63,995 nt of DNA, filler included, from Catajapyx aquilonaris (GCA_000934665.2; 3 parts of 3 records of this genome joined end to end with filler, not necessarily neighbours in it), one strand, 5' to 3'; counted from the first letter of the whole stretch, positions 1 to 63,995 are shown. Numbers and translations: made by a program. Notes: generated by a model not told the origin, from the sequence alone.

Positions 1-329
1 AGGTCATCTCTGTATGTGTTACCTTTTTTGAATAAAAAAATATGTGCAATGACTTATGGAACAACACACATACAATCATTATTTTATTGCATCACCCACT
101 CTATCATATTGTGTCATACCCCTGTATACATCCTCTCCATGTCATGAATAAGGAGCAGTCTAAAAAATGTGCAATCTTAGGACACCTACAGCAGCAGTCT
201 CTAACCAATGTTCTGTGGTTTCGAAGGTTTCTGGAAAAATCATAATTAGGGTAATGGCCAATTCATTAGCCTTGTAGAGCAAAGTACCATGCTGCAGTGT
301 TACTGTTTTTAAAAAGTGGTGCAGGGTTT

Positions 330-760
330 TATTGCATGGGTTCTGGCCAAGTTCACAAAGATAAAATGTTTCTTCAAGAAGAAGTTGAAGATCGTTGCTA
401 TATACAAAGGGAAATTGTTATCATTTGTTACTGACTGCAATGCAGAGGTCTTTCTGTGAATATGTTGCTTCTTGCAAGAGGTTCAGAGCATAGGTGGCTA
501 CCCTTCTCAACAATGATGTTACCAAGTTATTTATGCAATACTAGTTCGACCAGTTGCCAAATTTCGGCAACACTGTCTTCCCCACCCCAGAGCAGGATGC
601 AGAACCATGCCTGTTGGCACATGGCAACGATTATGCAGGCCTTACTCAAAGACTGGAAAAGTTCAAGTGGTGCATCTTTGAGTACCCAGACTATGATCCA
701 GACATTACTCTGAGTGACCATGACTTGTTTTGCCACCGCCAGTTAATTTTTGTCAGATGT
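330..760 (+). mobile_element. Decayed mariner transposase fragment
   Basis: ORF 554-784 contains LEKFKWCIFEYPDYDPDITLSDHDLF, matching the mariner motif L..FGWE...HPPYSPDLAPSDYHLF. Boundaries are approximate. Confidence 0.7.
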
Positions 761-1275
761 AGGATTGGCAGCAAGAGTGCCTGACATCAGCTTACAAAAT
801 CAAGGACCAAGAGTCAAAAAATGCTTCCACATGTTCATGTGCAGTAGTAGCTAAAGGTATGTGCTATCATTTGACTATATTAATTTAAAGAAAAATTCTT
901 TTAAAGGATTTTAACACCAAATGATACCTTTGAGTCACTGTAATAAAAAAATTATTACCCCTTTCAAGATGTGCTGGTACACGCCTACACGGTATTAGTA
1001 TCAATGAACTGTGAAAGTACCACAAACTTGTCCCATTCACTTAAAGTACACTCAAACAGACACAACATGCAAAATAATAATTGCACTTACAGGTGCCGTT
1101 ATAACTGGCTTTGCTCGGAAGAACACAGAGAGGCAGAGTGTTGGAATGTACTCAAACAGGAATATTATGATTGCAAAGCTCATGTAGCTGTAGTTTTGGT
1201 CACAGAGGAACTCCAGCTGGAAAGTACACAACTGATTAAGTTAATTTCACAGGGCTTGCAATTAATTTTTGTTAC

Positions 1276-1398
1276 CTGATCAGTATCATACACCCAATAA
1301 AAGCAGGGTATAAGAGCCAGCACGTTGTAGGTGTAGCGGCAAGCATAGATTAGGACAACTATGAATCCTATGGCAATTGCACTGCACAAAGTTAAGCC
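1276..1398 (-). CDS. GPR137: GPR137-like integral membrane protein, coding exon 3 (gene continues left of the window)
   Basis: tacAG|GGC...CAG|GTaac, 123 nt, phase 0/0. GLTLCSAIAIGFIVVLIYACRYTYNVLALIPCFYWVYDTDQ resembles GPR137B VCQ..AIG..VILLY.SRACYN...WYNVSDQ. Confidence 0.85.
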
Positions 1399-1663
1399 CT
1401 GTAATAGAGTAGGTGCTTAGTACATCAATGTCAAAAGTTGAAATGGTACATAATGATTGTAGAAACAGGAAGAGGATTTCTATTTTCAAAGTAGCCTAGA
1501 GCAAGGATATGTTTAAGAGCTTGACAAGTGTGCTGTGCATTATTTTCAGCATCTACTGGTTTAACATCATATATGTCATTTGACTTCAAAATTGTGCGAT
1601 AAGGATTCAATATTTTAAGAAATCATGAATGTATGTAAACATGTACGACTGTAATGGTTAAGC

Positions 1664-1897
1664 CAGCGGTTCTCAACCTATGCCACATCGGGCCCCATGG
1701 AAAGTAATTCCCCCCCCCCCCNNNNNNNNNNNNNNNNNNNNNNNNNNNNNNNNNNNNNNNNNNNNNNNNNNNNNNNNNNNNNNNNNNNNNNNNNNNNNNN
1801 NNNNNNNNNNNNNNNNNNNNNNNNNNNNNNNCCCCCCCCCCCCGCCACCCCTTTGTGCTCACCCAGGGGGTTGCACCCCACTGGTTGAGAACCACTG
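1664..1897. mobile_element. hAT-type MITE (contains a 110-N gap inside a poly-C run)
   Basis: TIRs CAGCGGTTCTCAACC / GGTTGAGAACCACTG; near-perfect 8-bp TSD GGTTAAGC (1656-1663) / GGTTAAGG (1898-1905). Confidence 0.8.
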
Positions 1898-1946
1898 GGT
1901 TAAGGGTATATAATTTGATGTCACAATAATATTGTGAACCAATTAC

Positions 1947-2202
1947 CTCTGTTTCAAGTATGAGCCTAGCACTGTGGGTGCGCCTGGAGATCTTGATAAT
2001 GCAATAACAAAGGGCAATGGCCATGCCCAAAAATAACGTTCCAGTGATGCCAACTCGAGCAGCCACTGCTGTTGGGAGGTTTTGGGGGAGGCCATCACAT
2101 GGAGAGGTGTGAGCTGCACCCTTCACATGATGAGCTGTCACCACAGTAGTCACCACGAATATGATGGCACACCCAACACATGCATATTTGCGGGCAACCT
2201 TC
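1947..2202 (-). CDS. GPR137: GPR137-like, coding exon 2
   Basis: tttAG|G AAG GTT ... ACA GAG|GTaatt, phase 2/0, compatible with both neighbours. Encodes KVARKYACVGCAIIFVV...ARVGITGTLFLGMAIALCYCIIKISRRTHSARLILETE. Confidence 0.85.
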
Positions 2203-2546
2203 CTAAAGAGTTGAGAGAGAGAATTTATTCATAACAGCAATCACAATTTGTCAGAGTTTGGTCCAATGATATGATGGTGTTTCAAGGCTTAAACAAAACT
2301 GTTATGGGCCCTAGGATGACTTAGAAATGTTTTAGAAGTGAATCACCACCACTGTTGAACTCATCATCACCTTTTCTGCATTAGGTTGTAATGAATCAAA
2401 AGTTTAAGGAAGTGGTCAAATGTAATCTCCTTGTTCAAGTAAGTCAAGGAGTCACCTTACCAGCCCACTATGCAGAAGTGACTGACCACACTGAATTAGG
2501 TGTGGTCAGTACTTCACCCAGGGGTAAGAACCCTGAGGCCCATATA

Positions 2547-3344
2547 CAGGGTGAAGGAAACTCGCGAACAATCGCCAGGTAGACTTTATAGTACTTGTAA
2601 AATTAATGTAGGGATGTGCAATTCGTTTTGGGCACAGATGTGCAGTTAATGAGTACAGTGCCTTTAAAGTGTTGAGGGCCTGATGGTAAAATATGAGGTA
2701 AAAAATTACATTAGGTTGTGTCGGGGACACAAGCCGCAGCATTTGCGGGCTCAACCCACATTATGTTTCACTTTTCTCGACTATAATGGCGGGGGCATAC
2801 AGGCGTGAATACGTCTTTAAAATCGGATCTGGGGGCATGCAGGCAAAGTCGAGGGTTACAGAAAAGCATCGGTTATAGCAGACTCGGTTATAATAGACTG
2901 TAACGCTTTTCTGTAACGCTAGAGAGTTTGCCTACATGCCCCCGCCATGGGCCCCCCGGCAGGGCCCCCTGGCAGGGCCCTGGTGCAATGCTTTTCTGTA
3001 ACGCTCGAGTTTGCCTGCATGCCCCCTGATCCGATTTTTAAGACGTATCCACGTCAAAATGACAAGTGCATGGGTACCGCACCCGGCTTCTTACTTTGAC
3101 AGGATTTGATCACTTATTGCAAATTGATGATGTGTTACGGACCCAAGGCTGGATTGTTCGGAGGCCCTCAAGCTGGCTTTTGCTTCTTTGTAGCTGGCGG
3201 AACGGATGTGACGTCACGAAATTTTGACGGCACCGTACGCATTAACTATGCAACGGCGCCCAAAACTAATTGCATGTCCATATATTAGTTTCACGAATAC
3301 TGTCAGTCTACCTGGTGATTGTCCACGAGTTTCCCTTCACCCTG
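2547..3344. mobile_element. Tc1/mariner-type MITE family A, with a nested palindromic element at ~2805-3055
   Basis: TA|CAGGGTGAAGG(G)AAACTCG...CGAGTTTCCCTTCACCCTG|TA; homologous to copies at 4090-4487 and ~22000-22298. Confidence 0.8.
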
Positions 3345-3374
3345 TACGTAATAAAGTCAGAGTTGGCGTATATA

Positions 3375-3563
3375 CAGGGTGTTCCAGATTTGTGGATCAC
3401 TTTTTGATATCTGATATCACCTGATAGCAGTTATTTTTTGTAGCTTGTTGTGCCCCTAACCATGTGCTCCATTCTATAGCATGGGGCACAACAAGCTACA
3501 GAAATAACTGCTATTGGGCTACATCAGTTATCAAAAAGTGACCCACGGATCTGGAACACCCTG
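3375..3563. mobile_element. Palindromic TA-flanked MITE
   Basis: TA|CAGGGTGTTCCAGAT...ATCTGGAACACCCTG|TA with long internal inverted repeat. Confidence 0.8.
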
Positions 3564-3571
3564 TATATGTA

Positions 3572-3783
3572 CAGCCCTGGGCATAAAGTTGGAGACGGCA
3601 GGTCCTCCCCTCCGGCAGGGGGCTCTACCAGTCCCCGCCATTATGGTATCAAAAAATAAATAATAAATACACGAACACACACCTGAAGCAGCTAACTCGA
3701 TCCAAAAAGAGTCCATTAATTTGAGTCGGATAAAGAAAGGTCAGAGAAGGCCCGCAGCGTCTCCAACTTTATGATCGGGGCTG
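3572..3783. mobile_element. TA-flanked MITE (related copy at ~44935-45150)
   Basis: CAGCCC..GCATAAAGTTGGAGACG / CGTCTCCAACTTTATG..GGGCTG inverted termini; internal CCTGAAGCAGCTAACTCG is shared with the 45 kb copy. Confidence 0.75.
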
Positions 3784-4089
3784 TACATAATAGCAATTCA
3801 ACCCACCATTGTGGTGTCAAGTTGGATCTGGAGTCAACCCTGATTGGAGAGCCGAGTTTAGCCCTCCAGCCTTGGTCAAAAATGGATGGCAGCATTGAAT
3901 TGGAAAATGTTTTGGAGCTACCAGAGGAGGTTGATGCCACGTGACAATCCATGGTATGACCTCACAGAAATGGGTCTGAGGGACAGGGACACCCCACAAA
4001 GGTGTACGATGCCATTTCTTTCCATAAAAAGCAAGACATGGTTCAGGGGTCGAAGTCAAGTAACTTTGCCCGTGTTGTTTTTTATTATA

Positions 4090-4487
4090 CAGGGTGAAGG
4101 GAAACTCGCGCCCAATTGCCAGGTAGACTGATAGTACTTGCAAAACTAATATAGGGATGTGCAATTAGTTTTGAGCGCCGGTGCGTAGTTAATGCGCATG
4201 GCGCCTTTCAAGTGTAGAGGTCCAGGTGGTAAAATATTAGGTAAAAACGACAAAGTGCACGGGTGTCACACCCGATTCCTACTCTGATGGGATTTGATCG
4301 CCTATTGCACATGGACGATGCGATAGGGGACCAAGGCCCGATTAGTTGGAGGCCCTCGAGCTGGCTTTTACTTCTTTGAAATTGGCGGAGTGGATGTGAC
4401 GTCATGAAACTTTAAAGGCTAATTGCACATCCCTATATTAGTTTTGCTAGTATATTGGCAATTGTCCGCGAGTTTCCCTTCACCCTG
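4090..4487. mobile_element. Tc1/mariner-type MITE family A, 398 bp
   Basis: TA|CAGGGTGAAGGGAAACTCGCG ... CGCGAGTTTCCCTTCACCCTG|TA. Confidence 0.85.
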
Positions 4488-4635
4488 TATGTATGACTCC
4501 AACTCGATCCTGGAATTATTCCTGACTTGTTCTTGTCCTGGGGTTACTCAACCCCATGACTTGAGCAGCCATTACATATGCAGGCCTGAGCATTAGAGTG
4601 GCAAGAGTTCAGAAGTGGAGGATCGTTAAGCTCAC

Positions 4636-5114
4636 CTCCAGTCATGTCGGTTGTATTCACCTCTTGATTTGAACAGCACTTGGGTGAAGTAGCACACCAA
4701 GATGCACATAGAGAAGAATTGGAGGCACACTGGAAGTGCAAACAGCATCCAGTATACTGGAAGTGTTGCTGATCCAATAACTCCTGAGTCCCACTGTTGA
4801 CTCCCATTGTCATGATGATGCCACCGGTTGGCATCCCAGTACCATAGGAAAAGCAGCAGCCTCAAACCAGCCCAACTTAGGCAGCATAACAGGAGTGCAG
4901 TTCTGTAGCAGAACCGCTTATGTCCATACCACAGCACCAGCACAAGTTGAGCATACACATATATGAAGAGGATGGAGTACAAACCAGTTGATAAGGCAGT
5001 GGACACAAACAGAGACTCAGGAGAGGGATGTGGGACTTTTGGGAAAGCATCAGGGTGGAGGCAGGGGTTGGAGGATGAGTAAGGGCACTGCATTGTTGCA
5101 GACTTCTTGGTCAT
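4636..5114 (-). CDS. GPR137: GPR137-like (TM7SF1 family) lysosomal membrane protein, first coding exon
   Basis: GLYSILFIYVYAQLVLVLWYGHKRFCY..LLLCCLSWAGLRLLLF...YWMLFALPVCLQFFSMCILVCYFTQV matches the GPR137/GPR137B signature (FVYVQLWLVL.Y.HKRLSY...PVCLQFF). Acceptor cttcctcctccAG at 5126, ATG at 5114, donor AG|GTgag at 4635. Confidence 0.9.
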
Positions 5115-5324
5115 GTGACGGAACCCTGGAGGAGGAAGAAAAAAAGATGTTAGTTTCAAACCAATCCTTCAGCTTTGTTATATTCATTTGTGATCCTGAT
5201 TAAAATTCTAATGACATCCAAAAGTCAGGCCACTCCAAGACTGTTGTTGTAATGATCCCTACATAATCAATTGCTCTACTTCTATGGCATTGATGAAATT
5301 GTCTTTACTTGACTTTCTGAAATA

Positions 5325-5507
5325 GGATAGGGACAGAAGGAAGCGGCTGTGGCCTATTAATTATGGAAGCAACTCCGGAATTTTCCTGGAAGGACCGTGG
5401 GAAACCACAGAAAACCACGGTCAGAGTTGCCGGCCCCGGGATTCGATCCCAGGACCTCCTGATTAGCAGTCGAACACCATATCCCCTCCTCCAAACTGCT
5501 TCGGTCA
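5325..5507 (-). mobile_element. tRNA-derived SINE family B
   Basis: Minus strand has a B-box-like GGATCGAATCC head. The core GGAAGGAAGCGGCTGTGGCC...GGGAAACCACAGAAAA is shared with 26550-26838 and 51853-52032. Confidence 0.8.
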
Positions 5508-6469
5508 CAAAATGCTTTTAGTACAGTACCATATGTATTCCAAAAAATGTGACAAGGATCAACATCATGGAAATCTACCTGGGTTATTGCAGCGTGCCGG
5601 CCACCCTCTGGTTATACAGGCATGCCGATTTAAGTGAGGTAATCATCAATATTCAGATGTTCAAATACAGATATGCCCACCATGACTTATACACCAATGT
5701 ATACTGTACAGCTGATGATATTCTACTTCTTCACCTTAAACTGCTGGAAGTTATTAATAACTTTGGTTATAATAGTGAAAGTTTTAATAATATCAGCACA
5801 ACCGAATACAAATAATGTATTCTTTTGATGTCCACATGCTATCAGTTGTTAAAAGGTTAATTCATGAATTTCCTCACGTGTTTGTAGCTTCCTCTTGAGA
5901 TCTGTGCCGGGTAAGAGCTGCACATCCCATCAATATATATCCATACTAAAACCTCTAACCACATCATTCCCAGTTAGCCCTTCAATAGCCCCAGGAACTG
6001 ACTCATCATATATTAATCAGTGCCTTAAATTATCCCACATCATATGGGTAAAGTATTATCCAGCATAGATCCCCACTACATTGCACACAGATTCAACAGG
6101 TATACTGTATAACAACATCTTTTTCAAGGCCATGTTTTCATACAATCAGGTTGATTGCAAAAAGATAGCCTCAAGTACCTTGTTGCCCTGTAAATGAATG
6201 CATATCAGTATCACAATGTCAATGCTCCTACACATACATGTGTATACTGTACCATGCTGCAAGGATGTGTCAACGCCCTGACTTGGAGGGGGGGAATAAA
6301 TCCTCTTAACTAAACTTCACACTAGCATGTCCTGGAGCAGTGCCACTGACATGTCAGTGGCCTGTACTAACTAGTGACAGTATTTACCATCCACTTCCTG
6401 ACTTGAAGGGGCATGCCAACGCTTCAGAACCTCCTGACGCTAACCCTTGGTAAAGAGCACCTACACATC

Positions 6470-6790
6470 ACTGACGGGGCCGTGTGTACGAAGCACGCGA
6501 CTCGTCCTGTGACGTCACACAAAACGTAAACAAACTAATGAGGTTATCAATGGATGGTTATGTGGCGCTCAAGTTATTACTGTCGCTTGGTGTCGAAACG
6601 CCAATTTGGGTTAATGATCTAACCAGATCAAGCGTTGAGTGTACAGCTCGGTACAGCTGATTAGAGAGGAAGATTAATAAGGTGAGAGTTTCTTGGATGT
6701 GCTGCCACCTACTGTGTGAGGGAAAAGCGGGGAAAAGTTTTGTGAGTGGCGCCATTTTCAGGTGAACAGCTGAGAACGGCTGAGAAAGTA
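6470..6790. promoter_or_regulatory. Candidate promoter / 5' region of the GPR137-like gene
   Basis: Locally CpG-rich; palindromic CRE GTGACGTCAC (~6509-6518), forkhead-type GTAAACA (~6526), YY1-type AAAATGGCGCC on the minus strand (~6748-6758). The acceptor 5' of the ATG implies an upstream UTR exon. Confidence 0.4.
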
Positions 6791-6994
6791 CGTAATACTG
6801 TATGTACAGGCTTTTTAAAAGACCTTAGATTTATGTAAGATGTAAATGAGTTTGTTTGCTGTTATTTATTACTAACGTCTAAATGTGCTCAATGACAACG
6901 AGTACCGCTGCATTTGGGGAGGGTATAGCTTTGAAGGCCCTGTTGCTTGGAAGTGAGATGCTGTATGATGACCTCATAAGCACGAAATCATATA

Positions 6995-7593
6995 CATTAA
7001 AACCTGTCTATGTGGGACACTGACGGTACCATTTAAAATGTTCAAGATAGTGAGGTGTCCAACTTATTATGATTTCAATCTCTCGGGTTTCATAGTGCAG
7101 GACAATAATGTATTGCACAATTCAAAGTAAGTACTGTACAGTATTCTTCCAGTAATCAACTTCCAATGCATGCTAATGTATTTATTTATTTTTGGTACAG
7201 TCTACATACAATTCCTGGAACTGGCCTACTTTTTGGTTTAAAAAATTGGTAACAAGTAACTGTTCTAAATTTACCGCCCTCTCCTTAATTTCAATTATTG
7301 TCTCTCTGACAGCAAAAATTTGGTCAATAATCTTGCGCTGCTATAATGACTCAGGCATGCGTCACATTCAGCCCAATGATTCCATTTTTAAGGGAGAACA
7401 AAAATGCACATAGAGTAAATGTGAAAATTGTACTGTATGTAGTGTCCAACTTATGAGGGGAAAAAGTGTCCAACTTCCAAGATAGAGAGGTGTCCAACTT
7501 AGCAACATTGCAAGTGAGAGGCTTTTTGACGGTTCCAAAAATAATGTCCAACATAGGTAGGTGACCAACTTATTAACTTGACAGGTTTTATTG
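6995..7593. mobile_element. pogo/Tigger-like MITE
   Basis: TA|CATTAAAACCTGTC ... GACAGGTTTTATTG|TA with repeated subterminal GTGTCCAACTT motifs. Confidence 0.6.
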
Positions 7594-9632
7594 TAGGCTA
7601 CCAAGTGTCGGGAGGATTTTCTAATGTTTAGACTATTCTATTATGCGCCTAATTATCTGCAACAATATAAAGAGGCGAGAAAAATCCCATGCTAATTTTG
7701 TTTAGTCATTATAATTGATAATATAGAAAGTACTTTATGCATATTTTGTATATTATAATAATTTTGATGTGACTAAAAGCATGCAGTTAATACGCAGTGT
7801 GTTCCAGTTTATTTTGACTATTGTGCTCTGTTAGCTTACTCCACATTCTTCAAGCATCAATTGCCATAATTGTGCAATATGATGCGCTGCTTACGACAGA
7901 GAAATTTATATTTTAGAAATACACTCTACTCCCGATAATCCGGGTGCGGATTATCCATGCATCGCCAAAAAATAAAATTAAACATTTAAGTCCAAAAATT
8001 AAGCCGAATTTTCGTCACTGCTAGATACTGGCACTGCTAACATGGCAGTACCAGTGCCAACACTGGTAGGCCAGGCCTATGGTATATCAAAGTAAGCAGA
8101 AAGTTTTTTTATTGTTTTTGTATGTATTGTAAAACATATATGGAAAAAATTGAAAGAGCACACATTATTTTGAGAGCTTAGAGCCGGTTTTGGGGAGATT
8201 TTTGACTAGTTTCCAAGGTACCATATATATATAGTTATAGCTTATAGGTGATAGCGTTAAGTTATATTAAAAGCTTATCTATAACCTACCAGTATAATTA
8301 TATCATTCATCTTAAATAAACCTGTGATAGAGATTCTGTGAGATAGCCATGTGTTCCTTTTGGAATTATTAGTGCATCCTGCCTAACCACTTGTAACCAA
8401 GTGACAGTTCATTGCCATTGAAAAACAAAAAGTAATTTAAAAAACCATTGTCGGTAGGCTTATTTAAGGGAATTTGTTGTGATTTTTTGAAATCGAAAAA
8501 AATGTCGAAATTGGGAATTTCGAATGCGGATTTCTTCAATACCGGAATATATAGGATAAAGGCTAAGTTCTGCTTTTACCTCGTACATAATCAGGAACTA
8601 TTTCCAACTAAAATTGTGGCACTCCAAGGGGAAAACCCCATCCCGAAAGCGAAGGTGATTTGCTATGCAAAATAAATCACAAGGATGACTTTTGTGGTGT
8701 AGGCCTACCATGATATTAAGCCGAAGTTGTTCCTAATTATATTATATGAAAAAGTGAAACTCGGTTTTTAAATATCGTTCTCTGAGTGGTAAAAATTTAG
8801 GCCTGAAGTTTGAGAATTTAGAATTTTGTACATTTGAAATGGACACAGAAAGCATTAATAACTTGCCAGAATTTTAATTTTAATGACAATGGTTGATAAT
8901 GGCCATTTTTTTGTATCATGTTGTTCACTTGACCATTATCATCTCCTCGATGTTGATAGATTTTCAGATCCGAATAAGCTGTTTAGTGAGTAAAACTACG
9001 GCAGTTCAATATTGCAACTATACAGTATAGCGACGCGACGGACGGACAGAACGTGACGGACGGACGGACGTGAAAGGTGATGAATTTTTACTAGAAGGTG
9101 TCTCTCAGAGACCGGTGCCATTGTTTGAAATGAAGGTGACCAAGAGGGGAAATATTTAAAATATTTAATCTCGACATGGCCTGACCAGTCAGCAGACGAT
9201 TCATTCTACTGGTTATGTTAGATGGGTAGGTGTGACCCGGTCATCGCTGGCAACTCCGTCATGGGATAATGCCGTGCAGGAAGGAATTAATGGATGAATA
9301 TTGTTCACTTAAACTTTATATTTGATAATATCAATGATGGCTGAATAATGTGGCAACACTTCAAATGGAGTATTTCAATGCGGAATTATGCATACGCACT
9401 TTTATTACTATTGTATTATTGTTAGTGAACAATGTAGGGATCAAAAAATTGGCCGTCATCTACCATTGTCAGAAAATTTAATGTTAACATTTTGCCACGT
9501 TACTAACACCTCCTGGGTAGCTGCATTTACTGCAAATACGAAAAAATTGCAAATTCACAACTTGCAGGCCTATAGAATTTCGCCAATCAGAGAACAGATA
9601 TTTAAAAGCTGAGTTTCGATTTTTATCTAATA

Positions 9633-9815
9633 CAGGGTGACTCTAAAGTCAGGATACATAGGTAATTGGAATGTATTGTTGGTTTCCAGTTGTGCCAACT
9701 AGCAAATTGTTGTCATTCAGTAAAGGATGAGTTAGCACAGTTGGCAATTAGAGTTGGCACAGCTGAAAACCAACAATACAATCCCATTACCTGTCCTGAC
9801 TTTAGAGTCACCCTG
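9633..9815. mobile_element. Palindromic TA-flanked MITE
   Basis: TA|CAGGGTGACTCTAAAGTCAGGA ... TCCTGACTTTAGAGTCACCCTG|TA. Confidence 0.85.
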
Positions 9816-11526
9816 TATAATTAGGAACAACGTCCAACAAAAATGATCGTGGTACATCGCAAAAGATCCACCATGGAAGGGATTCTTTCAGCTTGTGTCA
9901 GGTGTAGGCTATAACAAAATCAATTCGGTACCATACTGAAGTTTCTTTTGCAGAACATAGCGATTGTACTATAACTATACTATCCATGGTTCACTGTAAT
10001 AAATTCAAGCGATTAAATTTTCATGCTAGAATTTATTGCAATGAAATATCTACATATTTGCATTATCGTACGACCACGCCGACTACATATACTGTGCAGA
10101 TTTTAAAGGCAATAATTTAGAGAGGGGAAAAAACCAAATCAGGTCTCTTAATGTTATCTATTGTGCACGAATGAGATTTATGAATTTGGGAAATGTCTGA
10201 GGTAATATGCCAAATCAATGAAATAGGCCTAAAACTTTTTCTCTCAAGAAGAGGGCCAGTACATTGCGGCCAACTTCATGAAAAAAATCGTTGTTTGGAA
10301 AATAATATATTTTTGTGCTATGTCACCCCAGTAGACTGCTTTGTAAGCTATTACGCTGACGAGTAATCTTTGGTACTCGCATGGTACGATTACGAGAGCA
10401 ACAGAATGGCACATTAGTAATGAAATAAGTGACTACGATTGTGGCGGAATATATTAATGTCATATGACGGCCGTTGCCCGCATCCATCCATACATCAAGT
10501 GCACATAACCTGTAGTATACGAAAAGCGCGTTCAATTCAATCAGCATCCCATTCCAGCCTGACTGTACTGAACCTACTGTATAACCCACCTCCCAAATTA
10601 TCCCTTTGTGGGAGGGTGGGCAAAGAAGGGCTGGAGCATGGCTGGTATCATACAACAAGAGTAATTCCACAGTGTATTTGAAGGGAAAGGTGACTCGTAT
10701 TTAGAAAATAATTATGTCAATCGTATACTTCCTGCGGTGCTGACAGCTCAGTCGTCAGTTAACTGCTGACATGTAATGATTAGACTACTGATTACTCAAG
10801 AATTTTATTTTGGACTTATTGTAATATTTATTTTAAATTTTTGGTCTTGCAAGGTGACAGTGTACATATGGATAATTTATATTAATGTATTTTTTTTTTG
10901 CGGACTTTCGACACTCGACTTGAGGCGATCGCAGAGGTCGGGGGTGGGGGGGGCGGGGGGATTGTAGAGACGGTGGCCATTAACTTGGAGATGGGGGAAA
11001 ATGTTCGCGGTCAAGGAAAGGCTATGGATGGAGTGCAATATTATTGGTGTGGCAGAGGTTGTGAGGAGGGAGGCAGCGCGGTGTTGTAAAAAGTAAAATA
11101 TCCTCTCTCTCCCCTCCCCCCCCCCCAAGATCGACCCCCCACTATGAAAATGTTTTAGGTACGCGCCTGTGTTTATGACAGAAAGAAGGCACAGCGTGTG
11201 AAACACCTTGAATTATGATGACCCCTTTCATTTCCCTCCAGTATAGTATAGTTTTATTGCATAATTCACGTGAAAATCCCGACATCAGCGCTGGCTTGGT
11301 GTGTGGGTTACATCAGATATGAATTTATTAATTATATAAATTGGTAATGTTTTATTTAAAAAAAAACTCGATCGGTGTCTTTTTTCGCAAGCTGCCTCTT
11401 GAAATTAGCTACTCCTATTTTTTTTAAATGGTCTCGGAATGGCAGAATAATACAATCTTCAAGTGGCTGGATTTTTAGAACTGAAGAAATAGCTATTTTT
11501 TCGGCTGAACTTGGGGCCATTCTGAG

Positions 11527-11531
<5 letters not shown>

Positions 11532-11587
<56 letters not shown>
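11532..11587. repeat. (AAT)n microsatellite
   Basis: Directly visible trinucleotide run. Confidence 0.95.
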
Positions 11588-11682
11588 CTGGGGTAATGTG
11601 CTTTCGCCCTCACATGGGGGCATATCGCACGGACCTTTATTTATTGAGGTAAATTACATTTGGTGCAATGGTGCCTATTCAT

Positions 11683-12052
11683 TTGAAACGCCCGGGCCCA
11701 CGGGCAGGATGACAGGAGGGGATGTGCAAGGTGCAGTGCAATGTCTTATGGCCGGTTTCACCAAGCCCGGTTTTCATAAAACCCCCGTTTCTTTCGGAAA
11801 ATCCCTGCAAATAGAATAGGGATTTTCCGAAATAACCGGGGTTTTTATGAAAACCGGGCTTGGTGAAACCGGCCATTAATGTGGCCATTTTTAGTGAACT
11901 CCCCTGGGTGGTTTAGTCTGTTGGAAATGCCACCCGAGACGAAGCCAGAGGTGACCCTGAACTCTGCACGAGATGAAGGGGGTGTCCCCTGTTTGGGATC
12001 GAACCCGGGACCTTAACATCCGTGGGCGCGTACGTTACAGCAGCACCACTTC
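11683..12052 (-). mobile_element. tRNA-derived SINE family C, interrupted by a MITE
   Basis: Homologous to the uninterrupted copy at 47630-47862; A-box-like GTGGTGCTGCTGTAA and B-box GGTTCGATCCC on the minus strand. Confidence 0.85.
11749..11875. mobile_element. PIF/Harbinger-type palindromic MITE, 127 bp
   Basis: TIR TGGCCGGTTTCACCAAGCCCGGTTTTCATAAAA and its reverse complement. TTA TSD at 11746-48 and 11876-78; the empty site TGTCTTAATGTGG is seen in the 47.8 kb SINE copy. Confidence 0.85.
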
Positions 12053-13757
12053 GCCTCCCCTCATTCTGAGATAATACTTGCAAGTACAAAACTTTTGCTT
12101 GAAGCTGTACTCGCACATGCTAACTATCACGACTACAATTAGTCCACAGCGGTCTACACGCGTAATACCCCCCCCCCCCAAAAAAAAATTAGCCTTTTCC
12201 AGAACAATTGAAGTTACTAAGGGGAAGGTTACCCCTTGATTACTTTATTTTTGCATAGCTGAATAATACTGATAAACCTAAAGAATTCGTTCTATATTCA
12301 CATACTCTGCTTACTATCAACATATAGGCAGGAGAACACTAATAGAATCACTCCTTTTCCCATCCCTAACTGAAGGGGTTTCCTGCTCATTTCGATGGCG
12401 ACTGACCTACACTATTCTGTTGACCTCTCTATTTCGTAACTTGGAAATAAAGGGTTACATAACTAGGGGGTGATGGTAACAAGATGGCTGCCCTCTTCCT
12501 GTTCCTCTGCCGCCATTTCCTTGAGAGCTCAGCAATTAGTTCCTTTGGCCCACCGAAAAATGTTGCAAGCCCGCCACTCCAGATAAGACTTTATCTACGT
12601 GAAAGCTAGACCATTCGAGGCAAGCCCCGACTTCAAAGCCAATTAAGTGCGCAATTAGCTCAAGGTTGGAAGTCAGCGCAGATAGCACGCGCTTCCGGTA
12701 ACAAGGAAAAGAAACAGGGTTTATTTTCGGTGCGGCTGAGGGATGCTTCTCTTTTGTGGAATGTTCGCTTCCAAAAAAGAATAAGAAAAAAAAAACCCTG
12801 ATTGGAATCTCATTTCTCACGCCCATTGCAATTTTACAGGAAGGGTGTTGAATTTTCGCATGAATAGGGGGCTCGCTTTTGGAAGAAGGGAGCAGCTTAC
12901 AAGATTTCGAGCTGCTCGGCTGGCTCACCCTCCAAGGAGTCGAAATAATATTACGAGATGTGTTCAGTTATAAAAATGATGGCTGTCGGTAGACCTTACT
13001 GGTCCAGGAACAAGTTTGATATAAATAGAGTATAATGTGCAAGTGAGTTGCTGCCGAGTCGCCTTCGAATCGTCTTGAAAATCAAGTACAATATAATGTC
13101 CACCAGGACTCAAGTAACATAGTAGCACGTCGTAAATGATTCTATCGAGGCGAAACGTTGTTAGCGAATGTAATGCATGAGACTGAGCTAGGATGTATGT
13201 TATGTATAGAGCACAAGGTATAGAGAAACTTGTAGTCCTTCCTGCAGTGGAAATGAATAAGCAAATGCGAACACTATGAATTAATTGATTAATAATCCAG
13301 GCTATAACTTGTTGAGGTTATGTTTTATTATATGCCTACTCGAGCCGTAGCATACGATTTATTTACAGAAAAAGCAAAACGCGACATCCTCAATAATGCC
13401 AAGGGAGTCAAACGTCCACTAAAGACAGATACCAAGTTAGATCACCGTATAGGTGGCTGCTGCCCTGACCGATCATGATAAAGGCTGTCTACGCTCGGAA
13501 GGTTTTCCGAATGCCATGATGGATCCCAATCTAATAAGCCACTGTTGTCTCCGTCCCCCCATTTCTAATCTGGCAGGAGTCTTGCAAAAGAGGATTGAGG
13601 TAACATGTAGGCAATGGAACTGTTTAGTTTAAGTGCTACCTAAAGTTAAATAACCAGTTTGGGGCATTAAGCACCACATTTTCTTCTTAATTTGGATCAT
13701 GTAACAATTACCTCTTCATAGCATAAACTCTAAAGAGACGATTGATGCGTACGTGGT

Positions 13758-13758
<1 letters not shown>

Positions 13759-13820
<62 letters not shown>
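13759..13820. repeat. (AAT)n microsatellite
   Basis: Directly visible trinucleotide run. Confidence 0.95.
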
Positions 13821-16800
13821 GTTTTGTGAGAGCCCTGTTTAATGCGTATCTGCCTAACACTTATTTTCATTCATGGGAAACAACTTGAGAATAATGATCT
13901 GAACGGGTTGTGAAAGCATTTAACCTTGGCTTCTACCATCACCCCTTTTCAGGTTGAATCACTAAAATTATTATATTTGTGAGAAAACTCCCTTATTACA
14001 AGCACGATATCAACATGTGCTCCTCTCTCCATTTTCTTTCGGAGCTGACTGCTCATCAGCATTAACTCCATCATGGCCCACAAATCCTTGAGTCATATGG
14101 ATGCTATTTTTTCTTCAAATGGGGGTGGCTATAAAACGAAGCCTGATATAATTTGGTGAAGTGAAAACGGTTATATAGATGAGCGAGTGGCGCATAAAAG
14201 TTGCGCAGTGGACTCGTAGGAGTGGGTCTCGAGTCATCAGGTGGAGTTTGTGTGCCCTACCACTCAGTCCGTTACATCTCACGTGCCCGGTACCATCGAA
14301 AGGAGCCTTCCCGCCGTCCCTTGCTAGCTGTTCATCAACACCAACCAGAAATATGCGCTATTCGACGTCTTGAAGCGTGCACAAAGTACGTCAAAGTGGA
14401 GCGTGTGTGAGCCAAGTTCGGACTCTTAAGGGGTTTCAAAAAAAAAAAAAAAAAAAAAAAGTGGAGGGGACCCTGAGTCCAGTCAAGGTCAGGATGACCC
14501 GGCTCGACCTGATCGTCGTACTCTGGTTGGGTGTTTTTCATCTGTCCGGAGCCCATTTGCCTATCAGGGCAGAGGTGAGGCACTTTTTTGCATCGTTATA
14601 AAATGCACGTGTTTTGTTACTTAAGAAGGGCAGTGCTTGAAAAAGTGAGTGACAGGTCGACTACCCCGATCCGGTTTTAGCAGTGATATAGATATAAAAA
14701 GGACAAAAACCTAGTTCGAGGATTTATCCAGGTAAAGTCTACATAGCAGGGCGTAATGGACAGCACTATAAATCTTGGTGGCATGTTGGGCATTTTACGA
14801 TGTTCTCTACGGTTTTCTTCCCTTTTCCCCCGTCTCCAGCTTAACCATAACTTTCATTATTAATAGTGACCACCTTGGAGCAGATTCATTATCTTATATA
14901 GACAATTTTGCTGGGTTCAGATATTGCGCTGGTAATTAAAATGTGTCTGTACACCTGACCGGACATTGCATATTGTCTAGTGTGTTTACTTCATCCCATA
15001 TCAGCAACGACCTTTGGGAGCGTTTCAACTGGCTATGTGAAATTTATATCACGCGAGTGTGAATCACTCGAAACCACTTCCACAGGATCTTGCCTTATTC
15101 TCTATAAGAAAATCCTAGATATCCCCCACAAGCCGGTCGCCTCATTTGAATCAGAGCCCGGCTCGGAATCAAAATGTGTGGCCCATAGATGCGTGGTTAG
15201 GCTTGGGCAATCGGAGCAGATCAATCAGTTGTGAAAATGCGAAAGAATGGGCGTGAAGGGGGCAATCTGGCCAAGTGGGAAGCGAGCAATCTAGTTGCCA
15301 CTCATGTCACACAAACGGCCGGCGGCCATCCTAACCGCGCCTCCCCCATCTCTTATTTCTTTTTCTTTTTTTCTTTTGTTTCTGCTCCGGGGATAGGACC
15401 CCTGGAGGCTGTGGCCTAGATTGAGCCTTCGCGCACGCCAACTTCACCAACCGCCTTCAGCCCTTTCCCATCCTTATCCTCACGCACAGGCAACTTGCAT
15501 TACCGCAAACTTGGAATCCTAGACGGAATTTTTGCCCATTTAAAAAAAATATTTGCCCCCTCCAGATGCCTCCAGCTCAGGCTTCCCAATCGAAAGGAAT
15601 CTTAAAAGTGGAATTAAATGAGGTGTGTCAAGAACAGGTAGCGTTACGGATGCCCACCCATGTAACATGCGTGAGGCTAGAGGGTGCGTTAAATTATGTG
15701 AAGGCCTTCGGTATACGGATTTGGAGCTTTGGATTATTGGAGTTTTATAGGTGGAAAGTGAAAACAATGAGAAACCTTTAACGTAATCAGCAGGTGTGAC
15801 TCACAAGTAATATTAATTAATAGCCACTTGATGGTTTTAAATACAGGTTGCAAAATCATTTCGATGCAGAACAACACGAAAGAGGACTTTCCGTGCAAAA
15901 GGGAGGGATGTCGTGTTACGTATCAAAACAGTAGGTGCAGGGTGTCCCAGAAGTCCTCTTTGTTGGATCAGTATGTTGTATATTGGTTTTTGAGCTTGGA
16001 AGATTGGTTTGGCAGTCATGCGTGAAAACCGTGACATAAGTTTTCATGCATGGACTTGGGAGAGATTGCATTACAACGCACTGTTCAAAATTAATTTTCC
16101 ACAAAGACTTCGAGTTCTGGGCCACACTGTAAGGACCAGTTCGCCATGAAAGTGTTAAGAGTATGCGTGGAGATCTTTGTTTTCACTTTCACGCCTCTTC
16201 TGGATAGTAAAAACCTTTTTTTTTTCCTCCGCTCTAGTCGAGACATGTTGACCCTAATTAGATCTTTTGAGGGGTAATATTTTACATTCTAAGTGTTGAT
16301 TCGAAGTAATTAAATATTCAGGTGAAAATATCTGGTTTCCTTTGGCATACGGTACACATGTCGAAAAAAAAAGCGTATAAAGAGCCGAGTTTGATGAGAT
16401 TTACTGCCGGCTCTAATGGGACGTTTCCATCCAATGCTGGGATGTGTGAAGCTGTTGGGGTGCTGGGACGAGGCACGAAACAAGAGGGGTAGCAGGATGC
16501 TTCAAGAAGGAAGTTAGTGCGTAGAGGCAGTTAGCTTTGATGGACAAGCCTCCTTTGGCATCAAGCTCTCTCGACAACTAGAGAAGCCAAAAACCGCACT
16601 TTAAACCAAATTGCATCAAGTGCGGCCTAGTAGAGTAGAGGGGGGGAAAACTGAATGTACAGTGACCTCGCGCGAGCTTTTGGAATTCTTGGTCGGCTTG
16701 AAGCCCCATAGCCCCCATAGCAGGGGGTCCCTTTGTCGAAAGGGGGGCTCCAGCATGTCTGCTGGAGGGCCAGACTGCGGGGCGGCCCCGCAATCAAATT

Positions 16801-19800
16801 TGAGTGTGGAGGGACCTTTCCTGCCCCCAGGCCACATTTCTTTCTCGGATTCCAACCACCTGAAAGAGTGGGGGCCTTCTATTCCTTTGTCTGCCTATTA
16901 TACCAAGTAGAGGGTTGGGGAGTCGAGCCCGCGGCCATTTTCCTCCACTCCATGAAAAGCCTACGACTTTTCTACCCAACCCTTTCTTTATTAGGCCTAC
17001 TTCACTTGGGGAGTGTGTCGGATTAACTGTCAAGGAGGACTCCAGGCACAATAGGGGAATTGCTTCTTTCTTGGGGCTGCTTGCGTGGTCGAACTTTTGG
17101 AGATGTTGCTGGCTCAGACCGTTAGTAAGCGTTATTTTCTGGATCATTCCGATGGTTCATAAATGGAGTGGCACTGACTCGAGTACAAATAACTTGACAC
17201 CCAAGAGCTGGCGTGTAAAGCAGCCTGATGTGAGTGACGGGACAAGTACACCAGGAAAGTTGAAAAATCGAATACAAGTACTAGGGGTTTTGAGTAGATG
17301 GCCCCAACTTTTTCGGACGCAGGTCAGTACAAGAGGGCAACAAAAGCTGAAGGGCCATTCGGCAAGAAAGTTGAACAAAGTTGACGCTACAAAAGGGAGC
17401 CTTCTTACTTGAAAAGGATTACTTGACTGGGACAGGGAGTTGGGATGAGATCTTTTGAATTGGAAGAATAGAAACTAAGTGCTGGAGAGGCGCACCTGGC
17501 CTCTGAACCTGGGTGGGCCCCTACCACGCGGGTTTCTCCCCTTCGGGACAAGGTATATGAAGGCGTGGCCATCAGGATAGAAAAAGAGTGAAAAAAGTAG
17601 AAGAGAGACAGAGCTAGATAGGGTGCGTGCAAGGGGTCACTTTCTCAATAAATGGGTTTTCTACTCGTTGCGGCCAAGTTTTCGATCATTATTTTTGGTG
17701 ACCGTGGTAGAGGTGAGGCGGAGGGGGAGACCTTACCATAGAATGAATTTCAAGGTGAAATTTATGAGGGTTTCTTCAGGTTCACCTTCTACGCAAAGGT
17801 CTGTCTCGATGGCTCCCCTACGGAGCGAGCAGGAATTTACAGCTTCCCTCCAGCTGGAATTCAATTGCAACTTGACGGCGCAGGTCGTCTTCTGAACTTG
17901 GAGGCCTCTGTGTCCAAAATGAGTTACTGGTCAAGGATAGCTGCCAACTTTGGATTGTGTCATTGCATTCATAACTGTACTGCTATGATGGGGCCTAACC
18001 TTTGGCAACATATTTTTTTTAAATAGCTAAGGTAATTTATTCATGCCACACCAGGAATGCATGGCACTGCTTTGCATAGTAATACGCAAGACTATTAGGC
18101 TTCTTCCTGTGAAATACCATACTGTGTTAATTAATAACTAACGAGATCCTGCTTGACACCGCTAAATAAAAGGGCACGACAAAAAGCAGGGCAGGATTAG
18201 GGACAAACACAAAAAACAGGCCGTGTTGCTTATAAGCCTACTCAGCAACTGGCTGTGGTGTGCTTATCACACCTTTTTTTTCCTCCTCTTCCTGAGCGGC
18301 CTCTCCCATGCTTAAAAGTTGATGCTGCATGACAAATCCAAACGACTAGGCTTAACACCCATGCTGACAGGTGAAGTGACAGCTTCACAAAATGCAATAA
18401 GTATACTGAGAGTCATCCTAAATGTATTTGGCCTTTTCCTGGAAGAGGAAAAAATCTGAGTCATGTGTCCCTTTTTGTATCCCCTAACCGGAGGTTTCTG
18501 TTAGGCTCCAAATTACAGGTGTGGTTGAGGAGGCCCCCGGGTCAAAACAGGCCGTTCAATCTGAGAAGCGAATTTTGTTCGAGGGGTGGAGGTGAAGGAA
18601 GAAGGTGCACCCCTCAATCCCCTTCTGGGCAACCTCCAGGTGAAATAGGAAAAAAAAGGAATTCACACCTGGGATTAGAGGGTGGCCCCCCTGTAGTGTC
18701 CCGGTGCAGTAAATTTAGGATCACACTTCTCGTTTCTCACCTGGGCCTTCTCCTTTTACGTTTTTCACCCCCGCGGGGATTTTTTGGGACACAGATGCCC
18801 CCCCGTCAAATATATAAATCAAGGGCTCTCCCGGAACTGCGGTGGGCACATTGCTTCTTCAACATGGCCGCATTGCATCTTCTACAGCCCCAGCCTTCTG
18901 CTGTCGTTAATATGCTCGCGTGCGTGCCTTTTCAATAGGATCTAATGAGCTCGAAAGCCCCACGTTGGGGTAATGATCGGCATGCCATGTGTAACTGCTG
19001 GGGTCGCATTCATAAGACAGTGGAAGAAACGCTGTTGCCAGATCCTGGTCGTGTCGTCCGCGTGCTTGCCATCAGGTCATGCAGAAGAGTAATTGCCACT
19101 TATGTGGCTTATTTTTGCTCGCCCCTGTCGTTCACGTCACAATATTTCACTTCTTCAATTGCCTATATATTCTCCGACGTCAAAAATCCCCCACTCCATG
19201 CTGTGGCTAAAGGTCACTTAGGTAAGTTGAGTACTCTGCTTACTGGTGCCAAGTTGATGGTTTCAACACATTTCTGGGCTCAACTTCCATAAGAGAATGC
19301 TGAAGGCCCATCTGGAATACAGTCATCAACGCAGTTAAATCACTAGATGGGCGTACAAGACTGGCTCTGAAATGTGCAGGGGCGCGTCAACAGGGTGTGT
19401 AAATTCCATAGCGCTAATAAATTGAGGCGTTGCGTCCCAAAACTGACTAGCCAGATGCAGATATGTACTGCCCATAAAGAAACACGTGGGATGCCATGCC
19501 TCGAGTGATGGTTTGTTCCAGAATGCACTGCTTCTATAAATTCTCACGTCTTTTTTTTTGCTATGCAATGACACAAACGTGTTGCTATATAAAATAACGG
19601 ATAACTCATGAGACCCGCAAGACCAGTGACCCGCAATGTAAAGGGAGGGAAATGAAAGCAATTAAGACCAAACTTGTGTCAGTGACTCGAGAGCATGAGT
19701 CGTGGGATCGAATATTCCGAATGCGGTTATTCACGCGAACGATCCGGAATAGTGTCCTAGAAGCGCTCGAGGCATATACTAACATGTCAGTCGCAAATAA

Positions 19801-21698
19801 ATAAATAAATAAAATAGCTGGTAAAAATTGGCAGAGCAGAAGGTGCGAACGTATCGCCTGAAGCTGGTTCTGGAGGCTGTCCAAATTGAAGGCATGTCCT
19901 TCCAAACTGCCATCATTACAAACGAGCCTGATGAGATGAGAGGGCGGCAGATGGGGCAAAAGATGACGTATCAAGTTAACTTGTGGCATGCTTAGAGGCA
20001 GCACGCTTTCTGCACTCTGTAAGGGCTGTCACATATTCACACTCTTGACATTGCAAGTAAGAGCTCGAGCAATGCGAGCAAGTGAAGCTGTGCGGGGGAT
20101 GTTTCCAGACTGGATGAGTGTTGCCAAAAGTGCAATCTGGTTTGTGCCTATCGCCTCCGAAGAGTTTGTCAAACAAACCGCTCCACATAAACGACTTTAT
20201 GGGTTGGGTATAGACGAAGTAATTTACTATGGAAGTGGGAAGTAAACGAGCAAACCCGGACATGACTCCGATACTCGGGTCTTGTATACAGGTGTGTTGT
20301 TTCCTGGTGGAGGGCTTGCAGCTGATGCAAACTATCAGAGATGCGCATATATTCGTCAAGTTCAACGCGGTCATGTCGGTATACTTGCATAGAACGAGGA
20401 TCTCCAAACTGGTAGCCTTGCGGTTTTCTTGGGGCCCTTCGAAGGTGTACTCTGCACCACTTTTCTACGGAGACAAGCAAGCAGAGCATTTACACCGGCA
20501 GACTATATTATTAAGTTACTTATTTATATTTTGCTGCATTGTGGATATGAATTCTCTGGCCGATTATATTTTCTGCGCTCAATTGCAGTTTGTTATATGT
20601 GCCTATTTTTAGCAATTATTTTTGTAATGCTTGTACACGATAATTGTGTAACAAAATGGTGCGCATTATATTAGTTTCCCTTCAGACCGTAATATATGTC
20701 AGCATGGTAAAATAGGCCACATATCTTGCTTATGCTGGGGGTAGATCTTCAGGCAGCTAAACTTAATTGTTTGCTCCATTGCAACCACCACTGACAGAGA
20801 GTGATAAATCAACAAATCTCAGCAATTCCAATGAGAAAAATGATGGAAATTGGCATTCACAAAAATAATCATTAAGTACCGTACATTATTTTTCCCATCA
20901 CAGAAAATCCTGTCAAAGAGTATACGCCATGACCAGCATAAAGACATTCGGAGTCATTTTGTGTAACAGTGTTCTTTTGCCAGGTAAACCAAACCTAAAT
21001 TTTAAGATGAAGTTTGAAGATATGACCTGCTTTACTCCATCCGAAGGTGCATATGCTTCTATCTACGTTAAAAGTATTCTAAGAAAGGTAAAGATAACTA
21101 CCGTGATTCATTCTGCTTACTCTCATATATACTGACTCTCGAGTGTTAGTTTATCATACACAACTTGTTCTAGTGATAGATTAACTTCAACGACATTGGA
21201 TAAACATGAATGCCCGTTCTTGGAAGGCAGCACGTACACGGGGCATGTGTCTCAGCCGAGTGAACCGTCAGGAAGCTCCGCTTGTGATTAGCGGAACTCC
21301 TACACTGCCCTTGAGCTATGCAGATACAGAATAAAAATCTTCTTTTGCTACCTCGGAATCCAGCTGCCACTCCAAGTTTCCATATGTGGGTACCTTACAA
21401 AACCTCGCACTTTCATCCCTATCAAAAGACAATGTCACCGTTTCTCAGATTTGCCGCCAATGGTCAGCATCCAGCCATTTTTGAGCGATTGTGACATTGG
21501 GATGGTTTTGAAATGTGGTGTAGGTGACGGCCATCAGTCATATCATCGAAAGGCCTGACAATCCCTTCCATTGTTTGCTTCGGATCAGGTTTTGGATTTG
21601 AAATTAAGGGAGAGTCGCGACTTCCCGGTTTAGCGGCGCCCAATCCGTGACATATAGACAAGGACAAAACTTGCCAGTTTTTTTTTGTTTTGTTTTAA

Positions 21699-21798
21699 NN
21701 NNNNNNNNNNNNNNNNNNNNNNNNNNNNNNNNNNNNNNNNNNTTAATTAATTAANNNNNNNNNNNNNNNNNNNNNNNNNNNNNNNNNNNNNNNNNNNN
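21699..21798. other. Artificial contig linker (N44-TTAATTAATTAA-N44)
   Basis: Exactly 100 bp with a central 12-mer giving stops in all six frames; identical to 43469-43568. Confidence 0.95.
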
Positions 21799-21994
21799 GC
21801 GGCTACAAATCACACCCCCCCCCCCCAACAACGACCTATAAATCCGCTACTGGCTGCACATGTTTTTATTTTCGAATATGAACCCTGTGGTACCATATAA
21901 AATCTATATACTTTTACCCAGGGGCCCAGGAAAGGTAAATTCTGGACCTTGTCATAAACTAGTTGAATATCCTGGTGTAGAGAGCCGGATGGTA

Positions 21995-22298
21995 AATAAC
22001 GAAGTAAAAACGACAAAGGGCACGGGTGTCGCACCCGGATTCTTACTCTGACAGGATTTGATCACCCATTGCACATAGACCATTTGTCATGGACCAAAGG
22101 CTGGATTATTTGGAGGCCCTCCAGTTGGCTCTTTCTTCGTTGAAACTGGTGTGGCGAATGTGACATCACGAAACTTTGAAGGTGCAGTACGCATTAACTA
22201 TATGCAATGGTGCCCAAAACTAATTTCACATCCCTATATTGGTTTTACAAGTACTATCAGTCTACCTGGCAATTGTCCGAGCATTTCCCTTCACCCTG
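21995..22298. mobile_element. MITE family A, right-hand part
   Basis: Aligns to 4220-4487 and ends TTTCCCTTCACCCTG|TA. Confidence 0.75.
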
Positions 22299-22894
22299 TA
22301 TAATACTGTAAGTACCTTTGAAAATAGTCTTCATGTTAACTTATAATTGGCACTCTAGTTCATAATACACAGCTAAAAAAATTAAAACCACAATTCAAAA
22401 TGCAGGCAGTAACTAATAATGTTTGCATTCTCATCCACCACTTGAACAAAAACAAATGCCCTTGCAAGTGGCATATACTGCAAAACATTATTACACCAAA
22501 AAATTAATTGGAAACAAATTGACATCTTCTTGTGATGCTACATGGACAAGGAGGGCAGATGTGGATGGAAAACAATGTAACATTAACATGGAAGGGGGTA
22601 ATGCAGGCTGGGGTGTAGGCTAGGCTAAAATACATGGGTCGGGAGTACTAGGAAATTGTCCACAAGGCCACTGTGAGTTAAATATCATATTCAACACTCA
22701 GCCATATCTGAGGTGCTCCATTCAATAGTTCCCCAAAACTTCAAACTGACACATGGAGGTGAGAGTTGGTCAGAAATAATGGGCACAATGCATAAATGGG
22801 GACAAAACCAAGCCACAAACATGGGAGACAATGTTAAGACATATAGAGTGGGTGGAAGAGACAAACTCTCTTCTCTTTAGGGTGCATGACTCAC

Positions 22895-23020
22895 TTTGGC
22901 ATCACCCTGGCATCACTGAAGGTGACTCTAGGCCCACTGCCGGTCATGCGGAGTGATGCAGATCGGGATGGGCCTGATCTTGGAGAGCTCTCAAAGCTCT
23001 GGGAGGCACCATTCTGGGGG
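22895..23020 (-). CDS. BLTP1: BLTP1/tweek exon (last one visible)
   Basis: gctttAG|C CCC CAG...CCA AA|GTgagt, 126 nt, phase 2/2, in frame with the previous exon. Encodes PQNGASQSFESSPRSGPSRSASLRMTGSGPRVTFSDARVMP. Confidence 0.8.
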
Positions 23021-23384
23021 CTAAAGCAAGCATGTTCGCTAGCTCTACATATATTTTCTTCCCCCATACTAATGACTTTTCAATTTTGGAAAAGCAGCCT
23101 GGGAAGTCTTATGACATGAAATGAGATACTACAAATTCCATGCTATTTTATCACAAATGTTGTAAAATGTTCTCAGTAATGAATTTGATTACAGTTATAA
23201 AAGTCTACATAAGAAAATGATGGGGTATAAGGACAAGTCAAATGAAAGTGAGCCAAGGCAATTATGTCAGAAAGTATTACCTCTGTGGCAAAAAACAGTC
23301 ATCATTAGCACTGAAGCACTTGTCCCACAGACAAACGAACCTAGTGATTCCACTCTCATAAAAGTCTCTTGGTAGCTGCATCAG

Positions 23385-25911
23385 GGGGAGAAAGATGGCG
23401 TCGCAGCAGAAGTAACTGTGCCGGTCGCTCTCCCACATCGAAAGTCTTGTCGATGGGAGACTAGGGCTAGTTTGGCCGCTGTGCCTGGGCTTGGTGGCGC
23501 CCCGGTGCCCCGCCGTCCTTTTGCACCCCTGCGTCGCCTCGGTGCGTGGGGGGACGGGTTTTTTTGGCCCCCTTTTTAGGCCTAGGCCTAGCGGAAGCAT
23601 CTGTCAGGGAGGCTGGACTCCATGGTGGCGAGAGGTCAACTGGCGTTGGTCCTCACCTTGGATGTCCGGAACGCCTTCAACAGCGTCTTGCACAGACGGA
23701 TCGTCGCCACTCTGAGGGAGCGAGCCTGCCCACCCTGGCTCGAGCGCATCATCCGTGGTTTCCTGAAGCCGAGGGACATCTTGCTGCACAGGAGGCGGTA
23801 CACCATGGATCGGGGTTGTCCGCAAGGGAGCAGCCTTGGACCGACGCTGCGGATAGTGGCCATGGACTGCTGGTTCAACCTGTTCCGAGGCTTGGACGTT
23901 ACCCGGTACCATCCACAGGCCTATGCAGATGACCAGGTGGTGGTCTTGAGAGGGATCCACACCGGCAGAATTGAAGAGGCTCTGGGAGCAGTTGGAACAC
24001 CGACTACCTGACTGGGCGATGGGCCTCGGCTTGGAGTATAACGCCGGAAAGACAGCAGGGGTGATGGTCCATCCACGGATGCCGGGCCGAAAAGTTCCTA
24101 GACCCCCGTGGATCAAGCTCAGCGGCAGGGCCATCAAATTCTCCACCAATGTGAGGGTCCTGGGAGTGCAGGTGGACTCGGTCCTTGGCTGGGCACCCCA
24201 TGCTCGACGGATGTCGTCCGTAGTCAGGAGAGTCGCCGCTGGGGTGTGGCAGGTGGCCAGAGTCAACTGGGGACTGTCCCCTAGGAGCAGGGGGGTTATC
24301 CTGAAAGCGGCGATCTTGCCGATGCTGTTATTCGGTTCGGAGATGTCGGGCAGAGGTGTCTCGGCTCTGGGCATCAAAAAACATCTGCGAAGGGCCTCGC
24401 GTTCTTTTCTGCTTGCCATGACCAGCATTTACCGGACAACACCGACGAACGTGCTCTTCGCTCTGGTGGGCGTGGTTCCTCCGGACATCCGGGCTCGGAC
24501 CGCCTGGGAAGCGAGGCAGCAACTTCTCCGACAGTTGCAGGAAGGCACGACACCCCGTCTGATGGCTCCTGGGACGCTTCTGGTGCCTTGGACTTGGCAG
24601 AGGATGGACGTCCCGACGTGGGAAGGCTAGCCAGTCGACGCTGGGATGATGATTTTCACTGATGGATCCATCATGAGCCATGGAGCCGGAGGAGCGATGG
24701 TGAGGATGGTGGGTCCCCAGGAGGTGGTGACGGTGGAGAGCCACCCTTTTGTCAGAGACACGTAAATGTTCGACATCGAGCTGGGGATGGTGGTGCGAGC
24801 GGTGGAGACGGCGGTTCGGGAGGGACCAGTCGGCGACAGCCATAACTCAGTCTTCTCGGACTCAGGTTCGGCACTGCAGGCCATCGCCAGCCCTTGGGCC
24901 TCGCAGCTGACGGTGGCTGGCGCTCAGAGTGCGCTGAGGGTCCCCAGAGCTCCCATGTCCGCCTGGGCTGGGTGCAAGCGCACGTCGGCACACTCGGCAA
25001 TGAGTTGGCGGACCAGGCGGCTAAGGCGGCGACGGAGCGGAAGACTGGCCACCTCTATTTGGGAGAGCACCATCGGAACATCGCTGCACGTTGGGATCTG
25101 GAGGGCCTTCAGCTTTGGCAGGAGGATTGGGAGCAGGAAGGGCGTATGTGGACGAGGGAGTTCCTTCCGAACGTGGTGGTCGACCAGACCTGGAGAGGAC
25201 ACGTCGCCCAGATCCTTGTGAACCCCGGCCCCTTCCGGGCCTACTTCGGAGAGGTGGAACGGCTCGGGCGGCCCTTCTGAGGGACGGCGTCTGCAGCAGG
25301 CGCTGCTGGTCTTGCTCCGGGGAGGTGCTGTTGTCTAGTCTGCCGGACGAGTTCAACAGGTTCTGCCTGGCAATCATACGGCACTTGGCGAGCATCAACG
25401 ACGGCAGAGTGGGTGTTGCCGGTGGTCGGGGCGGAGGTGCAGGTCGTCGCGGGGAACACCGGGGATGATGAAAGTTACGCGGGTCAGAGCCGGGGATGGA
25501 GTAGGAGGAGGAGGGAGACACAGAGGAGATGGAAGGGTACAGCTGGGGTCCCACAGGTTGATGGGGGTCAGGAGAAGCCCTGATTTCTCTGACAGGACCT
25601 TTCCCTTTGTGGCTCGACGGAGGCCTGGGCGACCAGCCAGAAGTCGAGAGGCTTATCAGACGAGATTGGGGCGAGCTCCGGACCTTATGGGTTCGGGACT
25701 CAATCGTGGGACGGGGAGCTCCTCTGGGGGGTCGTCCCGATGGTCGAGTCTCGACCCTATGACGGCTAGGGTTCGATTCGGAAGCGAACGGGTGGTCCGT
25801 CTCTGGCGGACCATGATGGAAGGGACTTAAGAGTGATGATATAGGCTCTATCTGGGGCCCGGGGTTTAAGGACCTACATGGTCTGGAACAACCTCATTAA
25901 TATCTGACTAA
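23385..25911 (+). mobile_element. R1-clade non-LTR retrotransposon (RT + RNase H), internally deleted, frameshifted
   Basis: LDVRNAFNSV...GCPQGSSLGPTL...AYADD (R1/LOA-type RT); RNase H motifs IFTDGS...FSDSGSALQAI...WVQAHVGTLGNELADQAAKAA. Perfect 14-bp TSD GGTAGCTGCATCAG at 23371-23384 and 25912-25925. Confidence 0.9.
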
Positions 25912-26039
25912 GGTAGCTGCATCAGAATGAGTGTAACTGTCTCATGGATGTCAGCCTCCAACACAAATCTTCAGTTGCTTCTTCAATCCACCGAAAATGT
26001 GAAACTTACAAGTCTAAAGGTCTGGACTGTAAGGAGTAT

Positions 26040-26146
26040 GTACTATATCGTTCAAAAACATAGAGACGATTTTGCATTTGATTCAAGTGCAGGCTGCACT
26101 TGAGTCAAATGCAAAATCGTCTCTATGTTTTTGATCGATATAGTAC
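26040..26146. mobile_element. 107-bp near-perfect hairpin MITE inside the mariner relic
   Basis: GTACTATATCG...CGATATAGTAC with ~52-bp arms and a 3-nt loop. Confidence 0.8.
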
Positions 26147-26549
26147 CTTTAATCCTTTCATTTCAATAGTGTTTCCACAGTCACATTAGCTTTATGAGGT
26201 CGCATATTGTCATGCAACAAGATGACACCCCTTGACGATAAACCACGGCACCTGTTCTTCATTGCCTGGTGCAGGTTTTGCAGTGTGGTACAACAACGGG
26301 CAGCATTGGCAGTATCCCCATATTCAGCATATTCAATCAGCAATGGACCCTCACTATCAAAAATGTTGAAGGCTGACGTTCAGGAGGCAGTTTTTTTTTT
26401 TTTTTCTAACCCCGTGCTATGCATGAAGGGCCTCTTTGGGGGGGGGGTGGCACACCACCATCAGTTTTCTGAATCACTTTTTCTCTCCGGTGCAAGGGAA
26501 GGATAGGGATATGAGGGAGGGACACTGGTGCTAGTGCATTGTCTATATG

Positions 26550-26838
26550 TTGGGGGTCGTGTGCAGTCCCTCAGGGGGCCTGTTCGCCATAGATGACCCC
26601 CTAGGTGCGGGATCTGAACCCCCCACAGACCTCGCACCTCCTCAGGTATGGGACAAGGATAGGAAGGGAAGGAAGCGGCTGTGGCCTGTTATTACGAAAA
26701 CAACTCCGGGATTTCCCTGGAGGGACCGTGGGAAACCACAGAAAATCACGGTCAGAGTTGCTGGTACCGGGAATCGAACCCAGGACCTCCCGATTAGCAG
26801 CCGGATACCAAATCCCCTCCGCTACCACTGCTTCGGTT
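26550..26838 (-). mobile_element. tRNA-derived SINE family B, longest copy
   Basis: Head GCAGTGGTAGCGGAG...GGTTCGATTCC on the minus strand; shared core with 5325 and 51853 copies. Confidence 0.8.
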
Positions 26839-28579
26839 CCAGGAGGCAGTTGTACTAATTCTGACACAGCAAGCATAATACTTCTACGAGTGTGGAATCA
26901 TCAGGCTTGTTTGTCACGGGACAAATGCCTCAATTCTGGTGGTGACTTTTTTTGACATAAAGGTAATCCTTTTCATCATTATCACTTTGGCTCACTTTCA
27001 TTTGACTCAGTCTTACATAAATCTACCTGAAACACCACTGAAAAAATTTCAGCTAGAAAAAAAAAACTACTACTGGAGGAGTGATATGATGTGAATCTTT
27101 CACATTCAAATCAGGTACAAATGAGGCCCAAGTCACAATACAGGTCACTTTTCTGTTTCTTGCCTACAATCAATGTAGAAAATGTCATGTAACTTAAAGT
27201 TTCATTTGTCAAGCAATGATAGATTATTACAGATTTTTTCAAGATGCCAATTTCTCATTAAAATGGAAGTGATCCTTCAAGTACAAATTTCAAGGGTTGA
27301 ATGAAAATGAAAGATATGAAAAGTGAATAAAATTTTCAAAAACTGGCTCACACAACTTCACTTGAAGATTTGTGCATTCGTATGGTACTCTTAACGTCAG
27401 TGTTTTTTCTTAGGTGGGGTGTGGGGCAAACAGTAGCTGTGTCAAGACAGTGGTGCCCTTTCAGATATGCACCAAGGAGGAGCAAAAAGATTGTTTTTCA
27501 ACTTTGTGCATCAAAGAGACAAAACCTATGTCAATTTATTGAAGAATGCAGACATAATGTAATATTGATCTGCCAATTACCTCCTAGTTATGTGTCTGAA
27601 TTAAGTGTAGAAAAATTCCAGGACCTTTAAAGTGGTCTGAGAGATGCACTGCACCAGGCTACAAAAAATAAAGCAGTCACAGAGAATTTTTTATACCCCA
27701 TCCATGTTGCACTTGGATATTGCATTAAATTTTGATGCTTTTTGTGCACAAAATATAATTTTCTGCTTCTCCTTCATATGCTGTCTGTCTCACACTCCCC
27801 CTATCAACAAACTTGTCTAGTTATGGGTACTGTATGAATCTGCAACTCTTCCTCTCAAACAGCATCCCAAACACTTCATTATAAAAACACTTTCTCACTT
27901 TCACAAAAACTCTTTGCTCCTTCTTCAGAATATTTGAAGGGACACCACCACCTTTGTACAGCTACTGTCCAACTCACACTATCTATTGACAACTCAAAGA
28001 CATATGTGCAGTATTGGATAAAACTGCCTTGTAGCCTGGCAAGCAACGCCCAGCGACCAGGCAAGTGGGCACAGGTGGAAGTCTGCATGAATCAATTTGT
28101 GCTCACACATGCTTCCACCCGTGACCAAACGTGCACTGCTTGCCAGGGTGCAGGGCAGTTTTTTTCCAGCACTGTACCATGTGAGTACACAAATGTCTCA
28201 ACTGGCATCCAAAACAGAAGGTATTTAAAAGTTATACCTTATACAGCACACCCTGCCCTATATCAGCATGCTGATATATGATTATTTCTAAAATAATTAT
28301 TCAACCCACTACTACTGTATCAGAATACTGCTATAGACAGGATATAATAGAATCCCAACAATATGTGCTTCATTATCAAGACCCAGCTGGCCAAAACATA
28401 TGTACCACTGATAAGTGAAGTTTCTGTATATTGGCCCATCCTCAAAAATTCTGCCTTAAAAAAACACAATATGACATGACTACAAACTTGCAGGTGAATA
28501 AAAACCACTCAAAAAAGAGGCGCAAATTGAAATGAATAAAAAAACCAAGGCTACAACCATCAAATTAGATTTTACCCAC

Positions 28580-29150
28580 CTTTCTATCTCAAATCCCTGT
28601 TCTGCTGTGGGAGATGGCACCACAAATGATTTTGACCTCAAATGACCCCCACTTCTTCCAAGACCAAAGTTGTCCTTAATTGAAGAGGCCTTCACACTCT
28701 GTCTCCTCAGCTTCTTGATCATATCACGGCGGAAGTCCTTGTACATCAGGGTCTCCAACTCTTTCAAACGATTCATCTCCTGCTCAATGGCACTGTGTGG
28801 TGCCCCCTGTGTCCTCAATTCACTAATGATCTTGGTTTGTTCTGTCATCTCTTTCTCAATAAGGCGAGACCTTCGTTTGGCATCAATGGAAGGGTCGAAC
28901 ACAAATGGTGGAAGGCTGTCCATTGTGGGACGTCTCCTGAGCATGACTGACTCTTGAGACAACCCTATAGTGTCAGCCTGCTCACCTTCTTCACTGGTGT
29001 ATTCAAGGCCAACACCCTCATCCTCTTCTTCACCAGTTAGCATAGTCAAGGTGTGACCCAGAGCAGAGAGGTGTTTCCCCAGGTTGACATCCAGGTGAAT
29101 GTCAACACCATCCATCTTCCACTGCACATTCAGAAACCATTTGGCATTTT
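28580..29150 (-). CDS. BLTP1: BLTP1/tweek exon
   Basis: cttcctcAG|AA AAT GCC...GAA AG|GTgggt, phase 1/2. ENAKWFLNVQWKMDGVDIHLDVNLGKHLSALGHTLT...DFRRDMIKKLRRQSVKA is KIAA1109-like. Confidence 0.92.
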
Positions 29151-29371
29151 CTGAGGAAGATTTGTTCACATTCATAATTACATATTCAGATTATATTCCC
29201 TGTCTATCGTATGCATATTAGTCTGAAACTTTTGTGCTCTCTATGTGCAACAGAAAAAAAAGAACTTGTTGCAGGCAGTATTTTCATGGAATACAAATTT
29301 TTCATTCTATACTTAATCCAAATGCCCACGATTTGTGTAAGGCTCCAGGTGGATAATAACATTCATAATAC

Positions 29372-30143
29372 ATGGGCTGTGTCAAAAGTCATTGCATGTA
29401 TTTTTTAAATTCAAAAACCATAACACAATCATATAAAGATGATCTTTGCTCAGTTTCGAAGCTCCAGCGATTACAATTTGATCTGGTATAAAGATGTCAC
29501 TCATATCACAAGGGAGGGGCGGGAAACAAAAGGACATCACGACCTCCCACCGCACCATCGCCCTAAACAGCCCAAGCCTGACGCGCTTGGAGGGGGACAG
29601 TTCTTTACGAGGTTCTTTCATCGAAGTCCCGGTTATTTTCGGCTGTGGTGCCATTGCGATCATCCATGAGCAGTTGCTGAGAGCTATAGGTGTCATCGGT
29701 ACTCTACCACTGCCCACAGTAACATTGGCCAAAGATTTCAACAGAGGGCGAAAGACAGCTTCGACCATGCAGATAGTGTAGACCTCCACAGCAGCTTTCC
29801 ATCTCTGGAGCCATTGAATGTTGCATATCTTTCAGAGTCCTGCGCATAGTGCGCTGACTTGTCTCACACTCAAAATCAAGCTCCTGTGTTGTCCATCTCA
29901 AGTTTCCTGCATACAGTGTCCAACAGCTCCAATCGCGTCATGCTCGGAGAGTTTTAGGGTGACCATGCGGTGAGAGGTCGTGATCCCCTTTTGTGTCCCG
30001 GCCCCCCCTTGCGATATGGGCAACATCTATATACCAGATCAAATTGTAATTGCTGGAGCTTCAAAACTTAGCAAAGATCATCTTTCTATGTGTTACCGTT
30101 TTTGAATTAAAATATACGCGCAATGACTTTTGACTGAACCCAC
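29372..30143 (-). mobile_element. Tc1-derived non-autonomous element with ~200-bp TIRs
   Basis: Arms 29372-~29570 and ~29950-30143 are inverted. The interior encodes an HTH_Tnp_Tc3-like remnant RWTTQEL...SQRTMRRTL. Confidence 0.7.
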
Positions 30144-30840
30144 ATAATATAAGAATACTTGGATTTATTGGCCGACAGATTTATTGATTTGTTGGCTGAA
30201 TATTTATACCTCTGATGACATCTCTATACAGGGTTATCCAAAGTACTTGTCTGATTGCTAGGCCTATTTGCTTGCCTATATGTTTGCACTAAACAACTTA
30301 TTTTTAGCAGTTAATTTTGCATAGTCATTTTAATAGTTATCAAAAGTATTAACTTCTAATATTATGCAAATTGAATCATCCATTCAAGCTGTGAATGGCA
30401 ACGTACCATTAGGAATGCCAACATAAACTACACCTTTTTGTAGATCACATGACAAGTGGACCCACACACCTCGAGTGGTTGCCCAAGGAGCAGGATATGA
30501 GAGTGATAATAATCAATACTGTTGAGAATTTGTAAGGTAGCCTCTTTAGTAGTAGTGATCATAACACTCATATCCTGCTCCCTAGGCAACCACTATAAGG
30601 TGAGTGGGTCTATCTTCCAGGCGATCTCTCTACAAGGTGTCGGTTGTTGCTGCATGCATCTGGTCCTCTACCTTGTTTACCAGGCGACTTTTCTCCCCCC
30701 TACAGATTTGACTTGGTCTTGGCCAACAAGTATACTGTTGGCCAGACAACATGAGTTAGTAAGAATTAACACCCTGTACATAGAGATGCTGCAAAAAACT
30801 TCATCATTAGTGTGTGTTCACATTGTCATAAGCAACTTAC

Positions 30841-31243
30841 CATCCCCAACACGGTGCCTGGCAATAGTCCTGCTGCAGACCTCATATGTCCCCTCAGACA
30901 CCACACACAAATTCATAATATTTGGATCACTCATGTCTGGTTTCCAGTCATCCAGCCCGATCTCAAAGTCATCAGCAAATCGTAAACACAGGCCAACAAA
31001 CTTCGCCTTGCTGACAAGTGACCCAGAACTGCAGGCAAGAATGCTGGTACTCTCCAAGGTGACAACTACAGCATTCTTGCTCTCAAAGTCACATGCAGGT
31101 CGGCCAGCCCCCCAGCGAGCCCTTGAACAGGGGTTGAGGGGAAGGCATATGCCCATGTCATCCACTGTCAGCTGGAGGAACAAGGTACCAAGGCCCTGGG
31201 AGCTCAGCTGACCAAACTGACCAAATGGGACCTTCTCAAACAC
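30841..31243 (-). CDS. BLTP1: BLTP1/tweek exon
   Basis: aacAG|GTG TTT...GAT G|GTaagt, phase 0/1. Encodes GTLFLQLTVDDMGICLPL...ACSSGSLVSKAKFVGLCLRFADDFE...MNLCVVSEGTYEVCSRT. Confidence 0.93.
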
Positions 31244-31759
31244 CTGTTAAAAAGAAAGTTGACAATAGAATGAAAACAGTGCTACTGTCTTCTCCGAGTC
31301 GCATTTTTTTTCAATCTCTGCTGGAAACTATAAGTATTAATGAGAGAATAATCACGTAACATGTTGCATTGATACAGTGAAACCTGTATAGAGTGGAATT
31401 GCATGGAACATCAGAGACAAGTATCACAAGTATAAAATTATTTTAAAATCAAGATATGTGTAATGCAGTAGTTCATCCCAGGGCAGATAATAATGTGCAT
31501 GTGTCAGCATGTAAATAAGGGCAAAAACCCTGATATTAAATTAGAAATGTTAATTGCATGTTTATTAATCAACATCAATTATGAAGGTCACTACGAAAGT
31601 TTTGAGATGTGGGAAACTGGTACTTCGCCCACGTAAATTGAATGCATCACAGCATAGGCCCATCCTTTGTGAGTAAACTAGTATCAGATAGCATCCAGTT
31701 TCCTCACTTACATTCCAGCAATACAACCGTAAACAAGTCCGCGCACGGTGACAGCCATT

Positions 31760-32270
31760 TGCAGCAGTGCAGCTGGAAAAAAATCACTTTTGCGAGCTGA
31801 TTCGTATGATTTTAAAAACTGATTAAATGAGTCCCACAGACTTGAGCATTTGCAACAGACACTTGGGGCCCTTGCTCCTTCCCGTGAAACAATTTATCTG
31901 TGGTTTCAATATTTTAAAAGATGAAGAACTTCACTGAATCAGTGAGCATCCGGAAATTGCAGGGACTGAGATAACATCATCGCTGTGGAAAGAACGGTCC
32001 CCAAAAATGATCGCTTTGCATTTAAGGATACTGAGACAGCATTACAGATTAGATTCCCGGCAGTGTCCAAAATCCTGCACAATTATCTTCGCATCAGGAA
32101 GGTTTCCTCTTGATGGGTACCTTACAGTTTGAAAATGAATGGTGCGAAAAAATGCTCACCAGAATCGATGCAAGAAACTCTAGACAGGGTTTTGACATCG
32201 TTCCTGATTACGAAACCTGGACTTGTCAGTTTGCCACCGAAAATAAACATCAGTAGACAGTGTGGATCAG
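31760..32270 (+). mobile_element. Decayed mariner transposase (N-terminal half)
   Basis: Reads KILHNYLRIRKVSS*WVPYSL (WVPHEL motif) and IVPDYETW (IVTGDETW motif). Confidence 0.75.
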
Positions 32271-32664
32271 TCCTATGCAACTCTCTGATACGGTAGTGTA
32301 ATATATAAGTCTCCGCCTTGGCGCTGCAGGCGCTCCAACGATACCCCAGTCACACTCGGGTGGCTGGTGGGTGGATCTGCAGCTCGATTCCGTGATACTG
32401 TGCGGTGCATGCGGTGTGTCGGGATTAAAAAGGCCAGAGGCCTTGGCCTTGTTTAGGTTTCCTAGCCATCCCGAGAGAGCCCTGCAGTGGTTTAGGTTTT
32501 GTTTTTGTTAGGTTTGGATTGGTTCAGAACAGTTCAGAAGGCGACAAGGCGTCTGCCCGAGTGTCCTTGGGTCCCCGATTGAGTGCCGCCAGCGCCAAAT
32601 CATAGGCTGACGGAACCTTTTATATTAAACTATCGTCACCATAGAATGTAATTAATGTAATTGT

Positions 32665-34100
32665 AATGGTGTAGTTCCTAGGGATTGGAGGGATGCTATT
32701 ATAGTACCTCTGTATAAGGGCAAGGGAGATGTGTGTGACTGCAAGAATTATCGTGGCATTAGTTTGTTAAGTGTACCAGGGAAAGTGTATGCTAAGGTTT
32801 TGATAGAAAGAGTTGAAGGGACACTCCACTCAAAATACAAGTTGGGTTCTAAAAATCGGGCAAAAAATCCTGATTCCGAGGGTATAAGCAGTTTTTCTTA
32901 GAGACGAACGGTAAGGCCAGTGTGAAAGCTGCAAGTGTGTCGTTCGAAAACCACGCGGGGGGCGGTGGGTGCAGGTGGCGACGCCACTAGAGTGGAACCG
33001 GGCGGAACTAGACCAGGCACGCCTGGCGCGGCAGGTGTTTACTGTGCGCGTTATACTTCTCCGGTTTGACGCGGGATGGTGCTGTATCGCCCTTCCTAGC
33101 AGACGACGTGTGTAGATATATGATTTTCCGTGATTTTCCGTGTTACCGTTGGGCGTAGAAAAAACCGATTGCACATTCGGAATCAGAATTTTTTGCCCGA
33201 TTTTTGGGGGCCAACTTGTATTTTGAGTGGAGTGTCCCTTTAAGAGGGTCAGAAGTCAGAGAATACTGGATATTCAGAGTGGGTTTATGTCGGGTAAGAG
33301 TTGTGTAGATCAGATATTCTGTATGAGACTCGTGATAGAAAAGTATTTAGCTGTAAACAAGAAGGTTTTTGTTGCCTTTGTAGACTTAGAGAAAGCATAT
33401 GACACAGTAAGCAGGGAAGGTTTGTGGGAAGTTCTGAGTCTCTATGGAGTGAAGGGCTGCCTGTTGGAGGCTGTAAAGTCATTATATGAAGAGAGTAGAG
33501 CTTGTGTTAGAACTAGTGGGGGTTTCTCTGACTGGTTTAACATTAGTGTTGGGGTTAAGCAGGGTTGTGTCATGTCTCCCTGGTTATTTAACTTGTACTT
33601 AGATGCATGTGTAAGGGAAGCTATGGTTGAAGGTGTAGGAGTGCAGTTTGGTGATGAGTTAGTTAGTCACTTGCTGTATGCAGATGATTCTGCCCTTATG
33701 GCGGAGAGTGAGGCTGATTTACAGTTGATCCTAGGCACGTTAGATAATGTTTGTGAAAAGAGGGGTATATGAGGATTAACGTAGATAAGACTAAGGTATT
33801 GGTATTTGAGAGGGGACAGCAAGTTTTTCCTTGTATGTTGCAGGTACGAGGAAAACTGGTTGAGCAGGTCAACCAGTTTGTATACTTGCGTAGTGTCCTT
33901 GAGAGTAATGGTAGAATTGATGGGAAAATAGACAGGAGAGTTAGTTCTGGGTTGAAAGTAATAGGTGCCACAAGTAAGTTTTCTAGAAATAAGGACTTAT
34001 CTTCCGCCTGTAGGTTGTCTGTCTATTCTCACGTTATTGTTCCTTCACTTATGTATGGTAGTGAAGCGTGGGTTCGGTCAGATAGGCATAAGAGTAATCA
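32665..34100 (+). mobile_element. RTE-type LINE reverse transcriptase fragment
   Basis: VPRDWRDAIIVPLYKGKGDVCDCKNYRGISLLSVPGKVY...QSGFMSGKSCVDQIF...FVDLEKAYD...GVKQGCVMSPWLFN...LLYADD, frameshift near 33770, then YGSEAW. Confidence 0.9.
32817..33239. mobile_element. Kolobok-like non-autonomous DNA transposon inserted in the RT
   Basis: TIR AGGGACACTCCACTCAAAATACAAGTTGG; TSD TTGA/TTAA. Removing it restores the RT frame (ERVKRVRSQRILDIQSGF). Confidence 0.8.
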
Positions 34101-34506
34101 AAATGATTTTATGTATTTTATTTTTTGCGTATCTCAAAACTTTGGTAGTGACTCTCGTATAAAGGTTCCCATTTACAGAGGTAAAGATAGCTTCAGCTAA
34201 AATCACAATTTCACGAATAACATATGTGTGTTCCGCAAGACAGGTCTGTTTCGCTACAGAAGGCAAACCCACACATTTTGATAAGATTGTTTGGGCAAAA
34301 GAACTTGATGGAAAACATGACCTAATGACAATGTGCAAATGTCCCTTTTTGGTAGGACAACAAAGTTGACCTTATAGGTTTCATAGTAGTAAAGGGCGCT
34401 GTAGAAAGTATAACCCCATAATTAGGCTACATAGGAATTTACATGTTGCCTGTTATATGTGATATGTACTAGAGAAACTCCATAATCATAATTGCAAAAT
34501 CCTGAC

Positions 34507-34718
34507 CTGTTGTGTGGCTGCAAGCACTTCCTTGTTGAGGTTGCTTCTTTGCTCATTCCAATACTCATAGGCATTCTTGTAATTGAGCCACACCATTATA
34601 GCACGATCCACTGCCTGTGGCTGGATGTAGATCAATGGTCGATTCAAGGTAATGAGAACCACCTCTTTCTCCTCTGAGTCTGATGAAGCCATCTCATCTT
34701 GAAAGGCATTCCTCAAAC
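34507..34718 (-). CDS. BLTP1: BLTP1/tweek exon
   Basis: tgtAG|GT TTG...CAG|GTcagg, phase 1/0. Encodes LRNAFQDE...VLITLNRPLIYIQPQAVDRAIMVWLNYKNAYEYWNEQR. Confidence 0.93.
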
Positions 34719-35089
34719 CTACAATAAAATTGTTGCTTTAAATCTCAAGCTTAAAACTAAAAAAAGTTGAATGGAATGAAGATAGGCCTACTCAAAATTC
34801 TGATAGAGGTTGCAACAACCTAGCAATCATGGCACATCTACAATATATGTCACATCTTCAGAAAACATACAAGAAACAAAATAATTCTGGAAAATCGACC
34901 TATACCAATTCACATGACACTGAAGTTATGTGCTTCGCATGTTATATGTAACTCAAAACACTACTGAACAAGAAGTGACTTGTGACAACTAATAATAATA
35001 ATAATGGATACCCCGTGATAAGCCTCCTTGGGCTTTTTAGGGGATCATCTTTTAATTGACGGACTTTAATCATTGCCTTTGCTGTGATG

Positions 35090-35243
35090 GATTTTGATAG
35101 TGGGAGGAAACAGAAGAACCCAGAGAAAATCCACACGAAAACGGGGAGAACCCATCAAAACTCGATCCACATAAGTATCCTGTCTGATCCGGGGATCGAA
35201 CTCGGGACCTTAGAGGTGGAACCACTCTGCCACCGTGCCGCCC
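35090..35243 (-). mobile_element. tRNA-headed V-domain-like SINE
   Basis: Minus strand reads GGGCGGCACGGTGGCAGAGTGG...GTTCGATCCC...GTTCTCCCCGTTTTCGTGTGGATTTTCTCTGGGTTCTTCTGTTTCCTCCCAC, resembling the V-SINE central domain. Confidence 0.65.
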
Positions 35244-35368
35244 ACTAACTTGTGATAACTATTGTAAATATGATCCCTTCAGTTTGTATACATTGAAAAA
35301 AGGAACAATGCTCCACACCTCTACCTTTTCAATGTAGTACAGTATTGTGATGATTAAAATGCACTCAC

Positions 35369-35741
35369 TAATCCTGGTCTTGAAGAAGGCAAACTCCTGA
35401 TACTCTGGCTCAGCCTCTTCAAACACAGTGTTCCTGTTAAGCTGGCCCAAGCTGAGATTAATTTCCACATGTGCTTTTCCAAACAGCTTAACCTGCCTGC
35501 TGGAATGAGGCACCCTGGACACATTCTGAACACGGTTAGACAGCTGAAACTCCACTATTCCAGTTTCCAGTCTAACAGCCGAGTTGGTCGGGGTGGTGGC
35601 TGTTATTTGTATGCCCTTAAGACGAACTACTAATGCAAAAAGGAGGTGGCGAGGTGTTCCAGAGAGTTCCTCACTGTCATCCAACCAGAGGGGGACTGGT
35701 TTGTCACCACCAGACATCTTTTGGACCACTTCATTTACTTC
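35369..35741 (-). CDS. BLTP1: BLTP1/tweek exon
   Basis: tttAG|GAA GTA AAT...ATT A|GTgagt, phase 0/1. Encodes EVNEVVQKMSGG...GIQITATTPTNSAVRLETG...FFKTRI. Confidence 0.93.
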
Positions 35742-37525
35742 CTAAATAAGAAGACAAAGTACAAAATATTATCATCAAATTTCATGGTCATTGTGCATTT
35801 TTAAAATGTTAAAAATTACGATGACTTGATATTTTTTGAAGATTAAAATTTCTTTGAGCTTCAAGAGAGAAATATGTTTAAGTTGCAACATTTTCAAAAT
35901 CGTCGACATTCCCATCACCACTACTTTTTGTGCCTTTTCATACATTGAAAACCGTGTGAAATGTTATCCACAATATACAATCTTGCAGAGATTTATACAA
36001 ATTCCACATACAAACTGGATAAGGGCAGATAGCCCAGACCTTTTGAGTGGGACGTCAACAGTGAGAAATCTTGATTTTCAAATAAGAAAAAACTGGGCAT
36101 GTGTGTCATGTAGTGTCATTCCAACCACACCATATGAGAATGCGGCCGTCAAAGGTGGCTATCTTCGCCAAACGCTATTCCGAGAAAATGCCCATTTTGT
36201 AGATTCAATTTGTATGGCTGTAAATGGGATTTCCAGATTTCATCCTCTTGTTATGACTCAAAAAACAAAAAAAATCATTTCGATCTGGCTCTTTAGCTCG
36301 TTAGGTGCCTCATTACTTAAAGATTTTAATGGTAGTGTTAACTCAAAAATGACAAAAATGGAACGCTTTTGGCACGCAGCTGTTCCTGAAATATCCTTAT
36401 GGGTTGCCTTGGCAGCCCGTTCGTACACACAGATCGCAGTTAGTCATACTGCAAGTAGTACTGCATGATGCCGTTTTCTTTTGCGATTGTTTAGACCCTT
36501 GCAAAGCACGGGTTTGCTGCTGCATCTCATATTTTTTTCTCGTTTGTTTCTTTATTAAGTGTGTCTCCATGGACACTGGGAGGGCAGGGAGTGGGTGGGG
36601 GGCATGGAAAGGGCGCCAAGGCAATCATTCTCTGAGCAACCCTCACCCTCTCATGGTCATCAGCTTCCTATTTTGCCTGCTTGGTGGTGGGGCCTGGTGG
36701 GGCTGACAGGGTGGGAGGGAGGGAGGGAGGGAGGGAGGGAGGGAGGTAGTGGGGGAGCACTCAAGGTGGGGGTGGGGTGGGGGGGCTTACGCAAAGGTGG
36801 CGACCCATCCAAGTACTACCCGGTCCCGACATTACTTAACTTCGGTGATCAGATGCAGCTCAGGAAGCTCCCTCCAAACCAAATAAATAATTAATTTTCG
36901 GCATTCAGACTCAAAAAGTGTGGTTTTCGGACTTTTCCTGGAATCAGTGACACGTATTACATCAGTGTACCAAGTTACAGGGCTCCTAGTACTCCGGAAG
37001 TGGGTTAAATAGCCGTGACATACATGAATGAATACCAACAAAGTTCGTGCTTTATATCTATAGAGATGCTGCGGAGGATCTTCGATAATAAAAAGCGTCG
37101 TGTCGTGTCGCATTCCAGTGCATATGGAGGTCGTTGGAGGTTAACCCTAGCATTTATTGAATTGTGCTACATTCAGATGAACCAAGGTAGCTTTAAAATC
37201 AAACATCACGTTTCTAGAGAGAGTGGTAAGAAAAACATAGTAGATTCTTTGGGGGGACTACCTAGTGAAACACCCTGTATTTTTTGCCCATTAACAGGGG
37301 AAAACGAGAAGCCAGATGCATGAATCTGGTTATCCCTGGTCACCCCTTAATGTGATCAAGACTGTGAAGAATTGTATTGTAACTGATGGAAAACCGTTCA
37401 AATTTCACTCAGTTATATTTTCCTACCTTTCTGAGATTGACATGACATTGTAAGCACAGATAGGATATCACAGGAAAACTTAGATTATTCCGCAGCAAAG
37501 CTTATTTAACTTGAATCCTATTATT

Positions 37526-38010
37526 GAAGCGCCCGGGCCCACGGGCAGGATGACAGGAGGGGATGTGCAAGTGCAGTGCATCTGACGTGTGGCCATTTTT
37601 AGTGAGCTCCCCCGGGTGGTTTAGTCTGTAGGAAATACCCCCCGAGACGAAGCCAGAGGTGACCGACCTCTGCACGAGATGAAGGGGGTGTCCCCGGGCT
37701 GGGATCGAACCCGGGACCTTAACCTGTTGAGGGCCAGGTTTTCTTTTCAATTGCAAGCCCCCACACCCCGAGTTTTTTTTTTTTTTCCAAATTCAGGCGA
37801 TAAAAATGAGTGACCAGACCTTAGTATTCTTAGGCAGCTTTGTAAGTGCGTTGCCCCAGGTAGGATTTTCCGCCGTGTCCTCACACCAATGCAATGAATT
37901 TCAAAGGTGTCGAGTCCTGAGGCACGTCTTTCCTCGGCAGTCATATGACTTCCGTGGCCCTCAACAGGTTAACATCCGTAGGCGCGCACGTTACCGCGGC
38001 ACCACTCCGT
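37526..38010 (-). mobile_element. SINE family C copy interrupted by a piggyBac-type MITE
   Basis: Homologous to 47630-47862 on both sides of the insertion. Confidence 0.8.
37723..37968. mobile_element. piggyBac-type MITE, 246 bp
   Basis: TTAA|CCTGTTGAGGGCCA ... TGGCCCTCAACAGG|TTAA. Confidence 0.85.
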
Positions 38011-38076
38011 CTCCCCGCTTGTACATAAACTATTCGCACATAGGGATCCTGCAGGACTTATGAATTTAATTCTTAC

Positions 38077-38198
38077 CTTCATAAACACTTTTTGAACAAA
38101 TACGAGGTGGTTCAGCAAATCAGTCGTGAGGCAGTGCTCAAATGTTCCAATTTCTGCCACAGAACTCAAGTAACTGCCATGTCTGAGTACCACACCAT
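38077..38198 (-). CDS. BLTP1: BLTP1/tweek exon
   Basis: tttAG|AT GGT...AAG|GTaaga, phase 1/0. Encodes GSYLSSVAEIGTFEHCLTTDLLNHLVFVQKVFMK. Confidence 0.92.
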
Positions 38199-38283
38199 CT
38201 AAAAAACATATTACCCTCACAATAATTGTGATGTGTGATGATTATAAAATTAAAAGCCATTCTGACACTATCAATAGCCATAC

Positions 38284-38392
38284 CATCAAACTGCGCCTCA
38301 AGTTGACTATTATTGTCTTGAATGTATTCAGCTGAGACATGAACTTGAGGCAAGTCAATGCTGGCAGCTGGAGGAAGTTTCACTTCTGCACT
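38284..38392 (-). CDS. BLTP1: BLTP1/tweek exon
   Basis: tatAG|AGT GCA...GAT G|GTatgg, phase 0/1. Encodes SAEVKLPPAASIDLPQVHVSAEYIQD. Confidence 0.9.
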
Positions 38393-38451
38393 CTATAATA
38401 GCAGTGTCAAAGGTGTAATGAAATTCAACTACATATTCATTTCAAAGTTAC

Positions 38452-38598
38452 CTGGAGCTTAGTGGTGAAACTAAGTGAATGTTTGGCCAAATCTATTGTA
38501 AACTTAGCTTTGCTTCCAGTGACTCCCATGCTTGTGACTTGGTCCATCATGTATTGAGCTTGTAGCGATGGCAAAAGAGCAGCAGTGATGCTTAAACT
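38452..38598 (-). CDS. BLTP1: BLTP1/tweek exon
   Basis: ttcAG|AGT TTA...CAG|GTaact, phase 0/0. Encodes SLSITAALLPSLQAQYMMDQVTSMGVTGSKAKFTIDL. Confidence 0.92.
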
Positions 38599-39225
38599 CT
38601 GAAATGGCACAAACAATGGCAAAATAAATTACAATTACATATTTGAAGCTTTGTGGCAACAAAGTGCACATCTTGAGTGCATGTATAGGTATCCTGAAGA
38701 GCAAAGAAAGACCCATGTGCAACATTTATTTCATGTTTTTGAAAGAGTCTGCAACTGACACATTTAGCATCTGATTCAGCACACAGTCACCCACAACATA
38801 TGTAGCTCACAATGAACCCCTCCCTCGAAGAAGGGTGTATGCAACAAAAGTGAAGTTCAGAAAAAAACGACAAAAACAGGATGGAATAACCATCCTTCTT
38901 ATGGGACAAGCTACCTTTCGAGCTCTGCTGTGATGAGCGAAATTGCCACAGGCAGACCCAGGTGGTATCATATGGTGGAGCAGAAGGGAAACTACCTTTT
39001 CCACTGGCCAGTTCAATTCGGCAATTTTGCTACATACACCCTTCTTCGAGGGAGGGTTCAATTGGTGGAATGGGGGAGGGGGGTGGAGGTCATCCAAGCT
39101 CAAATCCTTCCTAACTGAACTGCACACACCCAAATCAACCAGAAATATGGAAATAAGTATGCAGGCATAAGAATGATTTATCTTGAGCTTTTGGGTCATG
39201 CAGTAAACATTATCTACTATTTTAC

Positions 39226-39402
39226 CTGCAAAATTATTGAAAATTGCATGACAAGTGGCTGGAGGAAGCTTGACTCCCCTGCTCGCTTCTGATTGATGTA
39301 TGAGTCCTGAGAGAAAAGTGGAGGGTTCTGGGCAGCAAAATCAATCTCATCCACTGTAGTTCCTCGACTTATTCGGCTGGCTGTTCGTGTCACACGCAGC
39401 TC
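39226..39402 (-). CDS. BLTP1: BLTP1/tweek exon (absent from the ORF track)
   Basis: aacAG|GAG CTG...CAG|GTaaaa, 177 nt, phase 0/0. Encodes ELRVTRTASRISRG...FLQPLVMQFSIILQ, continuous with SLSITAALLPSL. Confidence 0.88.
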
Positions 39403-39458
39403 CTGTTTTACATAAATTTGTCACATATGTTATAGCCAAGAGCCTTACAAAAACTTGC

Positions 39459-39642
39459 CTGCAGTGTAGTAGACAACTGCTTGGTGCTCCTGGTCATCAT
39501 TCCATGTAACACTACAGGATGCTGAGGAATATCAATGTTTATGGCTCCTACAGTCAGGAGTCCTGAGTTCTTGTCCTTAGACTTCTTGGACACACTGGAG
39601 TACAGGGCTTGTGACTTTCCAACTGTCACCTTCACTACAGTC
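39459..39642 (-). CDS. BLTP1: BLTP1/tweek exon ending in a GC donor
   Basis: ggtAG|G ACT GTA...CTG CAG|GCaagt, phase 2/0. Encodes TVVKVTVGKSQALYS...VGAINIDIPQHPVVLHGMMTRSTKQLSTTLQ. Confidence 0.9.
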
Positions 39643-39923
39643 CTACCATGCAAAGTGCAGAAGATATTATCATCATGATTATGCACTAGTTGAAACAGCA
39701 TGCATTGAACCATCCATATTTTCCTTGACTATTTGGAGTAGAAAACTGACTTTTCGCATGCAGTGATATGGAAACAGCACATCACAACTTCAATGAAATA
39801 TCATGTAGACTAGCCATATGCCTAACTTTTCTAGCTGCCTAAATAGCGAACCCTTTATTTCGTATGGCACAAAAATGAACTTTTGAGAGAGTACACTCTA
39901 AGTCACTTGCCCTTTCAAATATT

Positions 39924-40852
39924 CGAGGAGTGATCAAAAAGTAAGGTCTCCAAGGCTGTAACCTTTATTCTGTATGAACACAAATGACGAAACTTACAGG
40001 GTACATGAGGACAATGGACATCTACTTTTCTACATAGTTTCCACACCGAAGAACACACTTCTCCCACCGCCAGACCAGTTTCTCAATCCCTTCCCAATAG
40101 AAAGGGGTGCCCTGTTGACAGCACCAGTCACGCAGCCTTCTTCACCTCATCGTCGCTTCGGAGATGCTGACCTGCCATGTCTGCTTTCAGGGCTCTGAAA
40201 AAGTGATAGTCTGTGAGGGCTAGGTCGGGAATATAGGGTGGGTGAGGAAGAACTTCCCAGTCGTATCCATTCAGCAAAGCCATGGTGTCCCTCGATGTGT
40301 CCGGACGGGCGTTGTCGTGCGGAGAAGGATGACCCCAGCAGTGAGCAATCCTGGAAGTTGCGACTATCAATTCGGAGCGCAGTGACCCTGGCGAAGTTGC
40401 AGAAGGCCATCAGGTGGAAACGACCAGGATTGCTCACTGCTGGGGTCATCCTTCTCCACGACAACCCTCGTCCGCACACATTGAGGGACACCATGGCTTT
40501 GCTGAATGGATACGACTGGGAAGTTCTTCCTCACCCACCCTATATTCCCGACCTAGCCCTCACAGACTATCACTTTTTCAGAGCCCTGAAAGCAGACATG
40601 GCAGGTCAGCATCTCCGAAGCGACGATGAGGTGAAGAAGGCTGCGTGACTGGTGCTGTCAACAGGGCACCCCTTTCTATTGGGAAGGGATTGAGAAACTG
40701 GTCTGGCGGTGGGAGAAGTGCGTTCTTCGGTGTGGAAACTATGTAGAAAAGTAGATGTCCATTGTCCTCATGTACCCTGTAAGTTTCGTCATTTGTGTTC
40801 ATACAGAATAAAGGTTACAGACTTGGAGACCTTACTTTTTGATCACTCCTCG
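39924..40852. mobile_element. Mariner-derived fold-back MITE (two inverted 3' ends)
   Basis: Arms 39924-40354 and 40424-40852 are near-identical inverted repeats. Both encode HDN.RP...WEVLPHPPYIPDLALTDYHFFR; termini CGAGGAGTGATCAAAAAGTAAGG. Confidence 0.92.
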
Positions 40853-40909
40853 TACATTGTTTATAATTTCAGTTAATTATTTCAAATAAAGAAAAACCTT
40901 CCCACTCAC

Positions 40910-41495
40910 TGCAAGTTTGGTGCAACACCTTCTAGAAGTACAATCATGGTTCTTCCAACATGGCCTGTAAGTGAAAATTCCACACTGGCTGGTCTAGCCT
41001 TTTTCTTATAGCATGTTGATGATTGCAAGTTGGTGATCTCACTCTCAAGCTTCAGCCCACTCAGGGTGGCCAGCAGGCGGGTGCGCTGGATTCTTGCCAC
41101 CCCAAACACAGTCAATCGAGGCTGATCAGCCTGTGGCACTTGGCCTACTCCTGCACCAGCTCCTACTGTGCCACCCATTACTCCACCATCCACCTCTTCA
41201 ATCATCTTTTCCTCATGGAGCAGATCATACTTTCGGCTGCCTTTATACCCCTCAGAGGCATCTGGTGCCGGAACCAGAGAAGGACGGTTGTTGGACACAG
41301 TTTTGGTCTCTGGAGTGGTAGCATAAAGGTCAAGCAGGTAGTAGACTGTCCTCCAGCACCTTGGTGCAGCTACCAGATTCTCTTTGCTTGCAGGGGTTTT
41401 GTCAAAACCATCAGAGACAGGGTCTATGGTAGTGGGGCCATCTGCTTGCACCTGGTCAGGACTATTGATACCTTCCTGCAGGTTCTCATAGCCCC
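40910..41495 (-). CDS. BLTP1: BLTP1/tweek exon (first one visible)
   Basis: tttcAG|GG GGC TAT...TTG CA|GTgagt, phase 1/2. Encodes PRCWRTVYYLLDLYAT...VFGVARIQRTRLLATLSGLKLESEI...IVLLEGVAPN. Confidence 0.9.
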
Positions 41496-41902
41496 CTGAA
41501 AAACAGCGGGGAACACTTATTCAATAGTTGTATCAGTTAGGACACTTTTCTGTATGCATTATTAACCACAATAAGCTTGGATTATTTTTCTCATTATGGA
41601 AGGAGTCAGAAGAAATATAACTGCTGGTCTGTTGCTGTTGATGTGACAGAATGGAAGCGTGTTTAATGGGCATGTCTTGGCCTAATCTGGAAGGCTATGG
41701 CAGTTTGGGCTGCACAAACTCACTACAGGCTTCAGTTTCAAGGCACTCCACTGGGTGCAATAGAAGTAGGGTTGTCTTACGCTGTTTTCAGAATTTCCCC
41801 CTTTAATGCTCTCCTCTTTTCCACTTCCCTCTCTAGCCCTGCCCTAGCATTCAAATCCCTTAGAACCTATTCCAACAGATGGTGTACGATACTGTAATTT
41901 CA

Positions 41903-42923
41903 CTACTATCCGTTTATTTAATATAGAGCCCTGTGTTTGACTCTAAATAACTCCCAGGCAAATTATCCAAAAAATAAAGTTATACATCGTTTGAAAGCTT
42001 GTTTAAATCCACGTTACATATATGCGAGTTGTTTTCCTATCGTCAGTCTCTAATTTTTTATCATAAAAAGAAGGTGGAAAAGTGTCATTTTTTGCCTAGT
42101 TGCCGACGTTGCACCGCAAAGTGAATTTTTTATGACACTTTCAGGAGGCCAAAAAAATCCCCATGTGAACCCTGGGTAGTGCACATCTTTGTCTATCTAA
42201 TGATATATTTGAAACATTGAGATCGTCATTTCTGTAATCATAATTAAGTTAATTGCACACCCCTGTTATCTCGGCCATTTATAATCCGAATTACTTCACG
42301 AATGTATCGACGGCAAGCCAGAAATGTGCGTGATAAGATTACATTGTGCTCTATTACACTAAAAATTTTAAACGTATTTAAAAGTATCGCCGTCTATTCC
42401 CGCCAGAAAGCGGGCGGAGTCCTTTTCTATTAAACTTACTTAAACAATACTTTTAAAATTTTTAGTGTAATAGAGCACAATGTAATCTTATCACGCACAT
42501 TTCTGGCTTGCCGTCGATACATTCGCGAAGTAATTCGGATTATAAACGGCCGAGATAACAGGGGTGTGCAATTAACTTAATTATGATTACAGAAATGACG
42601 ATCTCAATGTTTCAAATATATCATTAGATAGACAAAGATGTGCACTACCCAGGGTTCACAGGGGGATTTTTTTGACCTCCTGAAAGTGTCATAAAAAATT
42701 CACTTTGCGGTGCAACGTCGGCAACTAGGCAAAAAATGACACTTTTCCACCTTCTTTTTACGATAAAAAATTAGAGACTGACGATAGGAAAACAACTCGC
42801 ATATATGTAACGTGGATTTAAACAAGCTTTCGAACGATGTATAACTTTATTTTTTTTTGATAATTTGCCTGGGAGTTATTTAGAGTCAAACACAGGGCTC
42901 TATATTAAATAAACGGATAGTAG
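41903..42923. mobile_element. ~1-kb non-coding fold-back element
   Basis: Arms 41903-42372 and 42452-42923 are near-perfect inverted repeats with an ~80-bp spacer; ends (C)TACTATCCG / CGGATAGTA(G). Confidence 0.88.
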
Positions 42924-43468
42924 GTGAACTGAAGGGGGTCATCCAGAGACTAAGAAACCTCCCCCTATCTGCTGCCTCTTACTATGGCACCAAGGCAGCA
43001 TGGATCAACAACCTACTTTCTAGTGGCTTGGTCCGTTACCCTGTGACAGGGGGGTGGGCCACCATAATTAATTTGCTGCCCAGTAATGATTATCAAGTAA
43101 ATGTGCACTGACAAGGGAACGGTCAGGGTCGACCACCTCCGATTTGGTTGAAACTGGCTTGAGGGGTCATTCATGTGCGATAGACACAGTGGTGAAAGTG
43201 TTAGCTCGCACTATCCAGCCGTTTCCGAGATATGAGCGACAGTAACATCCGAATTTTGGCCACGCGCATTTGCCGGGAGCCGCTATGCCAGCTCCAAATC
43301 CTTTCTACCTTGATTCCCCCCACTTTTTTTCGATCCCACACCACCATCCCCCACTCCCCCACCAACATTTCCGTTTTCCATAGTTTCTTTGCTCCGGTAT
43401 TTATTATGAGACCATCAAGCTGCTTTCTTTCGCTTCTGTCAACTGCGAATAAAGAGCTTCTATACCTA

Positions 43469-43568
43469 NNNNNNNNNNNNNNNNNNNNNNNNNNNNNNNN
43501 NNNNNNNNNNNNTTAATTAATTAANNNNNNNNNNNNNNNNNNNNNNNNNNNNNNNNNNNNNNNNNNNN
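43469..43568. other. Artificial contig linker (N44-TTAATTAATTAA-N44)
   Basis: Same 100-bp six-frame-stop spacer as 21699-21798. Confidence 0.95.
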
Positions 43569-43819
43569 TCGGATCGGCACTGAAGCGGGAAAAACCAAAC
43601 GAGCCCAAACGTTTACGCCCGATCCGCCGCCAGGTGGCAGGGCAAGCCATCTCCACGGTCCCTATACCCTATTGTACAGAATGGTGCACTGTACTGTACA
43701 GTACATGTACAAATGTGGAGGCAAAAAATTATGCACGTTCCTTCCAGCAATCATTTTATACATAGAACCGATCAAACGAAACAATATTATTTTTTTCCCA
43801 ATTGGTTTCTTCTACTTAC

Positions 43820-44080
43820 CTTGTGTTGATGGCATGGTCTGGTTGATGGTCTCTTCAAGGGTTCGAAGCAACTCGTCCACCTTCTTATCCAGAGCTAGTT
43901 GAACTGTCTGCTCGGATTCCCATAGAAAGTTACGATGGGGCCATACCACGGCCCATACTATGCTCTATTCGACTAGCTGAGCGAGTGAGAAAGCAACCCC
44001 TAGTACGTACTGTATACATACAGCACAAAGTGAGATATTTCCAAACAGGTTTTTTTTCTATATAAACTGGTTGCTAGGAT
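43820..44080 (-). pseudogene. ORF1p-like array: promoter plus coiled-coil exon of a unit truncated near the contig end
   Basis: TATA-like TTTATATAG followed ~30 nt later by CTCACT. Reads WESEQTVQLALDKKVDELLRTLEETINQTMPSTQ and ends at the donor CAAG|GTAAGT. Confidence 0.55.
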
Positions 44081-44575
44081 AGGCAGTCTGCAATGTCTAC
44101 TCCCAATCTTTTTCTTTTGAAATGATAAATTGGGCAGAGAAGCAGAGAGCAGCACAGTTTCTATTGCCGTTCTCTTGATATCTGCTCAGCACTGTAAAAC
44201 GGAAAATTGGACCTTTTTACCAATATTTTTATGCTGATGAGTATCTCTAGGGATGCCGATGACTTCCTATCTGGACTCTCTGTTTTCTTCTAATAATTAT
44301 TTCTAATACCTAATTCCGCCAACCTAATTGCATGGGAACATTCATTTAGGCATATTCCAAAAGTGTAAGAGTCTTGAGGAAGGAGGTGGAAGTGAAGGAT
44401 TGTTTCGACCAAGAAGTTTACTGATCAGACATATATAATTATATTTTGCTTTGANAAATAATGAAATCAATGCGCAAAAGTGAATACGAACAAAAAATAT
44501 GAATATGAATGGTCTCTAATGGGACAGTGAGGCTGTCCCATGAAACAGGTGTTTCAGGAACAGTAGTCTCTTCCC

Positions 44576-46400
44576 TCAAGCGTCGGCGTCGTCAAGGTCG
44601 TCGAGGGTATCCCAGGTCACTGCTTCCGGAGGATCCCAGGCGTATGTAGTGTAAGCGTCCCCTTCAGGATACAGAGTGAGGGAAAATCATCACAATAATC
44701 AACATAAAATACTTTAATGCAAAACAAATATTCAAAAAATGTGTTCATTATTTAATAATGAACATTGATGCATAAATGGAAGTAAGAACATTACCTGGTG
44801 GTTCACCGCCTAAGTACAGTACACCAACCAACAGTGGAAGCGGGAGAGAGGCTGTCACCTGTACAAAGAGAGAGGAAACATGTAAACTAATAAAATAACA
44901 AACAGGCTCATTATTTTTACACTCGCAATATGTTGTCCCCGCGAGCATAAAGATGGAGACGGCAGACCCTCACCTTCGGCGGGCTGCTCTGCCAATCTCA
45001 GCAATTACAGTATCAAATATACTGTCATAAATACATGAACACACGCCTGAAGCAGCTAACTCGGTCCAAAAATAGTTCATTAATTTCAGTCGGATAAATA
45101 AATGTCAAAAAATGACCTGCCGTCTCTATCTTTATGCTCGCGGGGGTACGCATATCGCGCACAAAGTGCATGAATAAAGTCAATGCATTATTGACGCTGA
45201 TTAAATTTTTCCATAAACGTACGTAGTGTACGTACAATATATTGCATATAAACATTATCCCCCAGCTCTTTTATATGGTACAGTACTTGATGTTTGTGAG
45301 AAACGGTATGCACAAAATTACATCAACAAATAACTGTCGACAAATATTGTCCCACTTCCCTTCGGCCTTCTCTGAGTGTGTTAAACATGCGCCATAATGT
45401 CTACTCTATATATTTATTATCATCCTTGCAACACTTTCTGTAACCTATAGCAGTGAAGTCACGGCAGAATACTGCTGCAGTATATTACAAGCCTGTAAGA
45501 TCAGCTCAATAATGTATTAACAGTGTGGTGCCAAAGCTGCGCACTTCTGCGAGGAACCGGATATCTTGTCTCTTCGTCTGCTGACCTTTGACAAAGTCGG
45601 CCGTCAATCCAAAGTACGCATACTCGTATTGTAAATATAGCGAGTAAGCAGACTTTGGGTCGACGGCAGCTTGCCATTCTGTTTTGCCTCGTACAACGTA
45701 TGAAGGAAAGACGTTTCTTCCGCATGGTGTCCGTTAAAAGTCCTCAGAATCAGGCCTAACTGGTGAAATCTTCAGCAGATAAGAAACGCGGATTGGTTTC
45801 TTCGCCTTGGTGGAGGAATTTGATGTTGACCACCCTCGTACGGCGGTCGCCGTTGTATGGGCCCAAGCGGTAGGCCCTTTCGATGAAGACCAAGTTCTCC
45901 CTGTGGACCAAGTTGAAGGGCACTGGCATGTCGCCCTACCTTTGTACTAATCGTAGTGTTCTACCAGATTTCGTCCTTGCCGTCATCGACCGTGCCATAG
46001 AATCGGAAATTGTTCCTCCTTGACCAGTTGTCGGGCTCCTGCAACTTTAGGACTCCTATGAAAGCACGCACAACTGATCTAAGACAAATTCAGTAATGAA
46101 TGTCTCCATAGGAATCCGAAAGTCGCTCATCTCATGAGCAACATCTTGAATGCTCCTATTCTTTTCCACCAACAAATCTTGTATCGATGGTCGCTTCAAG
46201 AGTTCGCCGCAAGTATCCAGATATACTGTGTAGTTGAATATTCTCTGCTCGGATTCCCATAACAGATTACGAATATCCTCTTAAGATGAGGTCATGTTAT
46301 ATGCTATATTCCACTAGCTGAGAGAGGAAGAAAGGGACCGATTGGCCCCCCACAGAGTGAGATATTGCCAAGCAAGTTTCTTCTATTTAAACTGGTTGCT
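44576..46400 (-). pseudogene. ORF1p-like array: most complete unit (LINE ORF1 / Transposase_22-type RRM + CTD plus 3' exons)
   Basis: Reads VLKLQEPDNWSRRNNFRFYGTVDDGKDEIW*...IERAYRLGPYNGDRRTRVVNIKFL...WIDGRLC with stops and frameshifts; downstream exons 44795-44858 and 44576-44661. Confidence 0.65.
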
Positions 46401-46805
46401 ACTTTGCTAGGGTAAGTAATCTGCAATATATCTTTCCAACCTTCCTCTTTAGAAGCGATTCCTTAGGCAGAGCAACAGTAATTTCTAATGTCGCGTCGTG
46501 CCCGTAAAACATGTACAGTCCCTCTAAAACAAAAAAAAATGATTTTTTTTCACGATATTTTTAAATGTACAGTAATCACCGATCAGGGCATCAGGTTATC
46601 TCAATGCGCCGATAACTGCCTAGCTGTTTGCATCTCTCTCCTCATTGATTCTCTGTTTTCGCCTAATTTCGCCAAACTAATTGCATGTGAACATGCACTA
46701 GGATTAATCGCTTGCATATTTCAAAGACAATATCGAACAATTTAACACATACCCAAATCTTAAACAACAATGAACATGGGTGTAAAAATTGGAGCAAGAA
46801 CATAC

Positions 46806-48745
46806 CTGGTGGTTCTCTACCTGAGTACGCCAACCAACAGTGATGGAAGCGGGGGGGAGGCCGTCATCTGTACAAAGAGAGAAAAAACATTCAAATAAAA
46901 TGACTGCTGTGAACTATAATAAAGAGTCAAACTGACTAATTATTTTACACTCGTAATAGGCTTTACAGATGTCAACAAACTGCATGAGTAATTCCAACGC
47001 ATTTGTGGAGCTGTTTGATTTTTAATAAAAATTATATCATACATTGTATTTAAAAAGCATATTCCGCCATCTTCCTTTTATTCGATGTTGTGAGACACTA
47101 TGTGCACAAAATCATGCCAAACAAATTTTAACTGCCGACTCCCTTTGGCCTTATCTGGGAGTCGGACATGCATCAGCATTTCTATCGCCTTGCAACACTT
47201 TCTGTAATCCAGCAGTAAAGATAGTAATGGCTAAGTACCTGCTGCAGTATTAGGATCAAAGTATGTCTCTCTTTACTTTTCTTCTTTTACGGTTAGCCCT
47301 GGCCATGTTATTGTACCCATATATCTGGTGTCTGCTGATGTCCCCCTAAAATGGGCTCCGTCCTATCATGGGATCGAATAAATAAATAAAATAAAAAATT
47401 ATACAGGGTGGTGCCAAGGGTAGCCAGTTCTTCATTGAGGTACCGGCCGGGGAAGTATAGATGCTTATCGCTTCGTCTGTTGGTCTTTGACATAGTCGGC
47501 CGTCAATCTAAAGCATACTGCAGCTTCGTATAAATAAGCGGGGAAGCACACTTTAGATCGACGGCAGCTTGCCATTCGGTGCTGCCTCCTGTAAAAAGAG
47601 ACGAAATTATTTCTTCCTCGTATGCCCATGAGTGGTGCTGCTGTAACGTACGCGCCCACGGATGTTAAGGTCCCGAGTTCGATCCCAGCCCGGGGACACC
47701 CCCTTCATCTCGTGCAGGGTCATCTCTGGCTTCGTCTGGGGTGGTATTTCCAACAGACTAAACCACCCGGGGGAGTTCACTAAAAATGGCCACATTAAGA
47801 CATTGCACTGAACCTTGCGCATCCCCTCCTGTCATCCTGCCCGTGGGCCCGGGCGTTTCAAAAATATGGTCTATGTATAAGTTACAATAAAGGTCCGTGC
47901 CGCATACACTATAGGGTCAGGCACTACCCAAGAATTATTTTTAAAAAATAATAATAAATAATAATAGTTTAATGCAAAACAAAAATGTTCAAAAATTATG
48001 AACAGGAATGCAAAAGTGGAAGCAAGAATACCGTATACCTGGTGGTTCACTGCCTGAGTATACTCCAACCAACAATGGAAGCTGAAGAAAGGCAGCATCC
48101 TATAAAAAGAGGCACAACAATCAAATAAAGTGTATGTATAGGGGGAAAGAGGCGGTGGGAGGAACGGGACAAACAAACAAACAAACTTTGCCTTTTATAC
48201 TATACCGTATTTATAAGATTGCACGTTTCCTGCAGCTCAATCTGTATAGAGGACAGACCACAACATATAGGTCAGAGATGCTCATTCACTATACCTTAGG
48301 CTATGTATCCACTGCCACTGCACTGGAAGAGAGTGCAATATTATTTTTGAGCAAATAATAAGCCAGAAAAGTCCAGCCGATAGGGATCGTAGCATGTTGA
48401 TGTAGTGGCTAACGTCTCAACCGGGGAGGTAGATGATTGTCGCTTCGGCTGTTGACCTTATAGACAAAGGCGCCATCAATCTAAGGTGTGCCAAGTCGTT
48501 AAAAATACGAGGAAGCACACTTTAAATTGACGGCCTCTTGCCATCATGCTTTGCCTGGTGCATAAAGGGTAGAGGCTTCCTCCACGGCCAGTCCAAAGCA
48601 GCAGACTGCATTCGACTGGCAGTGGTTTCTTCCGCGTGGTGGATGTTCGCTGTTAAAAGTACTCATAAACATGAATTTGTTAAATTTTAAGCAGACACAC
48701 GTTCCGCAAGATTTTGTTATTCGCCTTGGTGGACGGGAATTGTCC
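46806..48745 (-). pseudogene. ORF1p-like array: two partial units (CTD, YRKCCK segment, mini-exons)
   Basis: 47420-47620 and 48400-48745 repeat the RMASCRRSKVC/IDG segment; mini-exons at 46806-46867 and 48039-48099. Confidence 0.55.
47630..47862 (+). mobile_element. tRNA-derived SINE family C, uninterrupted
   Basis: A-box-like AGTGGTGCTGCTGTAA and B-box GAGTTCGATCCC; 3' end GGGCCCGGGCGTTTCAAAAA. Confidence 0.85.
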
Positions 48746-49665
48746 TACTTCCCTTCCACCTTCTCTGGAAGTCCTTTCGGAGTCCTTGCAACACTTTCTG
48801 TACTCCAGAAGTAAAGTCACGGCAGAATATGCTGCCCCAGTGTATATTACAAGCCCGTATAAGATCAGTTCAGTAATTATTATACAGGGTGGTGCTAAAG
48901 GTGATAATTATTTTCTTCATTGATGAGGTACCGGCCGGGGAGGTATTGTGCTTGTTGCTTCGTCTAATTGTCTTTGACAGAGTCGGCCGTCAATCTAAAG
49001 GATGCTGTAAGCTTCGTATAAATAAGCTGAGAAGCACACTTTGGATCGACGGCAGCTTGCCATTCGGTTTTGTCTCCTGTAAAAAGAGATGAAGTTTCTT
49101 TCGCGTGGTACATGTCCCTCAGAAATATGAATATTGACAAAAATCTTCAGCAGAACAGGAACATTAGTTTCTTCACCTTGGAGGACAGGAATTTGATGTT
49201 GATCATCCTCGGATGGCCTACGCGGTAGGTCCTTTCGGTCGAGGCCAATAAGTTCTCCGAGTTCACTCGATTGAAGGACACTAATATGTTTCTTACCATA
49301 TGGTTAGTGTTCTTCCAGGCTTCCTCCTTGCCGTCATCGAACATAGATTCGGAAATTGTTCCTCCTTGACCAGTTATAGGATATAACGACTTTCAGACTA
49401 CTATGGAAGCGATCACGGCTGCTTTTCAAGACAAAGTCAGTGATGTGCGCCATAGTAATCCGAAACCCGCTCAGCTCAACAGCTCCAATATTACTCCGCT
49501 TCTTTGCCACCAACCCACCTTGTCTCGATGGTCGCTTCAAGGGTTTGTCGCAACTCCTTCATCTTCTTATCCAAAGCTAGTTAAACTCTTTTATCGGATT
49601 CCCATCAGAACGAGTTACAAATATAGCCTCTAAACATGTAGGCCATTTTATTATATATTCCACTA
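48746..49665 (-). pseudogene. ORF1p-like array: upstream unit
   Basis: Reads LALDKKMKELRQTLEATIET | intron | YNWSRRNNFRIY..DDGKEEAWKNTNHMVRNIL...TERTYRVGHPRMINIKFLSSKVKKL. Confidence 0.65.
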
Positions 49666-50545
49666 GTGGTGGTGGGGGGGGGGGGTAACGTGGTAAGGAC
49701 ATTGGCGTTGACCGCGTTAGATCGAGATTCCTCGAGATTTCCCGTGTAAAAGGGTGGGCCTCGCGGTTATGCGGTATCACCTCGGAATGTCGGGTGTCCT
49801 GTGAGGCAATGCCTCACTATTTCTCAGAGGTCAGAGCCAGGTTGCAAAAATTATACTATGGTATATGGAATCACCTTTTTCCGGAGGAAATACCAAAAAC
49901 CAGGAAAATCGGTACTTGGAGCAGTATATCACTTGGCGGTTAAATATAGCAGCTACAGTTAGCAGTTATCCCGTGAACGCGCGTAGACTGGCTGTGGACT
50001 TGTGGTTGATGATTAGACTCCGGATTTTTAGGCAAGGGCCTATTTAGTTCCTTAACAGTTGGGATGGTTTTGTGAAGAGATTGATCCGTTTCATCCGTGC
50101 AGGATGTGGAAAATTTAGGTTTTATAGTGCCTAAAATGGCATATTTCGTGGTTTTGGGAATCATTTTGCCTATTCTGTCTTTTTGCGACTTTCCATGCCT
50201 ATTTGGACTTTTTTGGGATAGTTTATGAACTTTTTGAAGCGATTTCGGGACTTTTTGGGCCTTTTTCTTCAGAGGCAGGTTTGGGTTTTTGCGGAGTATT
50301 TTTTGTGCTCCTGAAAGGACCAAAATTGTTCAGAAGTAATACTACGAATCATGTTCCTGTGACGCGTACGCCAAATATGTTTCTAAATATATTTTCCTCT
50401 GATTGTTCCAGGCAGAGGAAAATTTAGAAAAATATTTGGCAATATATTGTGCAACTGGAAACTAGTGGTGGGACGAAAATATCATGTCGGCTACTTTGTC
50501 GCTGCTGCAGCAATGTAGCTGCGACTCTATATGTCGACTTTTATT

Positions 50546-50706
50546 TTCACCAGAAAATATTATCTACTTCTAAACAGCTACTTTCGGCGATTCGGCGACT
50601 CGGCTACTCGGCTACTCGGCTACTCGGTGCAGCTGTCCATGTGAGTCGCCGAGTGGCTGAAAGTCGCTGTTTAGAAGTACGTAGATATGATGTTTTCTGG
50701 TGGATA
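50546..50706. repeat. Imperfect palindrome with internal CTCGGCTA tandem repeats (MITE-like)
   Basis: CACCAGAAAATATTATCTACTTCTAAACAGC ... GCTGTTTAGAAGTA..TAGATATGATGTTTTCTGGTG. Confidence 0.6.
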
Positions 50707-51852
50707 CTTCTCGGCCTTGAGGCTACTCATCGTGTCGATTTCGGCGACTCGGTGCCCAGCTTAGCAAGTAAATGACCCATGTTCCGGCGTCCAGCATACG
50801 AAGGACGATTTTAATTATTCGTCCTGATTTTCAATTATCGACATAATTATGTGCAACTCGTTGTCATCTCAACAACACTGAGGCAGGAGTCAGACGGAAA
50901 ATGTTTGGGATTTGTGCGAATACAAAATACCGATATAATGTTATTTCTAAGCTGTACGCATTTCAGGCGTTATTATTCTTATACAGTACGGTAATAAATG
51001 TAATTTGAAGTGGACTCCAGGAACTGGTATCTGTAAAGCTCGTATTTTGGAGGTGTCGCCGCGCCGTTGAGCATATTTAACTGTTTATTTATTAATAAAA
51101 ATATCCCAGAAGCTTGTGTGACCTTGAACCCGAAAAAATTTCGCCTGCGGCGAACTGTGTTGCGCACTCGGTTGCGCCCATCAGAAATTCGTCTATACTG
51201 TATACTATACCATTTCAATCCCAGTTAATGCCGACTAATAAATATATTCGAAAATTTAGGACTTGGAGTATCTTCATGCAGGGGTCACAAGCATGTAAAA
51301 AGTAGGCATAAAGTTTTTAAAAATCCATACATTTAGTACTTAACCCTTTGACGGCTACGGGCATCTTATGATGTCCGAGCGTACTTTCCTGCAGGGACTA
51401 CGGGCATCATAAATTATGATGTCTTGAGATTTGCCCTGACAACTTGGGACATTTTCCAACTCCTAAAAGTCCGACCTCACCGATTTTCTTGAAATTCGGT
51501 GCATTGGTAGCCCTAAGCCCACCCACGGGGATGAAAAACACACCTATAATGACCTGCTCAAAATGACCCCGTGACCCATTTTTGAACGAGGCAGAGGTCA
51601 ACTCGTAAAATTCCGACCTTGGCAGGCCACTGCAAGGGATGAAAAACGCATCTATATAGTTACCTGCTCAAAATGACGGTGACCCATATTGGAGGGGGGC
51701 ATATGTCAATGCACTGAATTTCAAGAAATAGGTGAGATCGGAATTTGACCTCTGCCCCCCCCCCTCAAAAATGGGTCACATGGTCATTTTGAGCAGGTAA
51801 CTTTATAATTGATATTTAAGGAGGTTGGCCCAGCATTGCCTTTCAACCTCCA

Positions 51853-52032
51853 AGGATAGGGAAGGAAGGAAGCGGCTGTGTCCTATTATACGGAAGCGAT
51901 CCCGGAATTATCCTAGAAAGACCGTGGAAAGTCACAGAAAACCACAGTCAAGGTTGCCGGCCCCGGGATTCGAACCCAGGACCTCCCGATTAGCAGTCGG
52001 ACGCCTTATCCACTATGCCAACCTGCTTCGGT
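51853..52032 (-). mobile_element. tRNA-derived SINE family B
   Basis: Shared core GGAAGGAAGCGGCTGTG...CCGGGATTCGAACCCAGGACCTCCCGATTAGCAG. Confidence 0.8.
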
Positions 52033-55000
52033 AACTGCAGGTAACTATAGGTAATCCGGGTAATCCGGGGTAATCCGGGCAGTCCGTGGATTATTATTCA
52101 TTAATATCACTCTTCATCAAATTTCCGGAAAGGAAAAAAAAAAACATGAGAGTAAAAGTTCGCAATATTTATTTCCGTTTTCCGCACGGAGACTGATAAA
52201 TGAGAGAAGTTTGTAAATTCTGCACTATCAGGTCTGTATGTTAGGTTGAAACACCGAAAACGTTGATTTAACCGCCGTGGCTGCTTCAAAATAATACGCC
52301 CATAACACATCGTAGCAGTTTTTGGTTTCCAACTATGTCATGACATGACGTAGTTGGAAACCAAAAACATTGTAGATGCCGGCAAATAAATTTCCCTATA
52401 GTTATTTGGCTAATGGTTGAAATACTTAACATTTGATGAGGGTGTGTATCAGCAAGTTTGTCGTCTTTTTCTGCCAATCGGAATACGTATAGGTGTACAG
52501 CATACCTTTTTTGAGCGAGTTGTTGGACGTTAGGGTTCGCTGTCAGCGAAAGGTGTGGTCAACGGCGTTCATCCGACAATGTAGTCGTTCAAGATGGCCA
52601 AAATGAACCCCTCTTTGCACTGGTCATATGATTGTCTCGTTGTTCTCCTAGCATACATCTACATGGTAGAAGGGCACACGCCATTGCACACGCCACTGTC
52701 ATGGTTTCTTTTGTGCAAAACAAACATTAACTTAATGACAATTCTGGCAAGCAACCGTCACAAACATTGGCATCATTGTTGCACAGTATTGTACAAGACT
52801 GTCCCTTTGCCCTTCCCTTCTCGGCTGGACACGCACTTGCCACTACTTTTCACTCAAAAAAAAAGGTAGGCTAATAATAAATCTCAGACTTACCGAAGCG
52901 TCGCGTCGCCTACAGGTGGACGGCGCGGCGCGGCGTAACGCTTCAGTCGGATTACAGCTGTCCGGGAAAAACCTGTGGGAATAGTGTCTGCCATGTATTG
53001 GTACAGTACGTATGATACCAGCTAGTTCGTACACTACATAAGATATAAGAGCAAACAGGACCCAAACTGACTGGATGACTGCCGATCAAAAACTGGAGAC
53101 AAATCCATCTGCTCCTCCGTATACACAAAATACGTATACTGGTAGATCGGGTTGACGCCTTCCCACTAAATTTTGCATATCAATTACCTCGTGGAATTAG
53201 AAACGGTGTTGGGAGATCAAAAGTGAGCTTATGCATTGAAAGATAACACAAACAATGCGTCTTTTTTATTTTTAAGCAGGTTAGATTATTGAAACTGTGG
53301 TTACATTTTTCCTCCCCTGAAGGAATAACCCCTTGCATGCCTTCCATGTGCCTCTAAACGAGGCGTGCGGATTTATTGAAAAGCTATCAATATTTTTGAT
53401 GGCAGAATTCGCAGGAAGGAGTCTTAGAGAAAGCGGCTTAAGCTCCTCGACGCAAATCCTCCGACAACGCAGCTCGGAAATGAGCCGAAAGTGTTTTCTC
53501 TGTCAGGTCTAAAAGGTCAATTTCGGCATATATTTTTATAGGCCTGAAATATTTTTCTCAATATCTTTCTTCTCTCTCTATACTTCCAAGAGTACTCCTC
53601 ACACTTTCAGGATTAACAATCAGTCAAACCTATATTAATCAATAAAAAATATCTATATTTTTTATAAGTGATCATACCTTTTTCCGCATATTAATATTAA
53701 ATCATTTAAAAATAAATATTTGAAATGGTCAATGTAAGTTAAATTAAAACGTCGTTGTAGCCTATATTATAGTGCTATAATTGACTTATAACTCCATCCT
53801 TGACCTATCGTAAAAGAAAAATCGCTAAGGTTACTGTATAGTGTGAAAAAATTATGTGAAAAACTTAAGTTGAGAGAAACCCCGAATTGTTAAGCGGGAA
53901 ATGACGTAATGGTTTTCTATAGAAACGTCCGAAATTTAATTGGAAATCAAAAATAAGAAGCAATTTTCTCATCTATTGACCTCAAGATCGCATCGTGTAA
54001 ATTTTAAAAAGTTCATGCGGACCGATTTTGTATCTTTTTTATTTATTTTTCTACTTCCATAAGTGGAAGTAGAAAAATAAATAGGAAAAAATATATACAA
54101 AATCAGTCCAGGAACTTTCGTGTATATGTGGTGCTCAAGTGTACCCTCACTGACGGTACACTTGAGCACCACATACACAAAATCTCTCTGATGAGTGGAG
54201 GCCTGATAATTTACCCGTCACAAAACCGCTTTATGGCGCAATTCGGGACGCAATGGAAATTACAACGCACAACAAATTAAAATCCCTGCGCCTGTCCGTA
54301 TAAAAGCCCTGGTATTATGAACACCCCACCCTAATTAAAGTGAAATTATGCCTGCCGGTCCATTTGGCAATGTGCTAGACAAATTTTTGGGGGGTCCGCG
54401 CACCCTAAAATCAGTAGTGTTCCGAGGCCATTTGAGCTTATCAAAATCACGCGTTTGTGGTGTTGCGACCATTACACAAATGCGTGCAGATGTTCACCTC
54501 TAACCCGACATTTAAATGCAGATTCGGGTTTAATCTTGATGAAAACGGGGAGAGTCCCACCGTTTTACACCTTGCAGCTGTACAAGGTGAGTCAAAACTG
54601 AACCGACGAAAAACAAGTGTAATGCCAATTGCACGTTATGGAGTTATTTTTCAGCAAGTATAGGATCGTTTTGGTCGTCCATAACCGGTGGCCAGATGTA
54701 ATTTGTATCCGTAGTATTTACTGCGTGTCAGGCACTGAAATTCATCAACTCGGAACCAGACTAATACAACAATTACAATACGCCAGAGTACTGTTTATAT
54801 CCTGTTGTGCATATACACAGACACAAGCCCTTGCGAATAGTGTGTATAAATAATTGAGAGTGTTATCCGCACCGCAAATTTACACGCGGTCCGCAGGCTT
54901 TTGCAAACAATGTTATATTTTTCAGCGTCTTTTGAAGCCTAAAATTCCTCTGTGTATGTGTGTGGCTGCTTTGCATGCTGCACCAGGAGTGTACTTACGT

Positions 55001-58000
55001 ATAGCAAAAGCGGAGTTTCAATTACGAGGCACTAACTTGGTGTAAGTGTATTGCTAAACACAATGGGGCCTTGCCATTTTGACATCAACCCGACACGAAA
55101 TAAAATCATTGTCTGAATTAACTGACTGCCGTTGAGCTACTCCGGTGTTAATCCGAGGGGGCTATAGCGTAAACCTCGTTAACAGCTTTCAGGATAATTA
55201 GTTTGGAACGTCTCAGCTCTCTCGGAGAAGAAGAAGAGTTTGGGGAGTGAGAGGGGGGGAGGGGTTTGTCGCCATCATTTTGGGGGGACCGCAGGTTCAG
55301 AAGGCTTTTTGGGGGGAGCAATCCGAAGGGTTTGGCGAAAATACGTCGTCTGGGAAAACCAGAATGGATGCCTGGAGAATGATTACGGCGATTAATGGCT
55401 CTGTCTCACTTACTTGCCCACCTACCCTTGCGGATGAAAAGCGACACCCAGATTAGTGGCCTCGTCTCCTTTTCCTAAGGAATTTTCACTCCTCCTGTAA
55501 CCCTTATAGCTACTGTGTGTATAGAAGAAAATGTATAGAGGGAAATGATCTCATTGTACCCCACTGTGCATTATCCTTATAATATCTTATTGATATGTAT
55601 GTCAAAAGTCACTTATTGTAATTTTTGAGGCATAATGTTGTAACTCACTGTCAGTTTCGACCAGAGTGCGACGCTGGTCGTTCTGAATTTCAGGTCTTCA
55701 ATTACTGACATTTTAGAACAATCCTCCTTAATTGTGTTACGGAAAACAATTAAGCTGCAAATGCATAACAGCGTGATTGAATATGATAATTGGAAATTTC
55801 CTGCCTGGTAGGTTGCGTCATGTCATATTAAGATTACTAACTAGGTAAGTACAGTATATGTTAGTGAATATCGCCTATTCTTCCTCATATGACAACAACA
55901 TTAAAACAATGCATGGCCATATGAATATTGCGTAAACCTTTTTCTTAACCAGTTCACCTACTTTTTTTGTCATTTCTTTGGGGCTGAAATTGTCTGTCGG
56001 CAAACGCTCGCATCCTATTTGCATACGCATCCTTTTGTGCTAATAATTGAAGCGAGTGTGGTGCAAGGTGTGCATGAGAACAGCTCTTAGGTCCCGCCGA
56101 TTGCGTTTTCCTTCCTTGGTCTCAAGTGGAAAACTTCATTAAGGAAAATTGCCTACTTCAAGGCGCGCTTATACAGGATTAAATTATTCACCAGCTGAAG
56201 AGAGAGAGAGAGAGTGGGGGAAAAAACTAAGGAAAATAGAGGTGCGACGCTTCTACTATACCTTCATTCTAGAGCTTTTCTACGCATCCTAAAAAGAAAG
56301 AGTTCCAGCCAAAAAAAACTCAGATAATGAAAAATTTACAGAGAGGAGAATGCGAGACCGGAAGATTTTCTTCATGGTTACATTCAGGCGGTGAATCTTC
56401 CGGTTTCTTGATGCAGGGAAATTTCTTCCTTGGCTGAAGAAAGAAAGGATTAAAGAAAACGCTTGCGTTCACTCCAGCTTATAGATCACAACGTCCATTT
56501 GGGTCCGTTCGCTATACGTCAATCTCAAACATCTTTAATGCCGTCAGTCCCACGAAAAGTTCCGGAGCACTTCTTTCCTGATTATTATCCAGGATTACAA
56601 GTGCCTTCATGTAAGTGCAGCCTGGCGCTAAGAGAAGCACGCAGGCATTATGGATTGAAAGAAGGCAGTGCATTAGCATTATCGTCAGACGAAAATAACA
56701 CATGGATTCAGACATACTTGAGGTAAAGGTGTCATTTTGTCATCAAAGAAAATATCCTCCCAGATATGCGTCCCTTTTGGCCACCTAATTCCAGCAGATT
56801 TGAGTGCGAAAGGTCTGAAGTCAATCTGAATCGTACTGCTCAATCAAATGGCAGCAAAGGAATGAGTTTTTTTTTAAATATAAAAAAATCCTGGAGCTGA
56901 TCGACCGGTATGGCTATAGAACCACGAGGAGAATCATGTACCTGCGGGTATATGGATAATGAATGAGGGGCTCATTTATCCGTATTTTCGTCGCCGGAAA
57001 TTGCTGTCGGGATGAGTCAGTTAATGTATGGCATGCAGGTCTTGGGATAATTAGCCGGAAGAAACGGCGTAATGAAAATTCCCGGAGAAGGTTGCTACCA
57101 GGATGCCGGTGCAGGGCTCCGGGGGGGGGGGGGGNNAAATGTGGGTATATTGTTTGTCCCTGTAAAAAGAACAGAAAAGATATGTATAGAGGGCATAGGG
57201 GTATATGATGGTGGAGGAAGTTTGCAGGCTCTTCAAATAAGAGCGTATGGAAGCAGAGCACAGCAACAAATTTGCGATTCAGATCATTTCCCATGGGAAA
57301 TGAACTCTGGGGCGCTGGATAAATACGCTCAGAAAATTACGCCCAATGAATCGGGATTAATTAGAGCGGGTGATTTACTTCCTCATTACACGGTAATCGA
57401 AGTATCTTGTGTGATAAATGGAAGGCTCGGTCAGGTGAAAACTTTGCAGCCTTTCCCCCGGAACCAGTTCCGGTCTCATTCGATAATGTTTGGCCAGTCA
57501 CGGCCCATGGCGTGGCTACGAGATAAGAATCCGGGAGCATCTCAAATGGTTAATTTTTCATCCAACTCGAAACTTCACTCTCAGTCACTTACACGATTAC
57601 CACTCTCCCCTTTTTGGAACCTCTCGCAGAATGTAGGTCACTATTCTATTGCATTTCTTCGGCCTTTTCAGGGGAGGTCCATTTGTCGAATTTTAAGGCA
57701 TGTCGCACCTTTTAAATAAGCCCCTTTGTATAACGAAGCACTTTTGTGTATGGCACATTAATATCTAAAACGACCTATTTAAAAATGGACAAAGGAACAT
57801 TTTTGTCCGGATTGAGTTGGTCGTTGTGTAATACAGCCTTGGAACTCATGCTTCGTTACGTTTAGACTTTTAGAACAATATATTACGGTGTGCTAGAAAA
57901 ACGCTTGAATAATATACGGTAGTGTTACATCAGAATGGTCGTTATCATATTATACATGTAGCGAAGTGCTGAATGCAGGCAAAAGAGGTGACATTATGCC

Positions 58001-61000
58001 CCAGCATGCTGTCCTAGGGAATAACTGGAATCTTCACTCTTCCATTGCATCAATTACAATAATTCCTCTTCATATTATGTAAAAACTGTCAGAACTAAAT
58101 ATTACTGTGCATCTGACGTGTTTGAACTAAAGTTAACCACTGGTTGAATCTTATTTAACACTAACGTTATAGCGTAGCATATATAACTCGTCATGGTAAA
58201 TACAGCACCGAGCCTAACATTGTTACATTATGAGGTATACTGTTCGTTGTTTTTGTGTAGTTGGTACAGTATAATAATCATATTATTATTATTATTTGGC
58301 CTAACTTCGTACCTCCTACAATGGTTTCTGACTTACACGGCAGCTACCAGGGGAAATTCATCTATGTAAATTCCCAGCACATTTCTTCCAGATGAACTGC
58401 TCTTGCTCTGTGTATGCTGTATGGAGTATGGTAATGTGTGCAATAACGAATATTTTTAAAGTCATCAATTTTTTGAGAACTACAAATTAAATGCAACTAC
58501 AAATTCAATTTGAACAAAGCGAATGCATTATAAGTTGTACTGTACATTCTGCTCGTCTAAACGTGATTTCGCCCCTTCTGCACCTTAATCATAATTATGC
58601 TTCTCCACCTCAAAGGCAGCCAGGCAAGTTTAGACATCTGGACATTTTCTAGCAAAACGTCCTGTTGTCCAATCCGGCTGATTCCAAACGCTTGTGTAAA
58701 AAAAACCTCCAACCGAAAAAAGCAGGTCCGGAAAAAATAGAGCGAGAACTGGCTGTGTCCTGACTGTGATCCAAACCCTTCCGCGAGTGAGATAAATGGA
58801 ACCTGCGGCGAGTGTGTAAATGAACCAGGCGGCGCTGAACGATGCTTGATGAATGACCCGCCAGCACATGTGTGGTCAACACACCCCCCCAGCACGTGAC
58901 CCTCACCCCCTCTCTAGCTGAGCTCTCCTTATCTGTGAGCCAAAACCCTGGTTTAGCTTCCCCTACCATGCAGCCAGGGGTTATCGAAAAGGCACGTGGG
59001 CAACCAAAATGTCAGCACCGACTGTGATGGATAATTGGAATTTCGACCTCACGTATATGTAAGTTCTCTTCGATATCTGTACTCTCATCCCCCCATTGCC
59101 CTGATTGGGGATTCATGACTTGCTCTTGCCCCTTCGTTAATTGTATGAATTTATGGCAATTAAGTTAACGATCAAGTGGAGGCGGCAAAAGGACCCATGA
59201 ACGTCACTGAGGGATGATCAATCTGAAAGTCACATAGGTGTCACATAGTATTGTTTTCGGGGTGAAGGTAGAGCATGTGCCAATAAATATTGTAGAAAAT
59301 GCTGCACAATTGCATGGGCATAAACAATAAAAAAGGACTCGCCCGAATTAACGTGTCAGTCAATATCCCATAGGAATATAGTGCCCCCCTTTTGATGTGC
59401 GTTACCCATGATAGAATATGAAATGATAAAACTACCCGGCATTATGTAAATTCCAATTTATCCTCTCACCTTCCATTACAGGTATCCATACCCTGTTCAC
59501 TGTATGTTTTGAATTTTAATATGATAATTTTGAATATTTGAGTTTTAATTTGCAAAGTTAATGATCGGATCCCTCTGTCATGCAAAATTATCAGCCCCAG
59601 TGTACGAAACGTTAAAATAACTTGATATTTTGTTGACTGCAAACAACATTGCTGTATGATCACCGAAACGAGATGTAATTATAAAAAAATGGAAATGTGC
59701 GCAATAACTTACAATGGATTGCACAGGAACGTAATATTTATGTAGATCTGAACAATCAGTCACATTTTGTTTCCTTCTGATGAAACATAGTGTAGCTATA
59801 TATTCAAACGCTGCTCTGAAATTACACCAGAGTTAGTTAAATAGCTGGCATGTTCATTACAATGGAGGCAGCATAGGGAGTCCAAAACTACTTCCTCGCA
59901 AAAAAATAACCCTCGTTAAAACAGAGCTGTACACAAGCCCGTTATGTGTTTGAAGAATGTACGGTTCAATTCACTCACAAAACTGAGCGACAACAAAAGT
60001 TCGAAGCTCAAATTGGCAATGCTCTGTTCCGTAACAGCAAACAATGCAGACCTCGACTTAACCGACAACAACCTTTGCAACAGCTATACAATGAAAATAT
60101 CGATGTAAATATAATGGATGAAAATTCATCATCCATTTCATATACAGTGTTCATGGATGGTATATACCGCATAAACCGACTTTTGCAAGCGAACAATGCC
60201 CTGAAATAGATTATTTTTTTTCTCTCGTTCTCTCCCAGGTATACACAGTCACTAATGCAGGATATTAATCTGCGCCCGTTCATCAGTGTCTCCGGGCGAC
60301 TCGGTTTAAAACCTGTATCAAAAACGAGCAATGGACTTATTAAACGCTCCCTCCTTCAACCCTTGCTCCAAAATTCGTAAATAAAACCCTGATGGAGGAG
60401 CCAGAGAGGAGCCTGGACGGACGCCAATTTACAAGAACAATGCATTTTTTTTTAAAAAAAAGGAACGGTAATAAAAGTCTTTTACGGGGTGAATCAAAAT
60501 TGCATCATCGGCTGGAGCAGTGTTTCGAATCAATTTTAACGGCAACGTGGGTGTCCCTACACACATTTTTTTTTCTACAGCAAAACATTATTGTTACATT
60601 ACATATGATTGCAACTATATTTTCGTCGAGTGCTATGCGTGCATTATTTAATTCTCAAACTCTCATCTGGTCCTACAGCAATTCATTTTTGGCACACCGT
60701 GTACTGATGCATAAAGTGTATAACGAAGGCGCCAAAAAAAACTCAGAAGTGCTATAAAGTTACTATGAACTCCGCTCTCTGTGATGTATTCTAAAATAAT
60801 TCATAATAGGCAGTGAACTGCAAGTTTGCCAGACACACAGTACATTATTGGCTTCGTGATAAGTTTTATGTCATATTTTCCTCCCTTTAGGCCTTCAGAA
60901 CTTTATTTTTTGATAGTAAATAACTATTTGGTAAAGATCTTCAGCCCGAGGCAGGTTCCGTATAAGGAATCTTCATTATCTACAAGTTATTTTTTCTATC

Positions 61001-63995
61001 ATTTTCACGGCATATTACGCAGCACAAAAAATATTGCCGAATTTAACACATTCAATGATAGCCAGTATTTACAAGAAATTAGCGCACAGTAACTTAGGCT
61101 TATGGTCGACTAATATTCCAAATTAATTGTTTAACACTTGTTACTGCATACACATTATAGTCACCATTAATTTGCAATATGTTGATCTCTAGTTTTCCGA
61201 ATTATGTCACTTATTACCGGAAACGTACATCGGATAGCACAAAAATTCACTTCCAAGCCCCTTAATTCCAGCTGAAGGATCTGGAAGTGAAAAAGTTATC
61301 TCAAGGCTTTTTCCATCGGCATAACCCTTTTCCCCCGGTTCGTTACAAGTTTTGGGAAACGATTTGCCCTGAAAGTAATTGAAAATCGAACTCGAGGGTA
61401 TAGCACCTTGTTTAGCCCTTCAAAAAAAGAAGAAGAAAAAAAAAGGCGAGGAAAACAGTTGTTCGCTAAAGTTTAAAATAAATTCGACCCTTGAAAGTAA
61501 TTATTTTTCTGCCTATGCACTGGTTATTGCACCTAATGAGTTGATGGTATTAAAATACAGTATAGTTTCATTTATATCGTTATGGCAGTGCTAAGAAAAA
61601 GGTTTTACAGCCCTGATTCCGGGAATATCGAGGCAGGAAAAGGCGTGCGAATATTTCAGCAGGGCTGGGAAAGGTGAAAACCGAAATAAAAACAGCTAAA
61701 ATTTATTGTGACGGTACCTAGCACCTACATATCGCCATTTTTGCAGCAATGCAGAAAGTGATGCCGCATTTCATTAACTCTCAATATCATGAAAGTCACA
61801 CACTTGGTGTAAATTGTGAGCTGCTTGAGTTACATCTTTGATTTCATGATGAATATGATGATGATGAGAGTGTGCAAAATCCACGCGAATTATACCAGAG
61901 TTGGGCATGTGTCGTCCCCAGATTTTCCTTCAGATATGCCCCCCCCCCTCTCTCTCCCCTCAAGAGATGAACACAGTTGGATGCTGGCGAGGTCGAAATA
62001 CTAAATCATTAGTAAGTTTGGACCCCGAGAGCAGTTTGTGGGACTGGTAGGAATCGATATCACCCCTTGCTCTGTTTATGCCCTGGTCTCATTTGCAAAC
62101 CAGAAGTCTCGACTACTCCTCTCTCGTCGACCGAGTTTCGCGAGAGTCTATAGGTGGCCGCGTGCGATCCCATTTGCATGATTTCATTTCCATGGACTTG
62201 TGCTGCTGGTTGCAAGGGAGAAGATGCAAGCCTCTCTCTCGCACGTCTCGCGGCAGAAGAAGTTGCCCTAAATCACTCCCCAAGTTTAGGGTTGCAGATA
62301 TAACTTCTTCATGCCAGGGCACAAAGCACGTGATATCGCATTGCAATTGCATCTTGAAGCTCACTTATATATTGCAAGCAGTCCGTTGCATTCTGAAAGT
62401 CCGACTACTCCTTCAGATGGGGTGGGGGCAGTTCAAACCGGAGGAGTGTCGAATTTACAGATGCATTTAAGAGACTCATTTGACGTGAGGATGAGGACTG
62501 AATAATATGACAGAGTAGGTTCTATACTGGGGGCATTTGCTACTTTATAAGTGATGTCAAAGTGCTCGAGGTTAATTAATTTTAATGAGATTTTCTCATT
62601 GACGCGCAATTGTCAGAAAAACTACAGTCACGCATTCCCACAAAATATTCAATTGCATACAAGCTGGTTCAAGGACAGCTACTGTCTAAAGCATTACACT
62701 GTACAACTTAATTTTCATCTTCATTCTAAGTTACTGTTTATCAAATTCCACAAAATTGGCGCACTTTACCTCATTTTCAAAATGTATAACCTGCATCAGT
62801 ATTTATACGTATAAAATCCATAACCTCGTGATCATTAATTCATTATGACTGTACTGCACAGTAAGTGTCACTAATGCTAGTAATGCAGTACTAGTATTGG
62901 TAAAAATTAATAACAGCTTTTTGTAGCCTCAGTAGTAGACTATACACTGTACACACACTATAACGGAACTGTACAAACAAGCAAACAAGACAATAAGTGA
63001 ACTTTACACAGTTTCCAAGCCTCTACAGTGCCGAGTAATGAAAGGACTTCATTAAGAATGGCAATGTTATGGAGAACTCTTCAACAGTAATGAATATGAC
63101 CAAGTCCAATATTATTTATGCTGTGGTCTACATAATTACATTATACCATCAGGGATATCCTCTGTAATTACCCGTACCCTTGAAAGTTCAAGGAAGCATC
63201 TACAGTATTGTTATGCTTATACCCTACCAGTATAAAGCCATACTTTAGCATGTCCAGGAGTAGGAGCAAAATCTGGTCAAGTTAAAGAGTCACAGTTTAT
63301 TTGTATAGGCTACCATTCGTGGAGAAAATTTGGAAATGTACATATTCATTACTTATTCTTATTATTAGCATGCGCAATATGTACTTTTTTGAGAGCTACT
63401 TGCACACACAAAAAGGGAATAATATAGTACGGTACTGTAAAATGGTGTGTCCTGAAACAGAGTTTATCAAACATTTTTTTATGGGTTACGTCTTAAGAGT
63501 TAGGAAAAGATCTCACTATTTTTGGGCACTACTTCCCTTTCAACGTAATGATGGTCATTTTTCACAAACAGATTTGAAAGATTTGCATCACTTCACAGCC
63601 TACTAGTGGGACATACACAGCACTTTGAGGCGGCTTTGAGGACTGCAACATTGAAATAGTTAAGGTCAGGCATCATTTCAAAATATTATAATATATTGTC
63701 TCGACTTTCGTTGGTTTTGTTCTGCTAGATGAACAATTCCTTTACATTGTTTCACGACATTTTTTCTTGTTCCTATGCCTGATGTTCCCTGAAAAACAAA
63801 GACATAAAAAGCAATCAGTAAGCACTGTTAAAACTATTTTAAATGACCTCTCCATGTAACAATATATTGTTCTACTGTCAGTGGCGGATTTCCCATTCGG
63901 CACAATAGGCACTGGCCTAGGGGCGGCCGCCCTGTAGGGGCGGCCGCGAGTTGCAATAAATAATATTTCTCAAATACAATAATAAGAAATGATGG

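Follow-up and report, generated by a model that had tools for sequence, protein, structure and literature searches.

Organization of the array

A stretch of Catajapyx aquilonaris DNA of 63,995 nt, here called the window, contains between 43.8 and 49.7 kb five minus-strand copies of a unit of about 2.1-2.3 kb. The first-pass annotation had described about five diverged tandem units on this strand; the number stands, but only two of the copies, B and E, are near-complete, A being a head and C and D tail pieces. The features of the region are the following.

40909..41493, minus strand: most 5′ BLTP1 (KIAA1109/tweek-type) exon in the window (BLTP1_M positions 1111-1258 of 1483, E 1e-08)
43469..43818, no strand: array boundary; 43569-43818 is unrelated, mildly repeated sequence
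43469-43568: scaffold join, made of 44 N, TTAATTAATTAA and 44 N
43819..44357, minus strand: unit A, head only, with upstream part U and the LALDKKVDELLRTLEETI frame
about 44060-44030, minus strand: TATATAG and CTCACT of unit A
44694..45483, minus strand: spacer between B and A, with S2 at 45161-45483 and S1 at 44694-44930 (self-blastn)
44937-45145: MITE-like high-copy insert with 29-nt inverted ends, splitting S1 and S2 (depth 17,953 in bin 44715-45096)
45423..46709, minus strand: unit B, the most complete copy (self-blastn, ORFs)
46318-46709, minus strand: unit B, upstream part U, with TAAATAG and CTCACT at about 46385-46350
46178-46317, minus strand: unit B, head
46056-46177, minus strand: unit B, proposed intron, its donor mutated to AT
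45756-46055, minus strand: unit B, RRM-like part, interrupted by a TAG in frame (45961-45963) and frameshifted near 45940
45500-45755, minus strand: unit B, CTD-like part, over three frames
45423-45499, minus strand: unit B, 3′ flank
46736..47621, minus strand: unit C, tail only, with CTD-like part 47390-47621, spacer S2 46975-47250 and spacer S1 46736-46958 (self-blastn)
47630..47930, no strand: high-copy interspersed repeat, not part of the unit, replacing the RRM-like part and head of C; right limit approximate
47950..48132, minus strand: third copy of spacer block S1, between D and C (families D3 and D5; 77-82% to the other two copies)
48421..48741, minus strand: unit D, partial, end of the RRM-like part and CTD-like part (self-blastn)
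48783..49666, minus strand: unit E, near-complete, without homologous upstream part
49520-49666, minus strand: unit E, head, LALDKK..TLEATIE frame
49402-49519, minus strand: unit E, proposed intron
49150-49401, minus strand: unit E, RRM-like part
48879-49149, minus strand: unit E, CTD-like part
48783-48878, minus strand: unit E, short 3′ flank

The repeats that appear when 42-52 kb is compared with itself by blastn are real and go beyond chance. Units B and E align at 69.7% over 947 nt (45423-46317 against 48783-49666, E 5e-122) and are about 78% alike in aligned columns, while 43845-44357 in unit A aligns with 46186-46709 in unit B at 62% (E 2e-34). The CTD pieces at 45508-45721, 47390-47617, 48421-48586 and 48879-49106 are mutually similar, with identities of 87.3% between C and E, 79.3% between B and C and 73.6% between D and E. 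Two spacer blocks recur, one in three copies and the other in two, and S1 and S2 stand in register with the CTD pieces, both in the self-comparison and in the repeat families. Unit D matches other copies in two portions, 48421-48586 (with 48935-49105 and 45566-45721) and 48650-48741 (with 45731-45820), and, as it adjoins the truncated 3′ flank of unit E, a deletion across the E/D junction is indicated. The units all run the same way, C and D are without their 5′ parts, and a head of about 150 nt lies at either end of the array, giving it a head-body-head layout; from the start of A to the start of B we count 2341 nt, a 230-nt MITE included. The tandem duplication proposed at first reading is thus borne out by head-to-tail repeats. 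These are confined to 43.8-49.7 kb in the full window, as seen with 11 protein fragments (tblastn, all other matches having E > 0.1) and with the whole unit (blastn). At the array boundary, where depth is 155 in bin 43569-43950 versus 28 in the next bin, any further part that unit A may have is absent from the assembly.

Reading frames and likeness to ORF1p

The stretches that carry the motifs measure 42-102 aa and are spread over different frames of the minus strand: LALDKK..TLEETI at 43812-43964, KLQEPDNWSRRNNFRFYG..DDGKDEIW at 45961-46089, IERAYRLG...RVVNIKFL at 45756-45935 and LWIDG at 45501-45743. Diverged counterparts are found at 49334-49558, 49147-49392 and 47346-47507, and in unit E a frame that begins at 49619 also carries LALDKK..TLEATIE. 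The coiled-coil, RRM-start, IERAYRLG and WIDG motifs quoted by the first-pass annotation all lie where it had placed them, and its view that the copies are decaying is equally upheld, stops and frameshifts breaking all five; in unit E, 5 nt are deleted after the FRIY strand. The RRM-like part carries no disabling mutation common to B and E (B is open from NW to DEIW, E from DDGK to NIKFL), so that copying may have started from an intact founder, or from one that had died shortly before. The coiled-coil-like segment comprises only some 25 residues with roughly heptad spacing in A and E, is degenerate in B, and has no start codon in its frame in any unit.

Four motif blocks follow one another in two units, in the order coiled coil, RRM strand 1, RRM strands 2-3 and C-terminal domain, an order and a set of motifs which we take to match those of fish and invertebrate L1-type ORF1 proteins; this order suggests that the units derive from an ORF1p. 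Among ten motif-bearing fragments none matched the profiles Transposase_22, Tnp_22_dsRBD or Tnp_22_trimer (PF02994, PF17489, PF17490) at E up to 1, a test of low power since the fragments are of 30-102 aa and frameshifted, and PDB sequence searches with such short broken fragments matched no ORF1p chain. An 81-aa fragment of E, searched with phmmer against 1.84 billion proteins, gave five matches, all of them repeat proteins of 1085-2307 aa, which cover query residues 2-55, mostly an out-of-frame leader. Protein searches, word-index and Atlas look-ups included, found no relative, with low power again for broken pieces of 42-102 aa. The AlphaFold2 model of the RRM-like part of E (63 residues, two-row alignment) had a mean pLDDT of 52.6 and a pTM of 0.29, a quality insufficient for searching by fold.

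The proposed intron and the promoter-like block

A GT donor is intact in unit E only (GTGGGT), unit B having AT at the equivalent place. Splicing E from 49519 to 49401, both in phase 2, would bring LALDKK..TLEATIE and ..NWSRRNNFRIY into one reading frame, which makes this segment a frame-consistent candidate intron, in E only. The RRM frame of E is also open through the 118 nt of the proposed intron (74-aa ORF, 49334-49558), and nearly so in B. The donor of A and the acceptor of B are both in phase 1, and a branch-like CTGAC/CTGAA lies about 35 nt before the AG. The similarity of A to B and E ends exactly at its donor-like CAAG|GTAAGT (43819): beyond it, local scores against B and E are 9-12 versus shuffle means of 9.6-9.7, with 248 and 21 of 300 shuffles scoring at least as high. 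Because similarity breaks at this very site, the GTAAGT of A may belong to foreign sequence.

The recurrence of a TATA-like box with CTCACT, also put forward at first reading, holds for A and B (families D6 and D14), where the block stands about 100 nt upstream of the head and D14, at 92%, is among the best-kept upstream parts; it does not extend to E, which has no homologous upstream part.

Divergence of the copies

The 51 mismatches between B and E fall 21/15/15 on the three codon positions (4/4/5 in the RRM start, 17/11/10 in the rest), and were third positions to take one half of all changes, the probability of finding 15 or fewer there would be 0.002. K2P distances come to 0.24-0.27 in head, RRM and CTD, 0.31 in the proposed intron, 0.33 in the upstream part and 0.19-0.28 in the spacers, and of the 19 indels within RRM and CTD, 3 have a length divisible by three. 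The coding-like parts are thus not preserved better than the proposed intron, the upstream part or the spacers. Flat codon positions, equal divergence and out-of-frame indels together mean that the copies have drifted neutrally since duplication, the spacers having been duplicated with the unit. That a co-opted gene expanded here under selection is not supported, there being neither an excess of third-position changes, nor better preservation of ORFs than of spacers, nor a majority of in-frame indels. A domesticated gene would show an intact frame under purifying selection and the five units are all broken; domestication as a host gene is not supported.

Copy number, inserted repeats and genomic context

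At a likeness of at least 80%, each ORF-bearing bin corresponds to one contig only in each of three runs from one sample, and the units are single-copy in the contigs of that sample at this threshold, below which copies elsewhere would be missed. In X1, depth was 36.6 for the bin of record 3 (45121-47334) and 36 for that of record 5 (48178-49685), the unique flank standing at 33.8. No dispersed copies, as in an active interspersed repeat family, were seen in these runs at that likeness. Two inserts are of quite another kind. Bins 47389-48152, which hold the repeat in unit C, have summed depths of 152,646 and 73,395 versus about 37 in neighbouring bins, with loose ends of 131 contigs at 47630 (X1); the MITE-like insert has a further copy at 3556-3786 of the window.

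An autonomous LINE would have an ORF2 with endonuclease and RT downstream. Of the 69 minus-strand ORFs of at least 30 aa that lie in 43570-49950, none had a match to the RVT, endonuclease or Transposase_22 families (E up to 5), and neither endonuclease nor RT was found in the 2.3 kb downstream of the array, in agreement with what had first been noticed. Fragments of RT do occur in the window at 23.6-25.3 and 33.2-34.2 kb, on the strand opposite to the array.

Eight colinear blocks of BLTP1 exons lie at 28.6-41.5 kb on the same strand as the array, with BLTP1_C matches at E 4e-37 and 5e-34 and 56% identity to a Blattella germanica fragment. The most 5′ of these exons encodes the middle of the protein. 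The array, upstream of it, is probably in a long BLTP1 intron, in sense orientation; the 22 kb of window past the array yielded no upstream BLTP1 exon, and between the array and the known exons lies a scaffold join.

Origin of the array

We consider it reasonably probable that the array is non-functional debris, in which a LINE-type ORF1-like piece was locally amplified and then left to neutral decay. The founder would have been short, most probably a LINE-type first gene with its coiled coil, RRM and C-terminal domain, copied together with about 1.2 kb of non-coding surroundings. Local amplification, likely through unequal crossing-over or replication slippage, would have produced about five head-to-tail copies, spaced some 2.1 kb apart until other insertions came in. 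All copies have since drifted neutrally to a difference of 13-27% in aligned columns, the E/D and D/C junction regions have been lost through deletion, and the MITE and another high-copy repeat have invaded the array.

Among the points against decayed debris of this origin are the splice that restores the frame in E and the donor of A that fits the acceptor of B, which would be expected of a gene with an intron sooner than of a LINE, and the TATA-like and CTCACT block kept upstream of the A and B heads.

It is unlikely, though it deserves to be weighed, that the units are unrelated to ORF1p and form a local tandem repeat, possibly never coding, whose motifs resemble ORF1p by coincidence. The homology tests are all blank, the RRM model of E is poor and no codon-position signal is present; these tests, however, had low power on such pieces of broken frames, and four motif blocks stand in the expected order in two units only about 78% alike in aligned columns.

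Less likely again, and in our opinion improbable, is a relic of a once-functional spliced host gene derived from ORF1p, akin to L1TD1, which would have had its own TATA/initiator promoter and been tandemly expanded, working members perhaps existing elsewhere. The matching phases in E and between A and B, the branch-like site, the well-kept promoter-like block, an array devoid of endonuclease and RT and the lack of a shared disabling mutation in the RRM part all go in this direction. Against it, compatible frames arise by chance one time in three, and the 118 nt are open, or nearly so, without splicing; the proposed intron is kept as well as the proposed exons, the donor of B is AT and that of A sits at a break of homology; the coiled-coil frame has no start codon, all five copies are dead with no sign of selection after duplication, and protein searches gave no relative. 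That the founder was in full such a spliced, promoter-bearing gene, nested in a BLTP1 intron as an independent parallel to L1TD1, with intact members surviving elsewhere in the genome or in relatives, appears slightly more doubtful still.

Construction of the array by retrotransposition, either of an ORF1-only non-autonomous element like HeT-A or HAL1 or as Penelope-like partial tandems, is very improbable: the single orientation, the missing 5′ parts of C and D, the head-body-head layout and the partial tandems and retained introns of Penelope-like elements (PMC8557442) would fit, but there is no RT or GIY-YIG remnant in the 69 ORFs, no ribozyme, hammerhead or other, in 42-52.5 kb (E up to 1), no poly(A) tract at unit junctions and no dispersed copy at a likeness of at least 80%, C lacks its 5′ part at the very place of a foreign repeat insertion, and E is truncated at its 3′ end while A is a 5′ piece only, the opposite of what target-primed reverse transcription leaves.

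Comparison with known systems

Type II ORF1p, the classification of which reportedly goes back to Khazina and Weichenrieder in 2009, is the protein of L1-like non-LTR retrotransposons that the units recall through their coiled-coil-like, RRM-like and C-terminal blocks, in this order, each with a motif in the expected place. The units differ from it in having no profile or PDB sequence match and a coiled-coil part of such short length with no in-frame start codon, and from the elements that encode it in having no ORF2 and in being tandem, not dispersed at a likeness of at least 80%.

Pieces of transposable elements give rise to tandem repeats and satellites, and the array resembles such repeats as an element-like segment amplified with its flanks, then subject to neutral decay, deletions and repeat invasion; unlike satellites, it has about five copies and is not genome-wide, with one contig per run at the same threshold. 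HAL1 is an ORF1-only L1 derivative of mammals and HeT-A an RT-less element forming head-to-tail telomeric arrays in Drosophila. Both share with the array an ORF1-type coding capacity without RT, and HeT-A also the head-to-tail arrangement, but the array has no poly(A) junctions, no dispersed copies at a likeness of at least 80% and no series of complete 3′ ends with 5′ truncations of varying length, nor, judging from its BLTP1 context, is it telomeric. With Penelope-like elements, as PMC8557442 presents them, it shares only the tandem layout and a possible intron, having no RT, GIY-YIG or hammerhead match (E up to 1 for the latter).

As it stands, the array is one more retroelement-like piece, locally duplicated and decaying, probably inside a large gene, and it matters little. 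L1TD1 (PMC4161310 and PMC11014241) is a mammalian host gene derived from L1 ORF1p, intact, expressed and selected in several lineages; the array is like it in resembling ORF1p, in lacking an ORF2 and in not belonging to a full-length element, and unlike it in that its copies are all broken and diverge neutrally. Should an intact, spliced and expressed relative exist, it would be a second, independent case of the L1TD1 kind, in an arthropod, which would be notable, and its intron, if true, would bear on how ORF1p-like sequences are copied.

Anatomy and copy number of the array

The members of the array are true repeats, which lie on the minus strand, read 5′ to 3′, in the order E, D, C, B, A.

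Units of the array
45423–46709, minus strand: unit B, the most complete, with upstream part, head, proposed intron, RRM-like part, CTD-like part and 3′ flank
48783–49666, minus strand: unit E, ORF part, without a homologous upstream part; about 100 nt of 3′ flank, then unit D
48421–48741, minus strand: unit D, tail piece
47390–47621 plus its spacers, minus strand: unit C, tail piece
43819–44357, minus strand: unit A, upstream part and head only

Self-comparison aligned 45423–46317 with 48783–49666 (69.7% over 947 nt, E 5e-122) and 43845–44357 with 46186–46709 (62%, E 2e-34), with four CTD-like pieces at 45508–45721, 47390–47617, 48421–48586 and 48879–49106. Units and spacers recur head to tail, and the tandem duplication proposed in the first-pass annotation is thereby borne out. 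The two spacers are non-coding and recur in register, S1 three times (44694–44930, 46736–46958, 47950–48132) and S2 twice (45161–45483, 46975–47250); we can therefore understand the duplicated unit as a segment of about 2.1 kb, of which about 1.2 kb is non-coding, and not as a gene alone. Two junction regions were lost by deletion after duplication.

The spacing from A to B is 2341 nt, including a MITE-like insert of 230 nt that sits between S1 and S2 (44937–45145, about 210–230 nt, with 29-nt inverted ends), has a second copy in the window at 3556–3786 (blastn) and is present in very high copy, a single position being covered by 63 contigs in X1, one of three DNA sequencing runs from one sample. 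The 5′ part of unit C is absent where a high-copy interspersed repeat was inserted (47630–48152; summed contig depth above 70,000, no Rfam match); at 47630 there are 131 loose contig ends in X1, and all three DNA runs have more than 120 each. Another high-copy repeat, at 49681–50444, adjoins unit E on its upstream side; it contains a lysine-rich open frame of 129 aa (49943–50329, minus strand) without Pfam match. The likeness of unit A to B and E ends at its donor-like site, beyond which local alignment scores to B and E lie inside the shuffle range; the next 250 nt or so are mildly repetitive and lead up to a scaffold join (44 N, TTAATTAATTAA, 44 N). Identical joins of this make occupy 21699–21798 and 43469–43568.

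No copy was found outside the array in the entire window, either by tblastn of 11 fragments or by blastn of the whole unit. Contigs of the three runs, and of a further run of unknown kind, X5, were placed at a likeness of at least 80%. In the ORF-bearing bins the summed depth is that of one covering contig: in X1, 36.6 for the contig covering 45121–47334 (record 3) and 36 for that covering 48178–49685 (record 5), compared with 33.8 in unique flank (52104–55000). These depths imply that there is neither a second copy at this threshold nor a collapsed multi-copy contig, older dispersed copies falling outside such a count. Contigs of X5 are confined to high-copy repeats, leave the ORF-bearing bins uncovered, and have no bearing on expression.

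Decay without coding constraint

There is no coding constraint on the copies. Every one of them needs several frame changes to be read, unit B has an in-frame TAG at 45961–45963 and unit E a 5-nt deletion immediately following the first RRM strand, so that the decay perceived at first pass is real. The idea of a co-opted gene family under selection finds no support in the pattern of divergence. In the alignment of B with E (868 aligned columns, 77.5% identical), mismatches at the three codon positions number 4/4/5 at the start of the RRM and 17/11/10 in the rest of it, a total of 21/15/15 of 51; if half of the changes fell at third positions, finding 15 or fewer of 51 there would have P = 0.002. 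The K2P distances of the ORF parts (head 0.24, RRM 0.25, CTD 0.27) are like those of the spacers (0.19–0.28), the values elsewhere being 0.31 in the proposed intron, 0.33 in the upstream part (A against B) and 0.13 in the 3′ flank, and only 3 of the 19 indels between B and E within RRM and CTD are multiples of three. Taken together, these even codon positions, similar distances and out-of-frame indels indicate that all measurable divergence is neutral. As B and E have no disabling mutation in common in the RRM part, the founder may, at the time of copying, still have been intact or have been disabled only shortly before; nothing points to a function of any copy thereafter.

Likeness to ORF1p

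Translation of the ORFs recovered between 43.8 and 49.7 kb the minus-strand frames bearing the motifs quoted at first pass.

Motif-bearing frames
43812–43964, minus strand: LALDKK..TLEETI segment, open frame
45961–46089, minus strand: ..KLQEPDNWSRRNNFRFYGTVDDGKDEIW frame, open
45756–45935, minus strand: ..IERAYRLG..RVVNIKFL frame, open
45501–45743, minus strand: ..LWIDG frame, open
49334–49558, 49147–49392, 48964–49303 and 47346–47704, minus strand: diverged counterpart frames

Unit E also carries LALDKKMKELRQTLEATIE, in a frame starting at 49619. Four motif blocks stand in the same order in two units, about 78% alike in aligned columns, and this order would match the layout of L1-type ORF1 proteins in fish and invertebrates, with a coiled coil followed by an RRM and a C-terminal domain. 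Judged by these motifs, an ORF1p origin of the units is rather likely.

An origin unrelated to ORF1p, which we hold to be unlikely given this shared order, is the reading that blank homology searches would favour. The expected match to a profile of the Transposase_22 group did not appear in Pfam, for any of 10 fragments at E ≤ 1 or any of the 69 minus-strand ORFs at E ≤ 5, though these queries, as in all the homology searches, were pieces of 42–102 aa from broken frames, for which a blank is weak evidence. Six sequence searches of the PDB returned no ORF1p chain, only chance matches (E 0.74 and 1.3); word-index searches gave no candidate among longer proteins for a 42-aa fragment of B, and none of 49 candidates at E ≤ 10 for a two-row RRM alignment, while two look-ups in the ESM Atlas were without usable match. 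An AlphaFold2 model of the RRM part of E (pLDDT 52.6) was too poor for a fold search. With phmmer, an 81-aa fragment of E had five matches among 1.84 billion representatives, all proteins of 1085–2307 aa with 6–14 internal repeats, aligned to query residues 2–55; they were rejected as spurious because the aligned part is mostly out-of-frame leader plus 'FDDG'. In the literature, the motif string 'SRRNN' led to unrelated texts only, and the terms 'type I' and 'type II' for ORF1p classes are absent from PMC3905857.

The proposed intron and promoter

The intron is the only feature that would not suit an ordinary LINE, and the chances that it is real are, from the splice-like signals and frames, about even. 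The coiled-coil frame of unit E closes 8 codons past CAAG/GTGGGT, and excising 49402–49519 (118 nt) would link it in phase to ..SSLKVVISYNWSRRNNFRIY; the donor of unit A and the acceptor of unit B are both of phase 1, and the AG is preceded, at a distance of about 35 nt, by a CTGAC/CTGAA site. Frame compatibility would arise by chance one time in three. The RRM frame of E is itself open across all 118 nt (74-aa ORF, 49334–49558), that of B is open through the proposed intron until its last codon, the donor site reads AT in B and falls at the homology break in A, and by K2P the proposed intron is as conserved as the neighbouring parts.

The TATA-like box and CTCACT do recur upstream, conserved between A and B in blocks of 92% and 79% at a spacing compatible with a promoter; the recurrence is confined to this pair, one a duplicate of the other, and the coiled-coil frame has no start codon in any of A, B and E. 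A promoter reading of the block is suggestive at most. It is with such an intron and promoter that a domesticated gene would be argued for; in view of the neutral divergence of all copies, this explanation now concerns only the unseen founder, and we find it quite improbable.

Genomic setting

Exons of BLTP1 (KIAA1109/tweek-type) lie at 28597–41511 on the strand of the array, in eight colinear blocks (58 homologues), the introns between them reaching about 3.3 kb. The best named homologues are from insects (Blattella germanica, 56% identity; Laodelphax, Dendroctonus, Ephemera, Drosophila), which agrees with the early guess that this is arthropod DNA. Of the exons seen, the one furthest 5′, 40909–41493, corresponds to positions 1111–1258 of 1483 of Pfam BLTP1_M, hence coding sequence for the N-terminal half of the protein, a very large one, must lie further upstream; the array would then be intronic to BLTP1 and in the sense direction. 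A scaffold join separates exon and array: the mid-gene exons are on the contig between both joins, and their adjacency to the array, as to whatever lies below 21.7 kb, depends on the scaffolding. No upstream exon was detected in the remaining 22 kb, by Pfam (98 + 138 minus-strand ORFs) or by tblastn with the 58 homologues (E ≤ 5); a 20-aa match at 62620–62682 was rejected as non-colinear.

Several other elements populate the window. RT fragments at 23.6–25.3 and 33.2–34.2 kb are on the strand opposite to the array. The former (23592–25277, plus strand; RVT_1 E 1.5e-13, weak RNase H match) is a decayed LINE fragment, antisense to BLTP1, in a block whose G+C content (60.6%) exceeds that of its surroundings (about 42%); the latter is a second RVT_1 fragment (33227–34197, E 3.7e-22). 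A near-perfect palindrome at 42000–42824 (379-nt arms, 98% complementary, 67-nt loop) forms a foldback or MITE-like hairpin, with sub-threshold Rfam matches to MITE-derived plant miRNA families (MIR8675, 59 bits for a gathering score of 90.8). At 50.8–51.6 kb there are more nested repeats with inverted copies, and the high-copy repeat at 51591–52354, which has a full-length tRNA-like match (51955–52026, minus strand, 39.7 bits, E 1e-05), is probably a tRNA-derived SINE.

Origin of the array and comparison with known systems

We consider it moderately likely that a single retroelement-derived, ORF1p-like segment was amplified locally and then decayed neutrally, without present function; unequal crossing-over or slippage would account for the amplification. 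The reported lack of endonuclease and RT is confirmed, with no RVT or endonuclease match in the array (69 ORFs) or 2.3 kb downstream. Retrotransposition as the builder of the array appears very improbable: Penelope-like elements are described as forming partial tandems and keeping introns in the available portion of PMC8557442, and in the array neither RT nor GIY-YIG gave a match, a search for hammerheads being blank at E ≤ 1. No intact spliced relative is shown here; such a relative, if found, would be worth reporting, since L1TD1 is described, in the available portions of PMC4161310 and PMC11014241, as the sole known gene domesticated from LINE-1.
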